DNA from: a virus
Length of the DNA: 64,000 nucleotides
Reading direction: 5' to 3' (one strand)
IMG/VR virus record: IMGVR_UViG_3300044815_000165
Location: 1-64,000 of that record
This document shows positions 1 through 64,000 of this stretch, piece by piece. Each line of letters starts with the position of its first letter. Within the stretch, counting starts at the first letter, position 1. The notes under the pieces were generated by a model. It saw nothing but the letters and a program-made list of their open reading frames with translations. It was not told the origin of the DNA and did no database searches. The position numbers and the translations under genes were made by a program.

Positions 1-93
1 CTTCCAGTGCTCGTCGGCACCACCACCCTCATCGCGGCGACTGCAGCTGTCGTCGTCTCGTTCACGGTGATCGCCGACAGCTCGGTCGGCTAA
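1..93 (+). CDS. 3' end of an upstream gene (partial, unknown product)
   Basis: Frame 1 open from base 1 (LPVLVGTTTLIAATAAVVVSFTVIADSSVG) to TAA at 91-93, typical codon usage, followed by the RBS of the next gene. Confidence 0.6.
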   Translation, partial: LPVLVGTTTLIAATAAVVVSFTVIADSSVG

Positions 94-105
94 GGAGAAA
101 GACAG

Positions 106-495
106 ATGCAGAACGCTTCCATTCCGAACTTCGCGAACACGAACCAGTTCAAGGTGATGATCGGTGACGCCGCGTTCGTGGTGCCCGATTCCGTCGAGTC
201 CGTCTCGCCGGCAGGTGCACTCACGGGCGGCATCTCGTCGTCCGGCCTCTCGCCGGTCAACCTCTTCAACACGAAGCGCGCCACCATCGGCGGCTACCTC
301 TTCGTCGCGTTCAGCGACGCGGTCGGCCCGACGGCGCTCGACTTCCAGACGAAGATCAACCCGGGCGACTCGGTCGTCCTCACGGTCGCGGCGAGCGTCG
401 CCACCGTCCAGATCACCGACGTGAGCGGCGCCGTCCGCACGCCGTTCTCGTTCGCCTACACCGCGGTCGGTGGCATCCAGGGCTACTACGCGTAA
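106..495 (+). CDS. Hypothetical beta-rich protein in head module (possible decoration protein)
   Basis: AAGGAG RBS, typical codon usage, position upstream of scaffold and capsid genes. Confidence 0.6.
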   Translation: MQNASIPNFANTNQFKVMIGDAAFVVPDSVESVSPAGALTGGISSSGLSPVNLFNTKRATIGGYLFVAFSDAVGPTALDFQTKINPGDSVVLTVAASVATVQITDVSGAVRTPFSFAYTAVGGIQGYYA

Positions 496-516
496 GTAGG
501 AACGGAGGAGAAAATC

Positions 517-1437
517 ATGCCGAGAACCAAGATCAAAGAGAGCAAGCTGCTCAAGGCTCTCGCCGAGCTGGAAGGCAAGGCGGACGAGCTGGAGAAGGGT
601 GACGCGCTCGAGAACGCGGATCCCGAGGGCGCCTTCGCGACCGAAGGTACGCCGCTCTCCAACAAGGCTCCGAGCGGCAAGTCCGACACCAAGAAGTCCG
701 ACGGCGATGACGACTCGGACGACGGCGACGACGGCTCTTCGATGGCCGCGAAGGCGTTCTCGGCATCGGACGCGGAGTCCGAAGCTCCGAAGAAGAAGAC
801 GAAGAAGCCGTTCCCGCCGAAGGGCAACGACGACTCGTCTTCGGACGACGACGACGCCGAGAAGTCGTTCCGCGAGACCGCGGATGGCGACGAGACGATG
901 GCGAAGGCCATCGAGGTCTCGGACTTCCTCGAAGCGATGGTCGATCAGATCAGCCTGACCATGCTGACCATGGGCAAGTCGATCTCGAAGTCGATCGGCG
1001 AACTCGAGAGCCGCCTCAACGCGCGGATCGACAACCGCGTGTCGAAGGGCATCGGACTCCAGCAGGAGTTCAACACGCGGCTCGCGAAGGCGATCACGGC
1101 GATCGGCACCTCGGTCGAAGACCAGGGTGATCTCGTCAAGTCGCTCGCGAACTCACCGGCGACCACCGCGCCGCGTGGCAAGGCAATCCTCTCGAAGGCA
1201 GAGGTCAACCAGCCGCCGTGGGGTGGCGGCAACAACACGCTCGCGGCGGGCAACGAGCCCGACGTCAGCGAACTCGGCAGCCTGGCACCCGACAAGATCG
1301 GTGACTGGCTGTTCGCGAAGTCTGCGACCAATCAGATCGACCCTCGCGTCATCATGGCGTGGGAAGCCGATCACTACGACCCCAAGACGCTGCCGGAGAA
1401 TATCCAAAAGGCAATCGTCAACGACCTCTGCAAGTAA
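517..1437 (+). CDS. Capsid scaffold-like protein
   Basis: GGAGGAG RBS; D/K-rich disordered N-half plus helical KS/KA-rich C-half; immediately upstream of major capsid gene as in SPO1/K-like phages. Confidence 0.65.
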   Translation: MPRTKIKESKLLKALAELEGKADELEKGDALENADPEGAFATEGTPLSNKAPSGKSDTKKSDGDDDSDDGDDGSSMAAKAFSASDAESEAPKKKTKKPFPPKGNDDSSSDDDDAEKSFRETADGDETMAKAIEVSDFLEAMVDQISLTMLTMGKSISKSIGELESRLNARIDNRVSKGIGLQQEFNTRLAKAITAIGTSVEDQGDLVKSLANSPATTAPRGKAILSKAEVNQPPWGGGNNTLAAGNEPDVSELGSLAPDKIGDWLFAKSATNQIDPRVIMAWEADHYDPKTLPENIQKAIVNDLCK

Positions 1438-1452
1438 GGAAGGAGCCACGTT

Positions 1453-2853
1453 ATGATCAGAATGCAAGATTACGAGGGTTATCACGGCTTCGGCCAGCTC
1501 GCTCAGGGCGACGTCGACGAGCTGTCCAAGGCGCTCAGCGCCGGCTACCAGAATCCGCCCGTGTCGGGCTCGAACGCGCTGCGCGTCGAGTCCCTCGAGC
1601 AGACGCTGCGTGTGCTCACGTTCACGCAAGCACACGTGCAGTTCTGGCGGGACATCCCGAAGCTGCCCGCGTTCTCGACGGTCGAGGAGTACAACGTCCA
1701 GACGAGCTACGGCTCCGAGGGCGGCATGTTCACCAAGGCCGGCGAGCTGCCGCAGGTGCAGGACGCGTCGTACGAGCGCCGCACCGCGCTCGTGAAGTAC
1801 GTGACCACGCAGCGCGAGGTCGATCACCCGACGATGCTCGTCCGGCCCGCCCACGGCAACGTGGTCGCGCAGGAGACGCAGAACGGCGGCGTGTGGATCC
1901 TCGAGCGTGTCGAGCGCGCGCTGTACACCGGCCGCAGCGACGTGATCGCCGAGGCGTGGGACGGCATCGACACGCAGATCCGCAGCGACCCGTCCGCGTC
2001 GACCACGTCGATCATCGATCTCCGTGGCGGCATCCTCACCGAGGACAACATCGAGGATGCGACGAACCGCATCATCGAGAACTACGGCGTGCCGACGGAC
2101 CTCTACGCGGCGCCGAAGGCGCTGTCATCGATGGTGAAGCAGTTCTACCCGCGCGAGCGCTTCAGCATGCCCGCGCCGGTCGATGGCACGGTCGGCATGT
2201 CGGTGAACAAGGTCCGCACGCAGGCGGGCCTCATCAACCTGAAGGGGAACATCTTCCTCCGCTCGGGCAAGAATAACAGCGTCAAGAACGCGCCGGCATC
2301 GGCCAACGCGGTGCGCGCTCCGGTGCCGTCCTCGATCGCTGCCGCGAACGCCGCGGGTCCGCTCGCGACGTCGCTGTTCGCGGCCTCGGACGTCGGCGCA
2401 TGGCGCTACAAGGTGACCTCGGTCAACCGCTTCGGCGAGTCGGCCGCGAGCGCCGTGTCGATCGCCTCGGTCGCAGCTGCGGGTGACGGGATCACGCTGA
2501 CGATCACGAACAACGCCGACTCTTCGGACGTGACGACCGGGTACAACATCTACCGTTGCCCGATCGTCGGCGGCGTCGCCGGCACGGAGCAGTTCATGTG
2601 GCAGGTGCCCCGCATCGCGGGCTCTGCGACGACGGTGTTCGTCGACGTGAACCGCTACCTGCCGAACACGTCGAAGGCGTACCTGAAGCAGATGAACCTC
2701 CAGGCCATCAGCTTCCGGCAGCTCGCGCCGATGATGAAGATCCCGCTCGCGACGATCGCGCTGTCGGTGCGGTGGGCGATGCTCCTATATGGAATGCCCA
2801 TTGTTTATGCGACCCGAAAGTTCGTGATTTTCGATAACGTGGGCGACGAGTAA
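1453..2853 (+). CDS. Major capsid protein, SPO1/Twort/K-like
   Basis: 466 aa; LSKALSAGY..ALRVESLEQTLRVLTF..FWRDIPKLPAFSTVEEY, IIDLRG, FN3-like insertion YKVTSVNRFGESAAS, C-terminal LAPMMKIPLA motif. Confidence 0.92.
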   Translation: MIRMQDYEGYHGFGQLAQGDVDELSKALSAGYQNPPVSGSNALRVESLEQTLRVLTFTQAHVQFWRDIPKLPAFSTVEEYNVQTSYGSEGGMFTKAGELPQVQDASYERRTALVKYVTTQREVDHPTMLVRPAHGNVVAQETQNGGVWILERVERALYTGRSDVIAEAWDGIDTQIRSDPSASTTSIIDLRGGILTEDNIEDATNRIIENYGVPTDLYAAPKALSSMVKQFYPRERFSMPAPVDGTVGMSVNKVRTQAGLINLKGNIFLRSGKNNSVKNAPASANAVRAPVPSSIAAANAAGPLATSLFAASDVGAWRYKVTSVNRFGESAASAVSIASVAAAGDGITLTITNNADSSDVTTGYNIYRCPIVGGVAGTEQFMWQVPRIAGSATTVFVDVNRYLPNTSKAYLKQMNLQAISFRQLAPMMKIPLATIALSVRWAMLLYGMPIVYATRKFVIFDNVGDE

Positions 2854-2885
2854 GACTCGGACTATCGTTGCCCGCCTAATGGTGG

Positions 2886-2891
2886 TAGAAT
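2886..2891 (+). promoter_or_regulatory. Extended -10 box (TGG TAGAAT) upstream of HNH gene
   Basis: TGnTAGAAT directly 5' of the hairpin; no clear -35. Confidence 0.45.
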
Positions 2892-2892
2892 T

Positions 2893-2924
2893 CTCCTCGG
2901 AGCTGACACTCCGGGGAGTTTTTT
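2893..2924 (+). terminator. Intrinsic terminator after capsid gene (also sequesters SD of HNH gene)
   Basis: CTCCTCGGAG-ctgaca-CTCCGGGGAG stem-loop followed by TTTTTT. Confidence 0.8.
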
Positions 2925-2930
2925 CGTTTT

Positions 2931-3506
2931 ATGGCGCGTCCGCGAGTTCTGATTCCGATCAAGAAGAAGTGCGAAGGCTGCGGCGTGATGTTTCTCGCAA
3001 CAACCAGCTACGCGATCACGAAGCAACGCTGGTGCAGTCGAACTTGCTCACTACCTGTGGTTCAAGCTGCGAAGCGCGTCCCGAAGGTCAAGCGAAGTTG
3101 CGAGCAGTGCAGCAAGGCCATCAAGCGTGTGCCGTCACATTTCGCGAACCGCGATCACGTGTTCTGCTCGAACGCTTGCCGAGGACAGTGGCGCTCTGAT
3201 CATGGGGATTTGTTCGGAGAGAACAACGCACAGTGGAAGGGCGGCTCCGCAACATGGTGGAAGCAGCGAGCGCGCGAGCGCGACGACTTCACCTGCCAGG
3301 TCGACGGCTGCGACGTGCGAGACGAAGGCAAGGGGACGCACGCGCACCACAAGCTCCCTCGCGAGGCTGGCGGAGACGACGCGCTCGACAACCTCGTCAC
3401 GCTCTGCGATCACCACCACCAGGTTGCCGAGCGTCAGCTCATCCTCCGCGTGTTCGAGCTAGCTCCCGACATTGTCCGCCGCGCGATCACCGAGATGTAT
3501 GGCTGA
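2931..3506 (+). CDS. Free-standing HNH homing endonuclease with N-terminal Zn-finger repeats
   Basis: CEGC..WCSRTC, CEQC..FCSNAC, NAQWKGG, RDDFTCQ..C..HAHHKLP..DNLVTLCDHHH; lower GC in 5' half. Confidence 0.9.
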   Translation: MARPRVLIPIKKKCEGCGVMFLATTSYAITKQRWCSRTCSLPVVQAAKRVPKVKRSCEQCSKAIKRVPSHFANRDHVFCSNACRGQWRSDHGDLFGENNAQWKGGSATWWKQRARERDDFTCQVDGCDVRDEGKGTHAHHKLPREAGGDDALDNLVTLCDHHHQVAERQLILRVFELAPDIVRRAITEMYG

Positions 3507-3526
3507 CGGCGGTGTATGCTCTGGTC

Positions 3527-3811
3527 ATGGCGAAAGTGAAAGCGAAGCTCCGCGACCTCAGCCTCCGCGGTGACACGGTGAACACGCGGTGGGGTGCCGT
3601 GTCATTCGACAAGGACGGCCTGGCCGAGCTGGAGGTCGACGAGGACGATCTCCCCATGCTCCGCGACACCAAGCCTCATCCGTGGCTCGTCGAGGAGGCT
3701 CCGGTCGAGGCTCCGAAGAGCAAGGGCAAGGACGCCGGCTCCGACGAGGACGACGACAAGGACCCGAAGACGAAGCACGACCACAAGAACGACAAGCATG
3801 GCAAGAAGTAA
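3527..3811 (+). CDS. Small conserved post-capsid virion protein
   Basis: MAKVKAKL..TRWGAVSFDKDG plus charged tail, like the ~100-aa gene following the capsid gene in K-like phages; TATGCT-6nt-ATG leaderless start. Confidence 0.75.
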   Translation: MAKVKAKLRDLSLRGDTVNTRWGAVSFDKDGLAELEVDEDDLPMLRDTKPHPWLVEEAPVEAPKSKGKDAGSDEDDDKDPKTKHDHKNDKHGKK

Positions 3812-3814
3812 CGC

Positions 3815-4657
3815 GTGAGTGCATCCAGCATCTCGGCAACCGCGACCGCGACCGTCAAGCAGACGCCGTCGCGGTTCTCGGTGTTGTTCTCGCTGGACGA
3901 TCTCACCGCGCAGTATCTCAAGGACAACTACCTCACGGGGTTCACCTTCAAGGATCGCTGCGAGCAGCCGCTGCCCGACCTCTTCTTCGAGGACAAGATC
4001 GCGAACGCGATCGCGCGGCTCGAGGACATCACGCACATCGACATCCTGCAGCGCGAGGTCACGGGCGAGGTCCACGACTACATGGTCACGGACTACCTGA
4101 ACTACGCGTTCATGCAGCTCTACCGGATCCCGGCGCAGAGCGTCTCGCAGGTGCGCGCGGTGTACCCGACCGGCACGACGGTGCAGGTGTTCCCGCAGGA
4201 GTGGGTGCGGCTCACTGTCGAGCACAGCCAGTTCCACCTCGTGCCGACCGCCGGCACGCTCGCGCAGGTCCTCATGGGGAGCGGCGCTGGATACCTGCCG
4301 TTCATCTTCGCCGGCGTCGGATCCATGCCGAGCTTGTGGGAGGTCGACTATGTCTCCGGGTTCAAGCCGGACGCGATCCCGCGCGACATCATCTCCACGA
4401 TCTGCAAGCTCGCCGCGATCGAGGTCCTCACGCTGATGAGCAACCTCATCGGACCTCTCGGCATCGCGTCGCAGAGCCTCGGGATCGACGGCATGTCGCA
4501 GAGCACCTCGCGTCAGCTTCCCGCGTTCAAGGCGCAGATCGACGCGTACAAGCTCGACCTCGGTCTTCCCGGTCCGGGCTCCGACGGCAAGTTCAGCACG
4601 GGCGAGATCGGACAACTGCGTCGCACGTACATCGGCATGGTCGTGGCCTCGCTGTGA
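3815..4657 (+). CDS. Head-tail adaptor (neck) protein
   Basis: HDYMVTDYLNYAFMQLYRIP, VDYVSG, GIASQSLGIDGMSQS motifs of the K-like ~300-aa neck protein; synteny. Confidence 0.8.
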   Translation: MSASSISATATATVKQTPSRFSVLFSLDDLTAQYLKDNYLTGFTFKDRCEQPLPDLFFEDKIANAIARLEDITHIDILQREVTGEVHDYMVTDYLNYAFMQLYRIPAQSVSQVRAVYPTGTTVQVFPQEWVRLTVEHSQFHLVPTAGTLAQVLMGSGAGYLPFIFAGVGSMPSLWEVDYVSGFKPDAIPRDIISTICKLAAIEVLTLMSNLIGPLGIASQSLGIDGMSQSTSRQLPAFKAQIDAYKLDLGLPGPGSDGKFSTGEIGQLRRTYIGMVVASL

Positions 4658-5472
4658 GCGGCGGGATGGTCACGCGCGAGGGCAGCGTCTCGATCGGTGG
4701 AGGCATCCGGCTGCCGTCGCCGGCGGGTGGGTGGGATCCGCAGCTCACCGACGGCACCGTCGACTTCGACCGCGACGCGTTCACGCGCTTCATCGCCGAC
4801 AAGGGCTACGACGTCACGTGGGAGAAGGCGGTGCTCTGCCCGAACACGCCGGGCAACGGGCTCGCACCGGGTGATCACGCGATCAACTGCACGGTGTGCG
4901 ACCACGGGCTCGGCTTCATCTACATCGACCCCATCGAGACGAAGATGCTCATGCAGGGCTTCAAGCTCAACCAGAGCTTCTACGCGTTCGGACGCTGGGA
5001 CGCGGGCAACCAGCTCGTCACCGCCGAGCCCGAGTTCCGCATCGGTCCGTGGGATCGCCTGACCCTCGGCAACGGCGTCGGCAGGTTCACTCAGCGCATC
5101 ACGCGCCAGTCGGGCACGACGCTCGACAAGCTCAAGTACAGCCCGCTGTGTGTCGTCTACGTCGGGTGGGTGGATCGATCGGGCGCGCTCGTGACCTTCA
5201 CGGCTGACGAAGAGTTCCAGGTCTCGGCGGACGGTGGGTCGCTCGAGTGGATCAGCGACGCGCAGCCGGACGCCGGCGCGCGCTACAGCATCCTGTACGA
5301 CTACCGGCCGCGCTACGTCGTGCAGGACCTGGTGCACCACCACCGCGACTCGACCATCAAGGGTGTCCACTACCAGTTCCCGGTGCAGGCGGTCGCGAAG
5401 CTCGACTTCATGATCCGTGATCAGAGCACCGACCCGCAGCAAGTCGTCGACGTGAATCCGTTCCCACGGTAG
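4654..5472 (+). CDS. Head closure/stopper neck protein with Zn-binding Cys
   Basis: GYDVTWEKAVLCP..HAINCTVCDHGLGFIY, YDYRPRYVVQDLVH; GTG overlaps previous stop (alternative ATG 4666). Confidence 0.75.
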   Translation: MSGGMVTREGSVSIGGGIRLPSPAGGWDPQLTDGTVDFDRDAFTRFIADKGYDVTWEKAVLCPNTPGNGLAPGDHAINCTVCDHGLGFIYIDPIETKMLMQGFKLNQSFYAFGRWDAGNQLVTAEPEFRIGPWDRLTLGNGVGRFTQRITRQSGTTLDKLKYSPLCVVYVGWVDRSGALVTFTADEEFQVSADGGSLEWISDAQPDAGARYSILYDYRPRYVVQDLVHHHRDSTIKGVHYQFPVQAVAKLDFMIRDQSTDPQQVVDVNPFPR

Positions 5473-5481
5473 GAGGCGTTG

Positions 5482-6240
5482 ATGAAGATGGTGATGACGG
5501 TCGCGTCGCCGAAGGCTGCCGGCGCGAAGCTGGGCAAGGTGTACAAGAACGCGCTCCGCGAGGCGCGGCCGAGGATCGCCGCGCTCATCCGCGAGCGCGT
5601 CGGCGCCGAGGCCAAGAAGCACTTCAAGACGCTCGCGCCGCTCTACATCAAGGCGATCGAGAAGCCGAGCGCGATCAAGATGACCGACGACGGCATCGAG
5701 GTCACGCTCGGCTCGAAGATCGCGCAAGCACTCGAGGGCGGCGCGAGCGCGTACGACATGAAGAACGCGCTGCTCAAGCACGCGAAGAAGACGTCGAAGT
5801 CGGGCGTCGCGTACGTCGACGTGCCGTTCACGCACACGACCGCGGGCGCTGCCGGCACGACGAAGATCCCGTTCATGATGAAGCGCGCGATCAACAAGCT
5901 GACGCTGAACACCGCGGGCACCGCGCGCCTCGATCAGAAGACGGCGGGTCGCAAGGTGAAGAAGACCTTCTACCAGAAGGCAACCGACGGCGGCATGTCG
6001 AAGACCAAGCAGGTCGTGCAGCACAAGCGCGGGCTCCACGACGGGCTGACCCGTACGAAGACGGCGCAGGGCTCGCGCTACTCGACCGTCCGGCGCATCT
6101 CCGCGAACAGCGACCCGTCGTCGTGGATGCACCCAGGGTTCAAGGGATCGCACATCCTCAAGAACACGCTCCCCAAGCTGCGGCGTGACATCGAGCAGAT
6201 CGTGAAGGAAGCTGTCGGCAAGACGAAGGGAAGAGGATGA
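5482..6240 (+). CDS. Basic tail completion/neck protein
   Basis: AGGAGG RBS; YDMK..LL, YVDVPF, YSTVRRISANSDPSSWMHPG motif; synteny. Confidence 0.7.
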   Translation: MKMVMTVASPKAAGAKLGKVYKNALREARPRIAALIRERVGAEAKKHFKTLAPLYIKAIEKPSAIKMTDDGIEVTLGSKIAQALEGGASAYDMKNALLKHAKKTSKSGVAYVDVPFTHTTAGAAGTTKIPFMMKRAINKLTLNTAGTARLDQKTAGRKVKKTFYQKATDGGMSKTKQVVQHKRGLHDGLTRTKTAQGSRYSTVRRISANSDPSSWMHPGFKGSHILKNTLPKLRRDIEQIVKEAVGKTKGRG

Positions 6241-6983
6241 GCATCGACCCGAAGAACCCGGACACGCGCGACGTCGGCGATCCGTCCAACAACTACACCG
6301 TCCCGCAGAACCAACCGGCGGGGATGCGGATCCCGGAGTTCATCTTCCGACAGCTCATCAGCTGGTCGATCCAGCAGGTGCGCAACAACGTCGACATGCC
6401 GAAGAACAACCTCGTCGACGAGCTGTTCGCGATGGCCGGCGCCGACGTGATCAAGCAGATCAAGGACTGGCTGCGAGGCCACGCCAACTTGTTCATCGAC
6501 ACGAGCTGGCCGAAGGACGACGCGACGCTGCCAGCGATCGTGATCGAGAATCAGGGCGAGCAGGAGGACACGAGCAACGCGCTGCTCGGCGACGTCGCCG
6601 GCATGATGAGCTACGGACGGTTCGGCGGCGCGGAGACGTCGCGCATGCATTTCGCCGTCCCCGAGCAGCACGTCACGAACATCTACATCGCGACGACAGA
6701 CGACCGACTTACGCAGTTCCTGTACACGCTCGTGAAGTTCATCCTGCTGAGCAACAAGGACCAGCTGACGCAGTGGTACGACATCCACAATCTCGTGCTC
6801 AGCGGGCAGGTCCTGGATCACGACCCGGAGCGGTTCCCGACGTTCACGTACTTCAGGATGCTGACGGCGAACTACCTCTGCCTGTTCGATTTCAACGGAT
6901 CGGAGGAGGCTGCCAAGATCGTCTCCCTCGAGCTGATGGTCGACGCCGCGCAGGGGGACGTCATCGTTCCACGAGAGGACTAG
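6237..6983 (+). CDS. Tail terminator-like protein
   Basis: WPKDDATLPAIVIENQGEQE..LLGD pattern; position two genes before sheath. Confidence 0.65.
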   Translation: MSIDPKNPDTRDVGDPSNNYTVPQNQPAGMRIPEFIFRQLISWSIQQVRNNVDMPKNNLVDELFAMAGADVIKQIKDWLRGHANLFIDTSWPKDDATLPAIVIENQGEQEDTSNALLGDVAGMMSYGRFGGAETSRMHFAVPEQHVTNIYIATTDDRLTQFLYTLVKFILLSNKDQLTQWYDIHNLVLSGQVLDHDPERFPTFTYFRMLTANYLCLFDFNGSEEAAKIVSLELMVDAAQGDVIVPRED

Positions 6984-7020
6984 CTCCGCGGGGCAATACG
7001 TGTTGTACAATGACGCGGAG

Positions 7021-7266
7021 ATGACCGCCGAAGGCAAGGGCAAGACGTACCGCGGACAGCCGTTCGTTCCGGTGAAGTCTCCGGGCGACGTACAGGAGCA
7101 GCTCGACGCTGACGCCGTGTACGCCAAGGAAGGCACCGTCTCGATCGAGACGTACTTCGCGGTCGCGGGTGTCCGCGATCCGGTCATGAAGGCGAGCATG
7201 CTCGCGTTCACCCTCGTCCGTCACGCGACGGTCGAGGATTGGGCGAAGATCTTCGCGAAACACTAG
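7021..7266 (+). CDS. Small conserved pre-sheath protein
   Basis: VSIETYF..EDWAKIF; same position and size as the ~70-aa pre-sheath gene of K-like phages; TACAAT at 7006. Confidence 0.6.
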   Translation: MTAEGKGKTYRGQPFVPVKSPGDVQEQLDADAVYAKEGTVSIETYFAVAGVRDPVMKASMLAFTLVRHATVEDWAKIFAKH

Positions 7267-7276
7267 GAGACCAACG

Positions 7277-9097
7277 ATGTCCATGCGCGTCCTTTTCAAT
7301 GGTGCCGTTCTCGTCCGCCCCGGCGCGTCGACGAAGATCGACGCGTCGCAGTTCCAGAACATCGTGCTCAATGGGCTCGGCACCGTCGGGTTGATCGGCG
7401 AGGCGGAGAGCGGCGCGCCGCACGTCCTCGGCATCTGGACGAGCCCCGAGGACGTCAAGGCCGAGTTCGTGTCCGGTGACCTCGTCGACGCCGCCGCGAT
7501 CGTCGCGGCACCCGGCAACGACCCGCGCATCCCCGCCGGCGCCGCGACGATCGTCACCTACAAGGTGAACGCATCGACGCAGGCGCTGTACGCGCACCCG
7601 GTCTCGCCGAACACGATCCACACCTTCAAGTCGAAGAAGTACGGGTTCGCCGCGAACATGCTCTCGGTCGCGCTCGCGGTCGGCGGCAGCGCGAACGAGC
7701 GCGTCATCACGATCACCGGGCCGGACGACTTCGGCGTGCTGCAGTCGGAGGTGTCGCCGTCGCTCGGCGCGACCGGCAAGTTCACGATGCAGTACACGGG
7801 CGCGTCGACCGCGTGCACGGTGACGATCACCGCGACGACGCTCACGACCACGACAGCGTCACCGAACACGCCGGCGGAGGATCTCAATCTCACCCTCTCC
7901 GACTTCGCGTCGCTCAACGATCTCGTCGTGTACATCAACAACCTCGCCTCGTACTCGGCGACGGCGCTCGTCACGAACGCGGTCTCGTTCAACCCGCTCG
8001 ATCTCGACGCAGTGGTCGCGCTCAACGTGAAGACGCTGGCGACGTTGTTCTCGCTGAACTTCGACCTCGCGAACTGGGTCAACCTGAACAGCTCGTTCAT
8101 CACCGACACGCTCACGCGGGGCAAGGTCGGCCCGGCGGCGATTCTCACGACCACGCCGTTGGCGGGCGGCACGCGCGGCACGTCGGCGAACTCCGACTGG
8201 GTCGCCGCGTTCCTCGCGATGCGCAGCGTCCGCATCAACCAGATGGTGCCGCTCGCGTCCGAGAACGCGCTCGGCGCGACACCGGCTGGCGGCGCCGGCC
8301 GGATCGGCGACACGTACACGTACGCGTCGATCCTCGCGTCCGCCGTCGCGCACGCGAAGTTCGTCTCGTCGACCGCCGGCCGCAACGAGTGCCAGGCGTG
8401 GTCCGGCATGAAGGGCACGAAGACGGAGATCATCGCCGCAGCAAACGGTCAGAACTCCGAGCACCTCTGCCTCGTCGGGCAGAAGCTCGTTCGCCAGCGC
8501 GCGAGCGACGCCGAGATCGCCACGCTGCCCGAGTGGGCGACCGCGTGCGCGCTCGCGGGCATGCGCGCCGGAGCGCAGCTCGGCGAGCCGCTGACGTGGA
8601 AGTACCTCCTCGCGACGGGCGTCACCTCCGATCCTTCGTGGAAGGAGACGGACAACGACGACTGCACGGACATGGCGCTCAACGGCGTCATGGTGATCAA
8701 CTCGAAGACCAACAAGGGCTTCCGCCTCGACAAGGGCATCACCACGTTCACGAAGCTCGACAACGACGCGTACACCGAGGAGACCGTCGTCCAGATCTGG
8801 AAGGCGATCGGCTACGACCTCCGCACGGCGCTCGAGGACGCGTTCGTCGGCACCGGCGGCACGCTCGACAAGGTGCAGACCGCACCCGCGGTCATGAAGC
8901 GCGTGCTCGAGCCGCAGCGCCAGGCGGGCGCGATCACCGACTCGCTCATCGACGGCGTGCGCACGCCGGCGTACCGCAACATGACGGCGAAGCTCTCCGG
9001 CGACGTGTTGTCGGCCGGCGTCACGATCACGCCCACCCCGGGCATCAACTTCGTGCTGAACACCATCGTTCTGGTGCCGGCTGCGAGCAGCACGTAA
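7277..9097 (+). CDS. Contractile tail sheath protein
   Basis: 606 aa; LVRPGASTKIDAS, LIGEAESGAP, FVSGDLVDA, LAGGTRGT, LGEPLTWKYL, C-terminal PTPGINFVL. Confidence 0.93.
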   Translation: MSMRVLFNGAVLVRPGASTKIDASQFQNIVLNGLGTVGLIGEAESGAPHVLGIWTSPEDVKAEFVSGDLVDAAAIVAAPGNDPRIPAGAATIVTYKVNASTQALYAHPVSPNTIHTFKSKKYGFAANMLSVALAVGGSANERVITITGPDDFGVLQSEVSPSLGATGKFTMQYTGASTACTVTITATTLTTTTASPNTPAEDLNLTLSDFASLNDLVVYINNLASYSATALVTNAVSFNPLDLDAVVALNVKTLATLFSLNFDLANWVNLNSSFITDTLTRGKVGPAAILTTTPLAGGTRGTSANSDWVAAFLAMRSVRINQMVPLASENALGATPAGGAGRIGDTYTYASILASAVAHAKFVSSTAGRNECQAWSGMKGTKTEIIAAANGQNSEHLCLVGQKLVRQRASDAEIATLPEWATACALAGMRAGAQLGEPLTWKYLLATGVTSDPSWKETDNDDCTDMALNGVMVINSKTNKGFRLDKGITTFTKLDNDAYTEETVVQIWKAIGYDLRTALEDAFVGTGGTLDKVQTAPAVMKRVLEPQRQAGAITDSLIDGVRTPAYRNMTAKLSGDVLSAGVTITPTPGINFVLNTIVLVPAASST

Positions 9098-9108
9098 GGA
9101 GCTGAACC

Positions 9109-9597
9109 ATGGGCCGCGGAGCACTTCCTCAGAACCAAGGCACGCACGTCTTCACCGGCGCGCGCGCCATCTTCAAGTTCAACGACTCGGTCGTCGGGTA
9201 CGCGTCGGGCGTGTCCGGATCCGAGGAGATCACGTACGAGGGTGTCGACACGCTCGACCACCTCGAAGTCCGCGAGCACGCGCCGACCGCGTACCGCGTG
9301 ACGTTCTCCGCGCAGATGTTTCGCACGATCGCCGTCGGTCCCTCGACCGACGAAGACGGGCCGGGTTCCATCAAGGAGCAGAACATCTTCCCGAAGTTCG
9401 ACGACATCCTCCGGATCCAGGGCGTCGACGCGCTGATCCAGGACAAGATCAGCGGGAAGATCCTCTTCCTCCTGCAGCAGGTGAAGACGTCGTCGTACAA
9501 CTTCAACGTCGGCGCGCGCAGCATCACCGGCCAGAACGTGTCGTTCGTCGCCATCCGCGCGTTCGACGAGTCCGAGCTTCCGACCGTCAGCCCGTAA
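9109..9597 (+). CDS. Tail tube protein
   Basis: VFTGARAIFKFNDSVVGYASGVSGSEE..EH..YRVTFS..FR; C-terminal GQNVSFVA; follows sheath. Confidence 0.88.
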   Translation: MGRGALPQNQGTHVFTGARAIFKFNDSVVGYASGVSGSEEITYEGVDTLDHLEVREHAPTAYRVTFSAQMFRTIAVGPSTDEDGPGSIKEQNIFPKFDDILRIQGVDALIQDKISGKILFLLQQVKTSSYNFNVGARSITGQNVSFVAIRAFDESELPTVSP

Positions 9598-9603
9598 GAA
9601 CAC

Positions 9604-10011
9604 ATGACCGACTCCAAAACCCAGGTCCGCGACATCAGCAAGTCCGAGCAGGCGAAGAAGCTCGAACTCACGAAGACGTTCAACATCGACCATCCGGGTG
9701 AGGACGGGGAACGCAAGCTCGGCGAGTTCACGATCCATCGCGCCACGATCGGCGACCTCATGCGCTACGGCGTCATCAAGGCGCGGCTGTGCGGCGGCGA
9801 GAACGTCGACACCGGGTGCGCGTGGATGGCGGAGATGGTCGCGCTCTGTCGCGTGTGCATCGACGACGCGCCGAAGTGGTGGAAGCCCGAGGACAGCTTT
9901 GACGAGGGGCTGCTCGCAGCTGTCTATGACCAGGTGAGGGAGTTCCAAAACTCCTTTCGAGACCGCAGCGTTCCAGAACTTCGGACAGCTCCTTCGGACG
10001 GAAGCACTTAG
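9604..10011 (+). CDS. Tail assembly chaperone (G)
   Basis: GEFTIHRATIGDLM..APKWW..YDQVREFQNSFR; lies between tube and tape measure. Confidence 0.8.
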   Translation: MTDSKTQVRDISKSEQAKKLELTKTFNIDHPGEDGERKLGEFTIHRATIGDLMRYGVIKARLCGGENVDTGCAWMAEMVALCRVCIDDAPKWWKPEDSFDEGLLAAVYDQVREFQNSFRDRSVPELRTAPSDGST

Positions 10012-10408
10012 ACGCGTCGAGGAGGACTGGCTCGAGCGGTGGTGGTGCAAGAAGTACAACCGTCCTCGCAAGGACCCGGTACTCTCCACGTACACCGTCG
10101 AGGAGCTGTTCGTGGAGTACATGGAGGACCGCATCGAACTCGATCCGTCCGAAGCGTACTCTCCGATCGAGGAAGAGAACGGGACCGTCACCTACGTGAC
10201 GGGTGACCCGCTCATCGACTCGATCGAGAAGCAGATCGCGGAGGGCAAGGACCCGACCGCCGACTTCGGTCCCGAGGTGACGGCGTGGCTCAAGAAGTCG
10301 AAGAAGAAGAACGCTAAGACCGCGAGCCCGACACCAGCTCCGCCACCGCCGGACGACGGCATGCCTCCTGACGAGGTAGACACGTACAAGGGAGGAAAGC
10401 GTGGCTAA
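9959..10408 (+). CDS. Tail assembly chaperone C-terminal extension (T), probably reached by +1 frameshift
   Basis: Frame open from 9938 without a good start; WWCKKYNRPRKDPVLSTYTVEELFVEY and TGDPLID motifs; TCC TTT CGA at 9952-9960. Confidence 0.7.
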   Translation, partial: ETAAFQNFGQLLRTEALRRVEEDWLERWWCKKYNRPRKDPVLSTYTVEELFVEYMEDRIELDPSEAYSPIEEENGTVTYVTGDPLIDSIEKQIAEGKDPTADFGPEVTAWLKKSKKKNAKTASPTPAPPPPDDGMPPDEVDTYKGGKRG

Positions 10409-12800
10409 CGACGACGTGAAGATCGGGCTGTCCGCGGATCTCTCGACAGCCCAGCGTGACGGCGAGGCGTACATGGACGCCTTCCTGAAGGGCGTGAAGT
10501 CGCGCACGAGCGCGAACCCGTTCACGCCGATGACGCTCGGCAACGGGATGCAGACGACCGGAGGTCCGTCGACGCAGGATCCGATCGCTGCGGTGCTCAG
10601 CAAGATCCTATCGACGCTGCAGATGGGGTTCGCGCAGGGACTGCCCGGAGCACCGGGGGCCGCCGGCGCCGGCGCGGCTCCACCCGGCGGGGCAGCGAAG
10701 CCGGCGTACGCGCCGTACACGCCGCCTGCCGGACGCTTCGGCAGCAACGAGGACGGCACCATCGACTGGAAGCGCATCGGTGGCGCCGTCAACCGCACAC
10801 CGATGCAGCAGATCGCGAACACGTATCAGGGCGGCGGATACCAGACCGACGTCGCCGGGCTCGCGTCCAACGTCGCCGGCAACATCCCGATCTTCGGTCC
10901 GGCGCTGAAGCAGTTCGGCGAGATGATCACCGGGACGCTCAAGCAGCGCGACGGCGCCCTCGAGCAATCGCTCGACATGTTCCGCAGCGGCGGCAAGCAG
11001 GCGTGGGGAAACTTCCGCAACATGATGACGGGCGGTCCCAACGACACGGGGCAAGCCGCCAACCACAGGATGATGTATTGGAGCGGGCTCTCGCACGGCG
11101 AGGTCGGCTCGCTGATGAAGCAGCAGAACTCCTACGGACGCACGGGCGGCGCGATGGAGGGCCTCGCAGGACTCCAGGGCTTCTACGGGCTCGGCAGCCA
11201 GGGCGCGAGCTACATGACGTCGCTCGTGCACGGCGGTGACTTCGTCGGACGCAAGGACACGGCGAAGGGTCAGGACGTCGAGAAGCGTGCGTTCGCCGAG
11301 GTGATGGCCGTCGCGATCGGCACGCAGCTCGATCGCGGTCGGTGGGGTGAGGCGTTCACCGCGATGACGCGCGCGGCAAGCTCGGTGACGACGGGCGATG
11401 TCGATCGTCACGCACTCCTTGCGCGCCAGCAGTTCATCGGGCAGATGGGCGATCGCTTCAAGGGCGACACCGCGTCGGCGCAGACGATGAACAACGTCAT
11501 GAGCGGTCTCCAAGGAGGACAGGGCGGCGGCGTCGCGAACATCTTCGCGTTGCAGACGGCCTTCCAACAAGGTGCGGGGAGCTACGGCGAGGCGAGCATG
11601 ATGGTGGCGCGCGGCCAGGCGAAGGGCGGCATCGATCTCAAGCTCCAACTCCAGCGCTTCGCGAAGATGCCGCTCGTGGCCGACTACCTGAATTCTCCGA
11701 TCGACTCGTCGAAGGCGCTCGGAGATGCGTCGTTGTACCTCTCGATGATGCTCCCCGGGTACAAGCGATCGGACATCGAGGCGCTCCTCCGAGGCATGCG
11801 CAAGGAGGGCGGCGGCGCGCGCTTCCCGGAACCGATCTCGGTCGACACCACGCGCGTGATGGAGGCCCAGCTCTCGATGAACGGACCTGGCGGTCAACGC
11901 CTTCCCGAGCGCGAGAGCGATCTCATCCGCAGCCAGATCGACAAGGGAGACATGTGGAACGAGAACGCGATCGGGCCGACGCGCGTCTCTGATCTGGGAC
12001 GCAGCGTCGAGAATCAAGACGAGGCCGATTACCGCGTGAGTGGTCTCGATGCAGCGCAACCCTCCAACCAGGGCGCGCGCCTGCGCGAGGTCGGCACGAA
12101 CAACTACAACGGATCCATTGAGCAGCGCGGAGCATCGTCGAGCGGAGACATGACGAGTCCCGACTTCATGAAGAAGTACACGCGCGCGGGTGGACGCTTC
12201 GGTGCCACGGGTGCGGATCGCAAGAACCCGCACGGCGGCGTCGATCTCGAGTTGGGCTCGCAGGCGTCGGTGTACTCGCCCGTCGACGGCACCGTGCGTG
12301 CGTCGCGCATCGGGACCGGGCAAGAGGTCGGGTTCGGTGTGACGATCGTCGCCGACGACACGGGCTACGAGCACGGCGTGTTCCATCTCGATCCCAAGAC
12401 CGTCGGACCGGGCATCAAGTCCGGCGCGCGCGTGCGCAAGGGGCAGTTCCTCGGGAAGCTCTTCAAGGGCAAGGCGTTCACGTCGGGCGTGCCGAACCAC
12501 ACCCACTACCAGGTGAAGGACAAGGACGGCCAGGTCATGGATCCGGGCAAGGTGCAGGACATGAGCGATCTGCAGAAGGCGTCGCCGGATCAGCCCGTCA
12601 TGACGCCAGCCGCAGCGCCGCAGAACGGCGCGCCGACGACGCAGGGTCCCGTCATGTCACCGACCGCGTCCGCCGGCGGCGGTGGTGTCGACGTCAACGT
12701 GTACGTGTACGACGGACGCATCTCCGTGCAGCGTGTCGCCGCGAATCGTCGACAGCACGGCGCGCCCGGGACGCTCGGCGGGAAGAAGCGGATCGGATGA
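10401..12800 (+). CDS. Tape measure protein with C-terminal M23 peptidase domain
   Basis: GGAGG RBS; G/A/Q-rich helical body; HGGVDL..VYSPVDGTV..HGVFHL..NHTHYQV M23 motifs. Confidence 0.8.
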   Translation: MANDDVKIGLSADLSTAQRDGEAYMDAFLKGVKSRTSANPFTPMTLGNGMQTTGGPSTQDPIAAVLSKILSTLQMGFAQGLPGAPGAAGAGAAPPGGAAKPAYAPYTPPAGRFGSNEDGTIDWKRIGGAVNRTPMQQIANTYQGGGYQTDVAGLASNVAGNIPIFGPALKQFGEMITGTLKQRDGALEQSLDMFRSGGKQAWGNFRNMMTGGPNDTGQAANHRMMYWSGLSHGEVGSLMKQQNSYGRTGGAMEGLAGLQGFYGLGSQGASYMTSLVHGGDFVGRKDTAKGQDVEKRAFAEVMAVAIGTQLDRGRWGEAFTAMTRAASSVTTGDVDRHALLARQQFIGQMGDRFKGDTASAQTMNNVMSGLQGGQGGGVANIFALQTAFQQGAGSYGEASMMVARGQAKGGIDLKLQLQRFAKMPLVADYLNSPIDSSKALGDASLYLSMMLPGYKRSDIEALLRGMRKEGGGARFPEPISVDTTRVMEAQLSMNGPGGQRLPERESDLIRSQIDKGDMWNENAIGPTRVSDLGRSVENQDEADYRVSGLDAAQPSNQGARLREVGTNNYNGSIEQRGASSSGDMTSPDFMKKYTRAGGRFGATGADRKNPHGGVDLELGSQASVYSPVDGTVRASRIGTGQEVGFGVTIVADDTGYEHGVFHLDPKTVGPGIKSGARVRKGQFLGKLFKGKAFTSGVPNHTHYQVKDKDGQVMDPGKVQDMSDLQKASPDQPVMTPAAAPQNGAPTTQGPVMSPTASAGGGGVDVNVYVYDGRISVQRVAANRRQHGAPGTLGGKKRIG

Positions 12801-14515
12801 CCACGCGAAACGTCAGCACGTCGTGCGACGTCCTGTGGGTGTCGCGCACGATCGACAACCAGGTCGCGGCGCTCCTCGACGACAAGCAGCGGCCCGCGGT
12901 GAACATTCGCGACGTGACCCAACGTCTCGTGCAAGCCGGCGCGCACTGGCTGTCGAGCGACTCGCTGGAGTCGGAGCGGAGCGCGCTCGCGCTCTACCCG
13001 AACGGTTCCGCGTACAGCGACATCGTGCAGGCGTCGTGGAGCAAGGACACGAGTTCGCCCGCCGGCGTGTTCACGGCGCAGCTCGTGCCGCGCCTGCCGT
13101 TCGACGAGATCATCGCGCCGGGCGATCTTCTCGTCATCTTCATGGACAACGATCACAGGTTCTTCGAGTCCGAGCGCGAGCACGGCACGCTCATCACGTT
13201 CGCGATCGTGGATCGCGTGTCGGCGTCGACGAGCGCCGGCGGAGCTGGCGAGACGACGGACACGTACTCGCTCACGAGTCGTGACCTCGGCGTCATCTTC
13301 CAGAAGACCGAGACGGTGTGGGACAAGGCATTCGCTCAGATCGACCAGCTGTACTTCGACGCCGCGTACGTCAAGCGCATCTCAGACATCGGTGCGGCGT
13401 CGCTCGGACCATCCGAGTCGGTCCTCACGTTGCTCGACCTGATCTTCAACCAGAACGCGACCAACTCGACCATCGTCGGCGCGCAGTGGTCGTTCCCTCG
13501 CGGCACGAACGGCAGCGGACGTCCGCTCTCGCTGCTGTCGCTCCTCGACGTCTCCTCCTACGTGCAGACGCCGATGTTCGGTTTCACGCTCGCCAACTCG
13601 CCCGGCATCGTGCAGGCAGGCAACGCGTGGTCGCTGCTCGAGGGCTATGCGAATCGCGTGGTGAACGAGTTCTTCGTCGACGTGCGCGACCGCGAGTCGC
13701 AGGACGAGGAGCTGTACGATCACCTCGAGTCGATCGCCGCGTCGTTCTGTTCTCCCGGCGACGTCCTGCGACAGAACGCGCTGAAGAAGCACCTCGCGCA
13801 GTCCGGCGCGTTCAACCGCAGCGTCCTCAACACGATCGACACCGACCGCGCGCCGGTCATGGCGCTCATCCACCGGCAGCTGCCGTACGACCACGACGCG
13901 TTCATGCGACTGCCCGTGGTCGACCTCGACCACACCGAGGTGTTCGACGTCGAGACAGCCACCTCGAGCCACGACGTCGCCAACTTCTTCAAGATCCGAT
14001 TCCCCGATCTCGAGGAAGCCGCGCAGGAACTGATCTACGGCGTGAAGCTCAACATCGACTCGATCCGGAGGCACGGCGTCTGCCGCATGGAGGTCGAGTC
14101 GCGCTTCATGTTCACGACGTCGCTGCTCGGCGATGCATACGCGAACGGGACCGGCATCCCCGTGTTCGGCGACGTGTTCGACTACTACATCGAGCTGCTG
14201 TCGACGTGGTACGCCGCGAACGACTTCCTGAGAGCCGGCAGCATCGCGTGCCGCTACCGTCCCGACATTCGCTGCGGCACGCGCCTCCGCTACCAGTCGG
14301 TGCGCGGCGTCGAGCTGAACTACTACATCCAGGGCGTGAACCACACGTTCGGGCGCGGCGAGGGCCAGAGCCAGTCGATGCTCACCGTGGTGCGCGGATT
14401 CCAGAGCGGGCTCGGTGGCGTCGCCAACAACCTCTTCTGGGGCGGGAAAGCCGGCAACCGGATCCCACCGAACCTGGCGAAGTTCATCACCATCAACCCG
14501 CTGCGAGGTGACTGA
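12797..14515 (+). CDS. Baseplate hub protein
   Basis: SWSKDTSSPAGVFTAQL, AGSIACRYRPDIRCGTRL, YYIQGVNHTF..LTVVRG typical of gpD/gp27-like hubs. Confidence 0.8.
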   Translation: MTTRNVSTSCDVLWVSRTIDNQVAALLDDKQRPAVNIRDVTQRLVQAGAHWLSSDSLESERSALALYPNGSAYSDIVQASWSKDTSSPAGVFTAQLVPRLPFDEIIAPGDLLVIFMDNDHRFFESEREHGTLITFAIVDRVSASTSAGGAGETTDTYSLTSRDLGVIFQKTETVWDKAFAQIDQLYFDAAYVKRISDIGAASLGPSESVLTLLDLIFNQNATNSTIVGAQWSFPRGTNGSGRPLSLLSLLDVSSYVQTPMFGFTLANSPGIVQAGNAWSLLEGYANRVVNEFFVDVRDRESQDEELYDHLESIAASFCSPGDVLRQNALKKHLAQSGAFNRSVLNTIDTDRAPVMALIHRQLPYDHDAFMRLPVVDLDHTEVFDVETATSSHDVANFFKIRFPDLEEAAQELIYGVKLNIDSIRRHGVCRMEVESRFMFTTSLLGDAYANGTGIPVFGDVFDYYIELLSTWYAANDFLRAGSIACRYRPDIRCGTRLRYQSVRGVELNYYIQGVNHTFGRGEGQSQSMLTVVRGFQSGLGGVANNLFWGGKAGNRIPPNLAKFITINPLRGD

Positions 14516-15354
14516 TGAGCGACGACACCGCGTACGACGGCACGCCTCTTCAGGCGGGCATGATGGAGCAGCAGCTGACTGGACACGATCCCGGCTACAG
14601 CATCGCCGGGCTGCGCGAGATGGTCGTGGTCGAGCGCTACTTCGTCGGATCGCCGGGCAACCGATCGCGCTCCTACGTCGAGTACGCGTGCCGCGACATC
14701 AAGTCCGGCGACGTGATCCCGGGATGCCGCCGCCTGGACGTGATGAACGGACTCGACAACGGCGACGACAACGTGCTCCACCCGGCGACCAAGCTTCGCG
14801 TCGGTGCACCGGGTAAGTTCACGCGGCAGACGCCGGCCAACGACACCGACGGAGACCGCGTGCTCGTCGGGTTCGTCGAGGGTTCGCGCAACCGCCCCAT
14901 CATCCTCGGGGTGCTGCGCCCCAACGGGTCGACGTACGGCGCGAAGCTGATCGACGGAGAGCGGCGCCTGACCAAGCACCAGGGCACGACCATCGAGATC
15001 AAGAGCGACGGCGCGTACGTGGTCACAGGATCTGATGTCGTGAAGATCGCTGGCCAACACGTAGACGTCGAGGGCTCCGCGTTCGCGCACGTGAGCAGCG
15101 ATCAAGAGGTCCAGCTCGAGGCTCCGCAGGTGAAGCTCGGCGCGAACGCCGTCCAGCCCGTGATCCGCGCGCTCGACTTCGACGCCAACGTGCTCGTGCC
15201 GATCGGTGCCGCCGCTGCTGCATTTCAGATCGCGCTTCTGACGGCAGTCACGCCCGCCAACATCATCGCCGGATTGAACACCTTCCTGCAGGCGATCCAG
15301 ACATCGGTCGGGCAGTTCTCCACCGCCGTGTCGACCAAGGTGAACGTAGAATAG
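14515..15354 (+). CDS. Baseplate central spike (gpV/gp5-like)
   Basis: GDRVLVGFVEGSRNRPIILGVL OB-fold signature, then short beta repeats and VKLG..QPVIR..STKVNVE tip. Confidence 0.8.
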   Translation: MSDDTAYDGTPLQAGMMEQQLTGHDPGYSIAGLREMVVVERYFVGSPGNRSRSYVEYACRDIKSGDVIPGCRRLDVMNGLDNGDDNVLHPATKLRVGAPGKFTRQTPANDTDGDRVLVGFVEGSRNRPIILGVLRPNGSTYGAKLIDGERRLTKHQGTTIEIKSDGAYVVTGSDVVKIAGQHVDVEGSAFAHVSSDQEVQLEAPQVKLGANAVQPVIRALDFDANVLVPIGAAAAAFQIALLTAVTPANIIAGLNTFLQAIQTSVGQFSTAVSTKVNVE

Positions 15355-15360
15355 AAGACC

Positions 15361-17547
15361 ATGGCCCCCCGACGTCCGACACAGCCTGACCTCGAGTTCG
15401 CGAAGCGCTTCGCGAAGTCGTCTCGCTACGCGTTCTACATGCGTCGTGACGCCGGGCCTGACGGCGTCGAGGACATCCAGCAGATCGACTCCGAGCGCTT
15501 CGTGGTGCTCGACCTCAACCCGCAGCAGATCAGCATGCGCGAGCCGAAGGCGACGGCGATCCGCATGACGCAGGGTGGCGGTAAGATCGTCGAGAAGCGC
15601 GGCAACCTCCTCAAGCCCATGACCATCTCCGGCACCACCGGATGGACGCCGCTGCCCGAGGGTCACAGCCTTCATGCTTCGATCGGCCGTGCGACCGACA
15701 GGATCGTCAGCCCTTCGGGCGCGCTGCGTCGCGGATCGCTCGTCCCGCTCAACGTCGCGCAGCTGGACACCGTGCTCGCGCAGCGCTCTGGCTTCTGGGC
15801 GTTCCACCGCCTGCGTCACCTCTTCCGGCTCTACGACTGGTACGCGGAGCAGGGCGACACGACCTACACGTTCAACTACATCGACACGAAGAACGACGAG
15901 TATTGGCGCATCGAGCCGAGCGACTTCGTGCTGCAGCGTTCGTCGAAGAAGCCGTTCGCGTACGACTACCAGATCAACTTCCAGTGCATCGAGCTGTCCA
16001 CCTCGACGAGCCGCAGCCTCGACGAGATCTCGCTCGCGTTCCTCGGCCTCAGCAACACGAGCGTCACCGACCCGAGCGTGCTGCAGACGGTGCGGCGTCT
16101 CGACGAGCTGCATGGTTCGGGGCTCGACTACCTCAAGCACATCTCCGGCAAGGCGCAGATCGCGTTCCAGGGAACGCTCGCGAAGGTGAACGCAGTCGTC
16201 GGACACATCGAGGACGTGGACGACGGGATCCGCACCATCGGCAACACGGCGCTCGTCCTCCTCTCCCAGCTCGACAACTCGCTCTCGGGCATGGCCGACG
16301 TCATCGGGCAGCTCGCCGAGGACATCGCCGCGGGCAAGCAGTTCATCCTCGACGGCAGCATGATCGGAGACCTCAACGAGTGGCACGTCGAGACGCGCAA
16401 GCTCACCGACTTCCTGCTCAACGACCTCAGCCGCATCGCCGGGACGACGTGGAACTCAGGCATCGGGACGATCGTGACGGCGTTCTCTGCCGGCGCCGGC
16501 AAGCTCGGCACGGCGACGTCGCTCATGCGCACCACCGAGGGAGCCATCGGATCGCCTGACGCCGATCCGTATCTCGGTCGGAGCGGGCTCGGTCTCGTCA
16601 CCAACATGAAGAAGCTGACGTCGCTCACGTCGACCGCGATCGTCACGGTGAACTACGGCGAGAACATCTTCTCCTTCGCGCAGCGGGTGCTCGGCGACGC
16701 GCAGCGCTTCGTCGACATCGTCCTGATCAACAACCTGAGCGCGCCGTACATCGTCGCGAACGGCGTGACCAAGCCGAGCGGCACGGTCGCGTGGGGTGAG
16801 ACCCTCACCGTTCCCGCGGTCGACTCCGATTCGCTCGTCAACCCTGGGTCCACCACCGACACGACGTCGTCGTTCTCGAGCACCGTCACGTCGACGGGAA
16901 CCTCGTTCGAGGTCATCGACACGCGCGCGATCGACGACGGGCTTCCTGGTTGGAGCATCGACCAGTGGATCGGTTTCACGGTGACGATCACGGTCGGCGG
17001 CATCTCGGAGTCGCGCCTCGTCACGAGCAACACCGCGAGCGCGCTGATCACCAACCTGCCGTGGACGACGGCGCCTGACGTCGGCGACGAGTACAGCATC
17101 GACCTCGTGCTGTTCGATGCGCGCCGTCCGCGCACTTCGGCGGATCGCGTGTTCGGCACCGACCTCCTCCTGCGGTGGCAACCCGCCGCGGGCGGGTCGT
17201 CCTCCAACCTGCTCGCCGACATCGTCATCAACGCTTCGCGCGACCTCGCGCTCGCGCGCGGCGAGGACAACTACCTCCAGGCGATGAACATCCGCATGCG
17301 GACCGAGCAAGGGATGCTCCTGATGCACCCGTCGTTCGGGGTCCAGATGCCCGTCGGACGTCCGTGGTCGGAGGACATCGCGATCTTGTACATCTTCAAC
17401 GCCAAGCAGTCGCTGCTCGAGGATCCTCGGACCGCCGAGGTCACCAACACGGCCATCACCCTCGAAGGCAGCGCGTACACCTTCTCCGCGACGGTGCGTC
17501 CCGTGAACGTGAAGAACTCTCGACCTGTCTCTGTTACGGTACCGTGA
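15361..17547 (+). CDS. Fused tube-initiator + LysM + gp25/gpW-like sheath initiator
   Basis: LNPQQISMREP..TQGG..TISGTTGW; VNYGENIFSFAQRVLGDAQRFVDIVLINNL..GETLTVP; FGTDL..DLALARGEDNYLQA..HPSFG..LLEDPR. Confidence 0.75.
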   Translation: MAPRRPTQPDLEFAKRFAKSSRYAFYMRRDAGPDGVEDIQQIDSERFVVLDLNPQQISMREPKATAIRMTQGGGKIVEKRGNLLKPMTISGTTGWTPLPEGHSLHASIGRATDRIVSPSGALRRGSLVPLNVAQLDTVLAQRSGFWAFHRLRHLFRLYDWYAEQGDTTYTFNYIDTKNDEYWRIEPSDFVLQRSSKKPFAYDYQINFQCIELSTSTSRSLDEISLAFLGLSNTSVTDPSVLQTVRRLDELHGSGLDYLKHISGKAQIAFQGTLAKVNAVVGHIEDVDDGIRTIGNTALVLLSQLDNSLSGMADVIGQLAEDIAAGKQFILDGSMIGDLNEWHVETRKLTDFLLNDLSRIAGTTWNSGIGTIVTAFSAGAGKLGTATSLMRTTEGAIGSPDADPYLGRSGLGLVTNMKKLTSLTSTAIVTVNYGENIFSFAQRVLGDAQRFVDIVLINNLSAPYIVANGVTKPSGTVAWGETLTVPAVDSDSLVNPGSTTDTTSSFSSTVTSTGTSFEVIDTRAIDDGLPGWSIDQWIGFTVTITVGGISESRLVTSNTASALITNLPWTTAPDVGDEYSIDLVLFDARRPRTSADRVFGTDLLLRWQPAAGGSSSNLLADIVINASRDLALARGEDNYLQAMNIRMRTEQGMLLMHPSFGVQMPVGRPWSEDIAILYIFNAKQSLLEDPRTAEVTNTAITLEGSAYTFSATVRPVNVKNSRPVSVTVP

Positions 17548-17556
17548 GGATCACCG

Positions 17557-19656
17557 ATGACGACTGCATTCAGACTCAAGACGTCGCCAGAGATCCTGGC
17601 AACGATGGTCGCGCGGGCTCGTGTCCTCTGGCGTCTTCGCAACGGTGACGACGCGTTCGACCTCAACATCGGGTCGACCTTCCGCACCGTCCTCGAGAGC
17701 GCCGCCCTCAGCGACGCCGAGCAGTACATCCAGATCGGCAAGCTCCTCGCGCTGCGCTCGCTCGACGACGCGATGGACGACGACCTCGACGAGCTGGCGA
17801 AGCAGTTCGGGGCGGACATCTTCCCGCCGCTGAAGCGCCGGCCTCCGCGCACGTCCATCTCGAACGTCTCCGCCGGCGACGGCACGCTCGCCGCGTTCGG
17901 CCTGCTCGCGGTGGGCGCGTCCATCGGCGACACGGTCGTCACCCTATCGGACGGGTCGGAATTCAAGTCGTCCGGGGCTGTCACAATCGACGCAGGAACG
18001 GCGCAGGCCGAGACGATCATCTACACGCGCGCGGGCGACGTGCTCACGATCGTCTACCCGACGACGGGGCTCGCGACCTCGCACCAGGTCAACGCCGCCG
18101 TCAGGTTCATCTCCACGCGCAGCCAGCTGGCGTCGGGTGTGGCGATCGCCGCGACGTCCATCCCGCTCAAGCCGGGCACCGGAGCCGCGTGGGACCCGAC
18201 CGGTAGCGTGGTCCTCGATCGCGGCGCCGTGAACGAGGAGAAGCTCGCCTTCACGCGCACCGGCGACACCCTCACGGTCACGCCGACCACGTTCGCGCAC
18301 GCGATCGACACGTTCGCGTACCAGGCGACGAGCTTGTCGGGCAACCGCGTGGTGTCGGCAGGATCCGTGTGCTTCGTGCCCGCGACCGACGCGAGCAAGC
18401 AGATCAACTACCGCACCACGCTGAGCGGCGTGCTGCTCGACGGCGACATCGTTTCCGACCTCATCCCGGTGGAGTCGGTCGAGGCCGGCGTGCAGACGCT
18501 CGCGGGATCGAACTCCATCACGCGGTGGAGCGCCGCGCCGTTCACCGGCGCGACCGTCACCAACCCGATCGCGGCGACGCGCGGCGCGGACCGCGAGAAG
18601 AATGAGCCCTACCGCCAGCGCATCAAGGACTTCATCCAGAGCCTGTCGCGCGGCACGCCGCTCGCGATCGTCACGGGCATCAGCGGGCTCGAGGACCCGT
18701 CGACCGGACAGGTCGTCGCGTACGCGTCCATCATCGAGCCCGTCTCGCCGGGTCTCTCGTACGTCTACGTCACCGACGGCACCGCGACGTTCTCGCTCAC
18801 GCAGGTCCCGTTCATCGGTCGCGACGTCATCATCAGCGACGCCGAGGTCGGCGACGCGCGTGGGCGTCTCGGACAATACGGCCCGTTCAGCGTCGGCACG
18901 ACGCCGATCACGCCTCGCCTGTTCCGCTCGATCGAACGCGGCGCCGCCACGGACACGGGCGCGAACTACCTGGAGGACACGTCGCAGGCGATGGGCATCA
19001 ACGCCTACGCTGGCAAGTTCCTCAAGTCCGACGATGACCAGTTCTATCCGATCGTGTCGAACACCGCGATCCGCTTCATCGTGACCGCCGGCGGCGGCAC
19101 GCCTTCGCTCGGCAGCTACTCGGTGCATGACTTCACAACGTCGCCGCTTACGCCGGGCGTCGACTTCGACTTCAACGAGTCGAACGGCGACCTCGAGCTG
19201 ACCACGCCGCTGCTCGCGCACGACTCGCTCGTCGCCGCGAGCGACGGTGCCGGCGTCGGTGTCGGCGCGTACACGTACACGACCGGGCTCGGCGCCTACG
19301 TCCAGCGCGTCATCAACGGCGATCCGACGAACTTCACCGACTTCCCCGGGATCCGATCGTCCGGCACGAAGGTCGTCGTGCGCGCGCCGACCGTCGTGTC
19401 GCCGACCATCACCTTCCAGGTGGTCGCGGCGCGCGGCTTCACGGACGACCAGCTCCGTCCGTCCGTGACGACGGCGATGGTGGTGTCGGTCAACGCGGGC
19501 GGGCTCGGCGACAACATCGTCCTGTCGGAACTCATCCGTCAGGTCAAGGAGCTGCCCGGCGTGTTCGACGTGAAGCCGATCCTGCCGACCAGCAACATCG
19601 TCATCGGGAAGGACCAGATCGCACGCGTCACCTCCGACGACGTGGTGATCGCCTGA
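17557..19656 (+). CDS. Baseplate J-like wedge protein with inserted beta domains
   Basis: DLNIGSTFRTVLES, VTNPIAATRGADREKNEPYRQRIKDFIQSLSRGT, GLGDNIVLSELI..LPGVFDV. Confidence 0.88.
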   Translation: MTTAFRLKTSPEILATMVARARVLWRLRNGDDAFDLNIGSTFRTVLESAALSDAEQYIQIGKLLALRSLDDAMDDDLDELAKQFGADIFPPLKRRPPRTSISNVSAGDGTLAAFGLLAVGASIGDTVVTLSDGSEFKSSGAVTIDAGTAQAETIIYTRAGDVLTIVYPTTGLATSHQVNAAVRFISTRSQLASGVAIAATSIPLKPGTGAAWDPTGSVVLDRGAVNEEKLAFTRTGDTLTVTPTTFAHAIDTFAYQATSLSGNRVVSAGSVCFVPATDASKQINYRTTLSGVLLDGDIVSDLIPVESVEAGVQTLAGSNSITRWSAAPFTGATVTNPIAATRGADREKNEPYRQRIKDFIQSLSRGTPLAIVTGISGLEDPSTGQVVAYASIIEPVSPGLSYVYVTDGTATFSLTQVPFIGRDVIISDAEVGDARGRLGQYGPFSVGTTPITPRLFRSIERGAATDTGANYLEDTSQAMGINAYAGKFLKSDDDQFYPIVSNTAIRFIVTAGGGTPSLGSYSVHDFTTSPLTPGVDFDFNESNGDLELTTPLLAHDSLVAASDGAGVGVGAYTYTTGLGAYVQRVINGDPTNFTDFPGIRSSGTKVVVRAPTVVSPTITFQVVAARGFTDDQLRPSVTTAMVVSVNAGGLGDNIVLSELIRQVKELPGVFDVKPILPTSNIVIGKDQIARVTSDDVVIA

Positions 19657-19657
19657 C

Positions 19658-20545
19658 GTGCTGGAGTTCGTCGAGATCCACACGACGTCGGCCATCACGA
19701 ATGGTTCCGGCATCGACGGCACGCTCACCTTCGGGCTGACGCTCGACGCGCTGGAGTTCGTCGAGAAGGGTGATCTCGCGTTCGCCTTCATCGCTGTCTA
19801 CGATCACGTCGCCGAGGCGAACACGCTGTCGCTCCCCGACGAGTGGGCGCTCGTCGGACCAAGCGTCACGCAGGGGCTCGCGCGCGTGTTCGTCGCGTTC
19901 AAATGGATCACGGACGACGAGCCGACGGGCTACGACTTCGAGTACACCGCGGCGCGCGGGGTGGTCTGCACCACCGCTGCCTACCGCGGCGCGCTTCGTG
20001 ACTTCGACTTCGACGTGGTGAACTACCCGTGGGGTTTCTTCGTCACCACGAGCCAGGGTCAGACCGTCAACGGCAGCAGCTCCACCCTCACGCAGGTCGC
20101 TGCCGGCCTGCCTTCGACCAGCGTGAGCAACACGACGATCCTCTCGCACTTCATGCAAGCCGATGCGGCGGCGACGCCCGAGCTGGATGATGTCGTGCCG
20201 TTCGAGGCGATGCGCTCCACGATCCGGATCGCGAAGGCTGCGGCGATGTTCGTCGAGGCGACGTATCCGAACGTCACCGCGAGCGTGGCGGCGATGACGG
20301 TGCGTAGCTCGCTCAGCGATCCATGGATCGTCACGTCGGTCGCGGTCGAGCCGAGCGATCCCAACAACACCAACTTGGACAGCTACAAGGCAAAGATCCT
20401 GCGCAGCATGATGCCGAGCCCACCTTACGACACCCGTCTCAAGGCGAACCTCGGTAAGCTGCTCACGGTGATCGGCAACAGCGACAATGACATCGGGGGT
20501 CGCTTCGGCGACGACGACTTCCTTCCTGACGAGGACCTGGAGTAA
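19658..20545 (+). CDS. Baseplate-associated protein: beta-sandwich accessory domain plus gpI-like N-terminal helices at its C-terminus
   Basis: GDLAFAFIA..LPDEWALV..EPTGYDF..AAYRGA domain; C-terminal ILRSMMPSPPYDTRLKANLGKLLTVIGNSDNDI. Confidence 0.6.
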   Translation: MLEFVEIHTTSAITNGSGIDGTLTFGLTLDALEFVEKGDLAFAFIAVYDHVAEANTLSLPDEWALVGPSVTQGLARVFVAFKWITDDEPTGYDFEYTAARGVVCTTAAYRGALRDFDFDVVNYPWGFFVTTSQGQTVNGSSSTLTQVAAGLPSTSVSNTTILSHFMQADAAATPELDDVVPFEAMRSTIRIAKAAAMFVEATYPNVTASVAAMTVRSSLSDPWIVTSVAVEPSDPNNTNLDSYKAKILRSMMPSPPYDTRLKANLGKLLTVIGNSDNDIGGRFGDDDFLPDEDLE

Positions 20546-20548
20546 ACG

Positions 20549-23500
20549 ATGACGCGCACGCTACCCACGTTCCTCGGCGCGAAGGCAGCGTCGGGCAGCG
20601 ACGAGCCGATCAGCATCACCGGCGTCGGCACGCCGGCCACGCTCACGCCGTCCGCGTTCAGCATCCGTGACATCCAGGACAACACCGCTCTCGGATTCGA
20701 CTTCGGCAGCGGTGGCGCATACGGGCGCACGCTCGGTGCGTTCGGCGGTGCCGTGTCTCCGGTCACCTTCAACTGGTCGACCTTCCCCGGCGTCACGACC
20801 GTCAAGGTCACGCTGATCGGTGCCGGCGGCTACGAGGACTCGTCGTCGGCCACGCGCGGGTCCGGCGGTGGTGGCGGTGGTGCCAGTTCGGTGAGCAATG
20901 CCGTGCCCGTCTCGCATCCCGAGTCGGTGCCTTGTTGGGCGGGCTTCTTGTTCGGCGACTCTTACGCGTACTTCCGTGACCTCGCCACGGCCAAGGCTGC
21001 CGGCGGATCGCCGAGTCCGGCAGCCGGAGTCACCGGGCTCGGAGGTGCGGGCGGACTCGCATCAGCCTCGGTCGGTGACGTGAAGTTCAACGGTGGCAAC
21101 GGAGGCGTCGGTCTGGTCATCGGATCCGGAGGGTTCGGCGGCGGCGGTGGTGGTTCGGCCGGCGGCGCAGGCGCAGGCGGCAATGCTTCCGGCACGACGG
21201 CGGGCGTTGCTGGTGTGCCGTACGGCGGACCAGGTGCTACGAACCCAGACGTCGGATCGTCGCTCGATCCATTTCCCGGCGGCGGTTCGTCCGGCGAGAC
21301 CGCTCCGGGATCCAACCATACCGACGGTGCCGGCAGCGGATACATCCGCGTCGAGGCGGTCGGGCAGTGGGATCCCTCGTTCGCATCGCGCACGCCACCT
21401 GCCGTCGGGCAGACGTTCCACCTCACGATGTACGTCGATCTGAGCGACCCGTCGAACACCGTCGAGGTGCGCGACAACCAGAGCTACGTCGCGGGTTCGT
21501 GGGTCGCGGATCCTGACGGCGTCGGTGTCCTCATCCTCGGTTACGTGCGAGGACTCGACGTCGAGGTCGCGATCGACTCGAGCGCCCTCATCACGGTGAC
21601 TGCCAGCGCCGCGCGTGTTCAGTGCACGTTCGTCGACACCGGCGGGTCCACCCTCAGCGAAGACTTCACGGGCGGCACGTTCGGCGTCGACGCACTCGAG
21701 GGAGACCTCGGGGTCGTCGTGGTCGACGTCGTCCACCCGGGCAGTCCGCCGACCGCCATCACCGTGTCGACAGCCTACAACCAGTGGGAGGTCATCCGGC
21801 ATGACGCTGGTGTTGAGGTCCTCAACGTCGGCGACTACTACCGCCAGATGTACGCGGCGCCCGCCTACTACAACGGATCGGAATGGGCCTTCCGCTTCGA
21901 CGCCGACAACACGCCGGACGAGTTCAAGGCGCAGCTCCTCATGTTCCGCGGGTGCGCACCGCTGCAGTTCGTGGCGAATCCGGCGCTCGATGACGGACGC
22001 TGGTACTCGAACACCACGACGGAGACGCAGGCCGTCGCCGTCTCCGGTGATTACACGAGCACCGTGACCATCGACGCACTCTCCGGCAGCGACGTCGTCC
22101 TGATCTCTCCCGAGGTCACCGACATGGTGGTTGCTGTCGTCGGGCAGGCGGCGCCGTCGAACGTCGTCGAGGATCCTGCTGTGCCGTCCTCGCCATACAT
22201 CGGCATCACGATGCGATCGGATGACACGACCGATCAGTGGCAGGTTCGGTCGTACACCGCGCCGGCGCCGACCGTCGCGCTCGGCGGAATCCCGACCGGC
22301 AACTTCGACATCGAGTTGAACAACGCCGACAACAACGGGCAGTGGGACACGATGTGCACCGCGCTCGTCCTGCGCGGCAAGATCGTTGACACGCGCGTGC
22401 CCTACGTCGTGCAGGCGTGCTCGGGTACAGGCTTCGAGCCCGACGACGACGGCATCGACTTCGACATCAACGTGAGCAACGCGCGCGTCGGTGACATCGT
22501 GTTGCTCGCCTTCGACTTCGTGTCCGAGACAGCGGGGACGTTCACGCCGACGCTTCCCGGCGCGGACGGCACGCTCGTGCTCGTGAGCACTGCGCGCTCT
22601 GCACGGCACGCGCGTTACATGTACCGCTTCACGGCCCTGCGTCAGGCGTGGAGTGTGGACGTCTCCGCAGCTGGTTGGGGTGCCGACGCGCGTTGCACAT
22701 ACAGCTGGATCACGGTCGCCGACGCCGATCGCACGGACCCGATCGTCTCGTCTGCATTCGACACCGATGCACAGCATGGCGTCGACCTCGAGTCCGACGG
22801 CGTGTTCGTGCCGGACATCTCGGGATCGGCATCGGCCGCGACCGACCTGATGGTCGCCTTCGCGTGCTACTCGTCGCAGCCGGCGGAGAACCTGGACGAT
22901 CCTCTGCCGAGCAACTCACGCCCTGTTCGCTCGCAGACGTACCCGGACCTCGAGCCGTGGAACGGCGACTACGACAACCTCGGCGACTCGGACGGAAGCA
23001 TCCGCACGATCCCGTACGACGGGCCGGTGCCTGCTGCCGGGTCGCTCGCCGCCGGCGCGTTCGTTTGGCAGCATCCGGGTCCGCCGTTCGTCGCCAACGA
23101 CGACACGTCCGACGTCGCGTTGACCATGTCGACCGTCGTGCTGCGTTCAATGGGTAGCGGCGGTGGAGGCGGCGGAGGCACGCCGCCCACCATCTCCACG
23201 CCGTCGCCGTCGACGACGTCTCCGCTCACGCGGTATCAGCCCGTCACGCTCGGCGTGCGGGACGACGTCGGACTCGCGCTCGTCGTCGTGTACGCGAGCT
23301 ACGCGGGGCAGCCGAACATCTGGGAGATCGTCCACGACAACTACAGCTGGGGTCCGAGCTTCGTCGGCAGCACGAACCAGAAGATGACCGTCGACGGAGG
23401 ATTCGACTTCATCCTCCTGCGTGACGGTGGGTGGCCCGGCGTGCCGCGCATCCGCGTCGTCGCCGTGAACACGTCTGGCCTGGTAGCTTCCTACCCATGA
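20549..23500 (+). CDS. Tail fibre / receptor-binding protein with glycine-rich domain
   Basis: PGVTTVKVTLIGAGG..GGGGGG..GSGYIRVE glycine-rich domain, two beta-sandwich repeats, C-terminal Ig-like domain after a Gly linker. Confidence 0.7.
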   Translation: MTRTLPTFLGAKAASGSDEPISITGVGTPATLTPSAFSIRDIQDNTALGFDFGSGGAYGRTLGAFGGAVSPVTFNWSTFPGVTTVKVTLIGAGGYEDSSSATRGSGGGGGGASSVSNAVPVSHPESVPCWAGFLFGDSYAYFRDLATAKAAGGSPSPAAGVTGLGGAGGLASASVGDVKFNGGNGGVGLVIGSGGFGGGGGGSAGGAGAGGNASGTTAGVAGVPYGGPGATNPDVGSSLDPFPGGGSSGETAPGSNHTDGAGSGYIRVEAVGQWDPSFASRTPPAVGQTFHLTMYVDLSDPSNTVEVRDNQSYVAGSWVADPDGVGVLILGYVRGLDVEVAIDSSALITVTASAARVQCTFVDTGGSTLSEDFTGGTFGVDALEGDLGVVVVDVVHPGSPPTAITVSTAYNQWEVIRHDAGVEVLNVGDYYRQMYAAPAYYNGSEWAFRFDADNTPDEFKAQLLMFRGCAPLQFVANPALDDGRWYSNTTTETQAVAVSGDYTSTVTIDALSGSDVVLISPEVTDMVVAVVGQAAPSNVVEDPAVPSSPYIGITMRSDDTTDQWQVRSYTAPAPTVALGGIPTGNFDIELNNADNNGQWDTMCTALVLRGKIVDTRVPYVVQACSGTGFEPDDDGIDFDINVSNARVGDIVLLAFDFVSETAGTFTPTLPGADGTLVLVSTARSARHARYMYRFTALRQAWSVDVSAAGWGADARCTYSWITVADADRTDPIVSSAFDTDAQHGVDLESDGVFVPDISGSASAATDLMVAFACYSSQPAENLDDPLPSNSRPVRSQTYPDLEPWNGDYDNLGDSDGSIRTIPYDGPVPAAGSLAAGAFVWQHPGPPFVANDDTSDVALTMSTVVLRSMGSGGGGGGGTPPTISTPSPSTTSPLTRYQPVTLGVRDDVGLALVVVYASYAGQPNIWEIVHDNYSWGPSFVGSTNQKMTVDGGFDFILLRDGGWPGVPRIRVVAVNTSGLVASYP

Positions 23501-24579
23501 CGACGCCCGTCTTCACCTGGCCGTGGATCGGTCCCGTCCACCCGGCGTTCGGCGTGACCATCGAGAAGGACCACAGCGCGATCCAACGCGCGCGGTTCTC
23601 GATGCTCGTGTCGACGGCGGAGGCGGAGTTCCTGTCGATCCTCGGGCAGAACGTCGGCGTGCCACGTCCGCCGGTGGACGGCAGCGACGACGAGCTGATG
23701 CGCCGCCTGCTGCAGGTGTTGTCGTGGCAGCCGAAGACGATCCTGTTCACGCTGTACGCGCTCATGACCGCGGTGTTCGGGTCGCAGGAGTCGTACGCCG
23801 TCGACGATCGCCGTCCGTGGCGGATCTACGAGTTCACGAACGAGATCGTGATCGAGTTGCCGTTTGCGCTCATCGGCACGAGCAACGAGAACGCGAGCTT
23901 CCTCCATGGCTTCAGCGGGTACGGGTTCGTCACGGGCGGGCCGTCGAACACGTTCACTGCGAAGGGCAACGCTCCCGAGGCAAGCGCGACCACGCTCGTC
24001 GGCAAGAACCTTCGCTTCAACACGGCACCGAACACGTGGACCGACTACACGATCGCCACCGTGTCGTACAACGCGGGCACCGACGTCACCACGTTCACGG
24101 CGAGCGCGGCGACGCTTCCCGATGGTGGCGGGTACTTCTACATCGAGATCCCCGGCGACAACGCCTCGAGCTACCGCGGCGACTACCTCGCCTCGAGCGG
24201 GTTCGTGACGTCGTACTCGACCGCCGCCGGCCCTCCGACCAGCTCGCTGAAGCTGCTCGGCGACGTCACGCAGCATCTCACCGCGCTCGACACCGTCACG
24301 TTGAACAACGGCACGGCGATCATCACCACCACCGTGGCGACGCTCAGCGCGTACGATCCGTCGACGAACACCACGCCGCTCACGATCGCCGTGACCGTTC
24401 CCGGCGGGCTCGCTGGCGAGACCATCGCGCGCGAGATCGACGTGAGCGACACGTCCACCACGCCAGATCACGACGATCGCGTGTACCTGACCGGACAGGG
24501 TCTCTACGAGGTGGTCTCGTTCTACTTGGACCTCCTCGTCCGCGCAGCTGGTATCGTCGTCCGTCTCGAACTGATCTGA
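23497..24579 (+). CDS. Baseplate wedge gpI-like protein (N-terminally atypical)
   Basis: STAEAEFLSILGQNVGVPRP..SDDELMRR and C-terminal LVRAAGIVVRLE; ATG overlaps previous stop. Confidence 0.78.
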   Translation: MTTPVFTWPWIGPVHPAFGVTIEKDHSAIQRARFSMLVSTAEAEFLSILGQNVGVPRPPVDGSDDELMRRLLQVLSWQPKTILFTLYALMTAVFGSQESYAVDDRRPWRIYEFTNEIVIELPFALIGTSNENASFLHGFSGYGFVTGGPSNTFTAKGNAPEASATTLVGKNLRFNTAPNTWTDYTIATVSYNAGTDVTTFTASAATLPDGGGYFYIEIPGDNASSYRGDYLASSGFVTSYSTAAGPPTSSLKLLGDVTQHLTALDTVTLNNGTAIITTTVATLSAYDPSTNTTPLTIAVTVPGGLAGETIAREIDVSDTSTTPDHDDRVYLTGQGLYEVVSFYLDLLVRAAGIVVRLELI

Positions 24580-24589
24580 AGGAGCTGTC

Positions 24590-27500
24590 ATGGCCGGTAC
24601 CCTCAACAACGCGAAGCGCCCGCGCTACCAATCGAACGAGCGGTTCGACACCGTCGACGCCGACGGGGCGAGCCGCGCGCCGCGCGAGAACAACACCGCG
24701 GCGAATCGATCGCTGCTCAGCACGCCGCGCGCGACCGCCGCTGCTCCGGTGGGTCTCATCGTCAGCGGATTCTCGCTGACGCTCAACCCGGTCGGGCCAA
24801 CCGATAACAAGGTCCGCATCAACACGGAGGCCGGCGTCGCGCTCGACGCGGACGGCGGGCTCATCATCAAGCCTGCCGGCACCACCTTCGACGTGACCAT
24901 CCCCGTCGGCACGTACCAGGTCTACGTCTACTTTCAGGAGGTGTCCGGCGACAACGCGAAGCGTCGCTTCCTCCCGCCCAACACGCCGTTCACCGAGTTC
25001 ACGCGCGCGATCGACACGACCTTCCAGGGCTCGTTCAACGTCTACATCAGGGCGGGCAACGCGACGACGATCGTCGCCGAGGACAACGTCAACGGACGCA
25101 CGACGCCGCTCGTGTGCATCGGCGTCGTGACGAACACCGCCGGCGGATGCACGATGGCGGGACGCCCCGACAACGCCGCCGTCGCCACCATCCCGAACGG
25201 CACCGACATCACGAACCGCCTCAGCGCGGCGATCGCGCCGAGCACGCCGCCGACGACGCCGTACTTCAACGGTTCGATCCGCACGCTGCACGAGATGGTG
25301 CAGAACCTCGCGTACCAGATCGGCGAGGCCGCGTGGAAGGGCAGCACCAACCTGATCGCGTACACCGGATCCTCGTCCGGCGTCGGCGCCGGGACGTTGA
25401 CCGACGCGTCCAAGACGTTCGTCGTGAACGAGCTGACCGGCGGCGTCTTGAAGGACTCCACGGGCGCGCTGTTCCCCATCAGCAGCAACACCGCGACCAT
25501 CATCAGCGTCACGGGGAACCCGACGGCTGGCACGTACGTGGTCTACGCCGCCGTGGTGCTCAACAACTACGGCGCGTACAACGTGCCCGCCGGCGGCGTC
25601 GACGCGGCGTTTCGCGGTCTGCCCGGGTACGTGACGATCGGCAACGGCACGACCATCTTCGGCGACTTCGACACCACGAGCTACGCGAACGCGAACCTCC
25701 TGCTCACCGCTGCGATCGCGGCGCTGCCCGCCGCGGGCGGAACGATCATCCTCAAGCGCGGCGTCCAGCTCGCAGGATTCAACGCCGCGTTGGTCGCCGT
25801 CGGGCACGCGCGCGTCGAGATCGTCGGCGACTACTACGAGCACGAGGACTACCCGCAGCTCACCTTCGTCGCCAGCGAGGCGCTCCACGTCACCTCGGGT
25901 CAGCTCTGCCTGCGTCGGATCCACGTCGAGTTCGTCGGCAACGCCATCACCATCGACAGCGGCGCCAAGCTCGAGATCCGCGAGTGCAAGTTCGAGTGCA
26001 CGGGCGCCACGTTCGTCGGGGCTGCGATCGAGGGCGTCGACGTCAGCTACGTCGACATCGACGGGATGCTCCTGACCACCAACCTCGGGTCGCATTCCGC
26101 CAACGGGATGGCGCTCCGCATCACCGGCGTCGCGCGCAACATCCGCACGAACCGCGTGACGCACGAGTATCTGGGTGACGAGGCAGGTGTCATCGACATC
26201 GCGGACGGGCGCTCCGACATCGTCTTGCTCGAGACGACCGCTCTCGAGTTGGGAACGCCGTTCTCGTCTCTCGTGCGCCCGGCTGCCGTCAAGGTCAGCA
26301 CGACCGACAACACGACTGCTACCGAGATCCGCAACCGCCACATCTCTGGGATCTACGTGACCGGCACGGCGATGGACGGCCTCAACTACGGCGACATGGG
26401 GCATCTCGACGTCGAGCGCATCATCACGACATCGGCGCGTCGCGGTGTGCTGACCACGACGGCTGCGCTCGGTCCCGTCGTCTTCAGGAACTGCGAGTTC
26501 GGCGCGCTCGTGGTCATTCACGGAGACATCGACGACCTCACGTTCCAGTCGTGCACGTTCAAGAAGGGTCACACGATCGGCATCGACGGAGACGACATCG
26601 GTTCGCTGCGCTTCCTCGATTGCACGTACGACGGCGTCGCGCCGAACACGAGCGACGTCAAGGCGCACACGATCCGCATGCTGCGCGTGAACCGTTGCCA
26701 GATCCGCGACGTCTCGCTGGCCACGTCGAACGACTTCGCCGTGATCCGCGTGATGGGTGACACCAACGCCAACTTCGACGTCCTCGACTTCTCCGACAAC
26801 GACATCCGCAACATCCAGTCGACCATCGCCTTCACGGGCGACCTGCTCACGCGTCCTCGCATCTTCGAGGTCGACGCGTACATCACCCACGACGTCATCT
26901 GCGAGCGCAACAAGGGTGCGCGGTGGATGGCAAACACGTCGGGCAACTCGCGCTACGGCGTGACGCTCCTCAACATCGACAGCGTCGACCGCTTCACCGA
27001 CTCAGTCGGCTTCGTCGAGCGCATCGTCGTGAAGGACAACGTCATCGGCGGACTCTTCGGATCCTCCATCGACTGCTGTCAGCTCCTCGAGCTGAATCGT
27101 CAGAACCCGGACGTCATCGACGTCTCCGACAACCACATCGCTCCGCGGTGGAACGACAACGCGAACAACCCGCGGTTCTTCAACCTGGTCCACATCTCCA
27201 GCCCGGCCACCGTCGTCTCGCAGATCAGCATCAATAACAACAAGGTCATGTTGCTCAACGCGTCGATCTCGCCGTTCACGAAGAACTTCGTCTCGATCGG
27301 CATCGCCGGCAGCCTCTACAGCATGACGTTCGCCGGCAACGAGGTCTCGCAGGTGGGCACCACGCAGCCTTTCGACTTTGCTACCGCGTGGGGTTTCGTG
27401 TGCTCCGCGCTTGGCGTCAACGGCATCGTGAACCTCACCGTCAAGGACAACACGGCAAGCTGGCAGAGCACCTCGGCGACCGCGTGGTTCGAGACCAAGT

Positions 27501-27592
27501 TCACAGGTGCTGTCACGCGCTCTAATCCATCTGGAGGTGTTCCTGGTGCTGGCGTCGCGTGGGGACAGAACATCCAGATCTTCGGTGGGTGA
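24590..27592 (+). CDS. Tail spike/fibre with right-handed beta-helix (depolymerase-like)
   Basis: N-terminal baseplate anchor RYQSNERFDTVD..IVSGF; AAIAALPAAGGTIILKRG beta-helix cap then I/V-x-x-N ladders. Confidence 0.8.
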   Translation: MAGTLNNAKRPRYQSNERFDTVDADGASRAPRENNTAANRSLLSTPRATAAAPVGLIVSGFSLTLNPVGPTDNKVRINTEAGVALDADGGLIIKPAGTTFDVTIPVGTYQVYVYFQEVSGDNAKRRFLPPNTPFTEFTRAIDTTFQGSFNVYIRAGNATTIVAEDNVNGRTTPLVCIGVVTNTAGGCTMAGRPDNAAVATIPNGTDITNRLSAAIAPSTPPTTPYFNGSIRTLHEMVQNLAYQIGEAAWKGSTNLIAYTGSSSGVGAGTLTDASKTFVVNELTGGVLKDSTGALFPISSNTATIISVTGNPTAGTYVVYAAVVLNNYGAYNVPAGGVDAAFRGLPGYVTIGNGTTIFGDFDTTSYANANLLLTAAIAALPAAGGTIILKRGVQLAGFNAALVAVGHARVEIVGDYYEHEDYPQLTFVASEALHVTSGQLCLRRIHVEFVGNAITIDSGAKLEIRECKFECTGATFVGAAIEGVDVSYVDIDGMLLTTNLGSHSANGMALRITGVARNIRTNRVTHEYLGDEAGVIDIADGRSDIVLLETTALELGTPFSSLVRPAAVKVSTTDNTTATEIRNRHISGIYVTGTAMDGLNYGDMGHLDVERIITTSARRGVLTTTAALGPVVFRNCEFGALVVIHGDIDDLTFQSCTFKKGHTIGIDGDDIGSLRFLDCTYDGVAPNTSDVKAHTIRMLRVNRCQIRDVSLATSNDFAVIRVMGDTNANFDVLDFSDNDIRNIQSTIAFTGDLLTRPRIFEVDAYITHDVICERNKGARWMANTSGNSRYGVTLLNIDSVDRFTDSVGFVERIVVKDNVIGGLFGSSIDCCQLLELNRQNPDVIDVSDNHIAPRWNDNANNPRFFNLVHISSPATVVSQISINNNKVMLLNASISPFTKNFVSIGIAGSLYSMTFAGNEVSQVGTTQPFDFATAWGFVCSALGVNGIVNLTVKDNTASWQSTSATAWFETKFTGAVTRSNPSGGVPGAGVAWGQNIQIFGG

Positions 27593-27607
27593 TGTAATAT
27601 CCCTCTC

Positions 27608-27889
27608 ATGCTGCAAGGAGAACCGAACACCATGGAGGGGCCGGCAACCACATCGTGGGTGCGGCTCTATGTCACAAACCGACGCGGGGACAAATCGTTC
27701 GCTCGTCAGGTCGTCTTCACCTGTACAGACGCTGCCAACGACCTGTGGGTGAGCTTCGACGGTGGAACGACCAAGATGATCGTTCGGCACCTGGGTGAGA
27801 GCCTGGTGCTGCCGGGGCCGGTGAAAAGCTTCTCGGTGCGCGCCAGCGCCGCCACGGCTGCGTGGTCGGCAGCCCTCACGGTGGCCTGA
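27608..27889 (+). CDS. Hypothetical small beta protein
   Basis: DLWVSFDGGTT motif; TAATAT-7nt-ATG leaderless-type start. Confidence 0.55.
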   Translation: MLQGEPNTMEGPATTSWVRLYVTNRRGDKSFARQVVFTCTDAANDLWVSFDGGTTKMIVRHLGESLVLPGPVKSFSVRASAATAAWSAALTVA

Positions 27890-27959
27890 TCGAGGCTGGT
27901 GGAAAAGTCCACCCCACGGGAAGCCTTGCACTTATCTTGCACCCGAGGATGATCAAGTT

Positions 27960-28199
27960 ATGGAAGAAGAGATCAAGAAGCTCCGCGACCAGCTCGCAGC
28001 GTCCGAGAGACGTGAGGTGGAGCTGATGCGCGAGGCGCAGGGTCTCCGCGCTGCCATCGGTGTGTGCCGCTCGAACTGCACAGACTTCGGGACGCGCCGT
28101 AACGCGCTGACGGCCATCCGTTCACGCTCAGATGTGGCGCGCGATCCACTCGATCAGAGCGATGACGCCAGCACCGCCTGCACCGCCACCAGCGACTAA
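27960..28199 (+). CDS. Hypothetical coiled-coil protein
   Basis: MEEEIKKLRDQLAASERRE; 3' end overlaps the convergent minus-strand gene. Confidence 0.4.
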   Translation: MEEEIKKLRDQLAASERREVELMREAQGLRAAIGVCRSNCTDFGTRRNALTAIRSRSDVARDPLDQSDDASTACTATSD

Positions 28200-28883
28200 C
28201 GCCGTCGCGCGCGTCTGCTTCTGACGCTCGGACGCCTCGAACGGCTTCAGGCGCTCCTCGAGTTCCTTCACGGCCTTGTCACGCGCCGCGTTCGACGCAG
28301 CCAGCGAGTTCGTAAGCTCCGAGACCTTGCTCGTCAGCTCGTCGATCTCTTCCTCGTGACGGCGGTCGCGATCGTCGCGGTGCTCGCCGTCCTTGCGGAA
28401 CGCCACCGCCGTCGTCGCTGTCTCGCGATCGATCGTGGCGACCATCTGCGCGAGGTGCGCGAGGTGCTTGTCGAGGTCGGCGAACCGCCGGTCGTGGTTC
28501 GTGATGTCCTTCGAGTTCGACTGGCTCGACTCGAACGCGGCGTGTGCCGTGCCGGTGATCGACTTCGCGTTCGGGAGGAGGAACGTCTCCACGATCGCCG
28601 CCGTGCGCGCGCTCTCGCGCGAGAGCGCGTTGACGATGTCTTCGACATGGTCGAGACGGTCGGGCTCGTGGCGCAGCGCCCACACGCGCTCGCGGATGTC
28701 CTTGATGACGGTGACGACCGGCTGCGGCAGGTCGAGCGGCAGCTCGAGGGCCGGGATCGGCGTCTCGTCTCCGTCGACGTGCTGCGGGATGACATCGCGA
28801 TCACGCTCGCGATCGCGCTTCGCGGCGGCGCCTTCGATGTCGCGCTCCGTCTGGGTCTGGTGACGTTTCTTAGGGCCGCTCAC
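28128..28883 (-). CDS. Coiled-coil protein with C-terminal membrane anchor (holin/XhlA-like architecture)
   Basis: Heptad-rich body, C-terminal ALVAGGGAGGAGVIALIEWIARHI; TAGAGT-6nt-GTG start. Confidence 0.7.
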   Translation of the reverse strand: MSGPKKRHQTQTERDIEGAAAKRDRERDRDVIPQHVDGDETPIPALELPLDLPQPVVTVIKDIRERVWALRHEPDRLDHVEDIVNALSRESARTAAIVETFLLPNAKSITGTAHAAFESSQSNSKDITNHDRRFADLDKHLAHLAQMVATIDRETATTAVAFRKDGEHRDDRDRRHEEEIDELTSKVSELTNSLAASNAARDKAVKELEERLKPFEASERQKQTRATALVAGGGAGGAGVIALIEWIARHI

Positions 28884-29019
28884 CCGGAGACTCTACAGCT
28901 AGTCCCTGACGTCAGGACAGATCGTAGATCCGACGGTGCTCGACGAGGTAGAGCGCGGGCGCACGGAAGCCATGGGGTCGGGGGCCGAGGTGATGTACGA
29001 TGCAGCTGGAGATCAACCC

Positions 29020-29553
29020 ATGGCAGCAACCGTCCTTATTCGCGAGTGGAACGGCACCACGGGTGTCCCCACGCAGACCGACAAGACATCGGGAACCATC
29101 CGCTACAAGCAGGCGAACGACTCGACGGTCGACGCGATCAACCCGCTCGTCAAGCCGGCGGCGGGCTCGCAGCGCAGCTTCGAGAAGTGGATGCAGCTCA
29201 GGATCGGGGCGACGCCGCCGACGGGGTCGATCACGAACCTGCAGTGGTACACCGACGGGTCGAACAACTACGGCACCGGCATCACCGCCTTCATCCGCAC
29301 GACCAACATCGCGAGCGGCGCGTTCGTCACGCCGACGACGCCGGCGAACGACGCGGCGGGCACGAGCCAGTTCTCGTTCGCCACCGGGTCGCGCAAGAAC
29401 ATGGACGCGGTGACGGCCGGCGCGCCGTACTCCGCGGCCAACACGGACATCGGCGACTTCGGCATCCTGTGGATGACGATCGACAGCACCGTGTCGGCGC
29501 CGCAGAACCCGACGTCGTCGGAGACGCTGACCTGGTCCTACGACGAGACCTAG
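29020..29553 (+). CDS. Beta-rich virion protein, possible filament subunit
   Basis: TACGAT -10 box and GGAG RBS; RSFEKWMQLR..ITNLQWY..SETLTWSYDET; T/G/N-rich. Confidence 0.7.
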   Translation: MAATVLIREWNGTTGVPTQTDKTSGTIRYKQANDSTVDAINPLVKPAAGSQRSFEKWMQLRIGATPPTGSITNLQWYTDGSNNYGTGITAFIRTTNIASGAFVTPTTPANDAAGTSQFSFATGSRKNMDAVTAGAPYSAANTDIGDFGILWMTIDSTVSAPQNPTSSETLTWSYDET

Positions 29554-29562
29554 GAGATCACG

Positions 29563-30015
29563 ATGACCAAACAACGAGAAAAGATGACCATCGCCATCGA
29601 GGATGTCGCCACCATCGACGCGCCTTCGATCGGAAACGCACGTCCCCGCACGCTGCACTTCGACGAGCTGAAGATCGGCATGCGCGTCGCGTTCGTCGAC
29701 GACACGCTCAACAAGTTCCCGCGCTCGCACGTGCCGGTACCGCACGAGTCGAACGAGGCGATCGCAGGTCGCGTGCTGCTCGTCGTCGGGCTCGACGCGG
29801 TCACGCCGGGCAAGACGGTCGGCGTCTACTGCAAGGAACCCATCCCAGGCGGTCACAGCTGCGACGGGCGCGTGCCGGACGGTCATGGCTTGTACCTGCT
29901 GCCGGACCATCTCTACACGATCGCCGCTCTCACCGAGCACCAGCGGATGGCCGAGCACGCCGTCGTCGAGCATCGCGCCATCGCCTCGATGATCGAAGAG
30001 TTCGACGCGGGATGA
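29563..30015 (+). CDS. Hypothetical protein
   Basis: AGGAG RBS; GGHSCDGRVPDGHG motif. Confidence 0.65.
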   Translation: MTKQREKMTIAIEDVATIDAPSIGNARPRTLHFDELKIGMRVAFVDDTLNKFPRSHVPVPHESNEAIAGRVLLVVGLDAVTPGKTVGVYCKEPIPGGHSCDGRVPDGHGLYLLPDHLYTIAALTEHQRMAEHAVVEHRAIASMIEEFDAG

Positions 30016-30497
30016 CCGAGCTGACCCCATCGCAGCGGCAGAGCATGATCGCCGCCGGCGGGTGCGTGCACACGCCGAACCCGTTCGTCGGGTGTGACAC
30101 GTGCGAGCGTCCGCCGATCACGGTGCCGACCGAGGGTGTCATCGCGTACAGCTTCGTCGCGCAGACCATCGACGGCACCGTGATCACGCGATCGGACTCG
30201 CCTTCTGTCGAGGACCTCCCGCTCGAGACGGTTCGCCAGCTCGTCATCCTCACCGACTCGCCGCGCATCCCGCGCGTGATCGTCTGCTGCGATCCCGACA
30301 AGGGCGAGCGCGTGTTTCGCTTTCGCCGCAACATCCAGAAGATGTCGGCGATCGCGGATGACGGTCCGATGAAGGTGAAGTCGCGGCTGCAGGTCGAGGT
30401 GATCGAGATCCGCGACCTCGGCACCGGCAAGGCTACGCGCCTCTACCTGCACCCGACGCTCGGTCCGATCTTCTCGTCGCAAGACCACTACTGGTAG
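30012..30497 (+). CDS. Hypothetical protein
   Basis: ATGA overlap with previous stop; CVH..CDTC N-terminus. Confidence 0.65.
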   Translation: MTELTPSQRQSMIAAGGCVHTPNPFVGCDTCERPPITVPTEGVIAYSFVAQTIDGTVITRSDSPSVEDLPLETVRQLVILTDSPRIPRVIVCCDPDKGERVFRFRRNIQKMSAIADDGPMKVKSRLQVEVIEIRDLGTGKATRLYLHPTLGPIFSSQDHYW

Positions 30498-30503
30498 GAG
30501 ACC

Positions 30504-31703
30504 ATGCAGCTCGAACACGTCCGCTCACCACATGTGCAGGGCGTCGCGCCGCGGTCGGTGTACGGCGCTGGCGAAGACGCGCGAGCCATCGCCATCGCGC
30601 GCGAGGCTGCGAAGGGCAACATCCGGCCGCTGCCAGTGATCGCGGCGCGTCGCGTGATCGGCGTGGTCGGCGGACGCGAGGCATTCTCGGACGAGACCCA
30701 GTTCACGCCGCTCCGCCACGGTGCGCGCATGAGCGAGTTGCGCAGAACGATCGCTGACATGATCGACGTCCAGCGCGACGACTCCATCTGGCGCGCGCGG
30801 CAGCATCAGGAGCTGATGCCGGTCACCGACGCGAACCAGATCAGCGACTCGATGTCGAACGGCAAGAGCGGGGCGACCTTCTTCTCGAAGACGCCGTCCG
30901 CCGCGATGATCGCGAACAACTGGTACGATTACTGGCCGCTCGCGGGATCGCCGAACGCCGGCGGCATCGCCGGCACGGCGCGCACGGCACAGCGCTGGGA
31001 CGACACGAGCACTGGGGCACTCAATCACCGTGGCAACGTGTCGACCGACACGAAGCACACGGCGAGCCTCATGATGATCAACCAGGCGAATACGCCGTTG
31101 ACGATGCCGTACGACCGCGTCGGGTCGTGGGACGCGTGCTCCTTCACGACGTCGAACCAGACGTTCACGAACACGCTCTCGCCGCAACGCTACAACGCCG
31201 GTGCACCTGGTTTGCTGCCTGTGATGGTGACGAACACCGTCCTCAGCGCAACTGCCACGAACCTTATGCGCTTCGCGTACACCGACCAGGGCGGCACGAC
31301 CGCGCAGCTCATGCCGACGGGCACGACCGTCTCCGCGATCGTGTCGGCGGCGGCACCGACGACCACGCTCGGGGCTCGCGTGATCGCGCCGAGCACGAGC
31401 GCGAACACGTTCCCGTGGATCTTCCACCTGCCGCTCGCGTCCGGCGACAGCGGCATGCGCGTGCCCGAGGACTACACGTGGTCCGCAGCCAACACGGGCA
31501 CGTTCACGCTGATCGGCATGTACCCGTTCGGATACATCCTCAACCCGGTCGCGGCGATCCCGGCGGAGAAGGACTTCATCTACCAGATGCCAGCCCTCGA
31601 GCGCATGTACGACGGCGCGTGCGTCTCGTTCATGGCCTTCGTGCCCGCAGCCACGGCGATCGCGATCGCGCAGGGGCGCCTCTCCTTCCTCTGGCATTCA
31701 TGA
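30504..31703 (+). CDS. Virion protein, paralogue 1 of 4
   Basis: W..AGSP, YDR, YTDQGG, PLASGDSGMR, MYDGAC motifs shared by the four paralogues. Confidence 0.75.
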   Translation: MQLEHVRSPHVQGVAPRSVYGAGEDARAIAIAREAAKGNIRPLPVIAARRVIGVVGGREAFSDETQFTPLRHGARMSELRRTIADMIDVQRDDSIWRARQHQELMPVTDANQISDSMSNGKSGATFFSKTPSAAMIANNWYDYWPLAGSPNAGGIAGTARTAQRWDDTSTGALNHRGNVSTDTKHTASLMMINQANTPLTMPYDRVGSWDACSFTTSNQTFTNTLSPQRYNAGAPGLLPVMVTNTVLSATATNLMRFAYTDQGGTTAQLMPTGTTVSAIVSAAAPTTTLGARVIAPSTSANTFPWIFHLPLASGDSGMRVPEDYTWSAANTGTFTLIGMYPFGYILNPVAAIPAEKDFIYQMPALERMYDGACVSFMAFVPAATAIAIAQGRLSFLWHS

Positions 31704-32806
31704 ACCTCGAAACGGCGCCAGCGATCCGCACGCGACGCAAGGCTCGTCAGAGCGAGCTGGACGAGGCGCGCGCGATCGAACGCGCGGCGTGGTTGTGGCG
31801 CGGTGTGCCGTTCCCGATCCCCGTGGTGTCGCACGGCAAGTACCTCGGCGTGGTGTGCGGCGACCGCGTCACGGAGGAGCCGACGTTCGTCGACGCGCTC
31901 CACGCGATGCCGATCTCGAGCACGTACGACGGTCACGTCGAACGCAACTGGGGCCGCAAGCAGCACCGCTTCACCTGGTCGGTACGGTTCGGCAACGGCG
32001 TGCTCGGCAACTGGTACTCGCTGTGGCCGTGCCTCGGCGATCCGGGGCCTGGCTTGTACACAGGCACGGCACGCGCCGCGGTCTCGTACACGCGCGCGAG
32101 CCCTGGCGCGATGCGCCTCGGCAAGGCCGTCACGCCGTCGCTGCGCTACGCGCGTCGCTGCACGGAGTTTCCGAGCGTCGACGCGGCGCACGGCTACGTC
32201 GTCGTCGATCGCGCCATCGCTTACAACGCATGCACGATGAGCGCGTCGTTGCAGTCGACGAACAACACCGTCACCGCGACGCGCAACATCAGCGCGGGCG
32301 AGCGCGGCTATCAGATCTTCGGCGTCGCCGACACCGTGCACAACGCGACCGCCGCATCCATGAGCGCGATGATCTACACCAACCAGGCAGGCACTGGATC
32401 GCGCAACGTCGACACGACCGTGACGCTCACCAAGATCGTGTCGCTCGCTGCACCGACCAACACGAACGGTGCGCGCAACCTCTTCCAGACACCCGGAGCC
32501 GCGACGCGTGGTCCTGCGACGCCGTGGATCTCGCTGCAGGCTGGTGATCGCGGCGTGCGGCAGATCGACAGCTACACGTTCTCCGCGGCGCCGACCGGAA
32601 CGTGCTGCTTCGAGCTGGACTTCCCGATCTACTTGTCACCCGACGGCTACCGCGGCGGCGCGGCGACCGACTACGAGATGATCTCCGGGATCGAGGCGCT
32701 GTACGGCGCGCGCCTCTACGACGATGCTTGCCTCACCGTGATCGGGTTCGGCACGACGGCGACCGACAAGATCATTCACGGAGCCATCGCAGTAGGCTGG
32801 ACCTGA
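31700..32806 (+). CDS. Virion protein, paralogue 2 of 4
   Basis: ATGA overlap; WYSLWP..GDP, VDR, YTNQAG, LQAGDRGVRQIDSYT, LYDDACL. Confidence 0.75.
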   Translation: MNLETAPAIRTRRKARQSELDEARAIERAAWLWRGVPFPIPVVSHGKYLGVVCGDRVTEEPTFVDALHAMPISSTYDGHVERNWGRKQHRFTWSVRFGNGVLGNWYSLWPCLGDPGPGLYTGTARAAVSYTRASPGAMRLGKAVTPSLRYARRCTEFPSVDAAHGYVVVDRAIAYNACTMSASLQSTNNTVTATRNISAGERGYQIFGVADTVHNATAASMSAMIYTNQAGTGSRNVDTTVTLTKIVSLAAPTNTNGARNLFQTPGAATRGPATPWISLQAGDRGVRQIDSYTFSAAPTGTCCFELDFPIYLSPDGYRGGAATDYEMISGIEALYGARLYDDACLTVIGFGTTATDKIIHGAIAVGWT

Positions 32807-33921
32807 TGCTGGCGATCCACACCGAGAGCAAGACGCGGTTCCACCCGTCGCTCGTTTCGCACGTGCTGCGTCGCGCGGCGCGAAACATCGTCGGGACGGA
32901 GAGCACCGTCGGCGTCTACGCGGACGAGCGCTGCGTGGGGCTCGTGCGCGGCGAGAGCGGCAGTCGTCGCGTGCGGGTCAAGCCGATCACCCACAAGCAG
33001 TGGTGCGGCTTCAACGACCAGGCGGCGATCGAGGCGGCGGTGCGCGCCGGCAAGATCATCGAGCCCGTCTTCAACAAGGTGGCCAACGCCTTCAACTCGG
33101 TGAACGTGTGGGGCGACCTCTGGCCCGTCGGCTTCTACCCGCAGCAGGGTACGTACGGCGGCACAGCTGCGACGGCGCGACAGCTGGACCAGACCACGCC
33201 GGGCGCTTTCGAGATCCGCCACAAGACGCCGGGGGCCGGCGAGACGCGCCATTTCATGGGCGCGCACCAGGTCTCTCTTCAGAGCGGCGCTTCGACGGCA
33301 ATCGCGCAGGAGCAATGGCTCTACGACCGCACGCTCCAATACGACGGCTGCACGATCACCACGTCGACGACGACGATGACCAACACGATCACCGCCGCGC
33401 GCCACATCAGCGCGGGCGAGGACGGGTTGCAGATCTGCGTCACCGGCGTCGCCGCGCTCGGCGCGACGGCGAGCAACCTGACGAGCGTCGTGATCGTCGA
33501 CAACGCCGGCAACACGGCGGTGTCGCTCACGCCGGGCTACACGATGCCCTGGTGGACGAACGGTCTCGCCGGCGCATCCAACGCGCTCGCGCCCGTCGTC
33601 GTGCCACACGACAACGGCAACACGACCACGATCGCGCCGTGGCTGCCGATGCCTCCCGGCGTGCGCGGCTGCCGGTCGGTCACGAGCTTCGCGTCGTCGG
33701 CCAACAACACCGGAACCGTCGCGGTCACGCTCATCAAGCCGATCGCCTTCATGTGGACGTCGGCCGGATCGATCGTCCACAACCACGACAGCTCGCGCCT
33801 CGGCTTCCAGATGGGACGCGTCTACGACAGCGCGTGCCTGAACCTCCTGTTGCGGAGCTTCTTCAACAACGGCGGTGCCACGTTCACCAACTTCGGACAG
33901 ATCCGACTCGTCCACGGGTGA
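32806..33921 (+). CDS. Virion protein, paralogue 3 of 4
   Basis: TGATG overlap; WGDLWP, LYDRTLQYDGC, PMPPGVRGCRSV, VYDSACL. Confidence 0.75.
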   Translation: MLAIHTESKTRFHPSLVSHVLRRAARNIVGTESTVGVYADERCVGLVRGESGSRRVRVKPITHKQWCGFNDQAAIEAAVRAGKIIEPVFNKVANAFNSVNVWGDLWPVGFYPQQGTYGGTAATARQLDQTTPGAFEIRHKTPGAGETRHFMGAHQVSLQSGASTAIAQEQWLYDRTLQYDGCTITTSTTTMTNTITAARHISAGEDGLQICVTGVAALGATASNLTSVVIVDNAGNTAVSLTPGYTMPWWTNGLAGASNALAPVVVPHDNGNTTTIAPWLPMPPGVRGCRSVTSFASSANNTGTVAVTLIKPIAFMWTSAGSIVHNHDSSRLGFQMGRVYDSACLNLLLRSFFNNGGATFTNFGQIRLVHG

Positions 33922-33934
33922 TACGGTGAGCGTC

Positions 33935-34261
33935 ATGAGCGTCGAGCAGCACGCGGCTTTCCTCTTCGAGAAGCATCCGAGACTTCTCCAGATCCAGATC
34001 GAGGAGACCGGCGAGACGCGCTTCTGGTTCGGGATCGGGTTGTCGTCGCCGCTACTCGTCGTCGACGACTCCTCGTACATCAACGCGCCGGCCTCGATGT
34101 GGTTCACCGACGCGCTCGACACGCACGACGAGCGCATCGAAGCCTCTGGTCTCGTCGACATGCGCGACGCCGTCCTCGTGTTTCGTGACGAAGCCACTGC
34201 CGCAGGTGTGGTCCTGCCGCAAGTCTGGCACCGGACGATGGTCGAAGAACCTGCCGAATGA
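33935..34261 (+). CDS. Hypothetical protein inserted in paralogue array
   Basis: TGa TACGGT-7nt-ATG; ORF fills the gap between paralogues 3 and 4. Confidence 0.55.
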   Translation: MSVEQHAAFLFEKHPRLLQIQIEETGETRFWFGIGLSSPLLVVDDSSYINAPASMWFTDALDTHDERIEASGLVDMRDAVLVFRDEATAAGVVLPQVWHRTMVEEPAE

Positions 34262-34292
34262 CCCGGGCTTCGTGATCCTGTAAAACGTAGGG

Positions 34293-35435
34293 ATGCACCT
34301 GCAACAGGCGCCGTCGGTCCGAACTCGCTCCAAGACGCGCGAGTCCGACCACGACCGCGAGCGCGCCATCTGGCAGGCGCTGCAGGGTGCACGCTGCTCC
34401 GGCAACGACCGCCTCCTGCCCGTCTACTTCCGTGGACGCCGCATCGCTTGGGTCGCGAGCGATCTCGAGCGCTACGTCGTCCTCCGTCACGAGTCGTGGA
34501 TGGACAAGCACGTCGACCGCGTCGGTCGCCTCTTCGGGTGGACGCGGATCGATCACATCATTCGCGACTCGACACAGTTCGGCCAGGCGTGCGTGCGGAT
34601 GTGGTCGAAGAACATCTACAACTCCGGGCTGCTGACACCTCGGTGGCATCACCTCCACGGCGTCGCCGGCAACCCGGGCGCGAACACGTTCGCGGGCACA
34701 GCACTGCAGTCGAAACGTCACAGCGACGCACTCGACATGGGCATCGACCACGGCGGCAACGTCTCGCCAATGGTGAAGTTCCTGCTTGGCGGTGGTGCAC
34801 GCATCGGTGCTACCGGCACGTTCGCCGAGACCGCGCTGTTCCTGCTCTACGATCTCGTCGTGAGCTACGACCAGTGCGGGTTCGTCGCGGGCTCGCAGTC
34901 GATGTCGACGACCGCCGGCGTGAACGACGCGCTCCGCTACGTCGGCACGAACGATCCTGGCCTCGTCATCATGCCGATGACGACCGCCGCGAACGGCAAC
35001 ATCGCGTACACGTCGCTCGCGTACACGAGCGACACTGGAACCGCGCCCGAGGGCGCCGCCGCGGTGACGACCTCGCTACAGACCGTCTTCACGTCGGCTG
35101 CACCGACCGCGGGGGACCAGTGGGTCAGCGCGATCGAGTACAGCGGATCGCACTCGATGCTCAGCATCCCGCTCCGTGCTGGCGACACCGGCGTGAAGCA
35201 GATCGACAGCTTCACGATGGGTACCACCGTCGCCGGTCAGATCGCATTCCTCCTAGGCGGTCCGCTCGGCTGGTTCCCGGTACACGGTGGCGACTATTAC
35301 CATCCGATGGACTTCGTGAAGATCACTACCGAGGAGCCCGTGATCCTCGATGGTGCGTGCCTCACGTGGGTCATGCACAGCGTGTCCCTCAACCAGGTGT
35401 TCAGCGGTCACCTCAACTTCGCGTGGGGCTCATGA
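34293..35435 (+). CDS. Virion protein, paralogue 4 of 4
   Basis: WHHLHGVAGNP, LYDLVVSYDQC, YTSDTG, PLRAGDTGVKQIDSFT, ILDGACL. Confidence 0.75.
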   Translation: MHLQQAPSVRTRSKTRESDHDRERAIWQALQGARCSGNDRLLPVYFRGRRIAWVASDLERYVVLRHESWMDKHVDRVGRLFGWTRIDHIIRDSTQFGQACVRMWSKNIYNSGLLTPRWHHLHGVAGNPGANTFAGTALQSKRHSDALDMGIDHGGNVSPMVKFLLGGGARIGATGTFAETALFLLYDLVVSYDQCGFVAGSQSMSTTAGVNDALRYVGTNDPGLVIMPMTTAANGNIAYTSLAYTSDTGTAPEGAAAVTTSLQTVFTSAAPTAGDQWVSAIEYSGSHSMLSIPLRAGDTGVKQIDSFTMGTTVAGQIAFLLGGPLGWFPVHGGDYYHPMDFVKITTEEPVILDGACLTWVMHSVSLNQVFSGHLNFAWGS

Positions 35436-37276
35436 ACCTCTGGAACCGGCCAGGCTTCGCCTACGGTCATCTCTACGGCAACCAGGTTGCCGTCGCGTGG
35501 CCTGGTCAGGAGTGGTGCGACCGCGGTCCGCTGATCTCGATGACGGTCGGCATGCCGCCGGACACGCTCACGGTGACCGGCGGCATGACGTGGATCATCC
35601 CGCAGAGCGTCGGCTCGTACACGCTCACCGCGACGGCGAACGCGGTCATCGGCGCGTCGCGCACGATCACCACCATCGCGAACGCGGTCATCAAGGCGCA
35701 GCAGGCGATCTCCGCGATCGCGAACGCGGTCATCGGGACGAGCTTCACCGACACCACCGTCGCGAACGCAGTGATCAAGGCTGCGCAGAGCATCACCGCG
35801 AGCGCGAACGCGGTCCTGCAAGGACATCAGTCGGTGACGGCGAACGCGAACGCGGTCGTGCAGGCGGCTCAGTCGGCGACGGCGAACGCGAACGCCGTGA
35901 TCAAGGCAGCGCAGACGCTCTCCGCATCTGCCGACGCCGTCATCGCTCAGAGCCACACCGTCACGTCGTCGGCCAACGCGGTGATCCAGGCAGCGCAGAC
36001 GATCTCCGCCGCAGCGAACGCTGTCGTGCTCGCGCAGCAGCTCGTCACCGCGAGCGCGAACGCCGTGATCGCGCAAACCCACACCGACACCGCGAGCGCG
36101 AACTCCGTGATCGAGGCACAGCAAGCCGTGTCCGCGGTGGCGAACGCCGTCATCGAGGCGCAGCAATCGTTGACAGCGTCAGCCGACGCGATCATCGCGA
36201 ACCGCCTCGCCGACACCGTCTCCGCCGATGCAGTGATCCAGGCAAAGCAGATCGTCACGGTCGCGGCCGACGCGGTGATCCAGGCCGCGCAAGGTGTCGT
36301 CGCGCAGGCGAACGCCGTCATCATCAACGTCGGCGGCACGCAAGTGTTCGTGGGTGCCGACGCCGTGATCCGGGCCGCGCAGATCGTCATCGCGCAGGCG
36401 AGCGCTGTCGTGCAGGCATCACAGATGATCACGGCGAGCGCGAACGCCGTCATCGGTGCCGAGCTGCTCCGAACCGTCGCCGCGAACGCCGTGATCAAGA
36501 CGAGCTTCTCCGACACCGCGAGCGCGAATGCAGAGATCGCGTTGACGTCCGTGGTCGTCGCGAGCGCGAGCGCCGTGTTGCAGCTGCGTTCGACGATCGC
36601 CGCGAGCGCGAGCGCGGTCATCCAGGCGCATCTCGACGGGACGGCGAACGCGAACGCGGTCGTGCAGGGGCATCAATCCGTTGCAGACGTGGCGAACGCC
36701 GTCATCGCTCTCCGTCACCAGATCCAGTCCTCCGCCGATGCAGTAGTCCGCGCAGCACAGAGCTTCAGCGCAAATGCCGACGCGATCGTGCGCTCCACCA
36801 TCAACCTCGTCGCGTTCGCGAACGCAGTCGTGCAGGCACATCAGGTCGTACCCGCAACTGCCGACGCCGTGATCCAGGCTGCGCAGTCGCACACAGCTGC
36901 GGCCGATGCCGAGATCGCGAACGCCATCTACCTCAGCCTCAACGCCGACGCGATCGTCAAGGCGCTGCAGACGGTGGGTGTCGACGGCAACGCGGTGATC
37001 CAGGGCAACATCCTCCAACAGCTCAGCGCGAACGCCTTCGTCGCACAACCAGAGATGCAGACGGCGAACGCGAACGCCGTCATCATCCTGCCGTACCCGG
37101 TGATCATCGGCCTCCTCAGCAGCGTCGGAGACCTGCTCGCGTCGCTCGCGCTTGGTCTCGAGATGGACGCCAGCATCACGTCGCGCAACGACCTCGCGAG
37201 CGACATCATCGAGGATGACGGTGCGCTCGGTGGTACGATCACGGTCCGCGATGACCTGGATGGAGACCTGACATGA
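35432..37276 (+). CDS. Repeat protein (about 35 x 14 aa), putative filament core/ruler
   Basis: ATGA overlap; consensus T-V-T-A-S-A-N/D-A-V-I-Q-A-A-Q. Confidence 0.8.
   Translation: MNLWNRPGFAYGHLYGNQVAVAWPGQEWCDRGPLISMTVGMPPDTLTVTGGMTWIIPQSVGSYTLTATANAVIGASRTITTIANAVIKAQQAISAIANAVIGTSFTDTTVANAVIKAAQSITASANAVLQGHQSVTANANAVVQAAQSATANANAVIKAAQTLSASADAVIAQSHTVTSSANAVIQAAQTISAAANAVVLAQQLVTASANAVIAQTHTDTASANSVIEAQQAVSAVANAVIEAQQSLTASADAIIANRLADTVSADAVIQAKQIVTVAADAVIQAAQGVVAQANAVIINVGGTQVFVGADAVIRAAQIVIAQASAVVQASQMITASANAVIGAELLRTVAANAVIKTSFSDTASANAEIALTSVVVASASAVLQLRSTIAASASAVIQAHLDGTANANAVVQGHQSVADVANAVIALRHQIQSSADAVVRAAQSFSANADAIVRSTINLVAFANAVVQAHQVVPATADAVIQAAQSHTAAADAEIANAIYLSLNADAIVKALQTVGVDGNAVIQGNILQQLSANAFVAQPEMQTANANAVIILPYPVIIGLLSSVGDLLASLALGLEMDASITSRNDLASDIIEDDGALGGTITVRDDLDGDLT
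35621..37096 (+). repeat. Degenerate 42-bp coding tandem repeat, about 35 copies
   Basis: Recurring GCGAACGC(C/G)GT(C/G)ATC core with 42-nt period; one lengthened junction (INVGGTQ) at mid-array. Confidence 0.9.
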
Positions 37277-37713
37277 GCTGCACGAACGGGTGCGACAACA
37301 ACGCGTGCGTCACGTGTGGAGGCAGCGGTCCGCCCGTCTGCGTCATGCAGGGCGAGACGAAGACGTTCCTCCTGCTGGTGAAGGTGCTCGCCACGAAGGT
37401 GCCGCAGAACCTCGATCTCGTGAAGATCTACTTCACGGTCAAGGAGCGCGTCGACGACATCGCGCCGTTCATCCTGAAGCGCACCGTGGACGCCGGTGGC
37501 GCAGTCGGCGAGATCGTCATCGCGACGCCACAGGCGACGGCTGCGAACACGGGGCGCGCGACGATCACCCTCACGTCGGACGACACGAAGCTATTCAGGC
37601 CGGGCGTCGCGTACTGGTTCGACGTGTGGGTCGTCCTGCCAACCGGGGAAGAGCGTCCGGTGATCCGCCGGCGCCAGATCGCCGTCGACACCCGCATCAC
37701 CATCATCCCGTAG
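37273..37713 (+). CDS. BppU N-terminal-like anchoring protein with Cys-rich N-terminus
   Basis: QGETKTF..PQNL..IYFTVK..GRATITLTSDDT..YWFDVWV pattern. Confidence 0.65.
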   Translation: MSCTNGCDNNACVTCGGSGPPVCVMQGETKTFLLLVKVLATKVPQNLDLVKIYFTVKERVDDIAPFILKRTVDAGGAVGEIVIATPQATAANTGRATITLTSDDTKLFRPGVAYWFDVWVVLPTGEERPVIRRRQIAVDTRITIIP

Positions 37714-37721
37714 GAGACCTC

Positions 37722-38102
37722 GTGAACGACACCCTCAAGATCGCAGCTCGGCTCAGCATCCACCCGTCTCCGTCGGCCGTCTCATCGTCCGGCCGGCCGT
37801 CGACCGACGTCGAGATCGTCGAGGGCTTCGCCGTCGTGAAGAAGCTCGACACGATGTACACGCTCGACGCCGCGCCCGCCGTCACCATCGGGATGGGCGA
37901 TCTCGACGGCGCGAACTTCATCTTCATCTACTCGGACGAGTCGGTGACGGTCGAGGTGACCAGCGCGCTCGGCACGGCGCAGACCCTGCCGGGAAGGATC
38001 GTGTTGCTGATCGACCCGGCCGAGTCCGTGACGCTCATCCGCCTGACGCAGAAGAACGGCGTGACCGCGAACGTGCGGATCGTCCTGGGGCAGCTCGCGT
38101 AG
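37722..38102 (+). CDS. Small beta-rich hypothetical structural protein
   Basis: AGGAG RBS, GTG start; last gene of the structural cassette. Confidence 0.65.
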   Translation: MNDTLKIAARLSIHPSPSAVSSSGRPSTDVEIVEGFAVVKKLDTMYTLDAAPAVTIGMGDLDGANFIFIYSDESVTVEVTSALGTAQTLPGRIVLLIDPAESVTLIRLTQKNGVTANVRIVLGQLA

Positions 38103-38109
38103 CGTTTGC

Positions 38110-38140
38110 GTTGACATTGTCAACGATAAACGTGTAGATT
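38110..38140 (+). promoter_or_regulatory. Sigma70-type promoter with palindromic operator over -35 (copy 1)
   Basis: GTTGACATTGTCAAC; TTGACA-18-TAGATT-6nt-GTG. Confidence 0.8.
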
Positions 38141-38146
38141 CCACAG

Positions 38147-39613
38147 GTGACGGAACGTCGTGCCACCGTGACCATGCTCAGCAACGTGCGGTGCGTGGTC
38201 GACTTCAAGTACCCGGGGTTGGAAGCGAAGGCAGCGGAGAAGGAGCGCACGCGGATCGTCAACCTGCTCGACGACGCGCTCGCGATCGAGAACAAGGGTG
38301 CGCACTTCAACCCGACCGTCCAGAAGGGTCTCTGGGACGGCCGGCGTCACATGTTCTACAAGGACGGCTGCACCTTCGCGAAGGGTCTCATGCCTCGCCT
38401 GAAGAGCCTGTTGCGCGACGCGGGCTACAAGATCATGAAGACGAAGGACGAGCGCAAGAACGTCCCGACGGAGGTCGACCTCTCCATCGTGCAGCCCGAC
38501 ATGCTCGCGACGATCACGCTGCGCCCGGACCAGCTCCGCGTGATCAAGACGGCGCTGCGCAAGGGCTGCGGTCTTCTCCACGTCGCGACGGGCGGTGGCA
38601 AGAGCGCCGACGCGACCGCGATCATCAAGACCCTGATCGACAAGCGAAGCCTGTTCCTGGTCCACACGAAGCAGCTCCTCGGTCAGGCACGCAAGGAGAT
38701 CGCGAAGTTCCTCGGCACGATCGAGGAGTACATCGGCATCATCGGCGACGGCAACTTCAACCCGAAGCACATCACGGTCGCCACCGTGCAGAGCTTGTCG
38801 CGCGTCACGCGTGCCGATCAGAAGAAGATCATCGCGAAGTACCTCAAGACGATCGAGGTGCTCATCCTCGACGAGTGCCACCACTCGTCGGCGAAGTCGT
38901 TCTACAAGCTCCTGCAGCGGATCGACGCGCCGTGGCGCTACGGCTTGTCCGGCACGCCGTTCGGGCTCGCTGACGGCAAGGGGCTGATGGTGGAGGCCGC
39001 GTTCGGGCCGGTGTTCGAGCGCGTCACGAACGACGAACTGATCCAGCTCGGCATCAACGCCAAGCCGACGATCCGGATGATCGAGTCGAGCGTGCCGAAG
39101 CTCGACTCCGGGCTCGACTGGCAGAGCGTCTACAAGGAGGGGATCGTCCTCAACACCGCGCGGAACATCCTCGTCGCCAACCACGCCGCCGCGTTCGCGA
39201 AGAAGAAGTGGCCGACGCTCGTGATCGTCCGCGAGCTGTGGCACGGCGACAACCTGGCCGAGCTGCTCCGTGATCGCAGCGTCGCGCACGCGTTCGTTCA
39301 CGGACAGATGTCGACCACCGAGGTCGAGCGTCAGAAGGTGAGGCTGACCGAGGGCAAGATCCACGTGCTCATCGCGTCGCCGATCTTCGGCGAGGGTGTC
39401 GACATCCCGTCGGTGCGCGCGCTCATCGTGGCAGACGGCGGGCAGTCGACCGCGGCGGTGCTGCAGAAGGTTGGACGTGGTCTCCGATCGAAGAAGGGTG
39501 ACAACCGTCTCGACGTCATCGACTTCGCAGACACCACGCACAAGTGGTTAGCCAAGCACAGCCAGGAACGGATCGCACTCTACGAAGGCGAAGGTTTTGA
39601 AGTCTTGATGTGA
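38147..39613 (+). CDS. Superfamily 2 DEAH helicase (UvsW-like)
   Basis: ATGGGKS, LDECHH, GLSGTP, FGEGVDIP, QKVGRGLR. Confidence 0.92.
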   Translation: MTERRATVTMLSNVRCVVDFKYPGLEAKAAEKERTRIVNLLDDALAIENKGAHFNPTVQKGLWDGRRHMFYKDGCTFAKGLMPRLKSLLRDAGYKIMKTKDERKNVPTEVDLSIVQPDMLATITLRPDQLRVIKTALRKGCGLLHVATGGGKSADATAIIKTLIDKRSLFLVHTKQLLGQARKEIAKFLGTIEEYIGIIGDGNFNPKHITVATVQSLSRVTRADQKKIIAKYLKTIEVLILDECHHSSAKSFYKLLQRIDAPWRYGLSGTPFGLADGKGLMVEAAFGPVFERVTNDELIQLGINAKPTIRMIESSVPKLDSGLDWQSVYKEGIVLNTARNILVANHAAAFAKKKWPTLVIVRELWHGDNLAELLRDRSVAHAFVHGQMSTTEVERQKVRLTEGKIHVLIASPIFGEGVDIPSVRALIVADGGQSTAAVLQKVGRGLRSKKGDNRLDVIDFADTTHKWLAKHSQERIALYEGEGFEVLM

Positions 39614-39695
39614 TCTCTCGCGCGAACGAATCAGCAGAACCTGGCTTGCAAGCATCTTGACCTTCGTTGCTCTGCCGCGCTAAAAGGGACGTTCG

Positions 39696-40268
39696 ATGGT
39701 CACGCGCTCCAAGGTATCTGAGAAGCGCACCGTAGCCCAAGATCTCTGTGTCCTCTACCACGAGGCAGTTCGCAGCGTAGTTGCCCGCGAGACGAAGGCG
39801 AGCGCGACGCGCATCATGCCGACGCGCACTCTCGACGAGGTCGATGCTTCCGCGCGGAAGGCATTCCTCTCCGCCGCAACCATCTGCATCGAACTCGGTG
39901 CTGATGCGCGCGACTTCATCGCCGCGCAGTTCGCGTTGTGGCGCGAGGCATCGGCCTTCCACAAGAGGTTGCTGATGCCGTCGCCGCAGCACATGGCGAC
40001 GCTCGCCGCGCGCGTGCGCTACCTCCAGCATCAGGCACGCGAACAGATCCGCGTCTCGCGCGTGATCACACGCGACGACGACGGCGGAGACTCCACGAAG
40101 AAGTGGTTCGTCGAGGAGCGCCGATTGAAGGGTCTCGCACGCATGCAGCGGCGCGATCCACTCGAGGTGCTGACCGAGCAGCCGGAGCAGTTCTCGCGTG
40201 AGTTCCTGAAGTACAAGGATGTCTGGAACGTCGTGAAGGACGTCTGGGAAGAGCGAGAGCACTCGTGA
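39696..40268 (+). CDS. Hypothetical replication-module protein (possible helicase loader/initiator)
   Basis: Helical 190-aa ORF between SF2 helicase and DnaB; function inferred from position only. Confidence 0.55.
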   Translation: MVTRSKVSEKRTVAQDLCVLYHEAVRSVVARETKASATRIMPTRTLDEVDASARKAFLSAATICIELGADARDFIAAQFALWREASAFHKRLLMPSPQHMATLAARVRYLQHQAREQIRVSRVITRDDDGGDSTKKWFVEERRLKGLARMQRRDPLEVLTEQPEQFSREFLKYKDVWNVVKDVWEEREHS

Positions 40269-40834
40269 AGGAAATCAACAAGCGACACCTCGCGGCGTGG
40301 AACGTCGGGAAGAAGATCTTCGGGTACACCGGAGATCTGCCGAAGCCTCGCGGACTCCTGATCGGTGAAGCGCCGGGACCGAACACGAACGCGAAGCTCC
40401 CGCTGTTTCCGAGCCCTGCAGGCAGCGCCGCCGGCAGACTTCTCAGCTACGCGAACATCCACGCGATGGAGTGGATGGGGAAGCTCGTGCGCGTCAACCA
40501 GTGTGGAGACGAGCAGTGGTCGAGCCGTGCCGCGTGCGCCGGCCGCGTCGCGGCGACATCGTTCTTTCTCGATCCGAAGAACTTCCACGACGGCAAGCCG
40601 CTGCGTGTGCTCCTCCTCGGCGCGGATGTCGCGCGCGCATGGTCTTGCTACGGACCCTTCGGGAAGGTGACCTGGATCTTCTCCGACAAGGGAGACATGA
40701 CGGATGCCGTTCGTGTCGAGGTCGCGTGGATCCCGCACCCGTCGGGACGAAACCTGATCTACAACGAGCGCAAGAACCAGCTGCGTGCTGGTCGCGCCGT
40801 TCGGTGGGCGATCGGAGAGCGTGATCAACCGTGA
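40265..40834 (+). CDS. Uracil-DNA glycosylase-like superfamily protein
   Basis: LLIGEAPG, AGSAAGRL, VLLLGADVA, IPHPSGRN. Confidence 0.8.
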   Translation: MKEINKRHLAAWNVGKKIFGYTGDLPKPRGLLIGEAPGPNTNAKLPLFPSPAGSAAGRLLSYANIHAMEWMGKLVRVNQCGDEQWSSRAACAGRVAATSFFLDPKNFHDGKPLRVLLLGADVARAWSCYGPFGKVTWIFSDKGDMTDAVRVEVAWIPHPSGRNLIYNERKNQLRAGRAVRWAIGERDQP

Positions 40835-41340
40835 AGCAACGATCTCAGTTTGACGCGGTCGCCGAGGAGGTCACTGCGGCGCCTTCGTGGAAGGTCATCC
40901 AACGATTCTGGTCAAGGATCAACAAAAACGGACCGAAGCAACCGCACATGAAGACGTGTTGTTGGATTTGGACTGCTGGAACCGCAAACGGGTATGGCGT
41001 GATCTGGTGCAACGGTCAGACTCGACGTGCAACGCATCTCGCATTCTTCCTATCACATGGACGATGGCCGAATCCATGCGCACTGCATCGCTGCGATGTT
41101 CCAGCATGCGTGCGGCACATTTTTGAAGGAACTCGACAAGAAAATATGGTCGACATGATCCGCAAGGGTCGCGATCGCAAGGCTGTTGGAGAGCGCGCAT
41201 CACGCACCAAGTTGACAACGGCGCAGGTGAAGGCGATCCGCCAAGAACGTGGATCATCTCGAGCGGTCGGCAAGAAATTTGGGGTTTCCCACACCGCAGT
41301 GGTTTTGATCCGTAATGGATCAACATGGAGTCATGTGTGA
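40831..41340 (+). CDS. HNH homing endonuclease with C-terminal HTH
   Basis: RFWSRI..CWIWT..GYG..ALHRCDVPACV.HIFEGTRQENMVD..KLT..QV..IR..FGVS; AT-rich relative to flanks. Confidence 0.9.
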   Translation: MKQRSQFDAVAEEVTAAPSWKVIQRFWSRINKNGPKQPHMKTCCWIWTAGTANGYGVIWCNGQTRRATHLAFFLSHGRWPNPCALHRCDVPACVRHIFEGTRQENMVDMIRKGRDRKAVGERASRTKLTTAQVKAIRQERGSSRAVGKKFGVSHTAVVLIRNGSTWSHV

Positions 41341-42650
41341 TCGACGACGAAGTCAAGAAACCTTCGTGGTCGATCGACTACGGCAAGGACTTCGAGCGGC
41401 GGATGCTTCGCGTGCTCTACGCGGACCAGGAGTTCGCGACGACGACCGGCCTGCATCTCAGCCACGAGCACTTCAGCACGCCGGGGCTGCGCTGGCTCGC
41501 GCAGAAGATCGTTGGGTACGTCAAGGAGCACGGCGTCGGCATCTCGAAGGACGCGCTCAACATCGAGCTGGACCGTGACGTCAAGATCGGACGCCTCACC
41601 AAGGCGAACGTCGAGAACGCGCGAGCGCTGGTCGACTCGGTCGACGTCGAGGTCAAGGATCGCAGCTACGTCCGCGGCGAGCTGTTCAAGTTCATCAAGA
41701 ACCAGACGGTAGACCGCGCGATCCGCGCGAGCATCGATCACCTCGACGCGCAGGACTTCGAGTCCGTCGATCGCGAGCTGCAGAAGGTTCTTGACGTCCA
41801 GACGTCGGCGATGAACGGGCTCGGGCACTTCTTCGTCCGCGATCGCGGGATCCGACGCGAGCGCCGCAAGGAGTACAAGTTCGACGGGATCTCGACGGGG
41901 CTGTTCCTGGACGAGAAACTCAAGCCCAAGGGGATCCCGCCGAAGTCGCTGCTGACCGTGGTCGCACCGTCCGGCGTCGGCAAGAGTTCGACCCTGATGT
42001 ACATGGCGCGCAGCGCGGTCATGAACAGCGAGGCGAAGGTCCTCTACATCACCACCGAGCTGTCCGAGGAGGTGGTCTGCGATCGCCTCGACGCGTCGTT
42101 CACCGGCATCTCGATCGGCATGCTCGAGAAGGAGCGCAAGCTCGTCAGCGGCAAGGTCCGCAACCTCGGCAAGAAGTTCGGCGAGTTCCTGGTGGTGAAG
42201 GAGTTCCCACCGGGCATGCTCACGCCGAACGGGCTGCACGCGTACATCCGGCAGCTGGAACGTGTGCCGTTCTACCCGGACGTCATCTACGTCGACTCGG
42301 CCGACGACATGGTCCCGGACAACCCGGGCCGCGAGCGCGACTCGTACGAGGACTATGGCTCCGTGTGGCGTGGTCTGCGCAAGCTCAGCTACGACGTCCG
42401 CGCGCCCGTGGCGACGGCCTCGCAGACGGGACGCGGCGCGCTCAACAAGGAGCACGTGGACTGGGACCAGATCGCAGATTCGGCAAAGAAGGTGATGGTG
42501 AGCGACGTGGTACTCATCCTCCAGCAGACGCGCGAGGAACACCGTCAGAAAGTTGGTCGTTTCTACATCGCCAAGAACAGGTTCGGTTCAGCGAAGTCCG
42601 AGTGGAAGGTTAGACTAGACTGGGGTCTGGTCGACATCAGGAACATCTAG
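41337..42650 (+). CDS. dnaB: Replicative DnaB-like helicase
   Basis: APSGVGKS, YITTELSE, VIYVDSADDM, TASQTGR, IAKNRFG. Confidence 0.9.
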   Translation: MIDDEVKKPSWSIDYGKDFERRMLRVLYADQEFATTTGLHLSHEHFSTPGLRWLAQKIVGYVKEHGVGISKDALNIELDRDVKIGRLTKANVENARALVDSVDVEVKDRSYVRGELFKFIKNQTVDRAIRASIDHLDAQDFESVDRELQKVLDVQTSAMNGLGHFFVRDRGIRRERRKEYKFDGISTGLFLDEKLKPKGIPPKSLLTVVAPSGVGKSSTLMYMARSAVMNSEAKVLYITTELSEEVVCDRLDASFTGISIGMLEKERKLVSGKVRNLGKKFGEFLVVKEFPPGMLTPNGLHAYIRQLERVPFYPDVIYVDSADDMVPDNPGRERDSYEDYGSVWRGLRKLSYDVRAPVATASQTGRGALNKEHVDWDQIADSAKKVMVSDVVLILQQTREEHRQKVGRFYIAKNRFGSAKSEWKVRLDWGLVDIRNI

Positions 42651-42661
42651 AGGAGTTGAAG

Positions 42662-43309
42662 ATGAACAAGAAGAAGAAAACTACCAAGCTGCAGGTCACG
42701 CCTGCCGTTCAACAAGATCACGTTTCCATCTCGCTCCAAGAATTCCACGCCTTCCAGGCGCGCGAGGGCGCCTTCGCGCACGCGACGGAGGCCAACATCA
42801 AGCTCGAGATGGAACGGAAGATCCTCTCGGACACGGTGTCGAACCAGCTGCAGTTGCTCACCGTGAAGGACCTGAAGGTGCTGCACCTCGAGCGCGTCGC
42901 GCTCCTGCAGGATGCACTCCTCGAGCACTTCAAGGACACGACGAAGGTCATGGAGATGGCCGAGATGTCGGAGTTCTGGAAGCAGTGGCAGATCCAGACG
43001 AAGAAGGCGACCGACTCCGGCACGCCGGTCGAGGCGATCGCGAAGATCACGCCGAACATCTTCAAGACCTGGGAGATCTGGCTGCGCGACGCCGGCAAGG
43101 TCGACCGCTCCATGACCACGTCTGGTTCGCGTGCCGAACGTGATAACACCAAGCCGCAGACGCAGGGCGAGATGCAGGCGCACACCATCCGCCGTCTGCG
43201 CGAGGACAACTTCAATCTCGAGCGTCGCGCGGAGCAGCTCCACACCGAGCTGGAAGCGATCAAGGAACAGCTGCTCGCGAACGCCAAGTCGGACGACGCG
43301 AAGACCTGA
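42662..43309 (+). CDS. Hypothetical coiled-coil protein
   Basis: GAGGAG RBS; helical; stop overlaps primase start. Confidence 0.6.
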   Translation: MNKKKKTTKLQVTPAVQQDHVSISLQEFHAFQAREGAFAHATEANIKLEMERKILSDTVSNQLQLLTVKDLKVLHLERVALLQDALLEHFKDTTKVMEMAEMSEFWKQWQIQTKKATDSGTPVEAIAKITPNIFKTWEIWLRDAGKVDRSMTTSGSRAERDNTKPQTQGEMQAHTIRRLREDNFNLERRAEQLHTELEAIKEQLLANAKSDDAKT

Positions 43310-44322
43310 TGAACCTCCGCGCCATCGATCGAGCGTTCGACACCGAGCGCTACGTGCTCGACACGTTCCCCGATGCGCAGCGCAGCGGTGGCAACCTCGT
43401 GTGCATCTGCCCCGCGTGCGAGAAGCCGAAGCTCTGGGTGCTCGTCGTGGACCGCGACGACATCCGTGCACCAGCGTGGCAGTGCTTCGGCTGCGGCGAC
43501 GCGGGACGCACGGCGGTGTCCCTGGTGCGGCGTGTCGAGGACTGCGACATGTTCCGCGCGTTCGAGCTGATCGTGCAGTTCAAGAAGGGCAACGAGCCTC
43601 TCATCGACCTCCGCCGGCTCGTGGAAGAGCGCCTGCTCGGCGAACCCGAGGCATGGACGGCCGAGCCTGCTAAGGTCCCGCTCCCCGACGAGTTCATCGC
43701 CTGCCAGCGCGGGTACACGCGATCCGACCTGCCTCGCTACTTCACCGAGCGCGGCATCGGTCCGAAGAAGGCGTACCGCTACGGGCTCGGGTGGTGCGAC
43801 GACGGGTACTTCAAGAAGCGCATGGTGATCCCCGTGACCGCTGCCGGCGAAGTCCAGTTCTTCGTCGCGCGGTACATGAAGGCGAAGCCGCCGGAGGGTG
43901 TCAAGAAGACGCTCTATCCGAAGGGCGCGAAGCCCGGACGGTACCTGTACAACTACGAGCGCGCGAAGCACTGCGATACGATCCGCGTGGTCGAGGGCGT
44001 GCTCGACGCGATCCACGTCGGCAAGTCGGCGGTTGCCACCTTCGGCACCTCCCTCAGCCAGTACCAGCTCGAGCTGCTCATGCACACGGGTGCGCGCGAG
44101 ATCGTCATCATGTGGGACCGCGACGCGATCGGAAAGGCGAAGCAGCTCGCCGACCGCCTCGCTGACCTGTGGAGCATCCGCGTGGTCGAGCTGCCAGATG
44201 CCCGCGATCCAGACGAGCACACGATGGAGGACCTGATGGAGATGGAGCAACGCGCCACCGTGCTCGACACGTCGGGCGCGCGCCGCGCGTACGTGATCAG
44301 CCGACTCGAGAGGCACGCGTGA
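43309..44322 (+). CDS. dnaG: DNA primase (Zn finger + TOPRIM)
   Basis: CPAC..WQCFGC, YFTERGI, RMVIP, VVEGVLDAI, WDRD, DPDE. Confidence 0.92.
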   Translation: MNLRAIDRAFDTERYVLDTFPDAQRSGGNLVCICPACEKPKLWVLVVDRDDIRAPAWQCFGCGDAGRTAVSLVRRVEDCDMFRAFELIVQFKKGNEPLIDLRRLVEERLLGEPEAWTAEPAKVPLPDEFIACQRGYTRSDLPRYFTERGIGPKKAYRYGLGWCDDGYFKKRMVIPVTAAGEVQFFVARYMKAKPPEGVKKTLYPKGAKPGRYLYNYERAKHCDTIRVVEGVLDAIHVGKSAVATFGTSLSQYQLELLMHTGAREIVIMWDRDAIGKAKQLADRLADLWSIRVVELPDARDPDEHTMEDLMEMEQRATVLDTSGARRAYVISRLERHA

Positions 44323-44447
44323 AGCCCGACGACGTGCGCCGCATCCTCCAGCAGGAAGACGACGTGTCAGAGCCTCCGCTTATGCTGCTCGTGGTCCTGG
44401 CGGTGATCGCGGTGGTCCTCGTTGCATACGCGATGATGACGACGTGA
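44319..44447 (+). CDS. Small single-pass membrane protein
   Basis: GTGA overlap; LMLLVVLAVIAVVLVAYAMM. Confidence 0.5.
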   Translation: MKPDDVRRILQQEDDVSEPPLMLLVVLAVIAVVLVAYAMMTT

Positions 44448-44457
44448 GGCATTTCGT

Positions 44458-44487
44458 GTTGACAATGTCACCTAAAACCTGTAGGGT
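44458..44487 (+). promoter_or_regulatory. Sigma70-type promoter with palindromic operator (copy 2)
   Basis: GTTGACAATGTCACC; TTGACA-17-TAGGGT. Confidence 0.75.
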
Positions 44488-44495
44488 CGCGTCTT

Positions 44496-44687
44496 GTGTC
44501 AGAGAACAGCGATATCGAGACGGAGCAGTCGTCGTACGGGTTGAAGACTCGGGAACAAGCTGAGTCGATCCAAGCCCTGACCGAGCGCGGCCTCAAGCTA
44601 CGAGGTCAGCTCGGCAGCTACAGCTTCCGCATCGTCGAGCGATCGGACGGTCTCTTCGACCTCATCGTCTCCAAACGCGTCAACTAG
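44496..44687 (+). CDS. Hypothetical protein
   Basis: GTG 8 nt after -10 box; fills gap before next RBS. Confidence 0.5.
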   Translation: MSENSDIETEQSSYGLKTREQAESIQALTERGLKLRGQLGSYSFRIVERSDGLFDLIVSKRVN

Positions 44688-44696
44688 GAGCACAAC

Positions 44697-45554
44697 GTGA
44701 AAGCCAAGAAGAACAAGAAGACGGCGGCGAAGAAGACCAAGGCGAAGAAGCCGGCGACGCCGCCGAAGAAGACGAAGCCAGTTGCGAAGCCAGCGTCGGA
44801 GGACAAGGTCGCCAAGATGGCGCCGAAGAGCAATGCGGCGAAGGTGATCGCCGATGCCAAGAAGGCTGCACCGCCCAAGGAAAACGAGGATGAGATCATG
44901 GACCGCAGCGCGCTGAAGGCGATCGTCTCCCAGCTCAAAGAGATGGGCAGCGACATCAAGGCTCTCAAGAGCGACACCGACGAGATCCTCCAGAAGAAGG
45001 TGAACGAGGCGCTCCACGCGATGCCGAAGGAGGACGTGCTCAAGAAGCTCGAGAGCATCGTCCCGGACAAGCTCGTTACCATCCTCAAGCGCGACTGCCT
45101 CGGGATCTTCATCGACCTCTCTGACATCTCGTGCGTCCGCTGCAAGGACAACGTGACGTGCGCGCGCGAGTTCCTCAAGAACCTGAAGGGCGGGCTCGCG
45201 GACGTCACCAAGGCGCTGCCGGACGCGGTCGTCGAGAAGGAGCCGGAGAAGGCGAAGCTCTCCCCGGCCACGCGCTACGAGGCGAAGCGGTTGGTGTTCA
45301 TCCGCGACGTCCCGAACCCGAACCCGGTCGGCGACCCGATGCACGACATGCTGCAGGCGGTGCTCGACGAATCGCCCGACACGATGGGCGAGCTGCGCGA
45401 GATCGTGGAGCGCGACTTCGAGATCGAGTCCGACGCGGACTTCATGAAGTTCGTGACGAGCATGCGTGATCCCAAGGAGGGCATCATCAAGCTCGACGTC
45501 GACCTGAGCGAGAAGAACAAGGCCGAGCTGCGCGCAGCCGGCATCGACATCTGA
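44697..45554 (+). CDS. Hypothetical protein with K/A/P-rich histone-like N-terminus and 4-Cys motif
   Basis: AGGAG RBS; CLG..CVRCKDNVTC. Confidence 0.7.
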   Translation: MKAKKNKKTAAKKTKAKKPATPPKKTKPVAKPASEDKVAKMAPKSNAAKVIADAKKAAPPKENEDEIMDRSALKAIVSQLKEMGSDIKALKSDTDEILQKKVNEALHAMPKEDVLKKLESIVPDKLVTILKRDCLGIFIDLSDISCVRCKDNVTCAREFLKNLKGGLADVTKALPDAVVEKEPEKAKLSPATRYEAKRLVFIRDVPNPNPVGDPMHDMLQAVLDESPDTMGELREIVERDFEIESDADFMKFVTSMRDPKEGIIKLDVDLSEKNKAELRAAGIDI

Positions 45555-45636
45555 TCAACATCTCTACCTGAACTCCGGTGAGCGGCGTCCAGGCGAACCT
45601 GTCACAGATAACCAAAAGACAATCAGGAGAACGAAG

Positions 45637-46119
45637 ATGGCTAAGAAGACTCTGTTCACAGTGACGTTGCCGGCGACCGTGTCCGTGCTCGTCGAGGCTG
45701 GCGACGAGAAGGATGCCGTGACGGCGGCGATCGAGAAGGCGAAGGCCATCCTCGGTGCCTCGGCCGGCATCCTCAGCATCGTCGGTGACGCCAAGGCGAT
45801 CGCCGTCGGCGGTGGTGGCAAGAAGAAGGCGGACGACGCCGATGACGAGCCTGCTCCGAAGAAGAAGAAGGCGGTCGTCGAGGAAGAGCCGGAGGAGGAA
45901 GAGGAAGAAGAGGAGGAGGAAGAGGAAGAAGAGGAGGCTCCCAAGAAGAAGAAGAAAGCCGCCGCCGAGGAGGAAGAGGGAGAGGAAGAAGAAGAGGAGG
46001 AAGAGGAAGAAGAGGAGGAGGAGGAGCCGGCGCCCAAGAAGAAGAAGAAGACCGACGACGACGATGACGAGAAGAAGCCGGCGGGTAAGACCAAGATCAA
46101 GCTGAAGCTCAAGGGCTGA
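45637..46119 (+). CDS. Small domain plus block polyampholyte tail (poly-E / PKKKK)
   Basis: AGGAG RBS; VLVEAGDEKDA small fold; two long E tracts separated by K runs. Confidence 0.75.
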   Translation: MAKKTLFTVTLPATVSVLVEAGDEKDAVTAAIEKAKAILGASAGILSIVGDAKAIAVGGGGKKKADDADDEPAPKKKKAVVEEEPEEEEEEEEEEEEEEEAPKKKKKAAAEEEEGEEEEEEEEEEEEEEEPAPKKKKKTDDDDDEKKPAGKTKIKLKLKG

Positions 46120-46150
46120 TCTCGACACGTAGGAAAGCGAGACTCTGAAA

Positions 46151-48403
46151 ATGCGACCGCCGGTAATCTTCGCTGAGACCAACAAGCAAGCTCGGAAGCT
46201 CCTCGACGAGGTCTACCGAGAAGCCTACCTCGAAGGGAAGATTACGGCGGTCGACACCGAGTTCGTGCCCGTCTCGCACGAGCCAGTTCTCATGTCTCTG
46301 TCTTGGGGTCGCGGGATCCGCCGCGTCATCCGCGCCGAGCTGGTGAAGGAACACCTCGCGGAGTGGCTCACCGATCCCGAGACCAAGCTCGCGTGGCAGA
46401 ACTTCAAGGAGGACGCCGAGACCTGCGAGGCGCTCGGCATCCCGACTGCAGAGTTGGCGCGGAGCTTCTACATCGACGTCATGGTCGCCGGCGTGCTCCG
46501 CGACGAGACGCTGATGAAGCATGGCCTCAAGGCGCAGATGCTCCACTGGTTGAAGTGGTTCCGCCACGAGTACGGCCAGACGTTCGCCTACGTGCCACCG
46601 GGCCTGAAGAAGGCGATCGTCATGGACCCGCGCCAGGTGATGGATGACCTGCCGGCGGACGCGCTCATCGGCGCCGTCACGAAGTGGGGCAGCGCGAAGG
46701 GCGGGCACAAGACCGGCCCACGCACCCTCGAAGAGTGGATCCAGGCGATGCTGGACTACGCGGGCGACGACGCCGAGGGCACCCAGCTGCTCGCCGTCGA
46801 CCATCGGAAGTACCTCAAGAAGACCGACTACTGGGACAAGTACGTCTCGGTCGATCGGCCGTTCACGCTCACCCTCATGCAGTGCGAGAGCGCCGGCGCG
46901 TACATCGACCAGCCGATCCTCCGCAAGATCCTCCGCAAGCAGGAGATCCGCATCCTCCGCGCCGAGCACTGCTTCCGCGCCGCCTCCGGCAACCCGAAGC
47001 TGAACCTGCGGTCGGGACCGCAGATGCGGAAGCTGCTGCTCGAGGAGTGGGAGTGGCCACCGCATCCTGACAACGTGAGCGACAAGACCGGCGAGTCCTC
47101 CATGGACAAGGAGGTGCTCACCTGGTGGCTGCAGAAGCATCACCTCGAGATGGCCGAGGTGAAGATGGCCTTCAACAACGCGAGCACGATGAAGGGCACC
47201 TTCCTCCAGGGCCTGCTCGACGGCGTCAGCGAGGATGGGCGGCTGCGCTCCGACCTCAACCAGATCGGCGCGAAGACCAGCGGTCGGATCTCGTCGCGCA
47301 AGTTCGACGTGCTCGTGGAGGAGACGTACATCCTCAAGCGCACGGGACTCGTCAAGACGCGCATCAAGAAGAAGAAGGCCGGCGCGAACCTCCAGAACAT
47401 CCCCGCTCGCAAGGAGAAGGACCCGGACGGGATCCGCGGCGCGTTCCGCGCACCCAACGCCGGCGAGACCACCGCGCGCGGCACGATCGCGGAGGAGCCG
47501 TACAAGCTCCTCATCGCCGACTACGCGGGCTTCCACCTGATGCTCGTCATCCACTTCTGCTCGAAGCTCACCAAGCAGTCGGCGATGCTGGACGTGATGA
47601 AGAAGTACGGCACGCCGAGCGCCGTGCACGTGTACACGACGATCCAGATGTTCAAGAACACGAAGCCGCATTTCTGCGACGACTCGTCGTTCTCACCGTG
47701 CAAGAAGAACGGGAAGTGGAAGGAGTTCCACGGGCCGGGCAAGAGCTACTCGCTGAAGGAGTTCACGATGGACGACTGGAAGATGGTGAAGCCCATCTTC
47801 CCGGACCAGTACACGTACTCCAAGAACACGAACTTCGCGCTCATCTTCCTCGGGTCGCCGTGGACGCTCGCCTACAACACGGGCCGCGATCCCGGCATCG
47901 AGGAGCAGCTCGAGGAGTGCAAGCGCCACTACGACGATTGGTACGACCTGTACCCGGAGATCCCAGTCTACCAGAACCACATGATCGACCACGGCTACGA
48001 GCACGGCTGGGTGCCGACGCTCGGCGGTCGCCGCGGACACGTGCAGCGCATGCTCGAGGGTCGCGACCGCGCGGGCCGCTACATCGAAGACGAAGAAGCG
48101 CGCAAGAAGATGATCAAGCACGGCGAGCGCGTGTGCACGAACACGCCCGCGCAGGGCAGCGAGGCGGACATCGTCAAGATGGCGCTCAACCTCATCGCCA
48201 ACAGCCCGAAGCTGAAGAAGCTCCGCGTGGAGCCGCTGTTCCCGGTCCACGACGAGGTCGTCTGCGAGGGTCCCGAGAGCACGAGCGTGCCGGGTCTCGA
48301 GGAGCAGATCCGGTTGATGAAGATCCCGTACCGCGAGCTGATGGATTTCGAGTTGACGGTCGAAGGCGGCATCGGTTCCGACTGGCTTTCCGGTAAACCA
48401 TGA
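46151..48403 (+). CDS. polA: Family A DNA polymerase with 3'-5' exonuclease, atypical nucleotide pocket
   Basis: Exo DTE, NFKED, YAGDDA; TSGRISS..NLQNIP; motif A ADYAGFHL; motif B YTYSKNTNFALIFL; NTPAQGSEAD; motif C VHDE. Confidence 0.93.
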   Translation: MRPPVIFAETNKQARKLLDEVYREAYLEGKITAVDTEFVPVSHEPVLMSLSWGRGIRRVIRAELVKEHLAEWLTDPETKLAWQNFKEDAETCEALGIPTAELARSFYIDVMVAGVLRDETLMKHGLKAQMLHWLKWFRHEYGQTFAYVPPGLKKAIVMDPRQVMDDLPADALIGAVTKWGSAKGGHKTGPRTLEEWIQAMLDYAGDDAEGTQLLAVDHRKYLKKTDYWDKYVSVDRPFTLTLMQCESAGAYIDQPILRKILRKQEIRILRAEHCFRAASGNPKLNLRSGPQMRKLLLEEWEWPPHPDNVSDKTGESSMDKEVLTWWLQKHHLEMAEVKMAFNNASTMKGTFLQGLLDGVSEDGRLRSDLNQIGAKTSGRISSRKFDVLVEETYILKRTGLVKTRIKKKKAGANLQNIPARKEKDPDGIRGAFRAPNAGETTARGTIAEEPYKLLIADYAGFHLMLVIHFCSKLTKQSAMLDVMKKYGTPSAVHVYTTIQMFKNTKPHFCDDSSFSPCKKNGKWKEFHGPGKSYSLKEFTMDDWKMVKPIFPDQYTYSKNTNFALIFLGSPWTLAYNTGRDPGIEEQLEECKRHYDDWYDLYPEIPVYQNHMIDHGYEHGWVPTLGGRRGHVQRMLEGRDRAGRYIEDEEARKKMIKHGERVCTNTPAQGSEADIVKMALNLIANSPKLKKLRVEPLFPVHDEVVCEGPESTSVPGLEEQIRLMKIPYRELMDFELTVEGGIGSDWLSGKP

Positions 48404-48432
48404 AGTACAATGTATCCATCAGAGGAGATGTA

Positions 48433-48663
48433 ATGCCATCATTCCAAAAATTCCTCCTCATCTTCGGCACGTCGGAACTGATCATGAGCGCCGCGCACTG
48501 GGTCATGAACAACCAGCCGCTCGCGATCATCCACGGGGCGCTCGCTACCATGTCCGGCTTGGGAGCCGCCGCCATCCGCGCGAAGTTGCATCGGGATCGT
48601 GAAGAGATCCCGGCTGCGCGCGTCGTGTCAGACGGGCGGCGTATCGTCTCGGAGAAGAAGTGA
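48433..48663 (+). CDS. Small two-TM membrane protein
   Basis: GAGGAG RBS; two hydrophobic stretches; AT-rich 5' end. Confidence 0.5.
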   Translation: MPSFQKFLLIFGTSELIMSAAHWVMNNQPLAIIHGALATMSGLGAAAIRAKLHRDREEIPAARVVSDGRRIVSEKK

Positions 48664-49112
48664 TGTTCTGGGAACGCCGCACCACCGGACCGATCAAGGC
48701 GATCCACCCGGCGACCAAGAAGATCATCGAGGTCGACCCGCAGAAGGACGCCCGCATCGGGTCGGACCTCGACGCCGAGCTGCGCCGCCTCCCGGCCGTC
48801 CTGAGCTGGTACCTCTCGCTGCGCGACACCGCCGAGGAGCACCTCCGCAACATGCGCCACGAGGAGCACAACGCGGAGGAGGACCTCTACGAGGAGATGC
48901 GCGCGAACTCGCCGAAGGGCACCGAGACGTCCATCAAGATGTCCGTGAAGAAGCACCCGCGCATGCGCAAGGCGTTCCGCGCCCGCATGGACGCGCAGGA
49001 CATGCACCAGAAGCTGAAGAGCCAGGTCGGCGCGATCGAGGAGAAGCGCTGGTCGCTGATGGGGCTCGTGAAGTCCGCGCTGATGGAGCGCGGCACCAGA
49101 GACAACGCCTGA
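48660..49112 (+). CDS. UvsY-like recombination mediator
   Basis: Helical; LYEEMR..KGTETSIKMSV..HP..AIEEKRWSL pattern; adjacent to ssb and recA. Confidence 0.7.
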   Translation: MMFWERRTTGPIKAIHPATKKIIEVDPQKDARIGSDLDAELRRLPAVLSWYLSLRDTAEEHLRNMRHEEHNAEEDLYEEMRANSPKGTETSIKMSVKKHPRMRKAFRARMDAQDMHQKLKSQVGAIEEKRWSLMGLVKSALMERGTRDNA

Positions 49113-49172
49113 TCTGAGAGCCAATTCTGGCCTGACGATCTTGAACACACCTGAACGACCGAGGAGCTACCG

Positions 49173-50084
49173 ATGACGGACAAGAGCAAGAACACCGACA
49201 AGAAGAAGAGCACCGAAGACCTCGACGACATGCGCGAGGCGTTCCGCAAGCACAAGGAGCGCGCCGCGGGCGGCGGCGGTAAGAACGACTGGGACAAGCT
49301 CGGCGACGGCAAGAACATGCGCCGCGTCCTCCCGCGTCCGGGCGAGCGGAAGTTCTACACGGAGGGCTGGACGCACTTCAACGTCGGCCCGAACAACCGC
49401 GCGATGCGCTGCATCGACGAGGCGAACATCGACGACGAGCGCGGGCTCCCCAAGTCGGAGACGAAGTGCCCGCTGTGCAAGAAGTTCCTCCGCGAGCAGT
49501 CGCGCATCAACAGCGAGTACAAGAAGGGCGACAAGGACGGGCACGCGGAGTGGAAGGTCGCGAAGGACAAGTACGTCCCGCGGCACCAGTTCTACGCGAA
49601 CGTGCTCGTGCCCGGTGACGACGACGAGGGCGACGTCGAGATCAAGATCCTCGCGTTCGGTCCGCAGGTGTGGAGCCAGCTGATGAACTTCTACCTCGGC
49701 GACGACACCTCGATCGGCGACTTCACCAAGCCGAAGAGCGGCCGGTGGATGAACATCAAGAAGGAGAAGAAGGGCGGACGCGACCGCCGCAACATCGAGT
49801 ACAAGGTGTACCCGGCGAGCGACTCCGACGACATCTCTGAGGCGTGGGACGCGATCCTCGCTGGCCTCCACGACCTCGACGCCGCGGTCGGCAAGGCGTC
49901 GTCCAAGGACGAGATGATCGCCGTGATGAAGGGCGTCGACCTCAACAAGGGCTCCGACGACGACAGCGGCGACGACGAGAGCAGCGGCAAGAAGAAGAGC
50001 CGGGACGATGACGACGAGGAAGAGGAGCGTCCCTCCAAGAAGTCGAAGCTCGGCTCGAAGATGAAGCGCCGCGACGACGACTGA
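49173..50084 (+). CDS. gp32-like single-stranded DNA-binding protein
   Basis: RVLP, H..C..CPLC Zn site, RHQFYANVLV, IKILAFG, IEYKV, charged tail. Confidence 0.85.
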   Translation: MTDKSKNTDKKKSTEDLDDMREAFRKHKERAAGGGGKNDWDKLGDGKNMRRVLPRPGERKFYTEGWTHFNVGPNNRAMRCIDEANIDDERGLPKSETKCPLCKKFLREQSRINSEYKKGDKDGHAEWKVAKDKYVPRHQFYANVLVPGDDDEGDVEIKILAFGPQVWSQLMNFYLGDDTSIGDFTKPKSGRWMNIKKEKKGGRDRRNIEYKVYPASDSDDISEAWDAILAGLHDLDAAVGKASSKDEMIAVMKGVDLNKGSDDDSGDDESSGKKKSRDDDDEEEERPSKKSKLGSKMKRRDDD

Positions 50085-50089
50085 AGACC

Positions 50090-50240
50090 GTTGAGATGGC
50101 GGAAGTAGGTAGACGCGCCAGCCTAGACGTGACCCGATAACGGGCGCGTCGAAGCGGGTGTCTGGTAGCCAACGGGTTGCGCTGCAGCCGCGCTCGTTGC
50201 GTTCGCATCGGACTTGCTGGTTCGAGTCCAGCTCTCAACA
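50090..50240 (+). ncRNA. tRNA-Leu-like RNA with large insertions in anticodon and variable arms
   Basis: Acceptor GTTGAGA/TCTCAAC + A discriminator; D arm TGGCGGAAGTAGGTAGACGCG; T arm GCTGG-TTCGAGT-CCAGC; 151 nt in total. Confidence 0.8.
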
Positions 50241-50249
50241 CGAGGACAC

Positions 50250-51326
50250 ATGCCGAAGAAGCAAGACAAAGACAGAGCCCACGAGATCCGCGTTATGCGA
50301 TCGACGCACAGCGAGATCACACGCATCAACGCGAAGGCAGACGTGCTTCTCAAGAACGTCATCGACCTCGGCGTTGTCCGTCCTCCTCCGAAGATCGACA
50401 AGGAGAAGGAGAAGAAGCTCACCAAGCTCTTCGCGAAGCTCAAGAAGAAGTACGACGATGTCGACGTGGTGACCACGATCGCCAACGGCTCGCGGAGCGC
50501 CACCAAGATCAGCACCATCCCGTCCGGGTGGCAGGAGATGGACGACCTCATCACCGGCGAGACCGACTCCGAGGCGCGCACCATCCCGGGCACGGGGCTC
50601 GGCTGGCCGCGCGGGCGGATCATCGAGGTCTACGGCGACGAGGGTGTCGGCAAGACGTCCCTCTCGCTGCAGATCATCGCGGCGTTCCAGAAGGCTGGCG
50701 AGGAAGTCGCGTTCGTCGACGCCGAGCACTCGCTCGACGTCCGCTACGCGAAGAAGCTCGGTGTCGACCTGACGCGGCTCAAGATCGCGCAACCGGACGA
50801 CGGCGGCGAGCGCGCCCTCTCCGTGGTTGCCGAGCTGTGCGAGAGCGGGCTGTTCGGCTGCATCGTGGTCGACTCGGTGGCCGCGCTCACGCCGGCGTCC
50901 GAGCTGGAGGCCGACTTCGAGGACACCATGCAGCCGGCGCGGCAGGCCGCGCTGATGTCGCGCGCGCTGCGCAAGCTCTCCGGCATCGTCTCGAAGAGCA
51001 ACACGCTGCTCGTCTTCACGAACCAGCAGCGCATCAAGATTGGTGTCCGGTTCGGCAACCCGAAGACGACGCCGGGCGGGCAGGCGCTGAAGTTCTACGC
51101 GTCGATCCGCATCGAGCTGGTGATGATCAAGACCGTCCGCAAGGGCGACCGTGTCGTCCTGCGCCGCACGCGCGTGCGCACCGTCAAGAACAAGGTGGCG
51201 CCGCCGTTCCGCGACGTGTTCGTCGACGTCGTCCCGAACCAGGGCTTCGCCGCGGTGTACTCGGATCCCGACTTCGGCGGGAAGAGCACCAAGAAGAAAG
51301 ACGAGGACGACGATGGCGGCGAGTAA
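50250..51326 (+). CDS. recA: RecA/UvsX recombinase
   Basis: GWPRGRIIEVYGDEGVGKT, FVDAEHSLD, IVVDSVAALTP, TTPGGQALKFYASIRI, KNKVAPPFR. Confidence 0.96.
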   Translation: MPKKQDKDRAHEIRVMRSTHSEITRINAKADVLLKNVIDLGVVRPPPKIDKEKEKKLTKLFAKLKKKYDDVDVVTTIANGSRSATKISTIPSGWQEMDDLITGETDSEARTIPGTGLGWPRGRIIEVYGDEGVGKTSLSLQIIAAFQKAGEEVAFVDAEHSLDVRYAKKLGVDLTRLKIAQPDDGGERALSVVAELCESGLFGCIVVDSVAALTPASELEADFEDTMQPARQAALMSRALRKLSGIVSKSNTLLVFTNQQRIKIGVRFGNPKTTPGGQALKFYASIRIELVMIKTVRKGDRVVLRRTRVRTVKNKVAPPFRDVFVDVVPNQGFAAVYSDPDFGGKSTKKKDEDDDGGE

Positions 51327-51612
51327 CAGCATCGCGGCGCTCTGCGGGAAGACGGCACACGTCATCGTGTCGCGCATCGCGTGCGAGGCGTGCCAGGAGA
51401 ACACGGCGCGCTACATCTCGATCGATGACGAGGCCATCGCATTCACGTGCGGCACGTGCCCGGTCAAGCACGGCTGGGAGTCGATCAGGATCTCCGACCT
51501 CGCGCCGCTGTTCGATGTCGTCATCAAGCTAGTTCGCGCCGAGCGCGTGACGGCACTCGGCAGCTCAGCTGCGATCGACGAGTTGCGATCGATCCTCGGG
51601 AGGAAGCCATGA
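51313..51612 (+). CDS. Hypothetical Zn-binding protein
   Basis: CEAC..CGTC. Confidence 0.55.
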   Translation: MAASNSIAALCGKTAHVIVSRIACEACQENTARYISIDDEAIAFTCGTCPVKHGWESIRISDLAPLFDVVIKLVRAERVTALGSSAAIDELRSILGRKP

Positions 51613-51863
51613 GCGCGCTGAAGATCGGCGACATCGTTCATCTCAAGTCGGGTAGCGGCATGATGACGGTCGAGAACATCCACCACCAGGAAACGCAGAT
51701 CGACGTCGTGTGGTGCTCGTCTTCGCGCGGACTCGAGCGCGCCACGTTGCCTATCGCGTGCATCAAAGAAGGTGCGATGCACGATCGCCTCAACAAGGAC
51801 GGCGTTCCTCCGCCACGACCACGTCGATCCAAACCGGATTACGGAGACAACGGCGAGAAGTGA
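51609..51863 (+). CDS. YodC/DUF2158-like protein
   Basis: LKIGDIVHLKSGSGMMTV..VVW. Confidence 0.75.
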   Translation: MSALKIGDIVHLKSGSGMMTVENIHHQETQIDVVWCSSSRGLERATLPIACIKEGAMHDRLNKDGVPPPRPRRSKPDYGDNGEK

Positions 51864-51876
51864 TAGGTTCCGCTCC

Positions 51877-52398
51877 ATGCTCAACCTGATCATCGCCTGG
51901 CTCGTCAGCAGCATCGTCTCAACACGCGCGCAGAGCCTCCCTGACGTCGAGCCTCCGCGGCTCGCGAGGTTCCTGACGGCGCTGCAGCACGAAGCGGTGG
52001 ACGACGTCCCGACGTCGCTCGTCGTGTACCTCGCGTGGGCGGAGTCGCGGTTCGATCCCGACGCGAAGCCCGGGTGCGGCGTGCTGCAGGTGTTCCCGCG
52101 CGACATCTACCAGCCACCGAGCCGGTGCAAGCTGTGGCGCTCCGACCAGCGCCTCGCGATCCGTGCCGGTGTGCGTGAGCTGCGGATGCTCATGAGCGAG
52201 CCGCGCGTGCACGGCGACCTGTGGATCGCCCTGATGTACCGCGCGTGCGGCAACGTCTACTTCGATGGTGCGTGTGATGCGGCTAAGAGTCGGTGGGTGG
52301 AGTTCGCCCTGCGCGGCGCATGGATGCTGAACCCGCTCAGCCTGGACGTCGCGACGGCGTTGCTCCGCGCCTCGCTCGAGAAGGTGAGGGAGTCGTGA
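51877..52398 (+). CDS. Lytic transglycosylase (SLT-like) with N-terminal hydrophobic segment
   Basis: LAWAESRFDPDA..GVLQV..IRAGVREL; TGa TAGGTT-7nt-ATG. Confidence 0.65.
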   Translation: MLNLIIAWLVSSIVSTRAQSLPDVEPPRLARFLTALQHEAVDDVPTSLVVYLAWAESRFDPDAKPGCGVLQVFPRDIYQPPSRCKLWRSDQRLAIRAGVRELRMLMSEPRVHGDLWIALMYRACGNVYFDGACDAAKSRWVEFALRGAWMLNPLSLDVATALLRASLEKVRES

Positions 52399-52670
52399 GG
52401 CACCTCGGCATCACCGACAGCGAGATCATCGAGGCGATCGGCTTCGAGCTTACGGGACGCGCCTCGCCCTCGTACAGCAGCCAGGTGGGTGTGCTCGAGG
52501 TCGTCTTCAAGGCCGCGCCGAACATGATCTACCGCTACGAGGACGTCACGGTCGACGACTTCGTTGCGCTCGTCACGTCCGATCGCATCGGTAAGCTGTT
52601 CATCGAGAAGTTCAAGAAGACGAAGCACCCGTTCGTGAAGAGCGAACGCCCGCTGCTCAAGAAGGCATGA
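52395..52670 (+). CDS. KTSC domain protein
   Basis: SEIIEAIGF..LEVVFK..IYRYEDV..F.AL..S..IGK.F. Confidence 0.85.
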   Translation: MRHLGITDSEIIEAIGFELTGRASPSYSSQVGVLEVVFKAAPNMIYRYEDVTVDDFVALVTSDRIGKLFIEKFKKTKHPFVKSERPLLKKA

Positions 52671-52918
52671 AGCCGACGCGCGAAGCCACCGTGAACGCGA
52701 ACCAGCTCGCCGAGCTGCGTTGGTTGGTTGGATCGGAGACGCCGAAGTCGGCGGCAGCTGCGAAAGCTCTCCACCGTCGTGGTCTCGTCTACGTCGTCGA
52801 CCAATGCGGAGCTGGCTGCTGTCGGCGTTATCGGCTGACAGAATTCGGTCGTCACTTCTATCGATTCACGAAGGAGATCTCCGCACCGTTGCTGTTGACA
52901 TTGTCAACGCTAACGTAG
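52667..52918 (+). CDS. Hypothetical winged-helix-like protein
   Basis: ALHRRGLV..YRLTEFG. Confidence 0.5.
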   Translation: MKPTREATVNANQLAELRWLVGSETPKSAAAAKALHRRGLVYVVDQCGAGCCRRYRLTEFGRHFYRFTKEISAPLLLTLSTLT

Positions 52919-52924
52919 TAGTAT
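52894..52924 (+). promoter_or_regulatory. Sigma70-type promoter with palindromic operator (copy 3)
   Basis: GTTGACATTGTCAAC; TTGACA-18-TAGTAT. Confidence 0.78.
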
Positions 52925-52934
52925 CCGCTTTGTC

Positions 52935-53147
52935 ATGAACGTCTACAAGGTCACGTACGATTTACGGACCTCCGAGGGATGGCTGGGCGGAGCTGGCGCG
53001 CTCGACAGCGTCAACGTCCTCTCGAGAGGAGACGTCTTGGATGCCTGTACCAAGATCCAAAAGCGTCTCGTCAAATCCAAGCGATTCGGCGCCGTGCTCG
53101 AGGTGATGATCATGTCCGTCGAGTGCCTCGCCCGAGGTGCCGTTTGA
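52935..53147 (+). CDS. Hypothetical protein
   Basis: First ORF after promoter; stop overlaps sbcD start. Confidence 0.55.
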   Translation: MNVYKVTYDLRTSEGWLGGAGALDSVNVLSRGDVLDACTKIQKRLVKSKRFGAVLEVMIMSVECLARGAV

Positions 53148-54271
53148 AAATCATCATCTTCTCCGACCTGCACGTTCACGCGTGGGGTGAGCACGCGCGA
53201 GACGTCGGCGGCGTGCCCTCTCGACTCGACCACTGCGTCAGCGTCTTGCGGCAGATCCGCGAGTACGCTACCAAGCACGAGATCACGAACGTCTTGTTCG
53301 GTGGGGATCTCTTCCACAAGCGCGGCGTGCTCTACACGCTCCCCTACAACCTCGTGGTCGCCGAGCTGGCGCGGTGGCGCGACGCTGGGCTGCAGCTCTA
53401 CGCGAACGTCGGCAACCACGACGCGGCCGATCGCCTCGCGAAGGTCCACGCGCTCTCCGCGCTCGAGAGCGCCGGCCTGCTGAAGACGGTCGGAGCCGAC
53501 GGGTGGACGAACTGGATCCTAGAAGACGCCGTGGACAATTCTGATCTCGACGTGCTCGTGACGGCGGTCGCGTACTGCTCGGAGGCAGCCGAGCTGCGCC
53601 GGCGGACGGACGTCGCCCTCTCCGAGATCGATAACCGCGACATCCTCAAGCGCTGCGGGTTCACCATCGGGCTGTTCCATCACGGGTTCCACGGCGCGCG
53701 CGTCGGCACCTCGCTGGAGTACGTGGTGAAGGAGGACGCCGACCCGGACGAGTACGCGAAGTCGTTCGACGTGATGTACAGCGGTCACTACCACGCGCAC
53801 CAGGAGGTCGGCGTGGCCGGCAACGCCTGGTACGTGGGATCGCCGATGGAGTTCGTGCGCGGCGAGACGTCGCCGAAGGGTTTCATCGTGCTCGACACGC
53901 GGGAGGCCGAGTTCGAGCGCATCACCCTCGACCTGCCGCGCTTCGTGAAGCTCACGCGCGCGGAGATCATCGACAAGGCGTTCGACATGGCGGCGCACGT
54001 GAAGGGGAACTTCGTCGACGTCGTGTTCGACGAGCTGCCGATGTCGTGGGAGGCGATCGACGGCGTGCTCACCAAGCTCGGCGCCGCCGGCGTCAAGGCG
54101 TGCCCGACGCGCGCGGAAGAGACGTCGAGCAGCACGCGGCTGAAGCTCGACCTCTCGCTCGGCGACAAGCACCTCCTGGAGCAGTACATGAGCCACGTCG
54201 AAGTCGATGAACCGAACCGCGCTGAACTGCTGCAGGTCGGGCTCTCGCTGATCGAGGAAGCCTCCAAGTGA
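53144..54271 (+). CDS. sbcD: SbcD/Mre11/gp47-like nuclease
   Basis: FSDLH, GGDLFH, VGNHD, FHH, SGHYH, YVGSP; TTG start overlapping previous stop. Confidence 0.92.
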   Translation: MKIIIFSDLHVHAWGEHARDVGGVPSRLDHCVSVLRQIREYATKHEITNVLFGGDLFHKRGVLYTLPYNLVVAELARWRDAGLQLYANVGNHDAADRLAKVHALSALESAGLLKTVGADGWTNWILEDAVDNSDLDVLVTAVAYCSEAAELRRRTDVALSEIDNRDILKRCGFTIGLFHHGFHGARVGTSLEYVVKEDADPDEYAKSFDVMYSGHYHAHQEVGVAGNAWYVGSPMEFVRGETSPKGFIVLDTREAEFERITLDLPRFVKLTRAEIIDKAFDMAAHVKGNFVDVVFDELPMSWEAIDGVLTKLGAAGVKACPTRAEETSSSTRLKLDLSLGDKHLLEQYMSHVEVDEPNRAELLQVGLSLIEEASK

Positions 54272-54480
54272 GCGGACGCGTGAAGCTGTCACCGCTCGGC
54301 AGGGCGATGCTGGCGATCGAGGCGATGGCATCGGTCCTGCCGCCACACCTCGTCGGGCTCAAGCGCGAACTCAACGAGGTGCTCGGTCTGCTGCAGGAGA
54401 CCGCGCTCGGCATCGACACAAGCGACAAGCCGGCGAAGAAGACGATCACCAAGAAGCGGAAGAAGAAAGGTACCAAGTAG
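54268..54480 (+). CDS. Hypothetical protein
   Basis: GTGA overlap; basic C-terminus. Confidence 0.55.
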   Translation: MSGRVKLSPLGRAMLAIEAMASVLPPHLVGLKRELNEVLGLLQETALGIDTSDKPAKKTITKKRKKKGTK

Positions 54481-55206
54481 ATGGCGTACAAGAGCAAGCG
54501 ACTCCTGCTGGAGGCTGTCACCAAGGAGATGGATGCGATCCGCAAGCTGCTCACGCAGCTCGGCACCGACGTGGTGAACAACGCGCAGTTCATGATGTCG
54601 CAGCGCGTGAGCGACGCGCAGGAGTCGCTGAATGACTTGCGCAAGCTGTTCGACGAGGTCACCGAGCGGCTCGAGAAGCCATCGATCAACGATCTCGAAA
54701 ACATGGAGCCGTCCGACTACGTCACCACCATGATGCCGCTGGTGACCCAGTACCACCGGCGGCTCATGATCGCGGACCGCCTCACCTCGTGCATCTGCAC
54801 CGATCTCGGCGCGGCGGGTGCGGTCATCATCTTGATCGGCGAGGGCTCCACCTCCGTCAAGACCGCGTACGACCCTGCACGCCCGGACGTCGCACTGGCG
54901 ATCGAGGCGATCCTAGCCGCGCTCGACAACAACACGAAGCAGGTCCTCACGGAGGGCGTCGCCGAGGCTGAGAAGCAGTTCGGGATCGCCGACTATCCGG
55001 TGAGCGAGATCCCGGAGGACTCCGACCTGCGCATTCGCTACGGCGACCCGATCCAGGAGCAGGACCTCGAGCGCAACCGGAAGGCTGCGTTCGTCATCAA
55101 CGCGAGCAACGTAGTCATCAAGGATCGCAACGGTCCGACGCCGCGTGGCGCTACCGAGGAGGAGATCGACAGCTGTCTCCTCGTCAAGGAACCCGGCGAC
55201 GAGTGA
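54481..55206 (+). CDS. Hypothetical protein
   Basis: Abuts previous gene; typical codon usage. Confidence 0.65.
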   Translation: MAYKSKRLLLEAVTKEMDAIRKLLTQLGTDVVNNAQFMMSQRVSDAQESLNDLRKLFDEVTERLEKPSINDLENMEPSDYVTTMMPLVTQYHRRLMIADRLTSCICTDLGAAGAVIILIGEGSTSVKTAYDPARPDVALAIEAILAALDNNTKQVLTEGVAEAEKQFGIADYPVSEIPEDSDLRIRYGDPIQEQDLERNRKAAFVINASNVVIKDRNGPTPRGATEEEIDSCLLVKEPGDE

Positions 55207-55652
55207 CGAAGAACCGTTTCGACACGCGCAACCGCGGCGCCGACGAGGTGTTCTACGACCTCCGCATGATGCGCGCGGACGCGAAGAGTTCGGTCGTGCT
55301 CGCCGTGTTCGGATCGAACAGCGTAGACCCACGTGGGCTCGCGCGCGCTCTCAACGCGCAGTGGTCGGCGGTCGTCACGCTCGTCGGGTTCCAGCCTCAG
55401 CGCGTGATGACGAGCTGCCGCGACGTCGGCACGGAGAAGGCCGTGAGGCTCGCCGCCAAGGACGTCACCGGCAAGCTCGCCGTGATCGTCCACCGCGCCG
55501 AGATGACCTACGGGATCAAGCAGGCCGACGAGATGTGCTGCAACCTGGTCTCGCGCGAGGCGGACGCGCTCCTCATGATCGGCGGTGGGAGCAAGTTCCT
55601 CCGCGATCGATTCGCCGGTTGGTACAAACCCATTCACGAGGTGGATTTCTAA
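55203..55652 (+). CDS. Hypothetical protein
   Basis: GTGA overlap; alpha/beta pattern. Confidence 0.6.
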   Translation: MTKNRFDTRNRGADEVFYDLRMMRADAKSSVVLAVFGSNSVDPRGLARALNAQWSAVVTLVGFQPQRVMTSCRDVGTEKAVRLAAKDVTGKLAVIVHRAEMTYGIKQADEMCCNLVSREADALLMIGGGSKFLRDRFAGWYKPIHEVDF

Positions 55653-55858
55653 TGCTGCTCGACAACGTGGTTCTGAAGACGATCCTGGACAAGTACGCGC
55701 CCGGCGTCGACGTCGAAGGTGATGGCATCTACCAGATGCAGTGGCGGAGCACGGAGACGTTCTATCGGCACACGGAGGAGTACGTGCCGCCGGAGAGTCG
55801 GCCCGCGTTCAAGTTCGCGCTCGAGATCGCATTCCCCGGCAAGAAGGGTGCGCTCTAG
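55652..55858 (+). CDS. Hypothetical protein
   Basis: TAATG overlap, GAGG RBS. Confidence 0.55.
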   Translation: MLLDNVVLKTILDKYAPGVDVEGDGIYQMQWRSTETFYRHTEEYVPPESRPAFKFALEIAFPGKKGAL

Positions 55859-55861
55859 ACC

Positions 55862-56038
55862 ATGTCGCGCCGCCGCAAGCTGATCGTCGGCATGATCCTG
55901 GGTGCGGTGCCTGTCGGCATCCTGTGGATCTTCGCGGCGCTCGATGCTGGAGACTACGAAACGATGCGTCTCCGCATGCGTCTCGTCGGGTGCGTCATCT
56001 TCCTGGGAGCCTTCCTGCTCCTCATGGAGAAGACGTGA
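55862..56038 (+). CDS. Small two-TM membrane protein (58 aa, not in ORF track)
   Basis: MSRRRKLIVGMILGAVPVGILWIFAAL..LVGCVIFLGAFLLLMEKT. Confidence 0.55.
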   Translation: MSRRRKLIVGMILGAVPVGILWIFAALDAGDYETMRLRMRLVGCVIFLGAFLLLMEKT

Positions 56039-56238
56039 TGGCCGTGCAGGCGGACCTACGCGAGCTGTGGAACGCCGTCGATAAGTGGCGGACCACGAAG
56101 TGCAGCTACCCGCGCGGCGCTCGTCTCATGGGCGTAGAGGACTCGCAGTATTGCGATGGCGAGAATCACCAAGAGAACTGTGACGCCGAGATCGCTCGCC
56201 AGGATCTGCTCGCAACCCACAACCGGATCAAGCTGTGA
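56038..56238 (+). CDS. Hypothetical protein
   Basis: TGATG overlap, GGAG RBS. Confidence 0.5.
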   Translation: MAVQADLRELWNAVDKWRTTKCSYPRGARLMGVEDSQYCDGENHQENCDAEIARQDLLATHNRIKL

Positions 56239-56591
56239 AGCCCAAGAACCGAGCGAAGCTGGCGCGCCGCAACGCGGGCCTATCGATCGGGCAAGCTGCG
56301 AGGTTGCTCCGGCTCACCACGGACGACGTCGTCTCGATCGAGGAGACAAACGCGGCGTTCAGCATGGCTGACCACGCGAAGCTCGCCGACGTGTACGGCG
56401 TGAACATCCCGTGGTTGAAGGGCGAGGTTCCGCAGCACGACTACGACACGATGAATAGCGTCGACGGGTTCGACAAGGTCACACCCAACGACCAGGCCGT
56501 GCTCGCCGAGTTCGCGGCATCGATGCCTCGACAAGGCAAAACTGCGGCTGAGCGGCTGGCCAACATCCTCAAGAAGAAAGATCCCACGTGA
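56235..56591 (+). CDS. XRE-family HTH transcriptional regulator
   Basis: RAKLARRNAGLSIGQAARLL..VVSIE..KLADVYGVNIPWLKGE. Confidence 0.8.
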   Translation: MKPKNRAKLARRNAGLSIGQAARLLRLTTDDVVSIEETNAAFSMADHAKLADVYGVNIPWLKGEVPQHDYDTMNSVDGFDKVTPNDQAVLAEFAASMPRQGKTAAERLANILKKKDPT

Positions 56592-58435
56592 AGATCGTCT
56601 CGATCGCGATCCAGAATTTCTTGAGCTTCGGCGACGCCGTGATCGGGCTCGGCGGTGCCGGGCTCACGCTCGTCGAGGGCGAGAACCGCGACGACAAGAG
56701 TGCGCACTCGAACGGCAGCGGCAAGAGCGCCATCTTCGACGCGCTCGTGTGGTGCCTGTTCGGGACCACGCTGCGCGGCTACGAGAACGACGAGGTGATC
56801 CACCGCAAGGTCGGCTCGGACTGCCTGGTCAGCGTGTCGCTCGAGACCGACGACGGTGACATGTACATGGTCATGCGCGCGCGCCGCCACAGGGAGTTCA
56901 AGAACTCGCTTCGCGTCAAGTACGTCAACTTCGACGAGGACATGAGCGCAGGAAGCAATGCTGACACGCAGCTCGTCGTGGAGAAGCTCCTCGGATGCAC
57001 GCTGCGGACGTTCCTGTCGAGCGTCGTGTTCGGACAGGATCGCGCGTACAGGTTCTCGTCGCTCACCGACAAGGAGCAGAAGGAGATCCTGGACGAGGTG
57101 CTCGGCGTCGAGCGCTTCGCCGAGGCGTGCACGATCGCGCGCGCTCGCGTCGCGTCGCTCAACACCTCCATCGCGACGATCTCGAAGAGCCTCGATCGCG
57201 CGCGCGAGCTGATGGAGGAGGACGAGACGGAGGTCGACGATCTCCGCGAGAAGGACAAGGGCTTCGAGACGGACCGCACGGCGCGCGTGCTGGACGAGCA
57301 CGAGAAGATGCGCAAGCTCAAGGACCAGATCAAGAAGACGGACCGGACGCTCAACCCGCAGATGCACACCACGCACGCCGCGCTCACCAAGGAGGTGTCC
57401 GTGCTGGACGCCGAGGTGTCCAACGCGCGCGACGTCGTCGCCAAGTCGCATGCCTCGCTCACGCACGCCGACGACGTGGTCTCCTCGATCCAGCGGAAGC
57501 TGAAACAACACGAGACGCGCGGCGGCGTCTGCGGCGCGTGCAAGCGCCCGCTGGACGACGCGGTCGACCACGCGAACATGATCGCGTCCGTGAAGAAGGA
57601 GCTGAAGGCTGCCGAGAAGGTCGCAGCTGCAGCGAAGCTCCTGGCGGAGGCGCACGACACCGCGCTCACCGGCGCGAAGCACAAGCTTCAGAAGAAGCGC
57701 GTGGAGCTGGAAGCACTCGGCAAGTCGGTCATCGCAGCTGCGCAGGCCGAGGCGAACGTGAAGGAGTGGACGCAGCGCCTGACGATCCACGAGGAGCGCG
57801 CCGCGGAGATCGAGGCCGAGACGAACGCCTACGCGGCGCTCATCAAGAAGGTCGAGCTGCGCTACGCGAAGCACTCCGCCGAGGTCGACCTGTTCGACGC
57901 GCAGCTCGCCGCCGAGGAGGCACAGCTGAAGCTCGTCGATTTCTGGGTCAAGGCGTTCGGCGCGCGCGGCCTGCGGTCGCTGCTGCTCGACAGCTCCATG
58001 CCACTCCTCAACGCGGAAGCGGCGCGCGTGTCGCGCGCGATCACCGGCGGTGCGATCAAGGTGCGCTTCTCCGTGACGAGCGACCTTAAGTCCGGCAAGA
58101 CGGTGGACCGCTTCGAGGTCCAGGTCGACAACAAGCACGGCGCCGGCACCTACGCGGGATGCAGCGCCGGCGAGCGCGCCAAGGTCGACCTCTGCGTGGG
58201 GCTCGCGCTGCAGAGCCTAGTCGCGTCGCGCTCTTCAGCGACGTTCAACGTCGTCGCGTTCGACGAGGCGTTCGACCACCTCGACTCGGCGGCGCACGAG
58301 CGCGTCATCGACGTCCTGTCAGAGATCGACAAGGAGAGCGTCTTCGTCATCAGCCACGACGAGGACCTGAAGGCATGGTTCCCGGCCTCGCTGCGCGTGG
58401 TGAAGAAGAATGGCTTCTCCACGGTCGAGACGTAG
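56588..58435 (+). CDS. sbcC: SbcC/Rad50/gp46-like ATPase
   Basis: IQNFLSF, NGSGKS, zinc hook CGAC, CSAGE, FDEAFDHLD, VISH. Confidence 0.93.
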   Translation: MKIVSIAIQNFLSFGDAVIGLGGAGLTLVEGENRDDKSAHSNGSGKSAIFDALVWCLFGTTLRGYENDEVIHRKVGSDCLVSVSLETDDGDMYMVMRARRHREFKNSLRVKYVNFDEDMSAGSNADTQLVVEKLLGCTLRTFLSSVVFGQDRAYRFSSLTDKEQKEILDEVLGVERFAEACTIARARVASLNTSIATISKSLDRARELMEEDETEVDDLREKDKGFETDRTARVLDEHEKMRKLKDQIKKTDRTLNPQMHTTHAALTKEVSVLDAEVSNARDVVAKSHASLTHADDVVSSIQRKLKQHETRGGVCGACKRPLDDAVDHANMIASVKKELKAAEKVAAAAKLLAEAHDTALTGAKHKLQKKRVELEALGKSVIAAAQAEANVKEWTQRLTIHEERAAEIEAETNAYAALIKKVELRYAKHSAEVDLFDAQLAAEEAQLKLVDFWVKAFGARGLRSLLLDSSMPLLNAEAARVSRAITGGAIKVRFSVTSDLKSGKTVDRFEVQVDNKHGAGTYAGCSAGERAKVDLCVGLALQSLVASRSSATFNVVAFDEAFDHLDSAAHERVIDVLSEIDKESVFVISHDEDLKAWFPASLRVVKKNGFSTVET

Positions 58436-58438
58436 ACC

Positions 58439-59002
58439 ATGTCGACGCGTCTCGATTCCATTCGCGGGATGCGCGCGACGCACTCGATCCGATCTCGCGC
58501 GACGCAACCGATCACGGGTCCGTGGTCGTTCCGCGACATCTGCGAGCACGAGGACGGGTGGAAGGAAGTCGGCGCGCATTGGCTCCAGTGCAAGCGCTGC
58601 TGGTGGTGCAAGCCGAAGCTCGGGAAGCCGCCGAGGCTCGAGAGGTTGCCGGCGATCCTCGAGCGCTGCGTGCTGCCGCCGCTGACCGGGAAGATCGACC
58701 TGAGCAAGGTTTTCAGGAATGCTGGCTTTATGCTCGACGATGATCGTGACTCCGTGTTATCGATTGTTCGTGTTCATGTCGTACAACACGTCTTCGTTGA
58801 GGACCCACTCATTCGCAGGTGCGGTGTCGACGTCCGGTTCAACGAGTTCGGCTGGCACTCGGCCGCGCTCTTCAACGAGACCGCGCTCTACGTGCTGCTA
58901 GACGTCGTCGCGAAGGCCGAGCCGCGCAAGCCCCGCGCGCTCTGGTTGGCGATCCAGGCCGCGTTCTCCAAGGGGTGGAAGAAGCCGTGGGAGAGGTCAT
59001 GA
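58439..59002 (+). CDS. Hypothetical protein
   Basis: CEH..CKRC motif; AT-richer central patch. Confidence 0.5.
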   Translation: MSTRLDSIRGMRATHSIRSRATQPITGPWSFRDICEHEDGWKEVGAHWLQCKRCWWCKPKLGKPPRLERLPAILERCVLPPLTGKIDLSKVFRNAGFMLDDDRDSVLSIVRVHVVQHVFVEDPLIRRCGVDVRFNEFGWHSAALFNETALYVLLDVVAKAEPRKPRALWLAIQAAFSKGWKKPWERS

Positions 59003-59484
59003 GCATCATCGAAGTTTTCAAGCCAACGTTCGACAATTTCCAGGAGACGCCGATCGTCATCTGGCGCGAGAACAACGGACCGATTCGGATCGCTGTCAAC
59101 ATCCTCGACCAGTACCGGAAGTGGAAGGCATCGCAAGCGCTGCCGCTCGCGCGCAAACCGGAACCGGAACCATTTTTCTGGGAGTCCCATGGTCCGGCGA
59201 TCTGTCGCGCCCTCGAACATTGTGGAGCCATGGCGCTCATCATCGAGGGCGCGTCAGATCGCAAGGTCAAGTATCGCTGGTTCCGCAAGAGTCAGAAGGA
59301 GCATCACAGCGGTGACTGGTATTGTATCTCGAGCGTCTACGCCGAGGGCAACAGCGGATCGACCGCTACGCATGTCCGCGTGACGATGCCGACTGACGAA
59401 GACATCGACTTCACCTTCTCGCCCGTGATGATGAAGGAGTGGCTCAAGCCGAAGCCGGCGAGTCCTGATGGTGTGGAGATCTGA
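58999..59484 (+). CDS. Hypothetical protein
   Basis: GAGAGG RBS, ATGA overlap; atypical codon usage. Confidence 0.55.
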   Translation: MSIIEVFKPTFDNFQETPIVIWRENNGPIRIAVNILDQYRKWKASQALPLARKPEPEPFFWESHGPAICRALEHCGAMALIIEGASDRKVKYRWFRKSQKEHHSGDWYCISSVYAEGNSGSTATHVRVTMPTDEDIDFTFSPVMMKEWLKPKPASPDGVEI

Positions 59485-60179
59485 TGCAGCACGCACAGGT
59501 CAGTGCGCTCGCGCGCCTCTTCGCGTTGGAAGCGGGGAAACCGTTCCGTCGTGATCTTCCGTGCAGGGTGCTCACGGCTGATCCCGCGTGGATGTTCAAC
59601 GATCCGCTTCCCGGTGCCGGGCGCGGAGCGGCGAAGAACTATCGCACCCAGTACATCGACGACATCATCTACCGACGCGGCTTCGAGTTCGACTGGCCGG
59701 CGATCGCTGACGATGCGATCCTCGTCCTGTGGCGCGTCGCCTCGCAGGTCGAGGACGCCTACCGCGTGATGCGCGGCTGGGAGTTCGAGCCGAAGAGCGA
59801 GTTCGTCTGGAACAAGCTCACCAAGAACGGCAAGAAGTGGATGGGCATGGGACGCACAGGGCGTCAGGCCCACGAGATCGCCATCATCGGCACGCGCGGG
59901 CGATCCGCGCTCGTGATGAAGGACCTCGGCGTCCGCTCCACCTTCGAGGCGCGGGTGCCCGTCTACGAGGCGAATCATCCGTACGTGCTCGAGGGCAGGG
60001 TGAAGGCGGGCAGCTACGTCCACAGCGGCAAACCAGAAGAGTTCCGGATCATGCTAGAGCAGATGTGCAAGGGTCCGTTCGTCGAGCTGTTCGGACGACG
60101 CACGCGTCCGGGTTGGAGCGTGCGAGGCAACCAAGTATGGGACGGCGTGAGCGACCACGTCCGTGTCGTGAGGAACTGA
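59484..60179 (+). CDS. MT-A70 family N6-adenine methyltransferase
   Basis: ADPAW, DDAILVLW, WEF..FVWNK..GMG, HSGKP, ELFGR..PGW..GN. Confidence 0.88.
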   Translation: MQHAQVSALARLFALEAGKPFRRDLPCRVLTADPAWMFNDPLPGAGRGAAKNYRTQYIDDIIYRRGFEFDWPAIADDAILVLWRVASQVEDAYRVMRGWEFEPKSEFVWNKLTKNGKKWMGMGRTGRQAHEIAIIGTRGRSALVMKDLGVRSTFEARVPVYEANHPYVLEGRVKAGSYVHSGKPEEFRIMLEQMCKGPFVELFGRRTRPGWSVRGNQVWDGVSDHVRVVRN

Positions 60180-60610
60180 TGGCGCTCACCTACCCCAACG
60201 AAGTTACGATCCAGATGACCTTCGTGGTCTGCTGCCACGCGGGCTGCGGCGTCACCTTCGGGATGCCGCAACGCATGTCCGACGATCGCCGCAAGGACCA
60301 CCAGCTGTTCTACTGCCCCAACGGGCACTCGCAGCACTTCAACACCAAGTCCGAGGCCGAGCTGCTCAAGGACAAGGTCGCGCAGCTCGAGAAGGACAAG
60401 CAGAGCCTCATCAAGAAGCGCGAGTGGGCGGACGAGTCCGCACGCAAGGCGACCCACGATGCGAAGACGGCCCGCTCGCACGCGAAGCGTGCCATCACGA
60501 TCTCGCGGAAGCTCCGTCAACGTCTCAAGACGGGGCTGTGTCCGTGCTGCGAGGTGAAGTTCGACAACCTCGAAGCGCACATGTCCGAAGTCCACCCCAA
60601 GTACCGCTGA
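60179..60610 (+). CDS. Zn-ribbon / coiled-coil / C2H2 protein
   Basis: C..CGVTFGMP..FYCPNGH..CPCC..NLEAHM..HP. Confidence 0.7.
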   Translation: MALTYPNEVTIQMTFVVCCHAGCGVTFGMPQRMSDDRRKDHQLFYCPNGHSQHFNTKSEAELLKDKVAQLEKDKQSLIKKREWADESARKATHDAKTARSHAKRAITISRKLRQRLKTGLCPCCEVKFDNLEAHMSEVHPKYR

Positions 60611-60622
60611 AGGAGCTACCAG

Positions 60623-60961
60623 ATGAATGACACGAGCAACGCGAGCAACGACCTCGCGACCTTGATGACGAACGCGCAGAAGCAACTCGACGAGCACGCC
60701 GCGTGGCTCGCCGCCGAGATCACCAACCTCACACCGGAGCAGGCCGCGCCGTTCATGCGGTCGATGCTCGTCATCCAGACGAAGCAGATCAAGCTCCGCA
60801 TGGCGCGCGCCGATAAAGACAGCGTGTCGGTCGTGTGGGACTACCCGGACGAGCTGGGTGAGTTCCTCAGGGAACGCGCACCGGATCACCTCCGCGCGTC
60901 GCTCGCCGGTGGTCACCTCGTGGAGATCGACGCGCCGTCGGTGCGTCCGGTGTCCGCGTGA
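60623..60961 (+). CDS. Hypothetical protein
   Basis: AAGGAG RBS. Confidence 0.6.
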   Translation: MNDTSNASNDLATLMTNAQKQLDEHAAWLAAEITNLTPEQAAPFMRSMLVIQTKQIKLRMARADKDSVSVVWDYPDELGEFLRERAPDHLRASLAGGHLVEIDAPSVRPVSA

Positions 60962-61140
60962 AGATCGACGTCGACAAGGTCCGCGCGATCCAACGAACGG
61001 CGTCCAGCCAGCTCGCGGGCATGCAGGCGCCTGTCGAGGTGCGGACCGCGGTGGACCTGCTCGACATCTTGCTCGACGAGCTGGTCGAGCGCGACGCCGC
61101 CGCCGAGACGCTCGCCGCGTCGATGACGTACGCGCAGTAG
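60958..61140 (+). CDS. Hypothetical protein
   Basis: GTGA overlap. Confidence 0.5.
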   Translation: MKIDVDKVRAIQRTASSQLAGMQAPVEVRTAVDLLDILLDELVERDAAAETLAASMTYAQ

Positions 61141-61142
61141 AT

Positions 61143-61286
61143 CTAGCGGCCGAGAGGTAGCGCTCGCAACAGCTCGATCACGCAGAGGAGCAGGATCGGC
61201 ACCCACGCCGGGCACTTCCCGAGCGCCGATGCGATGGTGCAGATGAACGCGGCGATGGCGATGATCAGAAAGACGGTGAGAGGCAT
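61143..61286 (-). CDS. 47-aa two-TM membrane protein (holin-like)
   Basis: MPLTVFLIIAIAAFICTIASALGKCPAWVPILLLCVIELLRALPLGR; TACTCT-6nt-ATG on minus strand. Confidence 0.65.
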   Translation of the reverse strand: MPLTVFLIIAIAAFICTIASALGKCPAWVPILLLCVIELLRALPLGR

Positions 61287-61311
61287 GCCCGAAGAGTACC
61301 CGACGCAGGAC

Positions 61312-61920
61312 ATGAAGAGCAGATTGCGCACCGCAAGCGGTAAGCGCCCGAGCGTCCACAAGGCACAGCGCGCTCCCGTCACGTCGATCGCCAAGGTCCT
61401 GTCGAACCGCACGCGAAAGAACAGCCGCCGCAAGGGCAACCGCAACGAGCTGGACATCGCGAAGGTGTTCTCGAATTGGAGCGGTGAGCTGGTGCGTCGC
61501 ACGCCGGGCTCCGGCGGATGGTCGACCGAGAAGTTCGGCGTGACTGCCGACCTCGTGTGTCCGAAGAAGGCGTTCCCGTTCCACGTCGAGGTGAAGAACC
61601 GCCAGGGGTGGTTCCTCGATGACCTCGTCACCGGCGCGCGCGACGACCACGACAAGAGCATCGTGCAGTGGTGGATCCAGTGCACGACGTCGTGCCCCGC
61701 GAAGAAGATCCCGCTGCTCGTGTTCCGGCGCAGCCGCCAGCCGTGGCTCGTCATGATCGCTACGACGTCTCTCCCGGGCATCTACATGCTGCCGAACGTC
61801 ATCGCCACGACGATGGGAGGCGAGGTCGGCGACACTGTCCGCGACGTCAGCGTGGTGTTGCTGAGCACGTTCCTCGGCGCCGCGTCCGTCCCCAAGGGTT
61901 TGCGAAACTACAACAAGTAG
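61312..61920 (+). CDS. Hjc-type Holliday junction resolvase
   Basis: NSRRKGNRNELDIAK..RRTPGSGG..ADLV..FHVEVK..PLLVFRR. Confidence 0.85.
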   Translation: MKSRLRTASGKRPSVHKAQRAPVTSIAKVLSNRTRKNSRRKGNRNELDIAKVFSNWSGELVRRTPGSGGWSTEKFGVTADLVCPKKAFPFHVEVKNRQGWFLDDLVTGARDDHDKSIVQWWIQCTTSCPAKKIPLLVFRRSRQPWLVMIATTSLPGIYMLPNVIATTMGGEVGDTVRDVSVVLLSTFLGAASVPKGLRNYNK

Positions 61921-61923
61921 AGG

Positions 61924-62379
61924 ATGTCGATGGAGAAGCTAGTCAGCGGATTGTTCAAGATCGTGTGCGCAACGTGTCCCGCGCACGCCGTGATCCACGA
62001 GTCCGTGAGGTACCAGGACGGGCTCCTCGTCCACTACGAGTGCCACGACAAGGAGTACCTGGTCGCGATGTACCCACACTTGACGCGCGCCATCGTCCAC
62101 AAGGACGGCGGTCGGTGGTTGTACGCGTTCAACGTGGTCAAGCCAGACGTCAGCTGTCTGCACGAGCCGATCGAGTGCGTCTACGTCCTCGACACCGAGC
62201 TGGAACCGATGAGCCCGGAGAGAATCGCCGAGATGCACAAGCACCTCTCCGAGAGCCTACCCATCGCGGAGGTCTCGGGACGGCCGAGCTTCTGCGAGAC
62301 CGAAGAGGCGTGGATCGACCTCCTCGCGGAGGGACGCAAGACGCTGGCGCTGCTGGCGCGTTTCGTGGGGAAGACGTGA
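61924..62379 (+). CDS. Hypothetical protein
   Basis: CATC..CH motif; tight packing. Confidence 0.55.
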   Translation: MSMEKLVSGLFKIVCATCPAHAVIHESVRYQDGLLVHYECHDKEYLVAMYPHLTRAIVHKDGGRWLYAFNVVKPDVSCLHEPIECVYVLDTELEPMSPERIAEMHKHLSESLPIAEVSGRPSFCETEEAWIDLLAEGRKTLALLARFVGKT

Positions 62380-62585
62380 AGCGTTTCCTCTTCGTCGACT
62401 CGGTCTTCTCGGGCGTGTTCCACTTCTTCGACCTCAACGAGTACCTCGCGTTCGAGCGCGGCTTCTCGGTGGCGATAGAGCGCTACGCCTCGCGCGTGTC
62501 GTTCAAGTTCTGGGATCCCGAAGACCCGGATCTCGATGTCATCGAGTCCCAGTCCGAGGTAGAGAAAGCCAGGAGGAAAACATGA
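62376..62585 (+). CDS. Hypothetical protein
   Basis: GTGA overlap; F-rich. Confidence 0.45.
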   Translation: MKRFLFVDSVFSGVFHFFDLNEYLAFERGFSVAIERYASRVSFKFWDPEDPDLDVIESQSEVEKARRKT

Positions 62586-62953
62586 GACGTCCACGCCATC
62601 TAGATTTCGAGTGCGGCACCTGCGGGTTCATCGGCGAGGTGTTCGTGGAGACGAATGACGACAACACGCCGCTGGAAGAGCAGCACTGCGCGCAGCCCGT
62701 CACGGATCTATCGGAGGCTGCCGAGACCTGCGGCGCGACTTGCGGCGCCGTCCTCGAGCAGCGCGACACCGTCTTCAACGGCTACATGAAGACCATCGTG
62801 AAGGGCAGCCACGACTACAACGACCGCGAGCGCGAGCGCCTCGAGAAGCGCAGCGACGAGCACTGGAAGCGTGAAGGTCGCCACGAGGCGATCGAGCGCG
62901 AGCGTTCCATGCTCAAGAAGAACGGCATGGAGGGTGCCGGCGGCGTGCGGTGA
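62582..62953 (+). CDS. FmdB-like zinc-ribbon protein
   Basis: AGGAGG RBS; P..DFECGTCGF.GEV..CGATCG. Confidence 0.6.
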   Translation: MRRPRHLDFECGTCGFIGEVFVETNDDNTPLEEQHCAQPVTDLSEAAETCGATCGAVLEQRDTVFNGYMKTIVKGSHDYNDRERERLEKRSDEHWKREGRHEAIERERSMLKKNGMEGAGGVR

Positions 62954-63249
62954 AGGTCCTCATCGCTGTAGACGTCGCGGAGGACGAGACGAACAGGATC
63001 ACGATCACGTGCGAGAACTGCGGCGTCGAGATCGCCGACACACACGAGGGTCCGGCGATCATCAACATCAAGGGGAACATCCCGCAGGCCGCGTTCGAGG
63101 CGTTCAAGCGGCAGTGGCTCAAGGCCGTCGAGAGCGGGTCGCTCCGCCCGATGATCGTCAACGCCGAAGACGTGCAGCTCATCCAACCTGAACCATCACT
63201 ACGAGCGTTGGTCGTGTCGCACGCGAAGTCGTGCAAGAAGTCAGGCTGA
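62950..63249 (+). CDS. Hypothetical Zn-binding protein
   Basis: CENC..H..C; GGAGG upstream. Confidence 0.55.
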   Translation: MKVLIAVDVAEDETNRITITCENCGVEIADTHEGPAIINIKGNIPQAAFEAFKRQWLKAVESGSLRPMIVNAEDVQLIQPEPSLRALVVSHAKSCKKSG

Positions 63250-63332
63250 ACAGTTCGTCTGTACCACTGGTACATGGATCGTCGCCGGGAGCCCGATCGT
63301 GTGTCGTCAACACGATGTCCAGAACGGGGCGG

Positions 63333-63361
63333 TTGCACCTACCACCCGAGCTGCGTAGACT
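63333..63361 (+). promoter_or_regulatory. Sigma70-type leaderless promoter
   Basis: TTGCAC-17-TAGACT-6nt-GTG. Confidence 0.65.
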
Positions 63362-63367
63362 GAACTG

Positions 63368-63631
63368 GTGCCCGGGGCTCGCCGTCGTCGCAAACCCGTC
63401 GTGAAGGTCGACCTCTTCGCCAAGGCGAAGTGGATGATCGGGCGCGGGATCCCGCCGTCCTACGTGGCCGAGAGGCTCAACGTTTCGCGTACCACGCTGT
63501 GGTCCTGGCGCCGACTGATGAACCACGACAGCACGTTCAAGGAGCTGCGTCGGCGCGTCTTGATGTTGCCGGCGCATCTGCGCGACCAGCTCGTCACCGA
63601 CCTGTCCGATGCCAGGAGAGCTGCAGCATGA
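63368..63631 (+). CDS. HTH DNA-binding protein
   Basis: GIPPSYVAERLNVSRTTLWSWRR. Confidence 0.7.
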   Translation: MPGARRRRKPVVKVDLFAKAKWMIGRGIPPSYVAERLNVSRTTLWSWRRLMNHDSTFKELRRRVLMLPAHLRDQLVTDLSDARRAAA

Positions 63632-64000
63632 GCGAGTCCAAGACCGACCGATCTACCGCGCCGCGCGATGGCACCCGACGTAGCCGCGCGAAGCAGGCGC
63701 ACGATCGCAACATCAAGCCGCCGAAGGCGAAGCGCACCGCGGCGCGCAAGCCGAAGAAGGGCGCGCGCGTGATGGAGGCACAGCTCGCGAAGCAGCCGCC
63801 GCCGACCTCGCTGATCGAGCACGACGAGCCCGCGGAGACGCTGGCGGAGGTCGTGGTCGATCCGGACGAGGTGCCCGAGGTCAAGGATCCCTGGTGGACG
63901 GACGAGCGCGAGAAGGCGTTCGCGTTCGCGATGCAGGGCTTCCCGAAGTCGCAGATCGCGCGCGAGCTGGGTCGTGAGCGTCACGCGATCGCACGCTGGA
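63628..64000 (+). CDS. Partial HTH protein (possibly terminase small subunit), runs off window
   Basis: AGGAG RBS; WTDEREKAF..QGFPKSQIARELGRERHAIARW. Confidence 0.55.
   Translation, partial: MSESKTDRSTAPRDGTRRSRAKQAHDRNIKPPKAKRTAARKPKKGARVMEAQLAKQPPPTSLIEHDEPAETLAEVVVDPDEVPEVKDPWWTDEREKAFAFAMQGFPKSQIARELGRERHAIARW

Follow-up and report, generated by a model that had tools for sequence, protein, structure and literature searches.

The locus studied here raises the question of what structure is formed by a protein of tandem 14-residue repeats together with the genes packed around it, and whether a neighboring product binds the repeats. The genes belong to the 89-kb genome of an uncultured soil phage, from which a stretch of 64,000 nucleotides (the window) was analysed. 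Positions 29020-38102 form a dense plus-strand operon, named here A to K.

Gene content of the operon

The gene chain was called by GC3 frame plot and start-codon analysis, and the close packing described in an earlier note on this DNA is borne out, with overlaps of 1-4 nt at B/C, D/E, E/F, H/I and I/J. The genes listed in that note (A, B, C, four paralogues, I, J and K) are all present, but G had been omitted and was recovered by the frame plot. The features of the region are the following:

28128-28883, minus strand: coiled-coil gene, divergent from A
28884..29019: intergenic stretch that separates A from the divergent coiled-coil gene, as read from the sequence
29020..29553, plus strand: A, 177 aa, predicted beta-sandwich and predicted 14-mer reader/subunit
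29563..30015, plus strand: B, 150 aa
30012..30497, plus strand: C, 161 aa
30504..31703, plus strand: D, 399 aa, paralogue 1
31700..32806, plus strand: E, 368 aa, paralogue 2
32806..33921, plus strand: F, 371 aa, paralogue 3
33935..34261, plus strand: G, small acidic ORF of 108 aa (128 aa if GTG at 33875 is the start)
34293..35435, plus strand: H, 380 aa, paralogue 4
35432..37276, plus strand: I, 614 aa, repeat protein
37273..37713, plus strand: J, 146 aa, N-terminus Cys-rich
37722..38102, plus strand: K, 126 aa, small, the end of the operon

The ATG of A is preceded 7 nt upstream by GGAGA, and the start codon of J lies within the stop codon of I (ATGA overlap). An ORF-finder frame at 35350-37218 was rejected as a gene, being an Arg-rich shadow frame. 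Separate transcription of A-K is plausible, since the operon is divergent from the coiled-coil gene across a gap of 136 bp. The promoter formerly placed at 28996 (TACGAT) fails a relaxed sigma-70 consensus; a scan with this consensus found no sigma-70-like site in 28884..29019, and its sole promoter-like match in 27500-38400 is at 38111-38140.

In protein I, the 35 tandem units span residues 65-560; they are preceded by 64 aa of N-terminal sequence and followed by 54 C-terminal aa, which include a hydrophobic stretch and an acidic tail. The earlier count of about 35 repeats of 14 aa was thus accurate. In detail, 34 units have 14 residues and one has 16, with a lag-14 identity of 0.40. Each unit carries a strictly alternating hydrophobic/polar stretch, approximately V-T-A-S-A-N-A-V-I-Q-A, in which N/D is conserved at position 6. 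A conserved Gly/Pro is absent from all 35 units, and the 14-mer motif was found in no other protein of the 89-kb genome.

The only database match of I is to the beta-roll family PF21300 (LbR_Ice_bind), to which I was not assigned because the score of 19.3 bits (E 0.0012) is under the Pfam gathering cut-off of 30. The repeat of the corresponding ryegrass antifreeze/ice-recrystallisation-inhibition protein (3ult) is similar to that of I, having 14-15 residues and being rich in T, S, N, A and V, but its match in the PDB search reached only E 0.78. The PF21300 match is most likely compositional. By sequence, no relatives of I were found in the PDB, solved fibres included. The repeats of viral shafts of the triple beta-spiral type (adenovirus fibre, reovirus sigma1, PRD1 P5) are about 15 residues long and contain a conserved Gly/Pro turn. 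They resemble I as fibre repeats with alternating hydrophobic positions, but I has no such turn, only the N/D of position 6, it matches no solved fibre in sequence, and these shafts do not need a partner subunit.

The four proteins of about 370-400 aa previously described as paralogues are indeed so: D, E, F and H share 24-30% identity (E 1e-6 to 4e-31). D, with 49 homologues, is modelled as an N-terminal alpha/beta domain followed by a generic jelly roll of ~280 residues (AF2 pLDDT 88). This model resembles many unrelated jelly rolls, both viral and TNF-like, at VIA Z of about 5 (maximum 5.6); Foldseek matched it to Birnavirus VP2 at E 6e-5, but with a TM of 0.15 and an rmsd of 20 A.

No Pfam family was found for any of A-K, and the single PHROGs match was a weak one of J to phrog_1084, which has no assigned function; G matched no family in either database. 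The former description of J as BppU-like gained no support, since J and its four relatives have no Pfam match at E up to 1, and a profile search of the PDB gave matches of chance level only. Judged by their sequences, J gives the impression of a beta-rich, Ig-like protein and K of a beta-rich one.

Protein A and its predicted contact with the repeat

The model of A (AF2 pLDDT 89.6) finds its closest folds among donor-strand pilins, including those of chaperone-usher systems, TasA and archaeal pili, with best VIA Z values of 5-5.9, a middling range below the level of a secure shared fold. Subunits of donor-strand fibres make up about half of its top 50 structural neighbors (Z 4.4-5.9), namely FimG, FimA, Csu, CS17/CS20, CfaB, PapA, TasA, archaeal pili and cannulae. 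Against pilins, Foldseek gave a best probability of 0.93 at E 0.06. A folds confidently in the model without a donor strand and in this differs from a classical incomplete pilin. Its N-terminus is MAATVLIREWNG, in which neither a signal peptide nor a hydrophobic leader is apparent by eye. Among the genes tested, codon bias is most pronounced in A, whose ENC of 28.1 lies below those of the sheath gene (29.0) and the capsid gene (30.4); this is consistent with an abundant product.

The earlier note had asked for a multimer prediction of A with two to four repeats. A was predicted by a single program with four repeats of I, from alignments made for this analysis, together with three controls. The ipSAE values were 0.79, 0.71 and 0.67 (median 0.71), against 0.01 for the best of the controls. 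At the same mark, 58 of 80 solved complexes and two of 110 mismatched pairs are recovered, these counts being approximate because of the alignments used here. The runs share at least 96% of contacts, and the partner has a pLDDT of 53-56. This value falls to 29 once an unrelated protein replaces A, which indicates that the four-repeat fragment has no confident fold of its own as a monomer.

The predicted interface joins partner residues 36-54 to residues 2, 5-7, 22-30, 38-47 and 158-177 of A. In the model, the repeat core ASADAVI is placed between A 22-30 and A 158-177; judged by the closest pairs, the strand is antiparallel to A 161-170 and parallel to A 22-29. The modelled groove is thus filled by an alternating-hydrophobic strand. 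One of the four repeats offered is bound, as is expected with a single A chain. The contact core is kept in all 35 units of I. Position 8 of the repeat and residue 164 of A, a predicted contact pair, show size-compensating changes, about five in number and three of them on well-supported branches, and a phylogeny-aware test was not significant. Contact columns are weakly enriched among the top co-varying pairs (15 of 40, against 26% expected).

In the donor-strand exchange of chaperone-usher pili (type 1, P, CFA/I, Csu), the inserted strand likewise occupies a groove beside the C-terminal strand and runs antiparallel to that strand. The model of A is nearest to the pilins of these systems, and its modelled groove takes an alternating-hydrophobic strand of about ten residues in this same orientation; A may work in a similar manner. 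On the other hand, the donors here would be in tandem on a separate polypeptide, whereas pilus subunits use their own N-terminal extensions; moreover, the genes are viral and have no sequence relation to the pilus genes. Membership of A in the chaperone-usher family was rejected, as it has no obvious signal peptide and Pfam detected neither a PapD-like chaperone nor an usher family in A-K.

TasA of Bacillus subtilis, the archaeal bundling pili and the cannulae form fibres by strand insertion between beta-sandwich subunits with no usher, and they are also neighbors of A at middling scores (8aur, Z 4.9; 7ueg, Z 5.3; 9h8b, Z 4.5). Unlike the arrangement considered here, they are homopolymers which exchange their own strands, and none of them is known to have a separate repeat core.

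Linkage, relatives and fusions

The A family comprises 918 cluster representatives (clusters at 50% identity), and none of these clusters is from a cultured phage. A 14-mer repeat protein is encoded on the same strand as A in 55 of 80 A loci, at a median distance of 2.2 kb. Among the 27 loci flanked by 4 kb or more on the upstream side and 6 kb or more on the downstream side, this is the case in 26. In the remaining one (L011), a divergent 14-periodic protein ends 10 nt short of A, and therefore a 14-periodic repeat protein adjoins A in all 27 well-flanked viral loci. The linkage spans phages that differ in portal family and in the position of the cassette.

The order A-C-repeat-J is conserved in closer relatives. 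Homologues of C directly follow A in L091-L098 and L100 (26-38% identity by tblastn), and homologues of J come after the repeat gene in L093, L094 and L101. A protein of ~80 aa follows A in 65 loci, but its similarity to C is not significant (hhalign E 0.013). No relatives of B, G and K were found in the related loci searched, and the D family lies close to A in few loci only. Thus, the co-occurrence expected of the cassette applies to A and the repeat protein, joined in closer relatives by C and J; it does not extend to B, G and K, and only sometimes to the D family. In relatives the cassette is mostly located in head modules, with the portal or MuF gene on one side and the scaffold, protease or capsid gene on the other. 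In this window it comes after the tail-fibre genes.

Several relatives join the two partners in one chain. In P0217 and P0224, an N-terminal (head) domain is followed by about four 14-mers, after which comes an A domain. By length and by the position of the A domain, the two features compared, P0227 and P0231 match them. P0218 combines an A domain with an extension of ~380 aa. Repeat proteins of other loci have either a ConA-like lectin head (Laminin_G_3, E 7e-47) or large unannotated N-terminal domains, one of them with a weak beta-propeller match. In L093, about five units precede lectin domains. The number of repeats ranges from 6 to 79 across loci and is hypervariable, near-identical contigs having 5 and 14 identical units.

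The proposed fibre and its alternatives

An adhesin fibre of the virion is the likely product, because the cassette of relatives is usually placed in head modules and their repeat proteins have lectin or other heads. By analogy with that position, attachment to the head or neck is suggested. Our main reading, to which we give about an even chance, is that the operon specifies an undescribed kind of adhesive fibre associated with the virion, with I as the core and A inserted on the 14-mers. We infer one A per repeat, a location in the virion and functions for C, D-H, J and K. In detail, I would be an extended core of 35 tandem 14-residue units and A a beta-sandwich of pilin shape, its open groove bounded by segment 22-30 and the C-terminal segment 158-177. 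Into this groove a repeat unit would fit as a strand that runs antiparallel to the C-terminal segment, in the manner of a chaperone-usher donor strand. With all units occupied, a beads-on-a-string filament would arise, in which the repeat count would determine the number of subunits and the length, at most about 160 nm in the extended state. C and J would be conserved accessory parts, and J, translationally coupled to I, may serve as a cap or anchor at one end. For the jelly-roll paralogues D, E, F and H, the most likely role is that of binding heads, interchangeable or combined.

The earlier idea that the 14-mers are strands read donor-strand-wise by A is favored, if indirectly, by four independent lines of evidence, namely the fold neighbors, the predicted complex, the near-obligate linkage and the fusions. 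Tentative, and in our view doubtful, is the full templated filament, with 35 tandem donor strands on one polypeptide, each taken by one pilin-like subunit, and with length and subunit count set by the repeat number. In that case, A domain and 14-mer would make up a portable pair of reader and docking code, by which lectins, enzymes and other heads are hung on the virions of hundreds of uncultured phage lineages.

A fibre chaperone or a single-site adaptor is a serious rival to the donor-strand fibre. It is rather unlikely, in our estimate, that I self-assembles as a shaft (for example as a trimer of the beta-spiral or beta-helix kind, or as a monomeric beta-roll of 14 residues per turn with an Asn/Asp ladder), while A is a dedicated assembly chaperone which covers the aggregation-prone 14-mers for a time and is left out of the finished fibre. 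Recognition of the repeat would equally explain the predicted binding, the tight linkage and the co-conservation of A and the motif, and the weak beta-roll match of I (PF21300 and 3ult) and its N/D at position 6 would agree with a shaft. However, the fusions fix repeats and A domain permanently on one chain, which would be odd for a transient contact, and P0218 resembles a cargo adaptor. The codon bias of A, the strongest in the region, and its higher conservation than that of the fibre also speak against a chaperone, as does the pLDDT of 29 of the fragment without A, a monomer value, against a self-folding shaft.

That A is instead an adaptor docked at one or a few 14-mers, joining a stalk formed by the repeats to the virion or to other parts, is improbable. 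The extension of P0218 is what a docking module would be expected to have, and the few units ahead of the lectin domains in L093 fit as well. In this phage, however, A has nothing else to join, since the motif is absent from the other proteins of the genome; the contact core is kept in every unit of I, and the codon bias suggests many copies of A. Less probable still is that the genes of the cassette are unrelated late or moron genes which happen to be neighbors, with a false-positive complex. Mismatched pairs did pass in the calibration (2/110), the co-variation test was not significant and no member matches a family of known function in Pfam or PHROGs. Against this stand the linkage in 27/27 well-flanked loci of varied portal families and cassette positions, the Rosetta-stone fusions and the wide margin between complex and controls (0.71 vs 0.01).

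Among phage structures, the donor-strand fibre would be comparable to head or decoration fibres such as phi29 gp8.5 and the capsid fibres of phiCbK and 7-7-1, given the place of the cassette in the head modules of relatives; in this phage, by contrast, it comes after the tail-fibre genes. No sequence similarity to phi29 gp8.5 or to any GenBank phage was found. For 7-7-1, the proteins that make up the capsid fibres have yet to be identified (PMC12796354). Should the templated filament be true, its principle would be closer to that of nebulin on actin than to any known pilus or phage fibre.

If A reads the 14-mer, the missing partner of a widespread and undescribed phage fibre repeat has been found. 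Even as a chaperone, A would define with I a new family of fibre plus chaperone, wholly overlooked by current annotation pipelines. If the templated assembly is true, it would be the first of donor-strand type in a virus fibre, directed by a repeat core, and an adhesion organelle would follow a simple genetic rule in which repeat number equals length. The hypervariable repeat counts would thereby be explained, and a small modular protein-peptide docking pair would become available for host-range engineering of laboratory phage or for nanofibres.

The operon and its genomic setting

The window covers the first 64 kb of an 89-kb contig of an uncultured virus, with a G+C content of ~65%. The virus is a myovirus because its gene content includes an SPO1/Herelleviridae-like major capsid protein (phrog_752, E 3e-90; ~38% identity to Bacillus phage capsids), a tail sheath, a tube initiator and baseplate J; a protein bearing an M23 peptidase is also encoded. 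Tail-fibre genes precede the cassette, and the order is four large proteins up to 27592, the cassette of genes A to K, and a UvsW-like helicase at 38147. This is the position where SPO1-like phages keep their receptor-binding genes. A search of GenBank phage DNA gave no match to the window, and no further copies of the 14-residue repeat or of the cassette genes were found elsewhere in the 89-kb genome.

Since many ORFs in G+C-rich DNA are shadows, gene calling relied on a GC3 frame plot together with start-codon candidates. The features of the region needed here are the following:

27960-28199, plus strand: small coiled-coil ORF, 79 aa
28128-28883, minus strand: coiled-coil gene, 251 aa, alone inside an otherwise plus-strand structural block
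29020-29553, plus strand: gene A, 177-aa beta-sandwich protein
35432-37276, plus strand: gene I, 614-aa repeat protein
38111-38140: sigma-70-like sequence (TTGACA, 18 nt, TAGATT)

The plus-strand ORF lying over 28128-28883 was rejected as a gene, its translation being Arg/Ser-rich nonsense; the gene is placed on the minus strand and the operon is thus divergent from its neighbour. This minus-strand gene, whose 3′ end overlaps the small coiled-coil ORF, shows weak matches, of coiled-coil type only. Genes A to K form an unbroken chain on the plus strand, with overlaps of 1-4 nt at B/C, D/E, E/F, H/I and I/J. Two features fix the start of A: a GGAGA lies 7 nt upstream, and the N-terminus MAATV does not vary among the homologues. 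In the case of I, the ORF-finder ORF at 35350-37218 (622 aa, ATG) is an Arg-rich shadow frame and was discarded; tandem DNA repeats with periods of 42 and 84 sit inside the true gene.

The gene inventory of the earlier note, read from the sequence alone, proved right with three exceptions. The small ORF G, located between F and H, was absent from its list. The TACGAT at 28996, taken there as the promoter of the operon, falls below a relaxed sigma-70 consensus, and the sole sigma-70-like match in 27500-38400 is the one just upstream of the UvsW-like helicase. Late phage promoters often fall short of this consensus, so the failure of TACGAT neither supports nor refutes a separate promotion. The label "BppU-like" for J was not upheld; J has no match in Pfam and only a weak one in PHROGs, to a family of unknown function (phrog_1084).

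The match of J is the only one in PHROGs for A to K. In Pfam (E up to 0.1) the sole match is a sub-threshold one of I to a ryegrass antifreeze beta-roll, and the match to its PDB counterpart is at chance level. Neither database returned anything for the conserved neighbours in related loci, and a search of the ESM Atlas gave unnamed viral clusters only. GenBank phages contain no relative of A or of I; four weak matches were found for D, one of which sits between the portal and capsid genes of a podovirus. The prophage search of genome contigs with A gave none, and the literature search on donor-strand or strand-complementation phage fibres retrieved nothing relevant.

Linkage of A to 14-residue repeat proteins

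Protein I contains exactly 35 units in tandem, of which 34 have 14 residues and one has 16. Their consensus is [V/I/L]-T-A-S-A-[N/D]-A-V-[I/V]-Q-A-x-Q-[S/T], in which positions 1-11 alternate between hydrophobic and polar residues. At the C-terminus of I (37100-37276, residues ~557-614), a hydrophobic stretch of 20 residues (V-I-I-G-L-L-S-S-V-G-D-L-L-A-S-L-A-L-G-L) leads into a strongly acidic tail; this part may serve in oligomerisation, membrane association or docking.

Homologues of A are numerous: a word-index search gave 304 matches, and an exhaustive search gave 918 representatives of clusters formed at 50% identity, 464 of them with E up to 1e-10. The closest found (locus L086, 83% identity) is followed directly by a LAGLIDADG-type homing endonuclease gene (L086:6640-7155; LAGFFDGEGSI). 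For linkage, the neighbours of A in 80 viral loci were clustered. In 55 of the 80, a protein with the 14-residue repeat is encoded on the same strand as A, immediately before it or a few kb beyond it. Of the 27 loci whose sequence extends 4 kb or more upstream of A and 6 kb or more downstream, 26 show this arrangement; the remaining one, L011, has a divergent 14-periodic protein whose end lies 10 nt before A. Hence all 27 well-flanked loci (one divergent) have a 14-periodic neighbour, in agreement with the earlier note, which had proposed that the 14-mers donate strands to A.

Judging from its surroundings, the cassette is portable. In many loci it follows a portal gene of either of two families (phrog_21, phrog_145) and precedes a protease/major-head gene. 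In L101 its neighbours are a MuF-like gene on one side and the scaffold and capsid genes on the other, and in L011 it lies between a probable capsid gene and a tape-measure gene, both named by eye. The large terminase upstream of the cassette in L028 (562-3873) has 1103 aa vs ~590 aa in relatives and appears to carry an intein-like insertion. Where A is more closely related to that of the window (45-57% identity), it is followed in turn by a C homologue, the repeat protein and a J homologue; J of L101 starts at the last base of the stop of the repeat gene, which resembles the 4-nt overlap in the window. The assignment of C to the same family as the ~80-aa protein found after A was not established (hhalign E 0.013, probability 3%), and B, G and K have no counterparts elsewhere among the loci searched.

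By their sequences, the 14-mer repeat proteins of the A loci are clearly of one kind, the consensus in each locus being A-T-A-S-L-[N/D/S/G]-A-A-[V/I]-[Q/R]-A-A-R-T or a variant of it. Their aligned units range from 6 to 79, and the copy number is hypervariable: L014 and L020 have 5 vs 14 identical units. This contrast is evidence for fast repeat expansion and contraction. These two near-identical proteins (L014:12243-13421, L020:12060-14426) also differ in the presence of an N-terminal domain. The non-repeat parts are diverse in other loci:

L019: large unannotated N-terminal domain
L049: ~900 residues, weak beta-propeller match
L041: ~400-aa domain
L093: two ConA-like lectin domains (Laminin_G_3, E 7e-47)

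The repeat proteins look like adhesins on a 14-mer stalk.

Fused forms of A were found by the exhaustive search, the word-index search having given none. Proteins P0217 and P0224 comprise an N-terminal domain, about four 14-mers and the A domain, a layout resembling that of a pilin whose donor extension is N-terminal; P0227 and P0231 agree with these two in length and in the position of the A domain. In P0218 (558 aa) the A domain occupies residues 3-174 and is followed by ~380 residues without a Pfam family, as if it were a docking module for cargo; this extension may be an enzyme or a binding head.

Modelled structure of A and predicted binding of the repeat

A was modelled as a beta-sandwich (47 sequences, pLDDT 89.6). 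Donor-strand fibre subunits make up about half of the 50 solved chains nearest to this model (Z 4.4-5.9); they are FimG, FimA, Csu, CS17/CS20, CfaB, PapA, EcpA, TasA, archaeal bundling pili and cannulae. With Z values in the middle range, this enrichment is no more than suggestive of a shared fold.

The complex of A (alignment A3) with four repeats of I (residues 121-176; alignment A5, 23 in-register four-repeat segments) was predicted with ipSAE of 0.79, 0.71 and 0.67 (median 0.71), vs 0.01 for the best of three controls. Of 80 solved complexes 58 attain this mark, as do 2 of 110 mismatched pairs; these figures are approximate here, since custom alignments were used. Binding of the repeats by A, as the earlier note had supposed, is thus predicted. 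At least 96% of contacts recur across the three runs, with pLDDT of 91-95 for A and 53-56 for the partner, the latter being low because a single repeat is engaged; when A was swapped for an unrelated protein, the pLDDT of the repeat fragment fell to 29. The engaged stretch of the partner is 36-54, and the tightest contacts, at 45-51 (A-S-A-D-A-V-I), correspond to the conserved alternating core.

Contact residues of A are 2, 5-7, 22-30, 38-47 and 158-177. In the listed contact pairs the repeat strand is antiparallel to A 161-170 and parallel to A 22-29, and so sits between the N-terminal and C-terminal segments, in the model the same topological place as the donor strand of a pilin. In the monomer model the segments 22-30 and 158-177 are confident and without regular secondary structure, which would fit edges awaiting a strand. 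Taken as a model, the complex supports binding between A and the repeat.

Across 54 loci, of all pairs of a repeat position and an A column, the strongest joins position 8 of the repeat to residue 164 of A, which in the complex model contacts partner residues 48 and 50. Ala at position 8 pairs with I/L/M/V at A164 (Q in three loci, gap in two), and V/L/I with A/S/T/P/N, with one exception, a size-compensating pattern. Label shuffling gave p < 2e-4. On the tree there are about five switches, three on well-supported branches, and a phylogeny-aware sign test was not significant (p ~0.5); the co-variation is accordingly taken as suggestive only and was set aside as independent proof.

The paralogues and a candidate surface fibre

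D, E, F and H are paralogous over nearly their full length (alignment A1). The model of D (47-sequence alignment, pLDDT 88) has an N-terminal alpha/beta domain and a jelly roll of ~280 residues. Foldseek ranked birnavirus VP2 first, but with a TM of 0.15, and an aligner independent of Foldseek gave Z ~5 to many viral, TNF-like, carbohydrate-binding and phage-fibre jelly rolls. The predicted fold fits a binding head, and identifies nothing. L013 and L066 have D close to A; in some further contigs the D family seems to accompany A, as judged from equal-sized source contigs, and it is also found without A. For instance, in L003 (3549-5837) and L004 (11069-12373) a repeat protein of 762 and 434 aa, respectively, directly follows a D-family gene. 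Its period is ~20 residues, of E-T-[VL]-S-x-x-E-A-L-S-A type and unrelated to the 14-mer; proteins of ~210 and ~130 aa come before and one of 185 aa after. This cassette is parallel in architecture and unrelated in sequence, and its first gene was rejected as a remote A (hhalign probability 0.1%).

The best fit to the evidence, the complex model included, is a fibre on the virion surface whose 14-mer is read by A, a broad statement to which a probability of about one half is given. A bolder form is less likely than not: one A per unit, with ~35 subunits threaded by one extended chain of I. The ~490 repeat residues, at ~3.3 Å each, would then span ~160 nm if fully extended. We infer the geometry of one A per unit, which would allot ~14 residues of I to each subunit, similar to the combined length of strand and linker in pilins.

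The main rival, that I forms a shaft of its own and A is a chaperone, is rather unlikely, and a role of A as an adaptor at a single site is more doubtful still. The codon bias of A, the strongest among the genes tested and exceeding that of the capsid and sheath genes, is weak evidence that its product is abundant. Mere coincidence is the most unlikely of the explanations.

In such a fibre, the other products are assigned from position and fold: J may cap or anchor it, the four paralogues may be its binding heads, and roles for C and K are conjectured likewise. The head-module position of the cassette in most relatives would favour a fibre on the head or neck, whereas the window phage has its cassette after the tail fibres.

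What the first reader, a model, noticed from the sequence alone, without database searches (positions are those of the whole stretch)
46151..48403. Family A DNA polymerase with a rebuilt dNTP-binding pocket (steric gate E to H, O-helix R to Y, YG to FL)
Seen: the catalytic aspartates (motif A D at 47519, motif C VHDE), TSGRISS/NLQNIP, the N/Q of NTPAQG and all three exonuclease motifs are intact, so the gene looks functional. Motif A reads DYAGFHLM instead of DYSQIELR, and motif B reads YTYSKNTNFALIFL instead of RxxAKxxNFGxxYG. Established (Klenow numbering): E710 is the steric gate excluding ribonucleotides, R754 and K758 bind the triphosphate, and Y766 borders the nascent base pair. Here Q708G, E710H, R712M, R754Y, Y766F and G767L all cluster around the incoming nucleotide. 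There is also an H-x-C..C..H insertion in the fingers and a basic insertion inside motif 2. Inference: the enzyme may be adapted to a non-canonical substrate (modified sugar, base or phosphate), implying a chemically unusual genome. No nucleotide-biosynthesis genes are visible in this window.
Basis: partly seen in the sequence, partly recalled or inferred. Interest (0 to 1): 0.85.

Follow-up and report, generated by a model that had tools for sequence, protein, structure and literature searches.

The report
Phage DNA polymerase with histidine sugar gate
The only DNA polymerase found in this uncultured soil phage has a histidine where family A enzymes normally carry the glutamate that keeps RNA building blocks out of DNA; the swap is fixed in a whole clade, but nothing found in these genomes suggests unusual DNA chemistry.

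Summary
ORF 46151-48403 (+) encodes an intact 750-aa exonuclease-plus-polymerase of family A. Motif A reads DYAGFHLM and motif B reads YTYSKNTNFALIFL.

The changes fall into layers:
- R754Y, Q708G, I709F and a 29-30-aa basic hairpin are shared by a wide metagenomic clade whose other members keep the Glu gate.
- E710H with Y766F and G767[L/K/M] defines one nested lineage (over 60 clusters at 90% identity). His pairs with Phe in 53 of 53 sequences. Glu pairs with Tyr in 131 and with Phe in 6.
- In Bst Pol I, the E710 and Y766 equivalents hydrogen-bond in the closed complex, so the swap is a coupled replacement.

A non-canonical substrate is not supported. Five records, including two complete Glu-gate sister genomes, lack PurZ, ThyA-like, DpdA, RNR, MazG, HD and dUTPase genes. 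The only nucleotide-metabolism gene found is ThyX, and both gate types have it. Histidine is the proven steric gate of family D polymerases.

My best reading (0.62) is an ordinary dNTP-using replicase with an alternative gate design. I could not inspect model coordinates and ran no biochemistry.

Unchecked notes from this scan report His gates in other phage polymerase lineages on other DNA. I found no paper describing this one.

The parts
46151..48403 (+). Family A DNA polymerase gene, 750 aa, with a 3'-5' exonuclease domain followed by the polymerase domain. It is the only family A or B polymerase gene found in the genome.
   Evidence: ORF. Pfam PF00476 at 1.4e-36. AF2 model pLDDT 88.7, pTM 0.86. 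Foldseek top hits are Bst and Klenow Pol I, E about 1e-28, TM(target) up to 0.85-0.86. One PolA ORF per genome and no PolB.
46253..46771 (+). Proofreading exonuclease motifs: Exo I D35/E37, Exo II N84/D88, Exo III Y203/D207. All are intact.
   Evidence: Alignment with canonical Pol I. These residues are invariant or nearly invariant in alignment A1.
47276..47296 (+). TGR motif, here TSGRISS (residues 376-382).
47297..47386 (+). A 30-aa basic beta-hairpin insertion (residues 383-412) between GRISS and NLQNIP. It is shared by the whole divergent clade.
   Evidence: The spacer is 29-30 aa in all clade members tested, against 3-8 aa in other PolAs. The model shows two strands, E385-394 and E401-410.
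47387..47404 (+). NLQNIP motif (residues 413-418).
47519..47542 (+). Motif A, DYAGFHLM (residues 457-464). D457 is the catalytic Asp. His462 (CAC, 47534-47536) occupies the steric-gate position, Klenow E710.
   Evidence: His is fixed in every inner-clade sequence, and the codon is CAC in 13 of 13 loci while flanking codons vary synonymously.
47627..47629 (+). His493, the equivalent of Klenow H734 (a triphosphate contact). It is conserved.
   Evidence: invariant in alignment A1.
47669..47731 (+). H-x-C...C...H element (residues 507-527) inside a ~50-aa fingers insertion. It is a possible small zinc-binding knuckle.
   Evidence: The regex matches 57 of 57 inner-clade and 5 of 11 outer-clade proteins. 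Model confidence is low here, pLDDT 55-58. Metal binding was not tested.
47810..47851 (+). Motif B / O-helix, YTYSKNTNFALIFL (residues 554-567). Y554 replaces R754, K558 is K758, F562 is F762, F566 replaces Y766 and L567 replaces G767.
   Evidence: The model has a helix at 551-564.
48140..48157 (+). Motif 6, NTPAQG (residues 664-669), intact.
48245..48256 (+). Motif C, VHDE (residues 699-702), including the second catalytic Asp.
38147..44322 (+). Upstream replication genes: a UvsW/ResIII-type helicase (38147-39613), a DnaB-type helicase (41325-42650) and a Toprim primase (43309-44322).
   Evidence: Pfam hits. The helicases have homologues at syntenic positions in the sister genomes G005 and G006; the primase ORF itself was not among the gene calls compared.
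50214..58435 (+). Downstream recombination genes: RecA (50214-51326), an Mre11-like phosphoesterase (52979-54271) and a Rad50/SbcC-like ATPase (56588-58435).
   Evidence: Pfam hits. Syntenic in G005 and G006.

Best explanation
This is the replicative, proofreading family A DNA polymerase of an uncultured tailed soil phage with a genome of about 118 kb. I think it polymerises ordinary dNTPs.

Catalysis uses the usual D457 and D701 pair. K558, H493 and a Tyr at the R754 position hold the triphosphate. F562 sits over the sugar.

The unusual part is the sugar-selection pair. Other family A enzymes have a Glu steric gate that hydrogen-bonds the O-helix Tyr when the fingers close. This lineage has a His gate packed against a Phe, followed by Leu/Lys/Met instead of Gly. 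I infer that the imidazole ring blocks a 2'-OH sterically, as the proven His gate of family D polymerases does. Ribonucleotide exclusion would then be kept, and the Glu-Tyr latch would be replaced by a non-polar or pi contact.

Shown: gene integrity, residue equivalences, clade-wide fixation, the E/Y against H/F coupling, and the absence of recognisable nucleotide-modification genes.

Inferred: side-chain geometry, retained dNTP selectivity, and any effect on fidelity or closing dynamics.
For: Integrity:
- All exonuclease and polymerase catalytic motifs are intact.
- The fold is a confident full-length Klenow/Bst type.
- It is the only PolA gene, with no PolB, and sits in a helicase-primase-PolA-RecA-Mre11/Rad50 module.

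Selection and coupling:
- The His gate is fixed across all inner-clade clusters at 65-80% identity.
- The codon is CAC in 13 of 13 loci while neighbouring Ser, Gly and Leu codons vary synonymously.
- His pairs with Phe766 in 53 of 53 sequences. Glu pairs with Tyr in 131 and Phe in 6.
- In Bst Pol I crystal structures the Y766 and E710 equivalents are hydrogen-bonded in the closed and ajar ternary complexes (PMC4256020).
- The mosaic P0060 carries a basal polymerase half reading Glu/Tyr/Leu, so the pairing holds there too.
- Of 14 fixed His-clade versus Glu-sister differences, 5 lie in residues 462-494. Motif B adds N760T, G763A, Y766F and G767L.

Precedent:
- PolD H931 is a proven His steric gate. 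Its ~2,300-fold rNTP discrimination is lost in H931A (PMC7708050).
- Engineered gate-opening mutations in Taq replace the Glu with Gly, not with a bulky residue (PMC9738464).

Ordinary nucleotide supply:
- ThyX is present in a His-gate relative and in both complete Glu-gate sister genomes.
- No PurZ, ThyA-like, TGT, RNR, MazG, dUTPase or HD genes were found in the five records searched for each family.
- The His-gate and Glu-gate genomes are syntenic.
Against: - No biochemistry exists, and no cultured relative is known. The best hit among 50,697 phage records is 25% identical.
- I could not read model coordinates, so the orientation of His462 towards C2' and its contact with Phe566 are assumed from alignment only.
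- Glu710 is treated as a conserved position in all 19 PolA clusters of Czernecki et al. 2023 (PMC10201439). From my own knowledge of the Klenow mutagenesis literature, not checked here, substitutions at this residue are costly. A lineage-wide replacement may therefore reflect a changed requirement and not a neutral alternative.
- Many genes in these phages have no detectable function, so an unknown nucleotide pathway cannot be excluded.
- This contig is only 76% complete. The missing part was inferred from a relative.
Confidence: 0.62

Rival explanations
1. The remodelled pocket is adapted to a non-canonical incoming nucleotide (modified sugar, base or phosphate), so His-gate phages have chemically unusual DNA.
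For: - Several pocket residues that are normally conserved change together and stay fixed.
- Y766F is otherwise described as a shared peculiarity of the two DpoZ clusters of 2-aminoadenine phages (PMC10201439).
- Many neighbouring genes have no assigned function.
Against: - The Z-genome kit is absent: no PurZ, no HD-type DatZ and no MazG-type MazZ.
- There is no ThyA-like hydroxymethylase, DpdA/TGT or dUTPase.
- ThyX, which makes ordinary dTMP, is the only nucleotide gene found, and Glu-gate sisters share it.
- No gene with a recognisable nucleotide function is specific to the His clade.
- The MT-A70 methylase is variable within the His clade, and from general knowledge it acts after replication.
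- The same paper judges Y766F unlikely to affect A versus Z discrimination.
- The gate position reads the sugar 2' position, and from my own knowledge no natural phage DNA with a modified sugar is known.
Confidence: 0.1
2. The gate is relaxed or retuned. The His/Phe pair lowers discrimination against ribonucleotides, or changes discrimination against 3'-deoxy or arabino analogues. That could let replication continue when dNTPs are scarce, or make the replicase resistant to chain-terminating nucleotide analogues produced by soil hosts or their defence systems.
For: - The substitution sits exactly at the residue that reads the sugar, and its hydrogen-bond partner changes with it.
- In PolD the His gate is also proposed to hydrogen-bond the 3'-OH and affects ddNTP use (PMC7708050).
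- The source is a soil metagenome.
- The fixed differences cluster around the pocket.
Against: - His is as bulky as Glu, whereas known gate-opening changes go to Gly or Ala.
- F762, the ddNTP-discriminating residue, is unchanged.
- I looked for no defence or counter-defence link and found none. The host is unknown.
- I did not search for RNase H2-type ribonucleotide-repair genes.
- This explanation is entirely inferential.
Confidence: 0.18
3. The gene is a decaying or non-replicative polymerase, and the pocket changes reflect loss of constraint.
For: - The only other non-Glu-gate relative found, P0107 (Gln with F-L), is a singleton. It has a damaged TGR motif and has lost the motif 6 Asn.
- R754, important in Klenow, is missing.
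Against: - There are over 60 distinct clusters with every catalytic and proofreading residue intact.
- Synonymous divergence surrounds fixed pocket residues.
- Inteins have inserted at conserved motifs such as TGR in many members.
- It is the only polymerase gene found, and it lies inside the replication module.
Confidence: 0.03

Closest known systems
Bacterial DNA polymerase I large fragments (Klenow, Bst LF, KlenTaq)
   Same: Same two-domain exonuclease-plus-polymerase fold over the full length (Foldseek E about 1e-28, TM up to 0.85-0.86). Same catalytic Asp pair. Shares K758, F762, H734, motif 6 N/Q, TGR, NLQNIP and the Exo I-III motifs.
   Different: About 18-24% identity and no 5' nuclease domain. 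It has a His instead of the Glu steric gate, F-L instead of Y-G, and Tyr instead of R754. It adds a 30-aa hairpin after TGR and a ~50-aa fingers insertion carrying H-x-C...C...H.
Glu-gate sister polymerases of the same phage group (P0064 in G005 and P0070 in G006; uncharacterised metagenomic proteins)
   Same: 42-53% identity, the same hairpin insertion, the same Q708G, I709F and R754Y changes, and the same syntenic ~118 kb genomes with ThyX.
   Different: They keep Glu710 and [Y/F]766-Gly767. Their motif B reads KNNNFNLL[Y/F]G against KNTNFALIFL here.
Family D DNA polymerase (PolD DP2) His931 steric gate
   Same: It is a functional analogy only: a histidine next to the incoming sugar excludes 2'-OH nucleotides, as shown by mutagenesis and kinetics (PMC7708050).
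   Different: The fold is unrelated (two-barrel). There is no homology, and the His sits on a loop motif (PHT), not in motif A.
DpoZ polymerases of 2-aminoadenine phages (phiVC8-like and Wayne-like clusters)
   Same: They are phage PolAs that carry Phe at the Y766 position (PMC10201439).
   Different: The paper reports only the Y766F substitution as peculiar to DpoZ and treats the steric-gate position as conserved. DpoZ also travels with PurZ, DatZ and MazZ. None of those genes was found here.
Phage N4 gp39 (UDG-PolA, cluster #17)
   Same: It is the polymerase of a cultured phage and has a non-Gly residue after Tyr766 (Y-Q), so position 767 is not universally Gly.
   Different: N4 gp39 keeps Glu710, Arg754 and Tyr766. 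The paper describes a UDG-like domain in cluster #17 (PMC10201439). No UDG family was detected by Pfam in the protein here.

Membership tests
Family A DNA polymerase (Pfam PF00476, Klenow-fold polymerase) | Significant match to the family profile and a Klenow-type fold | tested here: met
   PF00476 at 1.4e-36, 126.7 bits against a cut-off of 34.3. Foldseek to Bst/Klenow at E about 1e-28.
Family A DNA polymerase (Pfam PF00476, Klenow-fold polymerase) | Catalytic Asp of motif A and the HDE of motif C | tested here: met
   D457 and VHDE at 699-702 align with the canonical residues.
Family A DNA polymerase (Pfam PF00476, Klenow-fold polymerase) | Motif B Lys (K758) and the aromatic residue at position B3 (F762) | tested here: met
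   K558 and F562 are invariant in the clade.
Family A DNA polymerase (Pfam PF00476, Klenow-fold polymerase) | Glu steric gate (position A2, Klenow E710) | tested here: not met
   His462 occupies this position and is fixed in the lineage. Among the 118 representatives with clean motifs the gate is Glu in 114.
Family A DNA polymerase (Pfam PF00476, Klenow-fold polymerase) | Motif B Arg (R754) and Tyr-Gly (Y766-G767) | tested here: not met
   Tyr554, Phe566 and Leu567 occupy these positions. Tyr at 754 also occurs in about 30 of 118 representatives sampled. A non-Gly 767 occurs in N4 gp39.
Proofreading PolA (3'-5' exonuclease, PF01612 type) | Exo I DxE, Exo II NxxxD and Exo III YxxxD motifs | tested here: met
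   D35/E37, N84/D88 and Y203/D207 align with Pol I. The Pfam hit itself is below the cut-off, 19.4 bits against 23.6.
DpoZ (2-aminoadenine-specific PolA) | Co-occurrence with PurZ, DatZ (HD) and MazZ (MazG) | tested here: not met
   No PF00709, PF01966 or PF03819 match over the cut-off in the five records searched for each family. The MazG and HD searches included two complete Glu-gate genomes. The positive controls matched.
DpoZ (2-aminoadenine-specific PolA) | Phe at the Y766 position | tested here: met
   F566. The source paper judges this residue unlikely to affect A versus Z choice.
divPolA1 / divPolA2 (Yutin et al. 2024) | A second, accessory PolA with an inactivated or missing exonuclease and a truncated or absent thumb, alongside a regular polymerase | tested here: not met
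   The exonuclease motifs are intact and the fold is full length. It is the only PolA, with no PolB. The definition comes from PMC11348598.
N4-like UDG-PolA (cluster #17) | A UDG-like domain between the exonuclease and polymerase domains | tested here: not met
   Pfam finds only the PF00476 and PF01612 regions. The N4 gp39 motifs differ.

The most novel reading that the evidence does not exclude
The His/Phe/Leu pocket changes which sugar the replicase accepts or rejects. The enzyme might tolerate or prefer a 2'- or 3'-altered nucleotide, or be hardened against chain-terminating nucleoside analogues made by soil hosts. In that case the lineage would replicate under, or with, a nucleotide chemistry that ordinary family A polymerases cannot handle.
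Probability: 0.12. Interest if true: 0.9.

Novelty: new variant of a known kind. Interest (0 to 1): 0.5.

Why it matters
The Glu steric gate is treated as a conserved feature of family A polymerases, and the 2023 reclassification (PMC10201439) labels it among the highly conserved positions in all 19 subfamilies.

This is a natural, well-populated lineage in which the gate Glu and its Tyr partner were replaced together by His and Phe. Close Glu-gate sisters are available, and so is one mosaic sequence with a Glu/Tyr/Leu intermediate state.

That set is a ready-made natural experiment on how sugar selection is built:
- swap the pair between sister enzymes;
- measure rNTP, ddNTP and analogue discrimination.

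It could also supply a new scaffold for engineering polymerases that handle modified sugars. It does not currently provide evidence for a new DNA chemistry.

Tried and rejected
The ~118-119 kb contigs of His-gate members P0003, P0018, P0038 and P0055, and of the Glu/Tyr/Leu mosaic P0060, could not be fetched. The missing 29 kb of this genome was inferred from relative G001 instead.
- **GTDB genome scan** with the clade profile found no relative, so there is no host or prophage clue.
- **Cultured phages with Tyr754.** I searched with the remote Tyr754 PolAs P0144 and P0172. They have no cultured relative above about 31% identity. The nearest cultured-phage PolA to the query, Bacillus phage BCD7, is canonical. 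The alignment of Clostridium phage CS32 was unusable.
- **Z-genome hypothesis**, suggested by Y766F, was rejected: no PurZ, HD or MazG.
- **MT-A70 as a His-clade marker** was rejected. It is present in G000, G002 and G003 but absent from His-gate G004.
- **A second origin of a non-Glu gate.** P0107 (Gln gate with F-L) lies in a different subclade. It is a singleton with a damaged TGR motif and motif 6, so I treat it as suggestive only.
- **divPolA1/2 identity** was rejected.
- **Residue-level geometry** of the AF2 model could not be examined, because coordinates are not exposed to the script box.
- **Sequencing-run search** gave one full holder, a soil metagenome that is probably the source, and one sediment run with a 0.07 share that I did not lay. 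This is not evidence of habitat breadth.
Full report
**1. Observation**

The window holds an open reading frame at 46151-48403 on the + strand, 750 aa, with the strong GC3 bias of a real gene in this 64% GC sequence. It matches Pfam DNA_pol_A at 1.4e-36 and Taq, Bst and Klenow structures by sequence.

- DYAGFHLM at residues 457-464, with the D457 codon at 47519 and the His462 codon CAC at 47534-47536.
- YTYSKNTNFALIFL at residues 554-567.

Residue equivalence with Klenow rests on the phmmer alignment to Taq and a MAFFT alignment with 24 ordinary bacterial Pol I proteins.

Everything needed for catalysis and proofreading is intact: Exo I, II and III, TGR, NLQNIP, the H734 equivalent, K758, F762, motif 6 N/Q and motif C HDE.

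An AlphaFold2 model built on a 24-sequence alignment is confident (pLDDT 88.7, pTM 0.86). It matches Bst and Klenow Pol I over its full length (E about 1e-28).

The two insertions are also real:
- A 30-aa two-stranded basic hairpin between GRISS and NLQNIP.
- An H-x-C...C...H element at residues 507-527, inside a poorly modelled fingers insertion.

**2. What kind of genome**

The window is part of a single 89,133-bp viral contig that CheckV rates 76% complete. It encodes tail and baseplate genes, a gpA-type terminase, and a replication-recombination module. That module holds a UvsW-like helicase, DnaB, primase, PolA, RecA, Mre11/Rad50, a PDDEXK nuclease and RuvB. The sequence comes from a soil metagenome.

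A related contig, G001, extends about 29.6 kb beyond the start of this one, which gives a genome of about 118 kb. That size matches several relatives' contigs of 115-119 kb and two complete sister genomes. G005 is 117,941 bp. G006 is 117,394 bp and has terminal repeats.

The structural and replication cores of these genomes are syntenic. Each has one PolA gene and no PolB, so this enzyme is very probably the replicase. PolC/DnaE was not tested.

**3. The substitutions are layered**

A search of 5.8 billion proteins found 74 relatives and then a sharp drop to ordinary Pol I at about 24% identity. An exhaustive profile search of 1.84 billion representatives extended the series.

Aligning all of them to the clade profile and building a tree gave the following picture.
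- **(a) Features of the broad clade.** Q708G, I709F (DYSGF-), R754Y and the 29-30-aa hairpin characterise a broad, well-supported clade. Most of its members keep Glu710 and Tyr-Gly.
- **(b) R754Y elsewhere.** Tyr at 754 also appears in several more remote PolA representatives.
- **(c) Position 767 is loose.** Within the clade it reads G, L, M, K, R or N. It is Gln in the polymerase of cultured phage N4.
- **(d) The His gate.** It occurs in one nested lineage only (SH-aLRT 100), always with Phe766 and Leu, Lys or Met at 767.

Over 192 sequences with cleanly aligned motifs:

| Gate residue | Residue at 766 | Sequences |
|---|---|---|
| His | Phe | 53 |
| Glu | Tyr | 131 |
| Glu | Phe | 6 |
| Gln | Phe | 1 |
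| Ile (P0197; alignment doubtful) | Tyr | 1 |

Among 118 representatives at 50% identity the gate is Glu in 114, His in 2 and Gln in 1, with one doubtful alignment.

**4. Selection and history**

In all 13 His-clade loci examined the gate codon is CAC, while the adjacent Ser, Gly and Leu codons vary synonymously. The residue has therefore been held through long divergence.

The sisters use GAG. GAG to CAC needs two changes, through CAG (Gln) or GAC (Asp).

P0060 is a mosaic. Its N-terminal half is sister to His-gate P0099 (support 100). Its polymerase half moves to the base of the His clade and reads Glu/Tyr/Leu. This is consistent with G767L arising first and then the coupled change E to H plus Y to F. 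The basal trichotomy is unresolved, so a reversal cannot be excluded.

A Gln-gate sequence with F-L (P0107) sits in a different subclade. It is a singleton with a damaged TGR motif and motif 6, so I do not lean on it.

Of 14 positions fixed differently in the His clade and its Glu sisters, five lie in residues 462-494. Residue 462 is the only one that is completely fixed on both sides. Motif B adds four more lineage-specific changes.

**5. Why the pair changes together**

In Bst Pol I crystal structures the Tyr714 hydroxyl hydrogen-bonds Glu658 in the closed (1LV5) and ajar (3HP6) ternary complexes (PMC4256020). These residues are the Klenow Y766 and E710 equivalents. Removing the carboxylate leaves the Tyr hydroxyl without its partner, and Phe is the natural replacement. 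This explains the coupling but does not say what the change does to substrate choice.

**6. Does a His gate imply an odd substrate?**

Three lines of evidence say no.
- **Precedent.** In family D polymerases His931 is the experimentally proven steric gate. The wild type discriminates about 2,300-fold against rATP, H931A not at all, and small side chains open the gate. A His is also the proposed gate in family C (PMC7708050). Engineered opening of the Taq gate uses Gly (PMC9738464).
- **Gene content.** Six-frame family searches covered this genome and four relatives. Positive controls matched for every family searched except MT-A70. The searches found no PurZ, ThyA-type enzyme, TGT/DpdA, ribonucleotide reductase, MazG, dUTPase or HD phosphohydrolase. 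The only nucleotide-metabolism gene found is ThyX. It is present in a His-gate relative and in both complete Glu-gate genomes.
- **Nothing specific to the His clade.** No His-clade-specific gene has a recognisable nucleotide function. The MT-A70 methyltransferase is a variable accessory gene. It occurs in 3 of the 4 His-gate records that cover the region and in neither Glu-gate genome.

Absence is therefore not proof.

**7. Comparison with what is known**

The protein is a family A polymerase by profile, fold and catalytic residues. It fails three of the family's usual conserved positions: the Glu gate, R754 and the Tyr-Gly pair.
- It is not a DpoZ. It shares Phe766 with DpoZ, but the PurZ, DatZ and MazZ genes are missing.
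- It is not divPolA1 or divPolA2. Those are accessory polymerases lacking an active exonuclease (PMC11348598).
- It is not an N4-like UDG-PolA. No UDG domain was found, and N4 gp39 keeps Glu, Arg and Tyr.

Czernecki et al. 2023 label the gate (position A2) among the highly conserved positions of all 19 PolA clusters. They call Y766F a substitution unique to the DpoZ clusters. I found no paper describing a His-gate PolA lineage.

Unchecked notes from this scan report His gates in other uncultured phage PolA and PolB lineages on other DNA. I did not verify them. If they hold, the His gate is a recurrent natural alternative, which fits the ordinary-replicase reading and lowers the novelty of this single case.

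**8. Verdict**

| Reading | Probability |
|---|---|
| Working, proofreading replicase that uses ordinary dNTPs, with an alternative coupled His/Phe design of the sugar-selection pair | 0.62 |
| Retuned sugar selectivity | 0.18 |
| Non-canonical genome chemistry | 0.10 |
| Decaying or non-replicative gene | 0.03 |

The remainder is unassigned. This is a new variant of a known kind. It is of moderate interest as a natural experiment on the steric gate, and it is directly testable with sister enzymes.

Noticed in passing
Relatives P0018, P0031, P0038, P0039, P0044-P0061, P0072 and P0099 (homologues of window 46151-48403): Many homologues of this polymerase are 1,000-1,400 aa long because they carry inteins with LAGLIDADG or HNH endonuclease domains (Pfam PF14528, PF14890, PF13392). 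P0060 has an insert at the TGR motif. In several others motif B cannot be found intact, which suggests an insertion there. P0099 is the longest at 1,400 aa. The copy in this window has no intein.
   Followed up: partly
P0060 (a homologue on a 119,160-bp contig that could not be fetched): This polymerase gene is a mosaic. Its N-terminal half groups with P0099 inside the His clade. Its C-terminal half is basal and reads Glu/Tyr/Leu. The junction coincides with an intein at the TGR motif, which could reflect co-conversion of flanking sequence during intein homing.
   Followed up: partly
L017/G005 and L018/G006 compared with the window's genome: One syntenic ~118 kb phage genome plan spans a very wide base composition: 42.9% GC in G006, 62.8% in G005, 64.5% here and 68% in G001. 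This implies hosts of very different kinds.
   Followed up: no
L015:7169-8077 (+) in relative G001; also G005:70264-70860 and G006:9040-9627: A flavin-dependent thymidylate synthase (ThyX, E about 1e-42 to 1e-46) is conserved across the phage group. It lies in the part of the genome that is missing from this window's contig.
   Followed up: yes
window 59484-60179 (+): An MT-A70-type methyltransferase (probably adenine-N6). It is present in His-gate records G000, G002 and G003, and absent from His-gate G004 and from both complete Glu-gate genomes.
   Followed up: yes
window 45637-46119 (+): A 160-aa protein immediately upstream of the polymerase. It consists of a short ordered N-terminus followed by long runs of Glu and Lys. 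It has no homologue in the two sister genomes and no real Pfam match.
   Followed up: no
window 42718-44316 (-) versus 43309-44322 (+): A 532-aa ORF on the minus strand overlaps the Toprim primase gene on the plus strand. The primase has the Pfam support, and the long antisense ORF is probably a high-GC artefact.
   Followed up: partly
L015:10897-12942 (+) in relative G001: A 682-aa protein with a ryanodine-receptor (RyR) repeat domain (PF02026, 3.8e-10), in the early or unknown-function region of a His-gate relative.
   Followed up: no
G005:C1:30875-31057 (+): A short 154-aa frame with a sub-threshold match to the middle of the PolA profile (3.4e-9, 31.6 bits), about 5 kb upstream of the real polymerase gene. 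It may be a gene remnant.
   Followed up: no
P0107 (a 3,056-bp JGI contig): A singleton relative with Gln at the steric gate and F-L at positions 766-767. Its TGR motif reads TMR and the motif 6 Asn is Met. It is either a decaying copy or a further specialised enzyme.
   Followed up: partly

Follow-up and report, generated by a model that had tools for sequence, protein, structure and literature searches.

Transfer RNA genes in phage genomes are usually read as helpers in codon usage or, lately, as replacements for tRNAs that defense systems destroy. The closest described analogue of the element reported here is species 1 RNA of phage T4 (rnaC, 139 nt), which is likewise a stable phage RNA of about twice tRNA size and whose biological role is still open (PMC3014915). 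When fetched and folded, rnaC displays a canonical T arm (CCGGG-UUCGAAU-CCCGG), an acceptor-like closing stem, and two long internal hairpins, the second of which adjoins the T arm, i.e., the layout of the present element in the same size range (~120-150 nt). However, the likeness does not extend to sequence homology: R1, the covariance model of the element family, matches the T loop of rnaC alone (12.4 bits, E 0.54). Moreover, the acceptor stem of rnaC is imperfect (5/7), a Leu-type D arm is not evident, and the gene lies in a tRNA gene cluster instead of a replication/recombination operon. A second point of reference is the class II tRNA-Leu(CAA) of mycobacteriophage Douge, with which the element shares the acceptor/D/T architecture, the D-arm sequence, a CCAGC strand, and A73. 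The Douge tRNA measures 84 nt compared to 151 nt for the element, which lacks the 5-bp stem with its 7-nt anticodon loop and carries ~54 nt at the variable-arm position. Unlike phage tRNA-Leu, the element goes undetected by the Rfam tRNA model (RF00005), even up to E 10.

Folds of tRNA shape also serve as processing signals, as in mitochondrial tRNA punctuation, the t-elements of plant mitochondria, and the mascRNA of MALAT1. The acceptor/T-stem stack and the elbow are the features that are read by RNase P, RNase Z, the CCA-adding enzyme, and other top-half binders. Punctuation-type signals lie in longer transcripts, where they define mRNA ends and free a small tRNA-like RNA; by analogy, the top half of the element would recruit RNase P and RNase Z. 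These systems are eukaryotic or organellar, or else consist of weak, non-tRNA-like sites in E. coli mRNAs, whereas the element belongs to a phage operon and is clearly derived from tRNA-Leu, with cleavage as a prediction. RNase P cuts non-tRNA substrates, including phage RNAs and polycistronic operon mRNAs (reviewed in PMC11143913). Another RNA that shares with the element a tRNA-like domain and the lack of decoding is YrlA, which is also present in phages and mimics the D/T elbow of tRNA (PMC4201824). Assignment to the YrlA or Y RNAs was rejected: the element has no Rfam match, and the genome contains no Ro60/TROVE match. The ends of YrlA, furthermore, sit in the Ro-binding stem and not in an acceptor stem.

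The element itself is a 151-base RNA gene on the plus strand (50090-50240) of the window, i.e., of the whole 64,000-nt stretch that was analyzed, and occupies the ssb/recA junction of an uncultured soil phage. Its source record is an 89-kb IMG/VR virus (76% complete), in which it is the sole tRNA-type gene. As for cultured relatives, tblastn with the SSB sequence revealed none nearer than 30% identity, and megablast and blastn searches of 50,697 phage records gave matches to the D arm only. The following features are distinguished:

49173 to 50084, plus strand: ssb, single-strand DNA-binding protein (PHROG 1192, E 6.9e-21), kept in relatives
50090 to 50096, plus strand: 5' strand of the acceptor stem, GTTGAGA, with 7/7 Watson-Crick pairs to 50233-50239
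50099 to 50116, plus strand: class II, Leu-type D arm, GCG-GAAGTAGGTAGA-CGC, with a 3-bp stem and a loop that holds G18 and G19
50117 to 50159, plus strand: hairpin A at the anticodon-arm position, present in constrained and unconstrained folds
50160 to 50213, plus strand: hairpin B', ~54 nt at the class II variable-arm position, abutting the T arm (fold with the top half fixed)
50216 to 50232, plus strand: canonical T arm, GCTGG-TTCGAGT-CCAGC, read from the sequence, with two of five pairs compensatory across the family
50233 to 50240, plus strand: 3' strand of the acceptor stem, TCTCAAC (50233-50239), and discriminator A (50240), a predicted 3' processing site
50242 to 50252, plus strand: recA ribosome-binding site GAGGA (50242-50246) and start codon ATG (50250), with an MPKK start common to relatives
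50250 to 51326, plus strand: recA, RecA (Pfam PF00154, E 2.8e-82)

The two flanking genes are those that a previous, sequence-only reading of this DNA had named, and both are packed closely against the element. The stop codon of ssb (TGA, 50082-50084) lies 5 nt ahead of it, and the ATG of recA at 50250 follows 9 nt past the discriminator, with GAGGA 4 nt upstream of the ATG; the stored RecA gene call (P0001, 343 aa) starts 45 nt later, at ATG 50295. Consensus scans called neither a sigma-70-like promoter nor a plus-strand terminator in 48500-51800, and hence none between ssb and recA.

The outer parts of the element provide what a canonical tRNA top consists of: a 7-bp acceptor stem with discriminator, a D arm with G18 and G19, a 5-bp T stem, and a UUCRANY loop; U8 and G9 are present as well. 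The perfect acceptor stem, the A discriminator, the Leu-type D arm, and the canonical T arm had all been pointed out from the letters alone, and each was found again at the positions listed above. The same holds for the lack of an encoded CCA, since A 50240 is followed by CGA in the window. The affiliation with leucine tRNAs is based on the D arm, whose sole blastn matches among the 50,697 phage records are annotated tRNA-Leu genes of the mycobacteriophages Douge and Chaser (92.9% identity over query positions 38-65, with a weak E of 0.7). In the Douge tRNA-Leu(CAA) gene, both the D arm and the CCAGC 5' strand of the anticodon stem are the same as in the element.

The middle of the element is built differently. 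From G26 (50117) to the T arm it spans 98 nt, where a class II tRNA has ~35 nt, and ~82 nt of hairpins (50118-50199) replace the 17-nt anticodon arm. The inner part of hairpin A is a 10-bp hairpin (50126-50150) with an AUAA tetraloop, while the apical part of hairpin B' (50170-50199) consists of a CAACGGG/CTCGTTG stem and the loop CUGCAGC; the sequence-only reading had recognized both of these stems. A 7-nt anticodon loop is absent: in the folds, the loops of the window element are either AUAA or seated on an 11-bp stem, and no 5-bp anticodon stem with a 7-nt U33 loop was found at the standard distance from the elbow. With Douge as the homologous guide, CU-AGA-CG would open the anticodon loop, but a GCUGG partner strand does not follow. 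The cloverleaf that had been drawn earlier, with a CCAG/CTGG anticodon stem, a "residual TAG", and a pairing between the two inserts, is not supported. Its stem sequences, CCAG (50118) and CTGG (50162), do exist, but they form one of at least three competing pairings in the middle of the element, and with the top half fixed the corresponding fold reaches -60.0 kcal/mol, ~6 worse than the best fold at -65.9 kcal/mol. Similarly, CCGAT (50134) and ATCGG (50207) are both present, but their pairing has no counterpart in the homologues. The more general proposal of that reading, a tRNA-Leu-derived RNA that is unable to decode as it stands, agrees with the present analysis.

Comparison with described RNA classes leads to a similar picture. 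Rfam searches of the window, carried to E 10, returned nothing at the gathering threshold and nothing better than E 0.4, and searches to E 0.5 at the related loci L008, L006, L021, L010, L002, and L025 yielded no meaningful family; a match to a described family, with which the previous reading had reckoned, was not obtained. Full-length detection failed with RF00005 as well as with ARAGORN in default mode. A tmRNA was rejected, as ARAGORN -m finds none in the 89-kb genome and the acceptor pair 3-70 is U-A or C-G, not G3-U70. The element family is not in Rfam, and it is not a canonical tRNA, tmRNA, or YrlA RNA.

Relatives of the phage were gathered via RecA and SSB alignment, which delivered ~20 distinct contigs that keep the ssb-recA order. 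Three homologues of the element were found, all of them in related uncultured phages. The L008 element (125 nt) sits exactly at the ssb/recA junction, with the acceptor stem GTCGAGG/CCTCGAC, the D arm GCG-AAATTGGTAGA-CGC, and the T arm CCAGG-TTCGAGT-CCTGG. The L006 element, also exactly at the junction, measures only 50 nt: it comprises a perfect 7-bp acceptor stem and the T arm, and otherwise a D-loop remnant and a short connector, without a D arm or middle hairpins. The third homologue, L021 (124 nt), is 89% identical to L008 (blastn E 2e-43) and is located ~320 nt downstream of recA, just past a GTTGACA-type box like the one at window position 52894. Downstream of it, after 16 nt, an ATG opens a reading frame of 20 codons, which terminates where the following gene starts. 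All members end 9-16 nt ahead of the Shine-Dalgarno sequence and ATG of the next gene, in 4/4 the 3' end is an A followed by CG, and in 0/4 a 7-nt anticodon-type loop occupies the arm position.

Searches beyond these relatives added few loci. Exact-pattern scans of viral contigs with the inserts, the 5' half, and the 3' half returned only L008, L006, and the unrelated tRNA-Leu(GAG) of L024, and the corresponding scan of genome contigs returned only loci of unrelated bacteria, mostly ordinary-length tRNA-type according to a minihelix finder. A first metagenome scan with a RecA query gave no matches. In soil and freshwater runs, contigs with 90-97% identity to the window include at least the element's first 40-68 nt, where the sole change is A>C at 50107, a position that belongs to the variable pocket of the D loop.

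The site of the L021 copy has some peculiarities of its own. The 20-codon reading frame (MKIVIFSDTHIH...) lies between the element and a new GTG start of the downstream gene. On either side of the copy lies one unit of a 17-nt imperfect direct repeat (1827-1843 and 1979-1995; 15/17 positions, 3/2000 shuffles as good), which duplicates the ribosome-binding region of that gene and leaves its original ATGAGCGA start stranded upstream of the element. The L021 copy looks like a recent insertion or relocation; target-site-like flanking repeats were not significant for the window, L008, and L006 in the shuffle test. A small open reading frame through the element was rejected as well: it is open in L021 only (50 aa), and on inspection its counterpart in L008 and the window is interrupted by stop codons.

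More importantly, the stems of the four members covary. In the four-sequence alignment (A5), 57/57 cells of the acceptor, D, and T stems pair, and four pairs have changed on both sides: acceptor pair 3 (U-A or C-G), acceptor pair 7 (A-U or G-C), T-stem pair 1 (G-C, C-G, or U-G), and T-stem pair 3 (U-A or A-U). When the partner strand is slid by 1-3 columns as a control, 25-40% of the cells pair, with zero double changes. The statistics are thin in that they are drawn from four members among ~20 related contigs. Between the window and L008, 8 stem positions differ, every one of them in matched pairs. The family model R1 finds one copy per carrier in 16 related viral records and the phage's own genome, and the remaining matches in those records (E 0.03-1) fall in coding sequence and lack a T arm. 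Of the ordinary tRNAs, tRNA-Leu genes obtain the highest R1 scores (56, 55, and 41 bits). A lax finder that looks for a T arm plus a 7-bp acceptor stem produces ~1 match per shuffled genome and was not counted alone as evidence, so that the case for more than chance is built on the Leu-type D arm, the R1 scores of tRNA-Leu genes, and the three homologues with compensatory changes. These comparisons of sequences establish tRNA-Leu ancestry, loss of the anticodon arm, and presence at gene junctions in related phages. With the pairing of the top half demonstrated, they further indicate selection on the acceptor/T-stem stack and, in 3/4 members, on the D-arm elbow. In structural and evolutionary terms the case is solid, and the family is small so far.

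What this RNA does is a separate question. The reading that we favor, and to which we assign about an even chance, is that of a non-decoding, tRNA-Leu-derived RNA whose top half would serve as a substrate for RNase P and 3' processing in the ssb-recA transcript. According to this model, the element would be placed within an ssb-recA co-transcript, host RNase P would cleave 5' of 50090, and a 3' tRNA-processing activity would cleave after 50240; the RNase Z type is proposed for the latter because no CCA is encoded. Cleavage would release a stable RNA of ~151 nt and split the ssb message from the recA message, which would keep a 9-nt leader with the Shine-Dalgarno sequence. In the course of its evolution, the anticodon arm would have been swapped for a non-anticodon hairpin, and the variable arm would have grown to a hairpin of ~54 nt, while the 12-bp acceptor/T-stem stack, the T loop, the D-loop elbow, and A73 are retained. 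A processing module is favored because the element would lie within an operon transcript and ends so shortly before the next start codon, and a function of the top half only is favored because compensatory changes have preserved the acceptor and T stems, while the inserts cannot be aligned between the window and L008/L021 and are missing in L006. The junctions of sister lineages, which are bare or hold unrelated spacers, would fit a site of transcript ending or processing. Three functions had been put forward from the letters alone. An RNase P-type signal, which depends on the top half only, is the one favored here, whereas a decoy for anticodon nucleases is disfavored, given that no member has an anticodon-like 7-nt loop and that L006 has no arm at all. 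We infer that cutting of the mRNA, rather than an activity of the released RNA, would be the selected function.

Several observations weigh against this processing role. Tight packing onto the next gene is normal for phage tRNA genes, as in Douge, and position alone is a weak argument. The L006 element could be a recent deletion relic and not a minimal working form, and the high identity of the L008 and L021 elements could reflect a recent transfer of the element, considering their different sites and the L021 repeat. Since most relatives do without the element, it is dispensable for the expression of ssb and recA. Finally, the D arm and the pairing of the hairpins are kept in L008 and L021, and the released RNA itself may matter.

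This last point leads to the possible, though rather doubtful, alternative that the element acts in trans as a tRNA mimic, i.e., as a free RNA after excision and CCA addition. Such an RNA could be a decoy or sponge for readers of the class II acceptor end, the elbow, and the long variable arm (e.g., tRNA-targeting toxins), a substrate of LeuRS that does not get as far as the decoding site of the ribosome, or a naturally occurring "tRNA scaffold" for the stabilization of cargo hairpins. A mimic would explain why the D arm is kept in L008 and L021, why D-arm and elbow nucleotides are conserved in 3/4 members, and why A73 is present in 4/4; on the other hand, L006 keeps the minihelix without the D arm and both hairpins, which also disfavors a function common to the whole family that depends on leucylation, the remaining one of the earlier proposals. 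The middle region can be viewed in two ways, too. In L008 and L021, it consists of a shorter hairpin at the arm position with a 4-5-nt loop and a 50-nt hairpin at the variable-arm position, and pairing in these hairpins survives one compensatory and three one-sided changes, with two near-apex pairs broken in the second hairpin of L021. With the top half fixed, the same two-hairpin layout recurs in the window despite differing sequences. Against a mimic, the sequence of the inserts is unconserved: the middle of the window element has no significant similarity to those of L008 and L021 (337/1000 and 794/1000 shuffles as good). The occurrence of the element as a discrete module in two genomic contexts would suit a mimic, as would the precedent of T4 rnaC, a stable phage RNA with a like layout. 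However, the 76%-complete genome contains no genes for Ro60/TROVE, RtcB, or a CCA-adding enzyme, and the data indicate no target. A more specific version, which we consider improbable, is that the excised, CCA-tailed RNA would be a counter-defense decoy for abortive-infection toxins that modify or cleave the acceptor end of class II tRNAs. Candidates would be DUF1814 nucleotidyltransferases of the AbiEii/MenT type, which might be soaked up via the acceptor end and the oversized variable arm; MenT3 picks tRNA-Ser via its long variable loop (PMC11162799). If so, the recA junction would be merely a convenient place for expression.

It is unlikely that the element is a decaying tRNA-Leu pseudogene, which has acquired insertions (window, L008, L021) or deletions (L006) and is drifting to loss. 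The patchy distribution would be in keeping with decay: the SSB tree places the window, L008, and L006 in a seven-member clade together with the element-free L002, L003, L010, and L025, so that the element is either ancestral with losses or mobile, and in most of the ~20 relatives, including nested sister lineages, ssb and recA abut or nearly so, with no element there. Sizes from 50 to 151 nt, the failure of the Rfam tRNA model even at E 0.5-10, and the lack of a functional anticodon arm in all four members point in the same direction. Nevertheless, drift would not be expected to yield four compensatory double changes together with 100% pairing in the acceptor, D, and T stems, nor to confine all 8 stem differences between the window and L008 to matched pairs. 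The 89% identity between the L008 and L021 elements exceeds that of their recA third codon positions (68-70%; positions 1 and 2, 86-91%), and the similarity runs from G1 to just past A73, with unrelated flanks. Likewise, one near-identical metagenome contig has 1 change in 68 nt of the element compared to 4 substitutions and 9 gap letters in 80 coding nt upstream. The sequence-only reading had named the lack of covarying homologues as the sign of a decaying pseudogene; three homologues with covarying stems were found. On these comparative grounds, we regard the element as a conserved tRNA mimic rather than a dead gene.

Restoration of a decoding tRNA by splicing is very improbable. ARAGORN -i does call a tRNA at 50090-50241, with a 62-nt "intron" and the anticodon ACC, and the top half is flawless. 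A group I intron, however, comprises ~200 nt or more with a conserved P3-P8 core, and was rejected here, as the extra sequence does not exceed 82 nt and yields no match to Intron_gpI in searches up to E 10, in agreement with the earlier remark that the insert is far too small. Nor does the genome contain a gene for an RtcB ligase, and no excision yields a Leu anticodon after U33. ARAGORN finds no tRNA in L008 or L006, whether or not the rest of these loci is included, or in L021; the loops of the L008 and L021 hairpins have 4-5 nt, and L006 has no arm at all. Hardly credible is the notion that the real gene is a 94-nt tRNA-Cys(GCA) at 50148-50241, which is the default output of ARAGORN and would use CUGCAGC, with U at position 33 followed by GCA, as its anticodon loop: the fit is poor and partial, with two mismatches and a G-U in the acceptor stem and a weak D arm, the perfect 7-bp acceptor stem and Leu-type D arm upstream would be left unused, the Rfam tRNA-Sec-like alignment of that span reaches 13.7 bits (E 8.2), and no equivalent is called in L008, L021, or L006.

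Besides aiding codon usage and replacing destroyed tRNAs, the element family represents a third outcome for phage tRNA genes, in which the decoding half is discarded and compensatory evolution preserves the half read at the acceptor end. As a processing signal, it would constitute "tRNA punctuation" of an operon mRNA in a bacterial virus, and a natural counterpart of the engineered tRNA scaffold. If it acts in trans, T4 species 1 RNA, a puzzle for fifty years, would gain a relative that is amenable to experiment. In both cases, the small size and sharp boundaries of the element make it an easy target in vitro.

Some of the element-free junctions in related phages hold other sequences. At L002, an unrelated spacer of ~105 nt separates ssb and recA, and at L010 (3458-3637, plus strand) and L025 (3479-3665, plus strand) there are unrelated structured spacers of ~160-180 nt; all three end with a T5 run. 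An origin of these spacers as remnants of the element was rejected, as local alignments were no better than shuffles. The L010 spacer adopts a multi-branched fold with a closing stem of ~14 bp (z-score -3.0), followed by CCACC-TTTTT, and has no Rfam match. The L010/L025 spacer might represent another kind of structured RNA, or else a module for termination; a simple terminator scan missed the hairpin-plus-T-run spacers of L002 and L010, which are terminator-like by eye only.

In trees of 18 relatives, L008 belongs to the clade of the window by SSB and to a different clade by RecA, which implies that the ssb/recA junction is a recombination (mosaic) boundary in this phage group. In L008/L022 (1540-3714, plus strand), recA is one frame of 724 aa with an in-frame insert of ~400 aa (tblastn gap 2253-3442) that matches a LAGLIDADG-like domain and is probably an intein with a homing endonuclease. 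The recA gene of L026 has a gap similar to that of L008, and P0055, one of the relatives, is a 622-aa RecA with an intein-splicing domain.

Further tRNA-like fragments were encountered elsewhere. In the phage's own genome, outside the window (~86940-87050, minus strand), lies a second fragment with the T arm TAGGG-TTCGATT-CCCTA, followed by CCACGGG-A-CCA, so that CCA is encoded. A D arm is missing, a long hairpin carries a CUC loop, and only 5/7 acceptor pairs form; R1 does not match this fragment. An unrelated AT-rich phage contig, L024, contains an 89-nt element (10578-10666, plus strand) that adjoins the tRNA-Leu(GAG) gene mentioned above and has a 7/7 acceptor stem and a canonical T arm, but its D arm is degenerate and two small hairpins stand where an anticodon arm would be; it is uncalled by ARAGORN and scores 25.5 bits with R1. 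Non-decoding tRNA look-alikes may be commoner in phage tRNA clusters than annotation implies.
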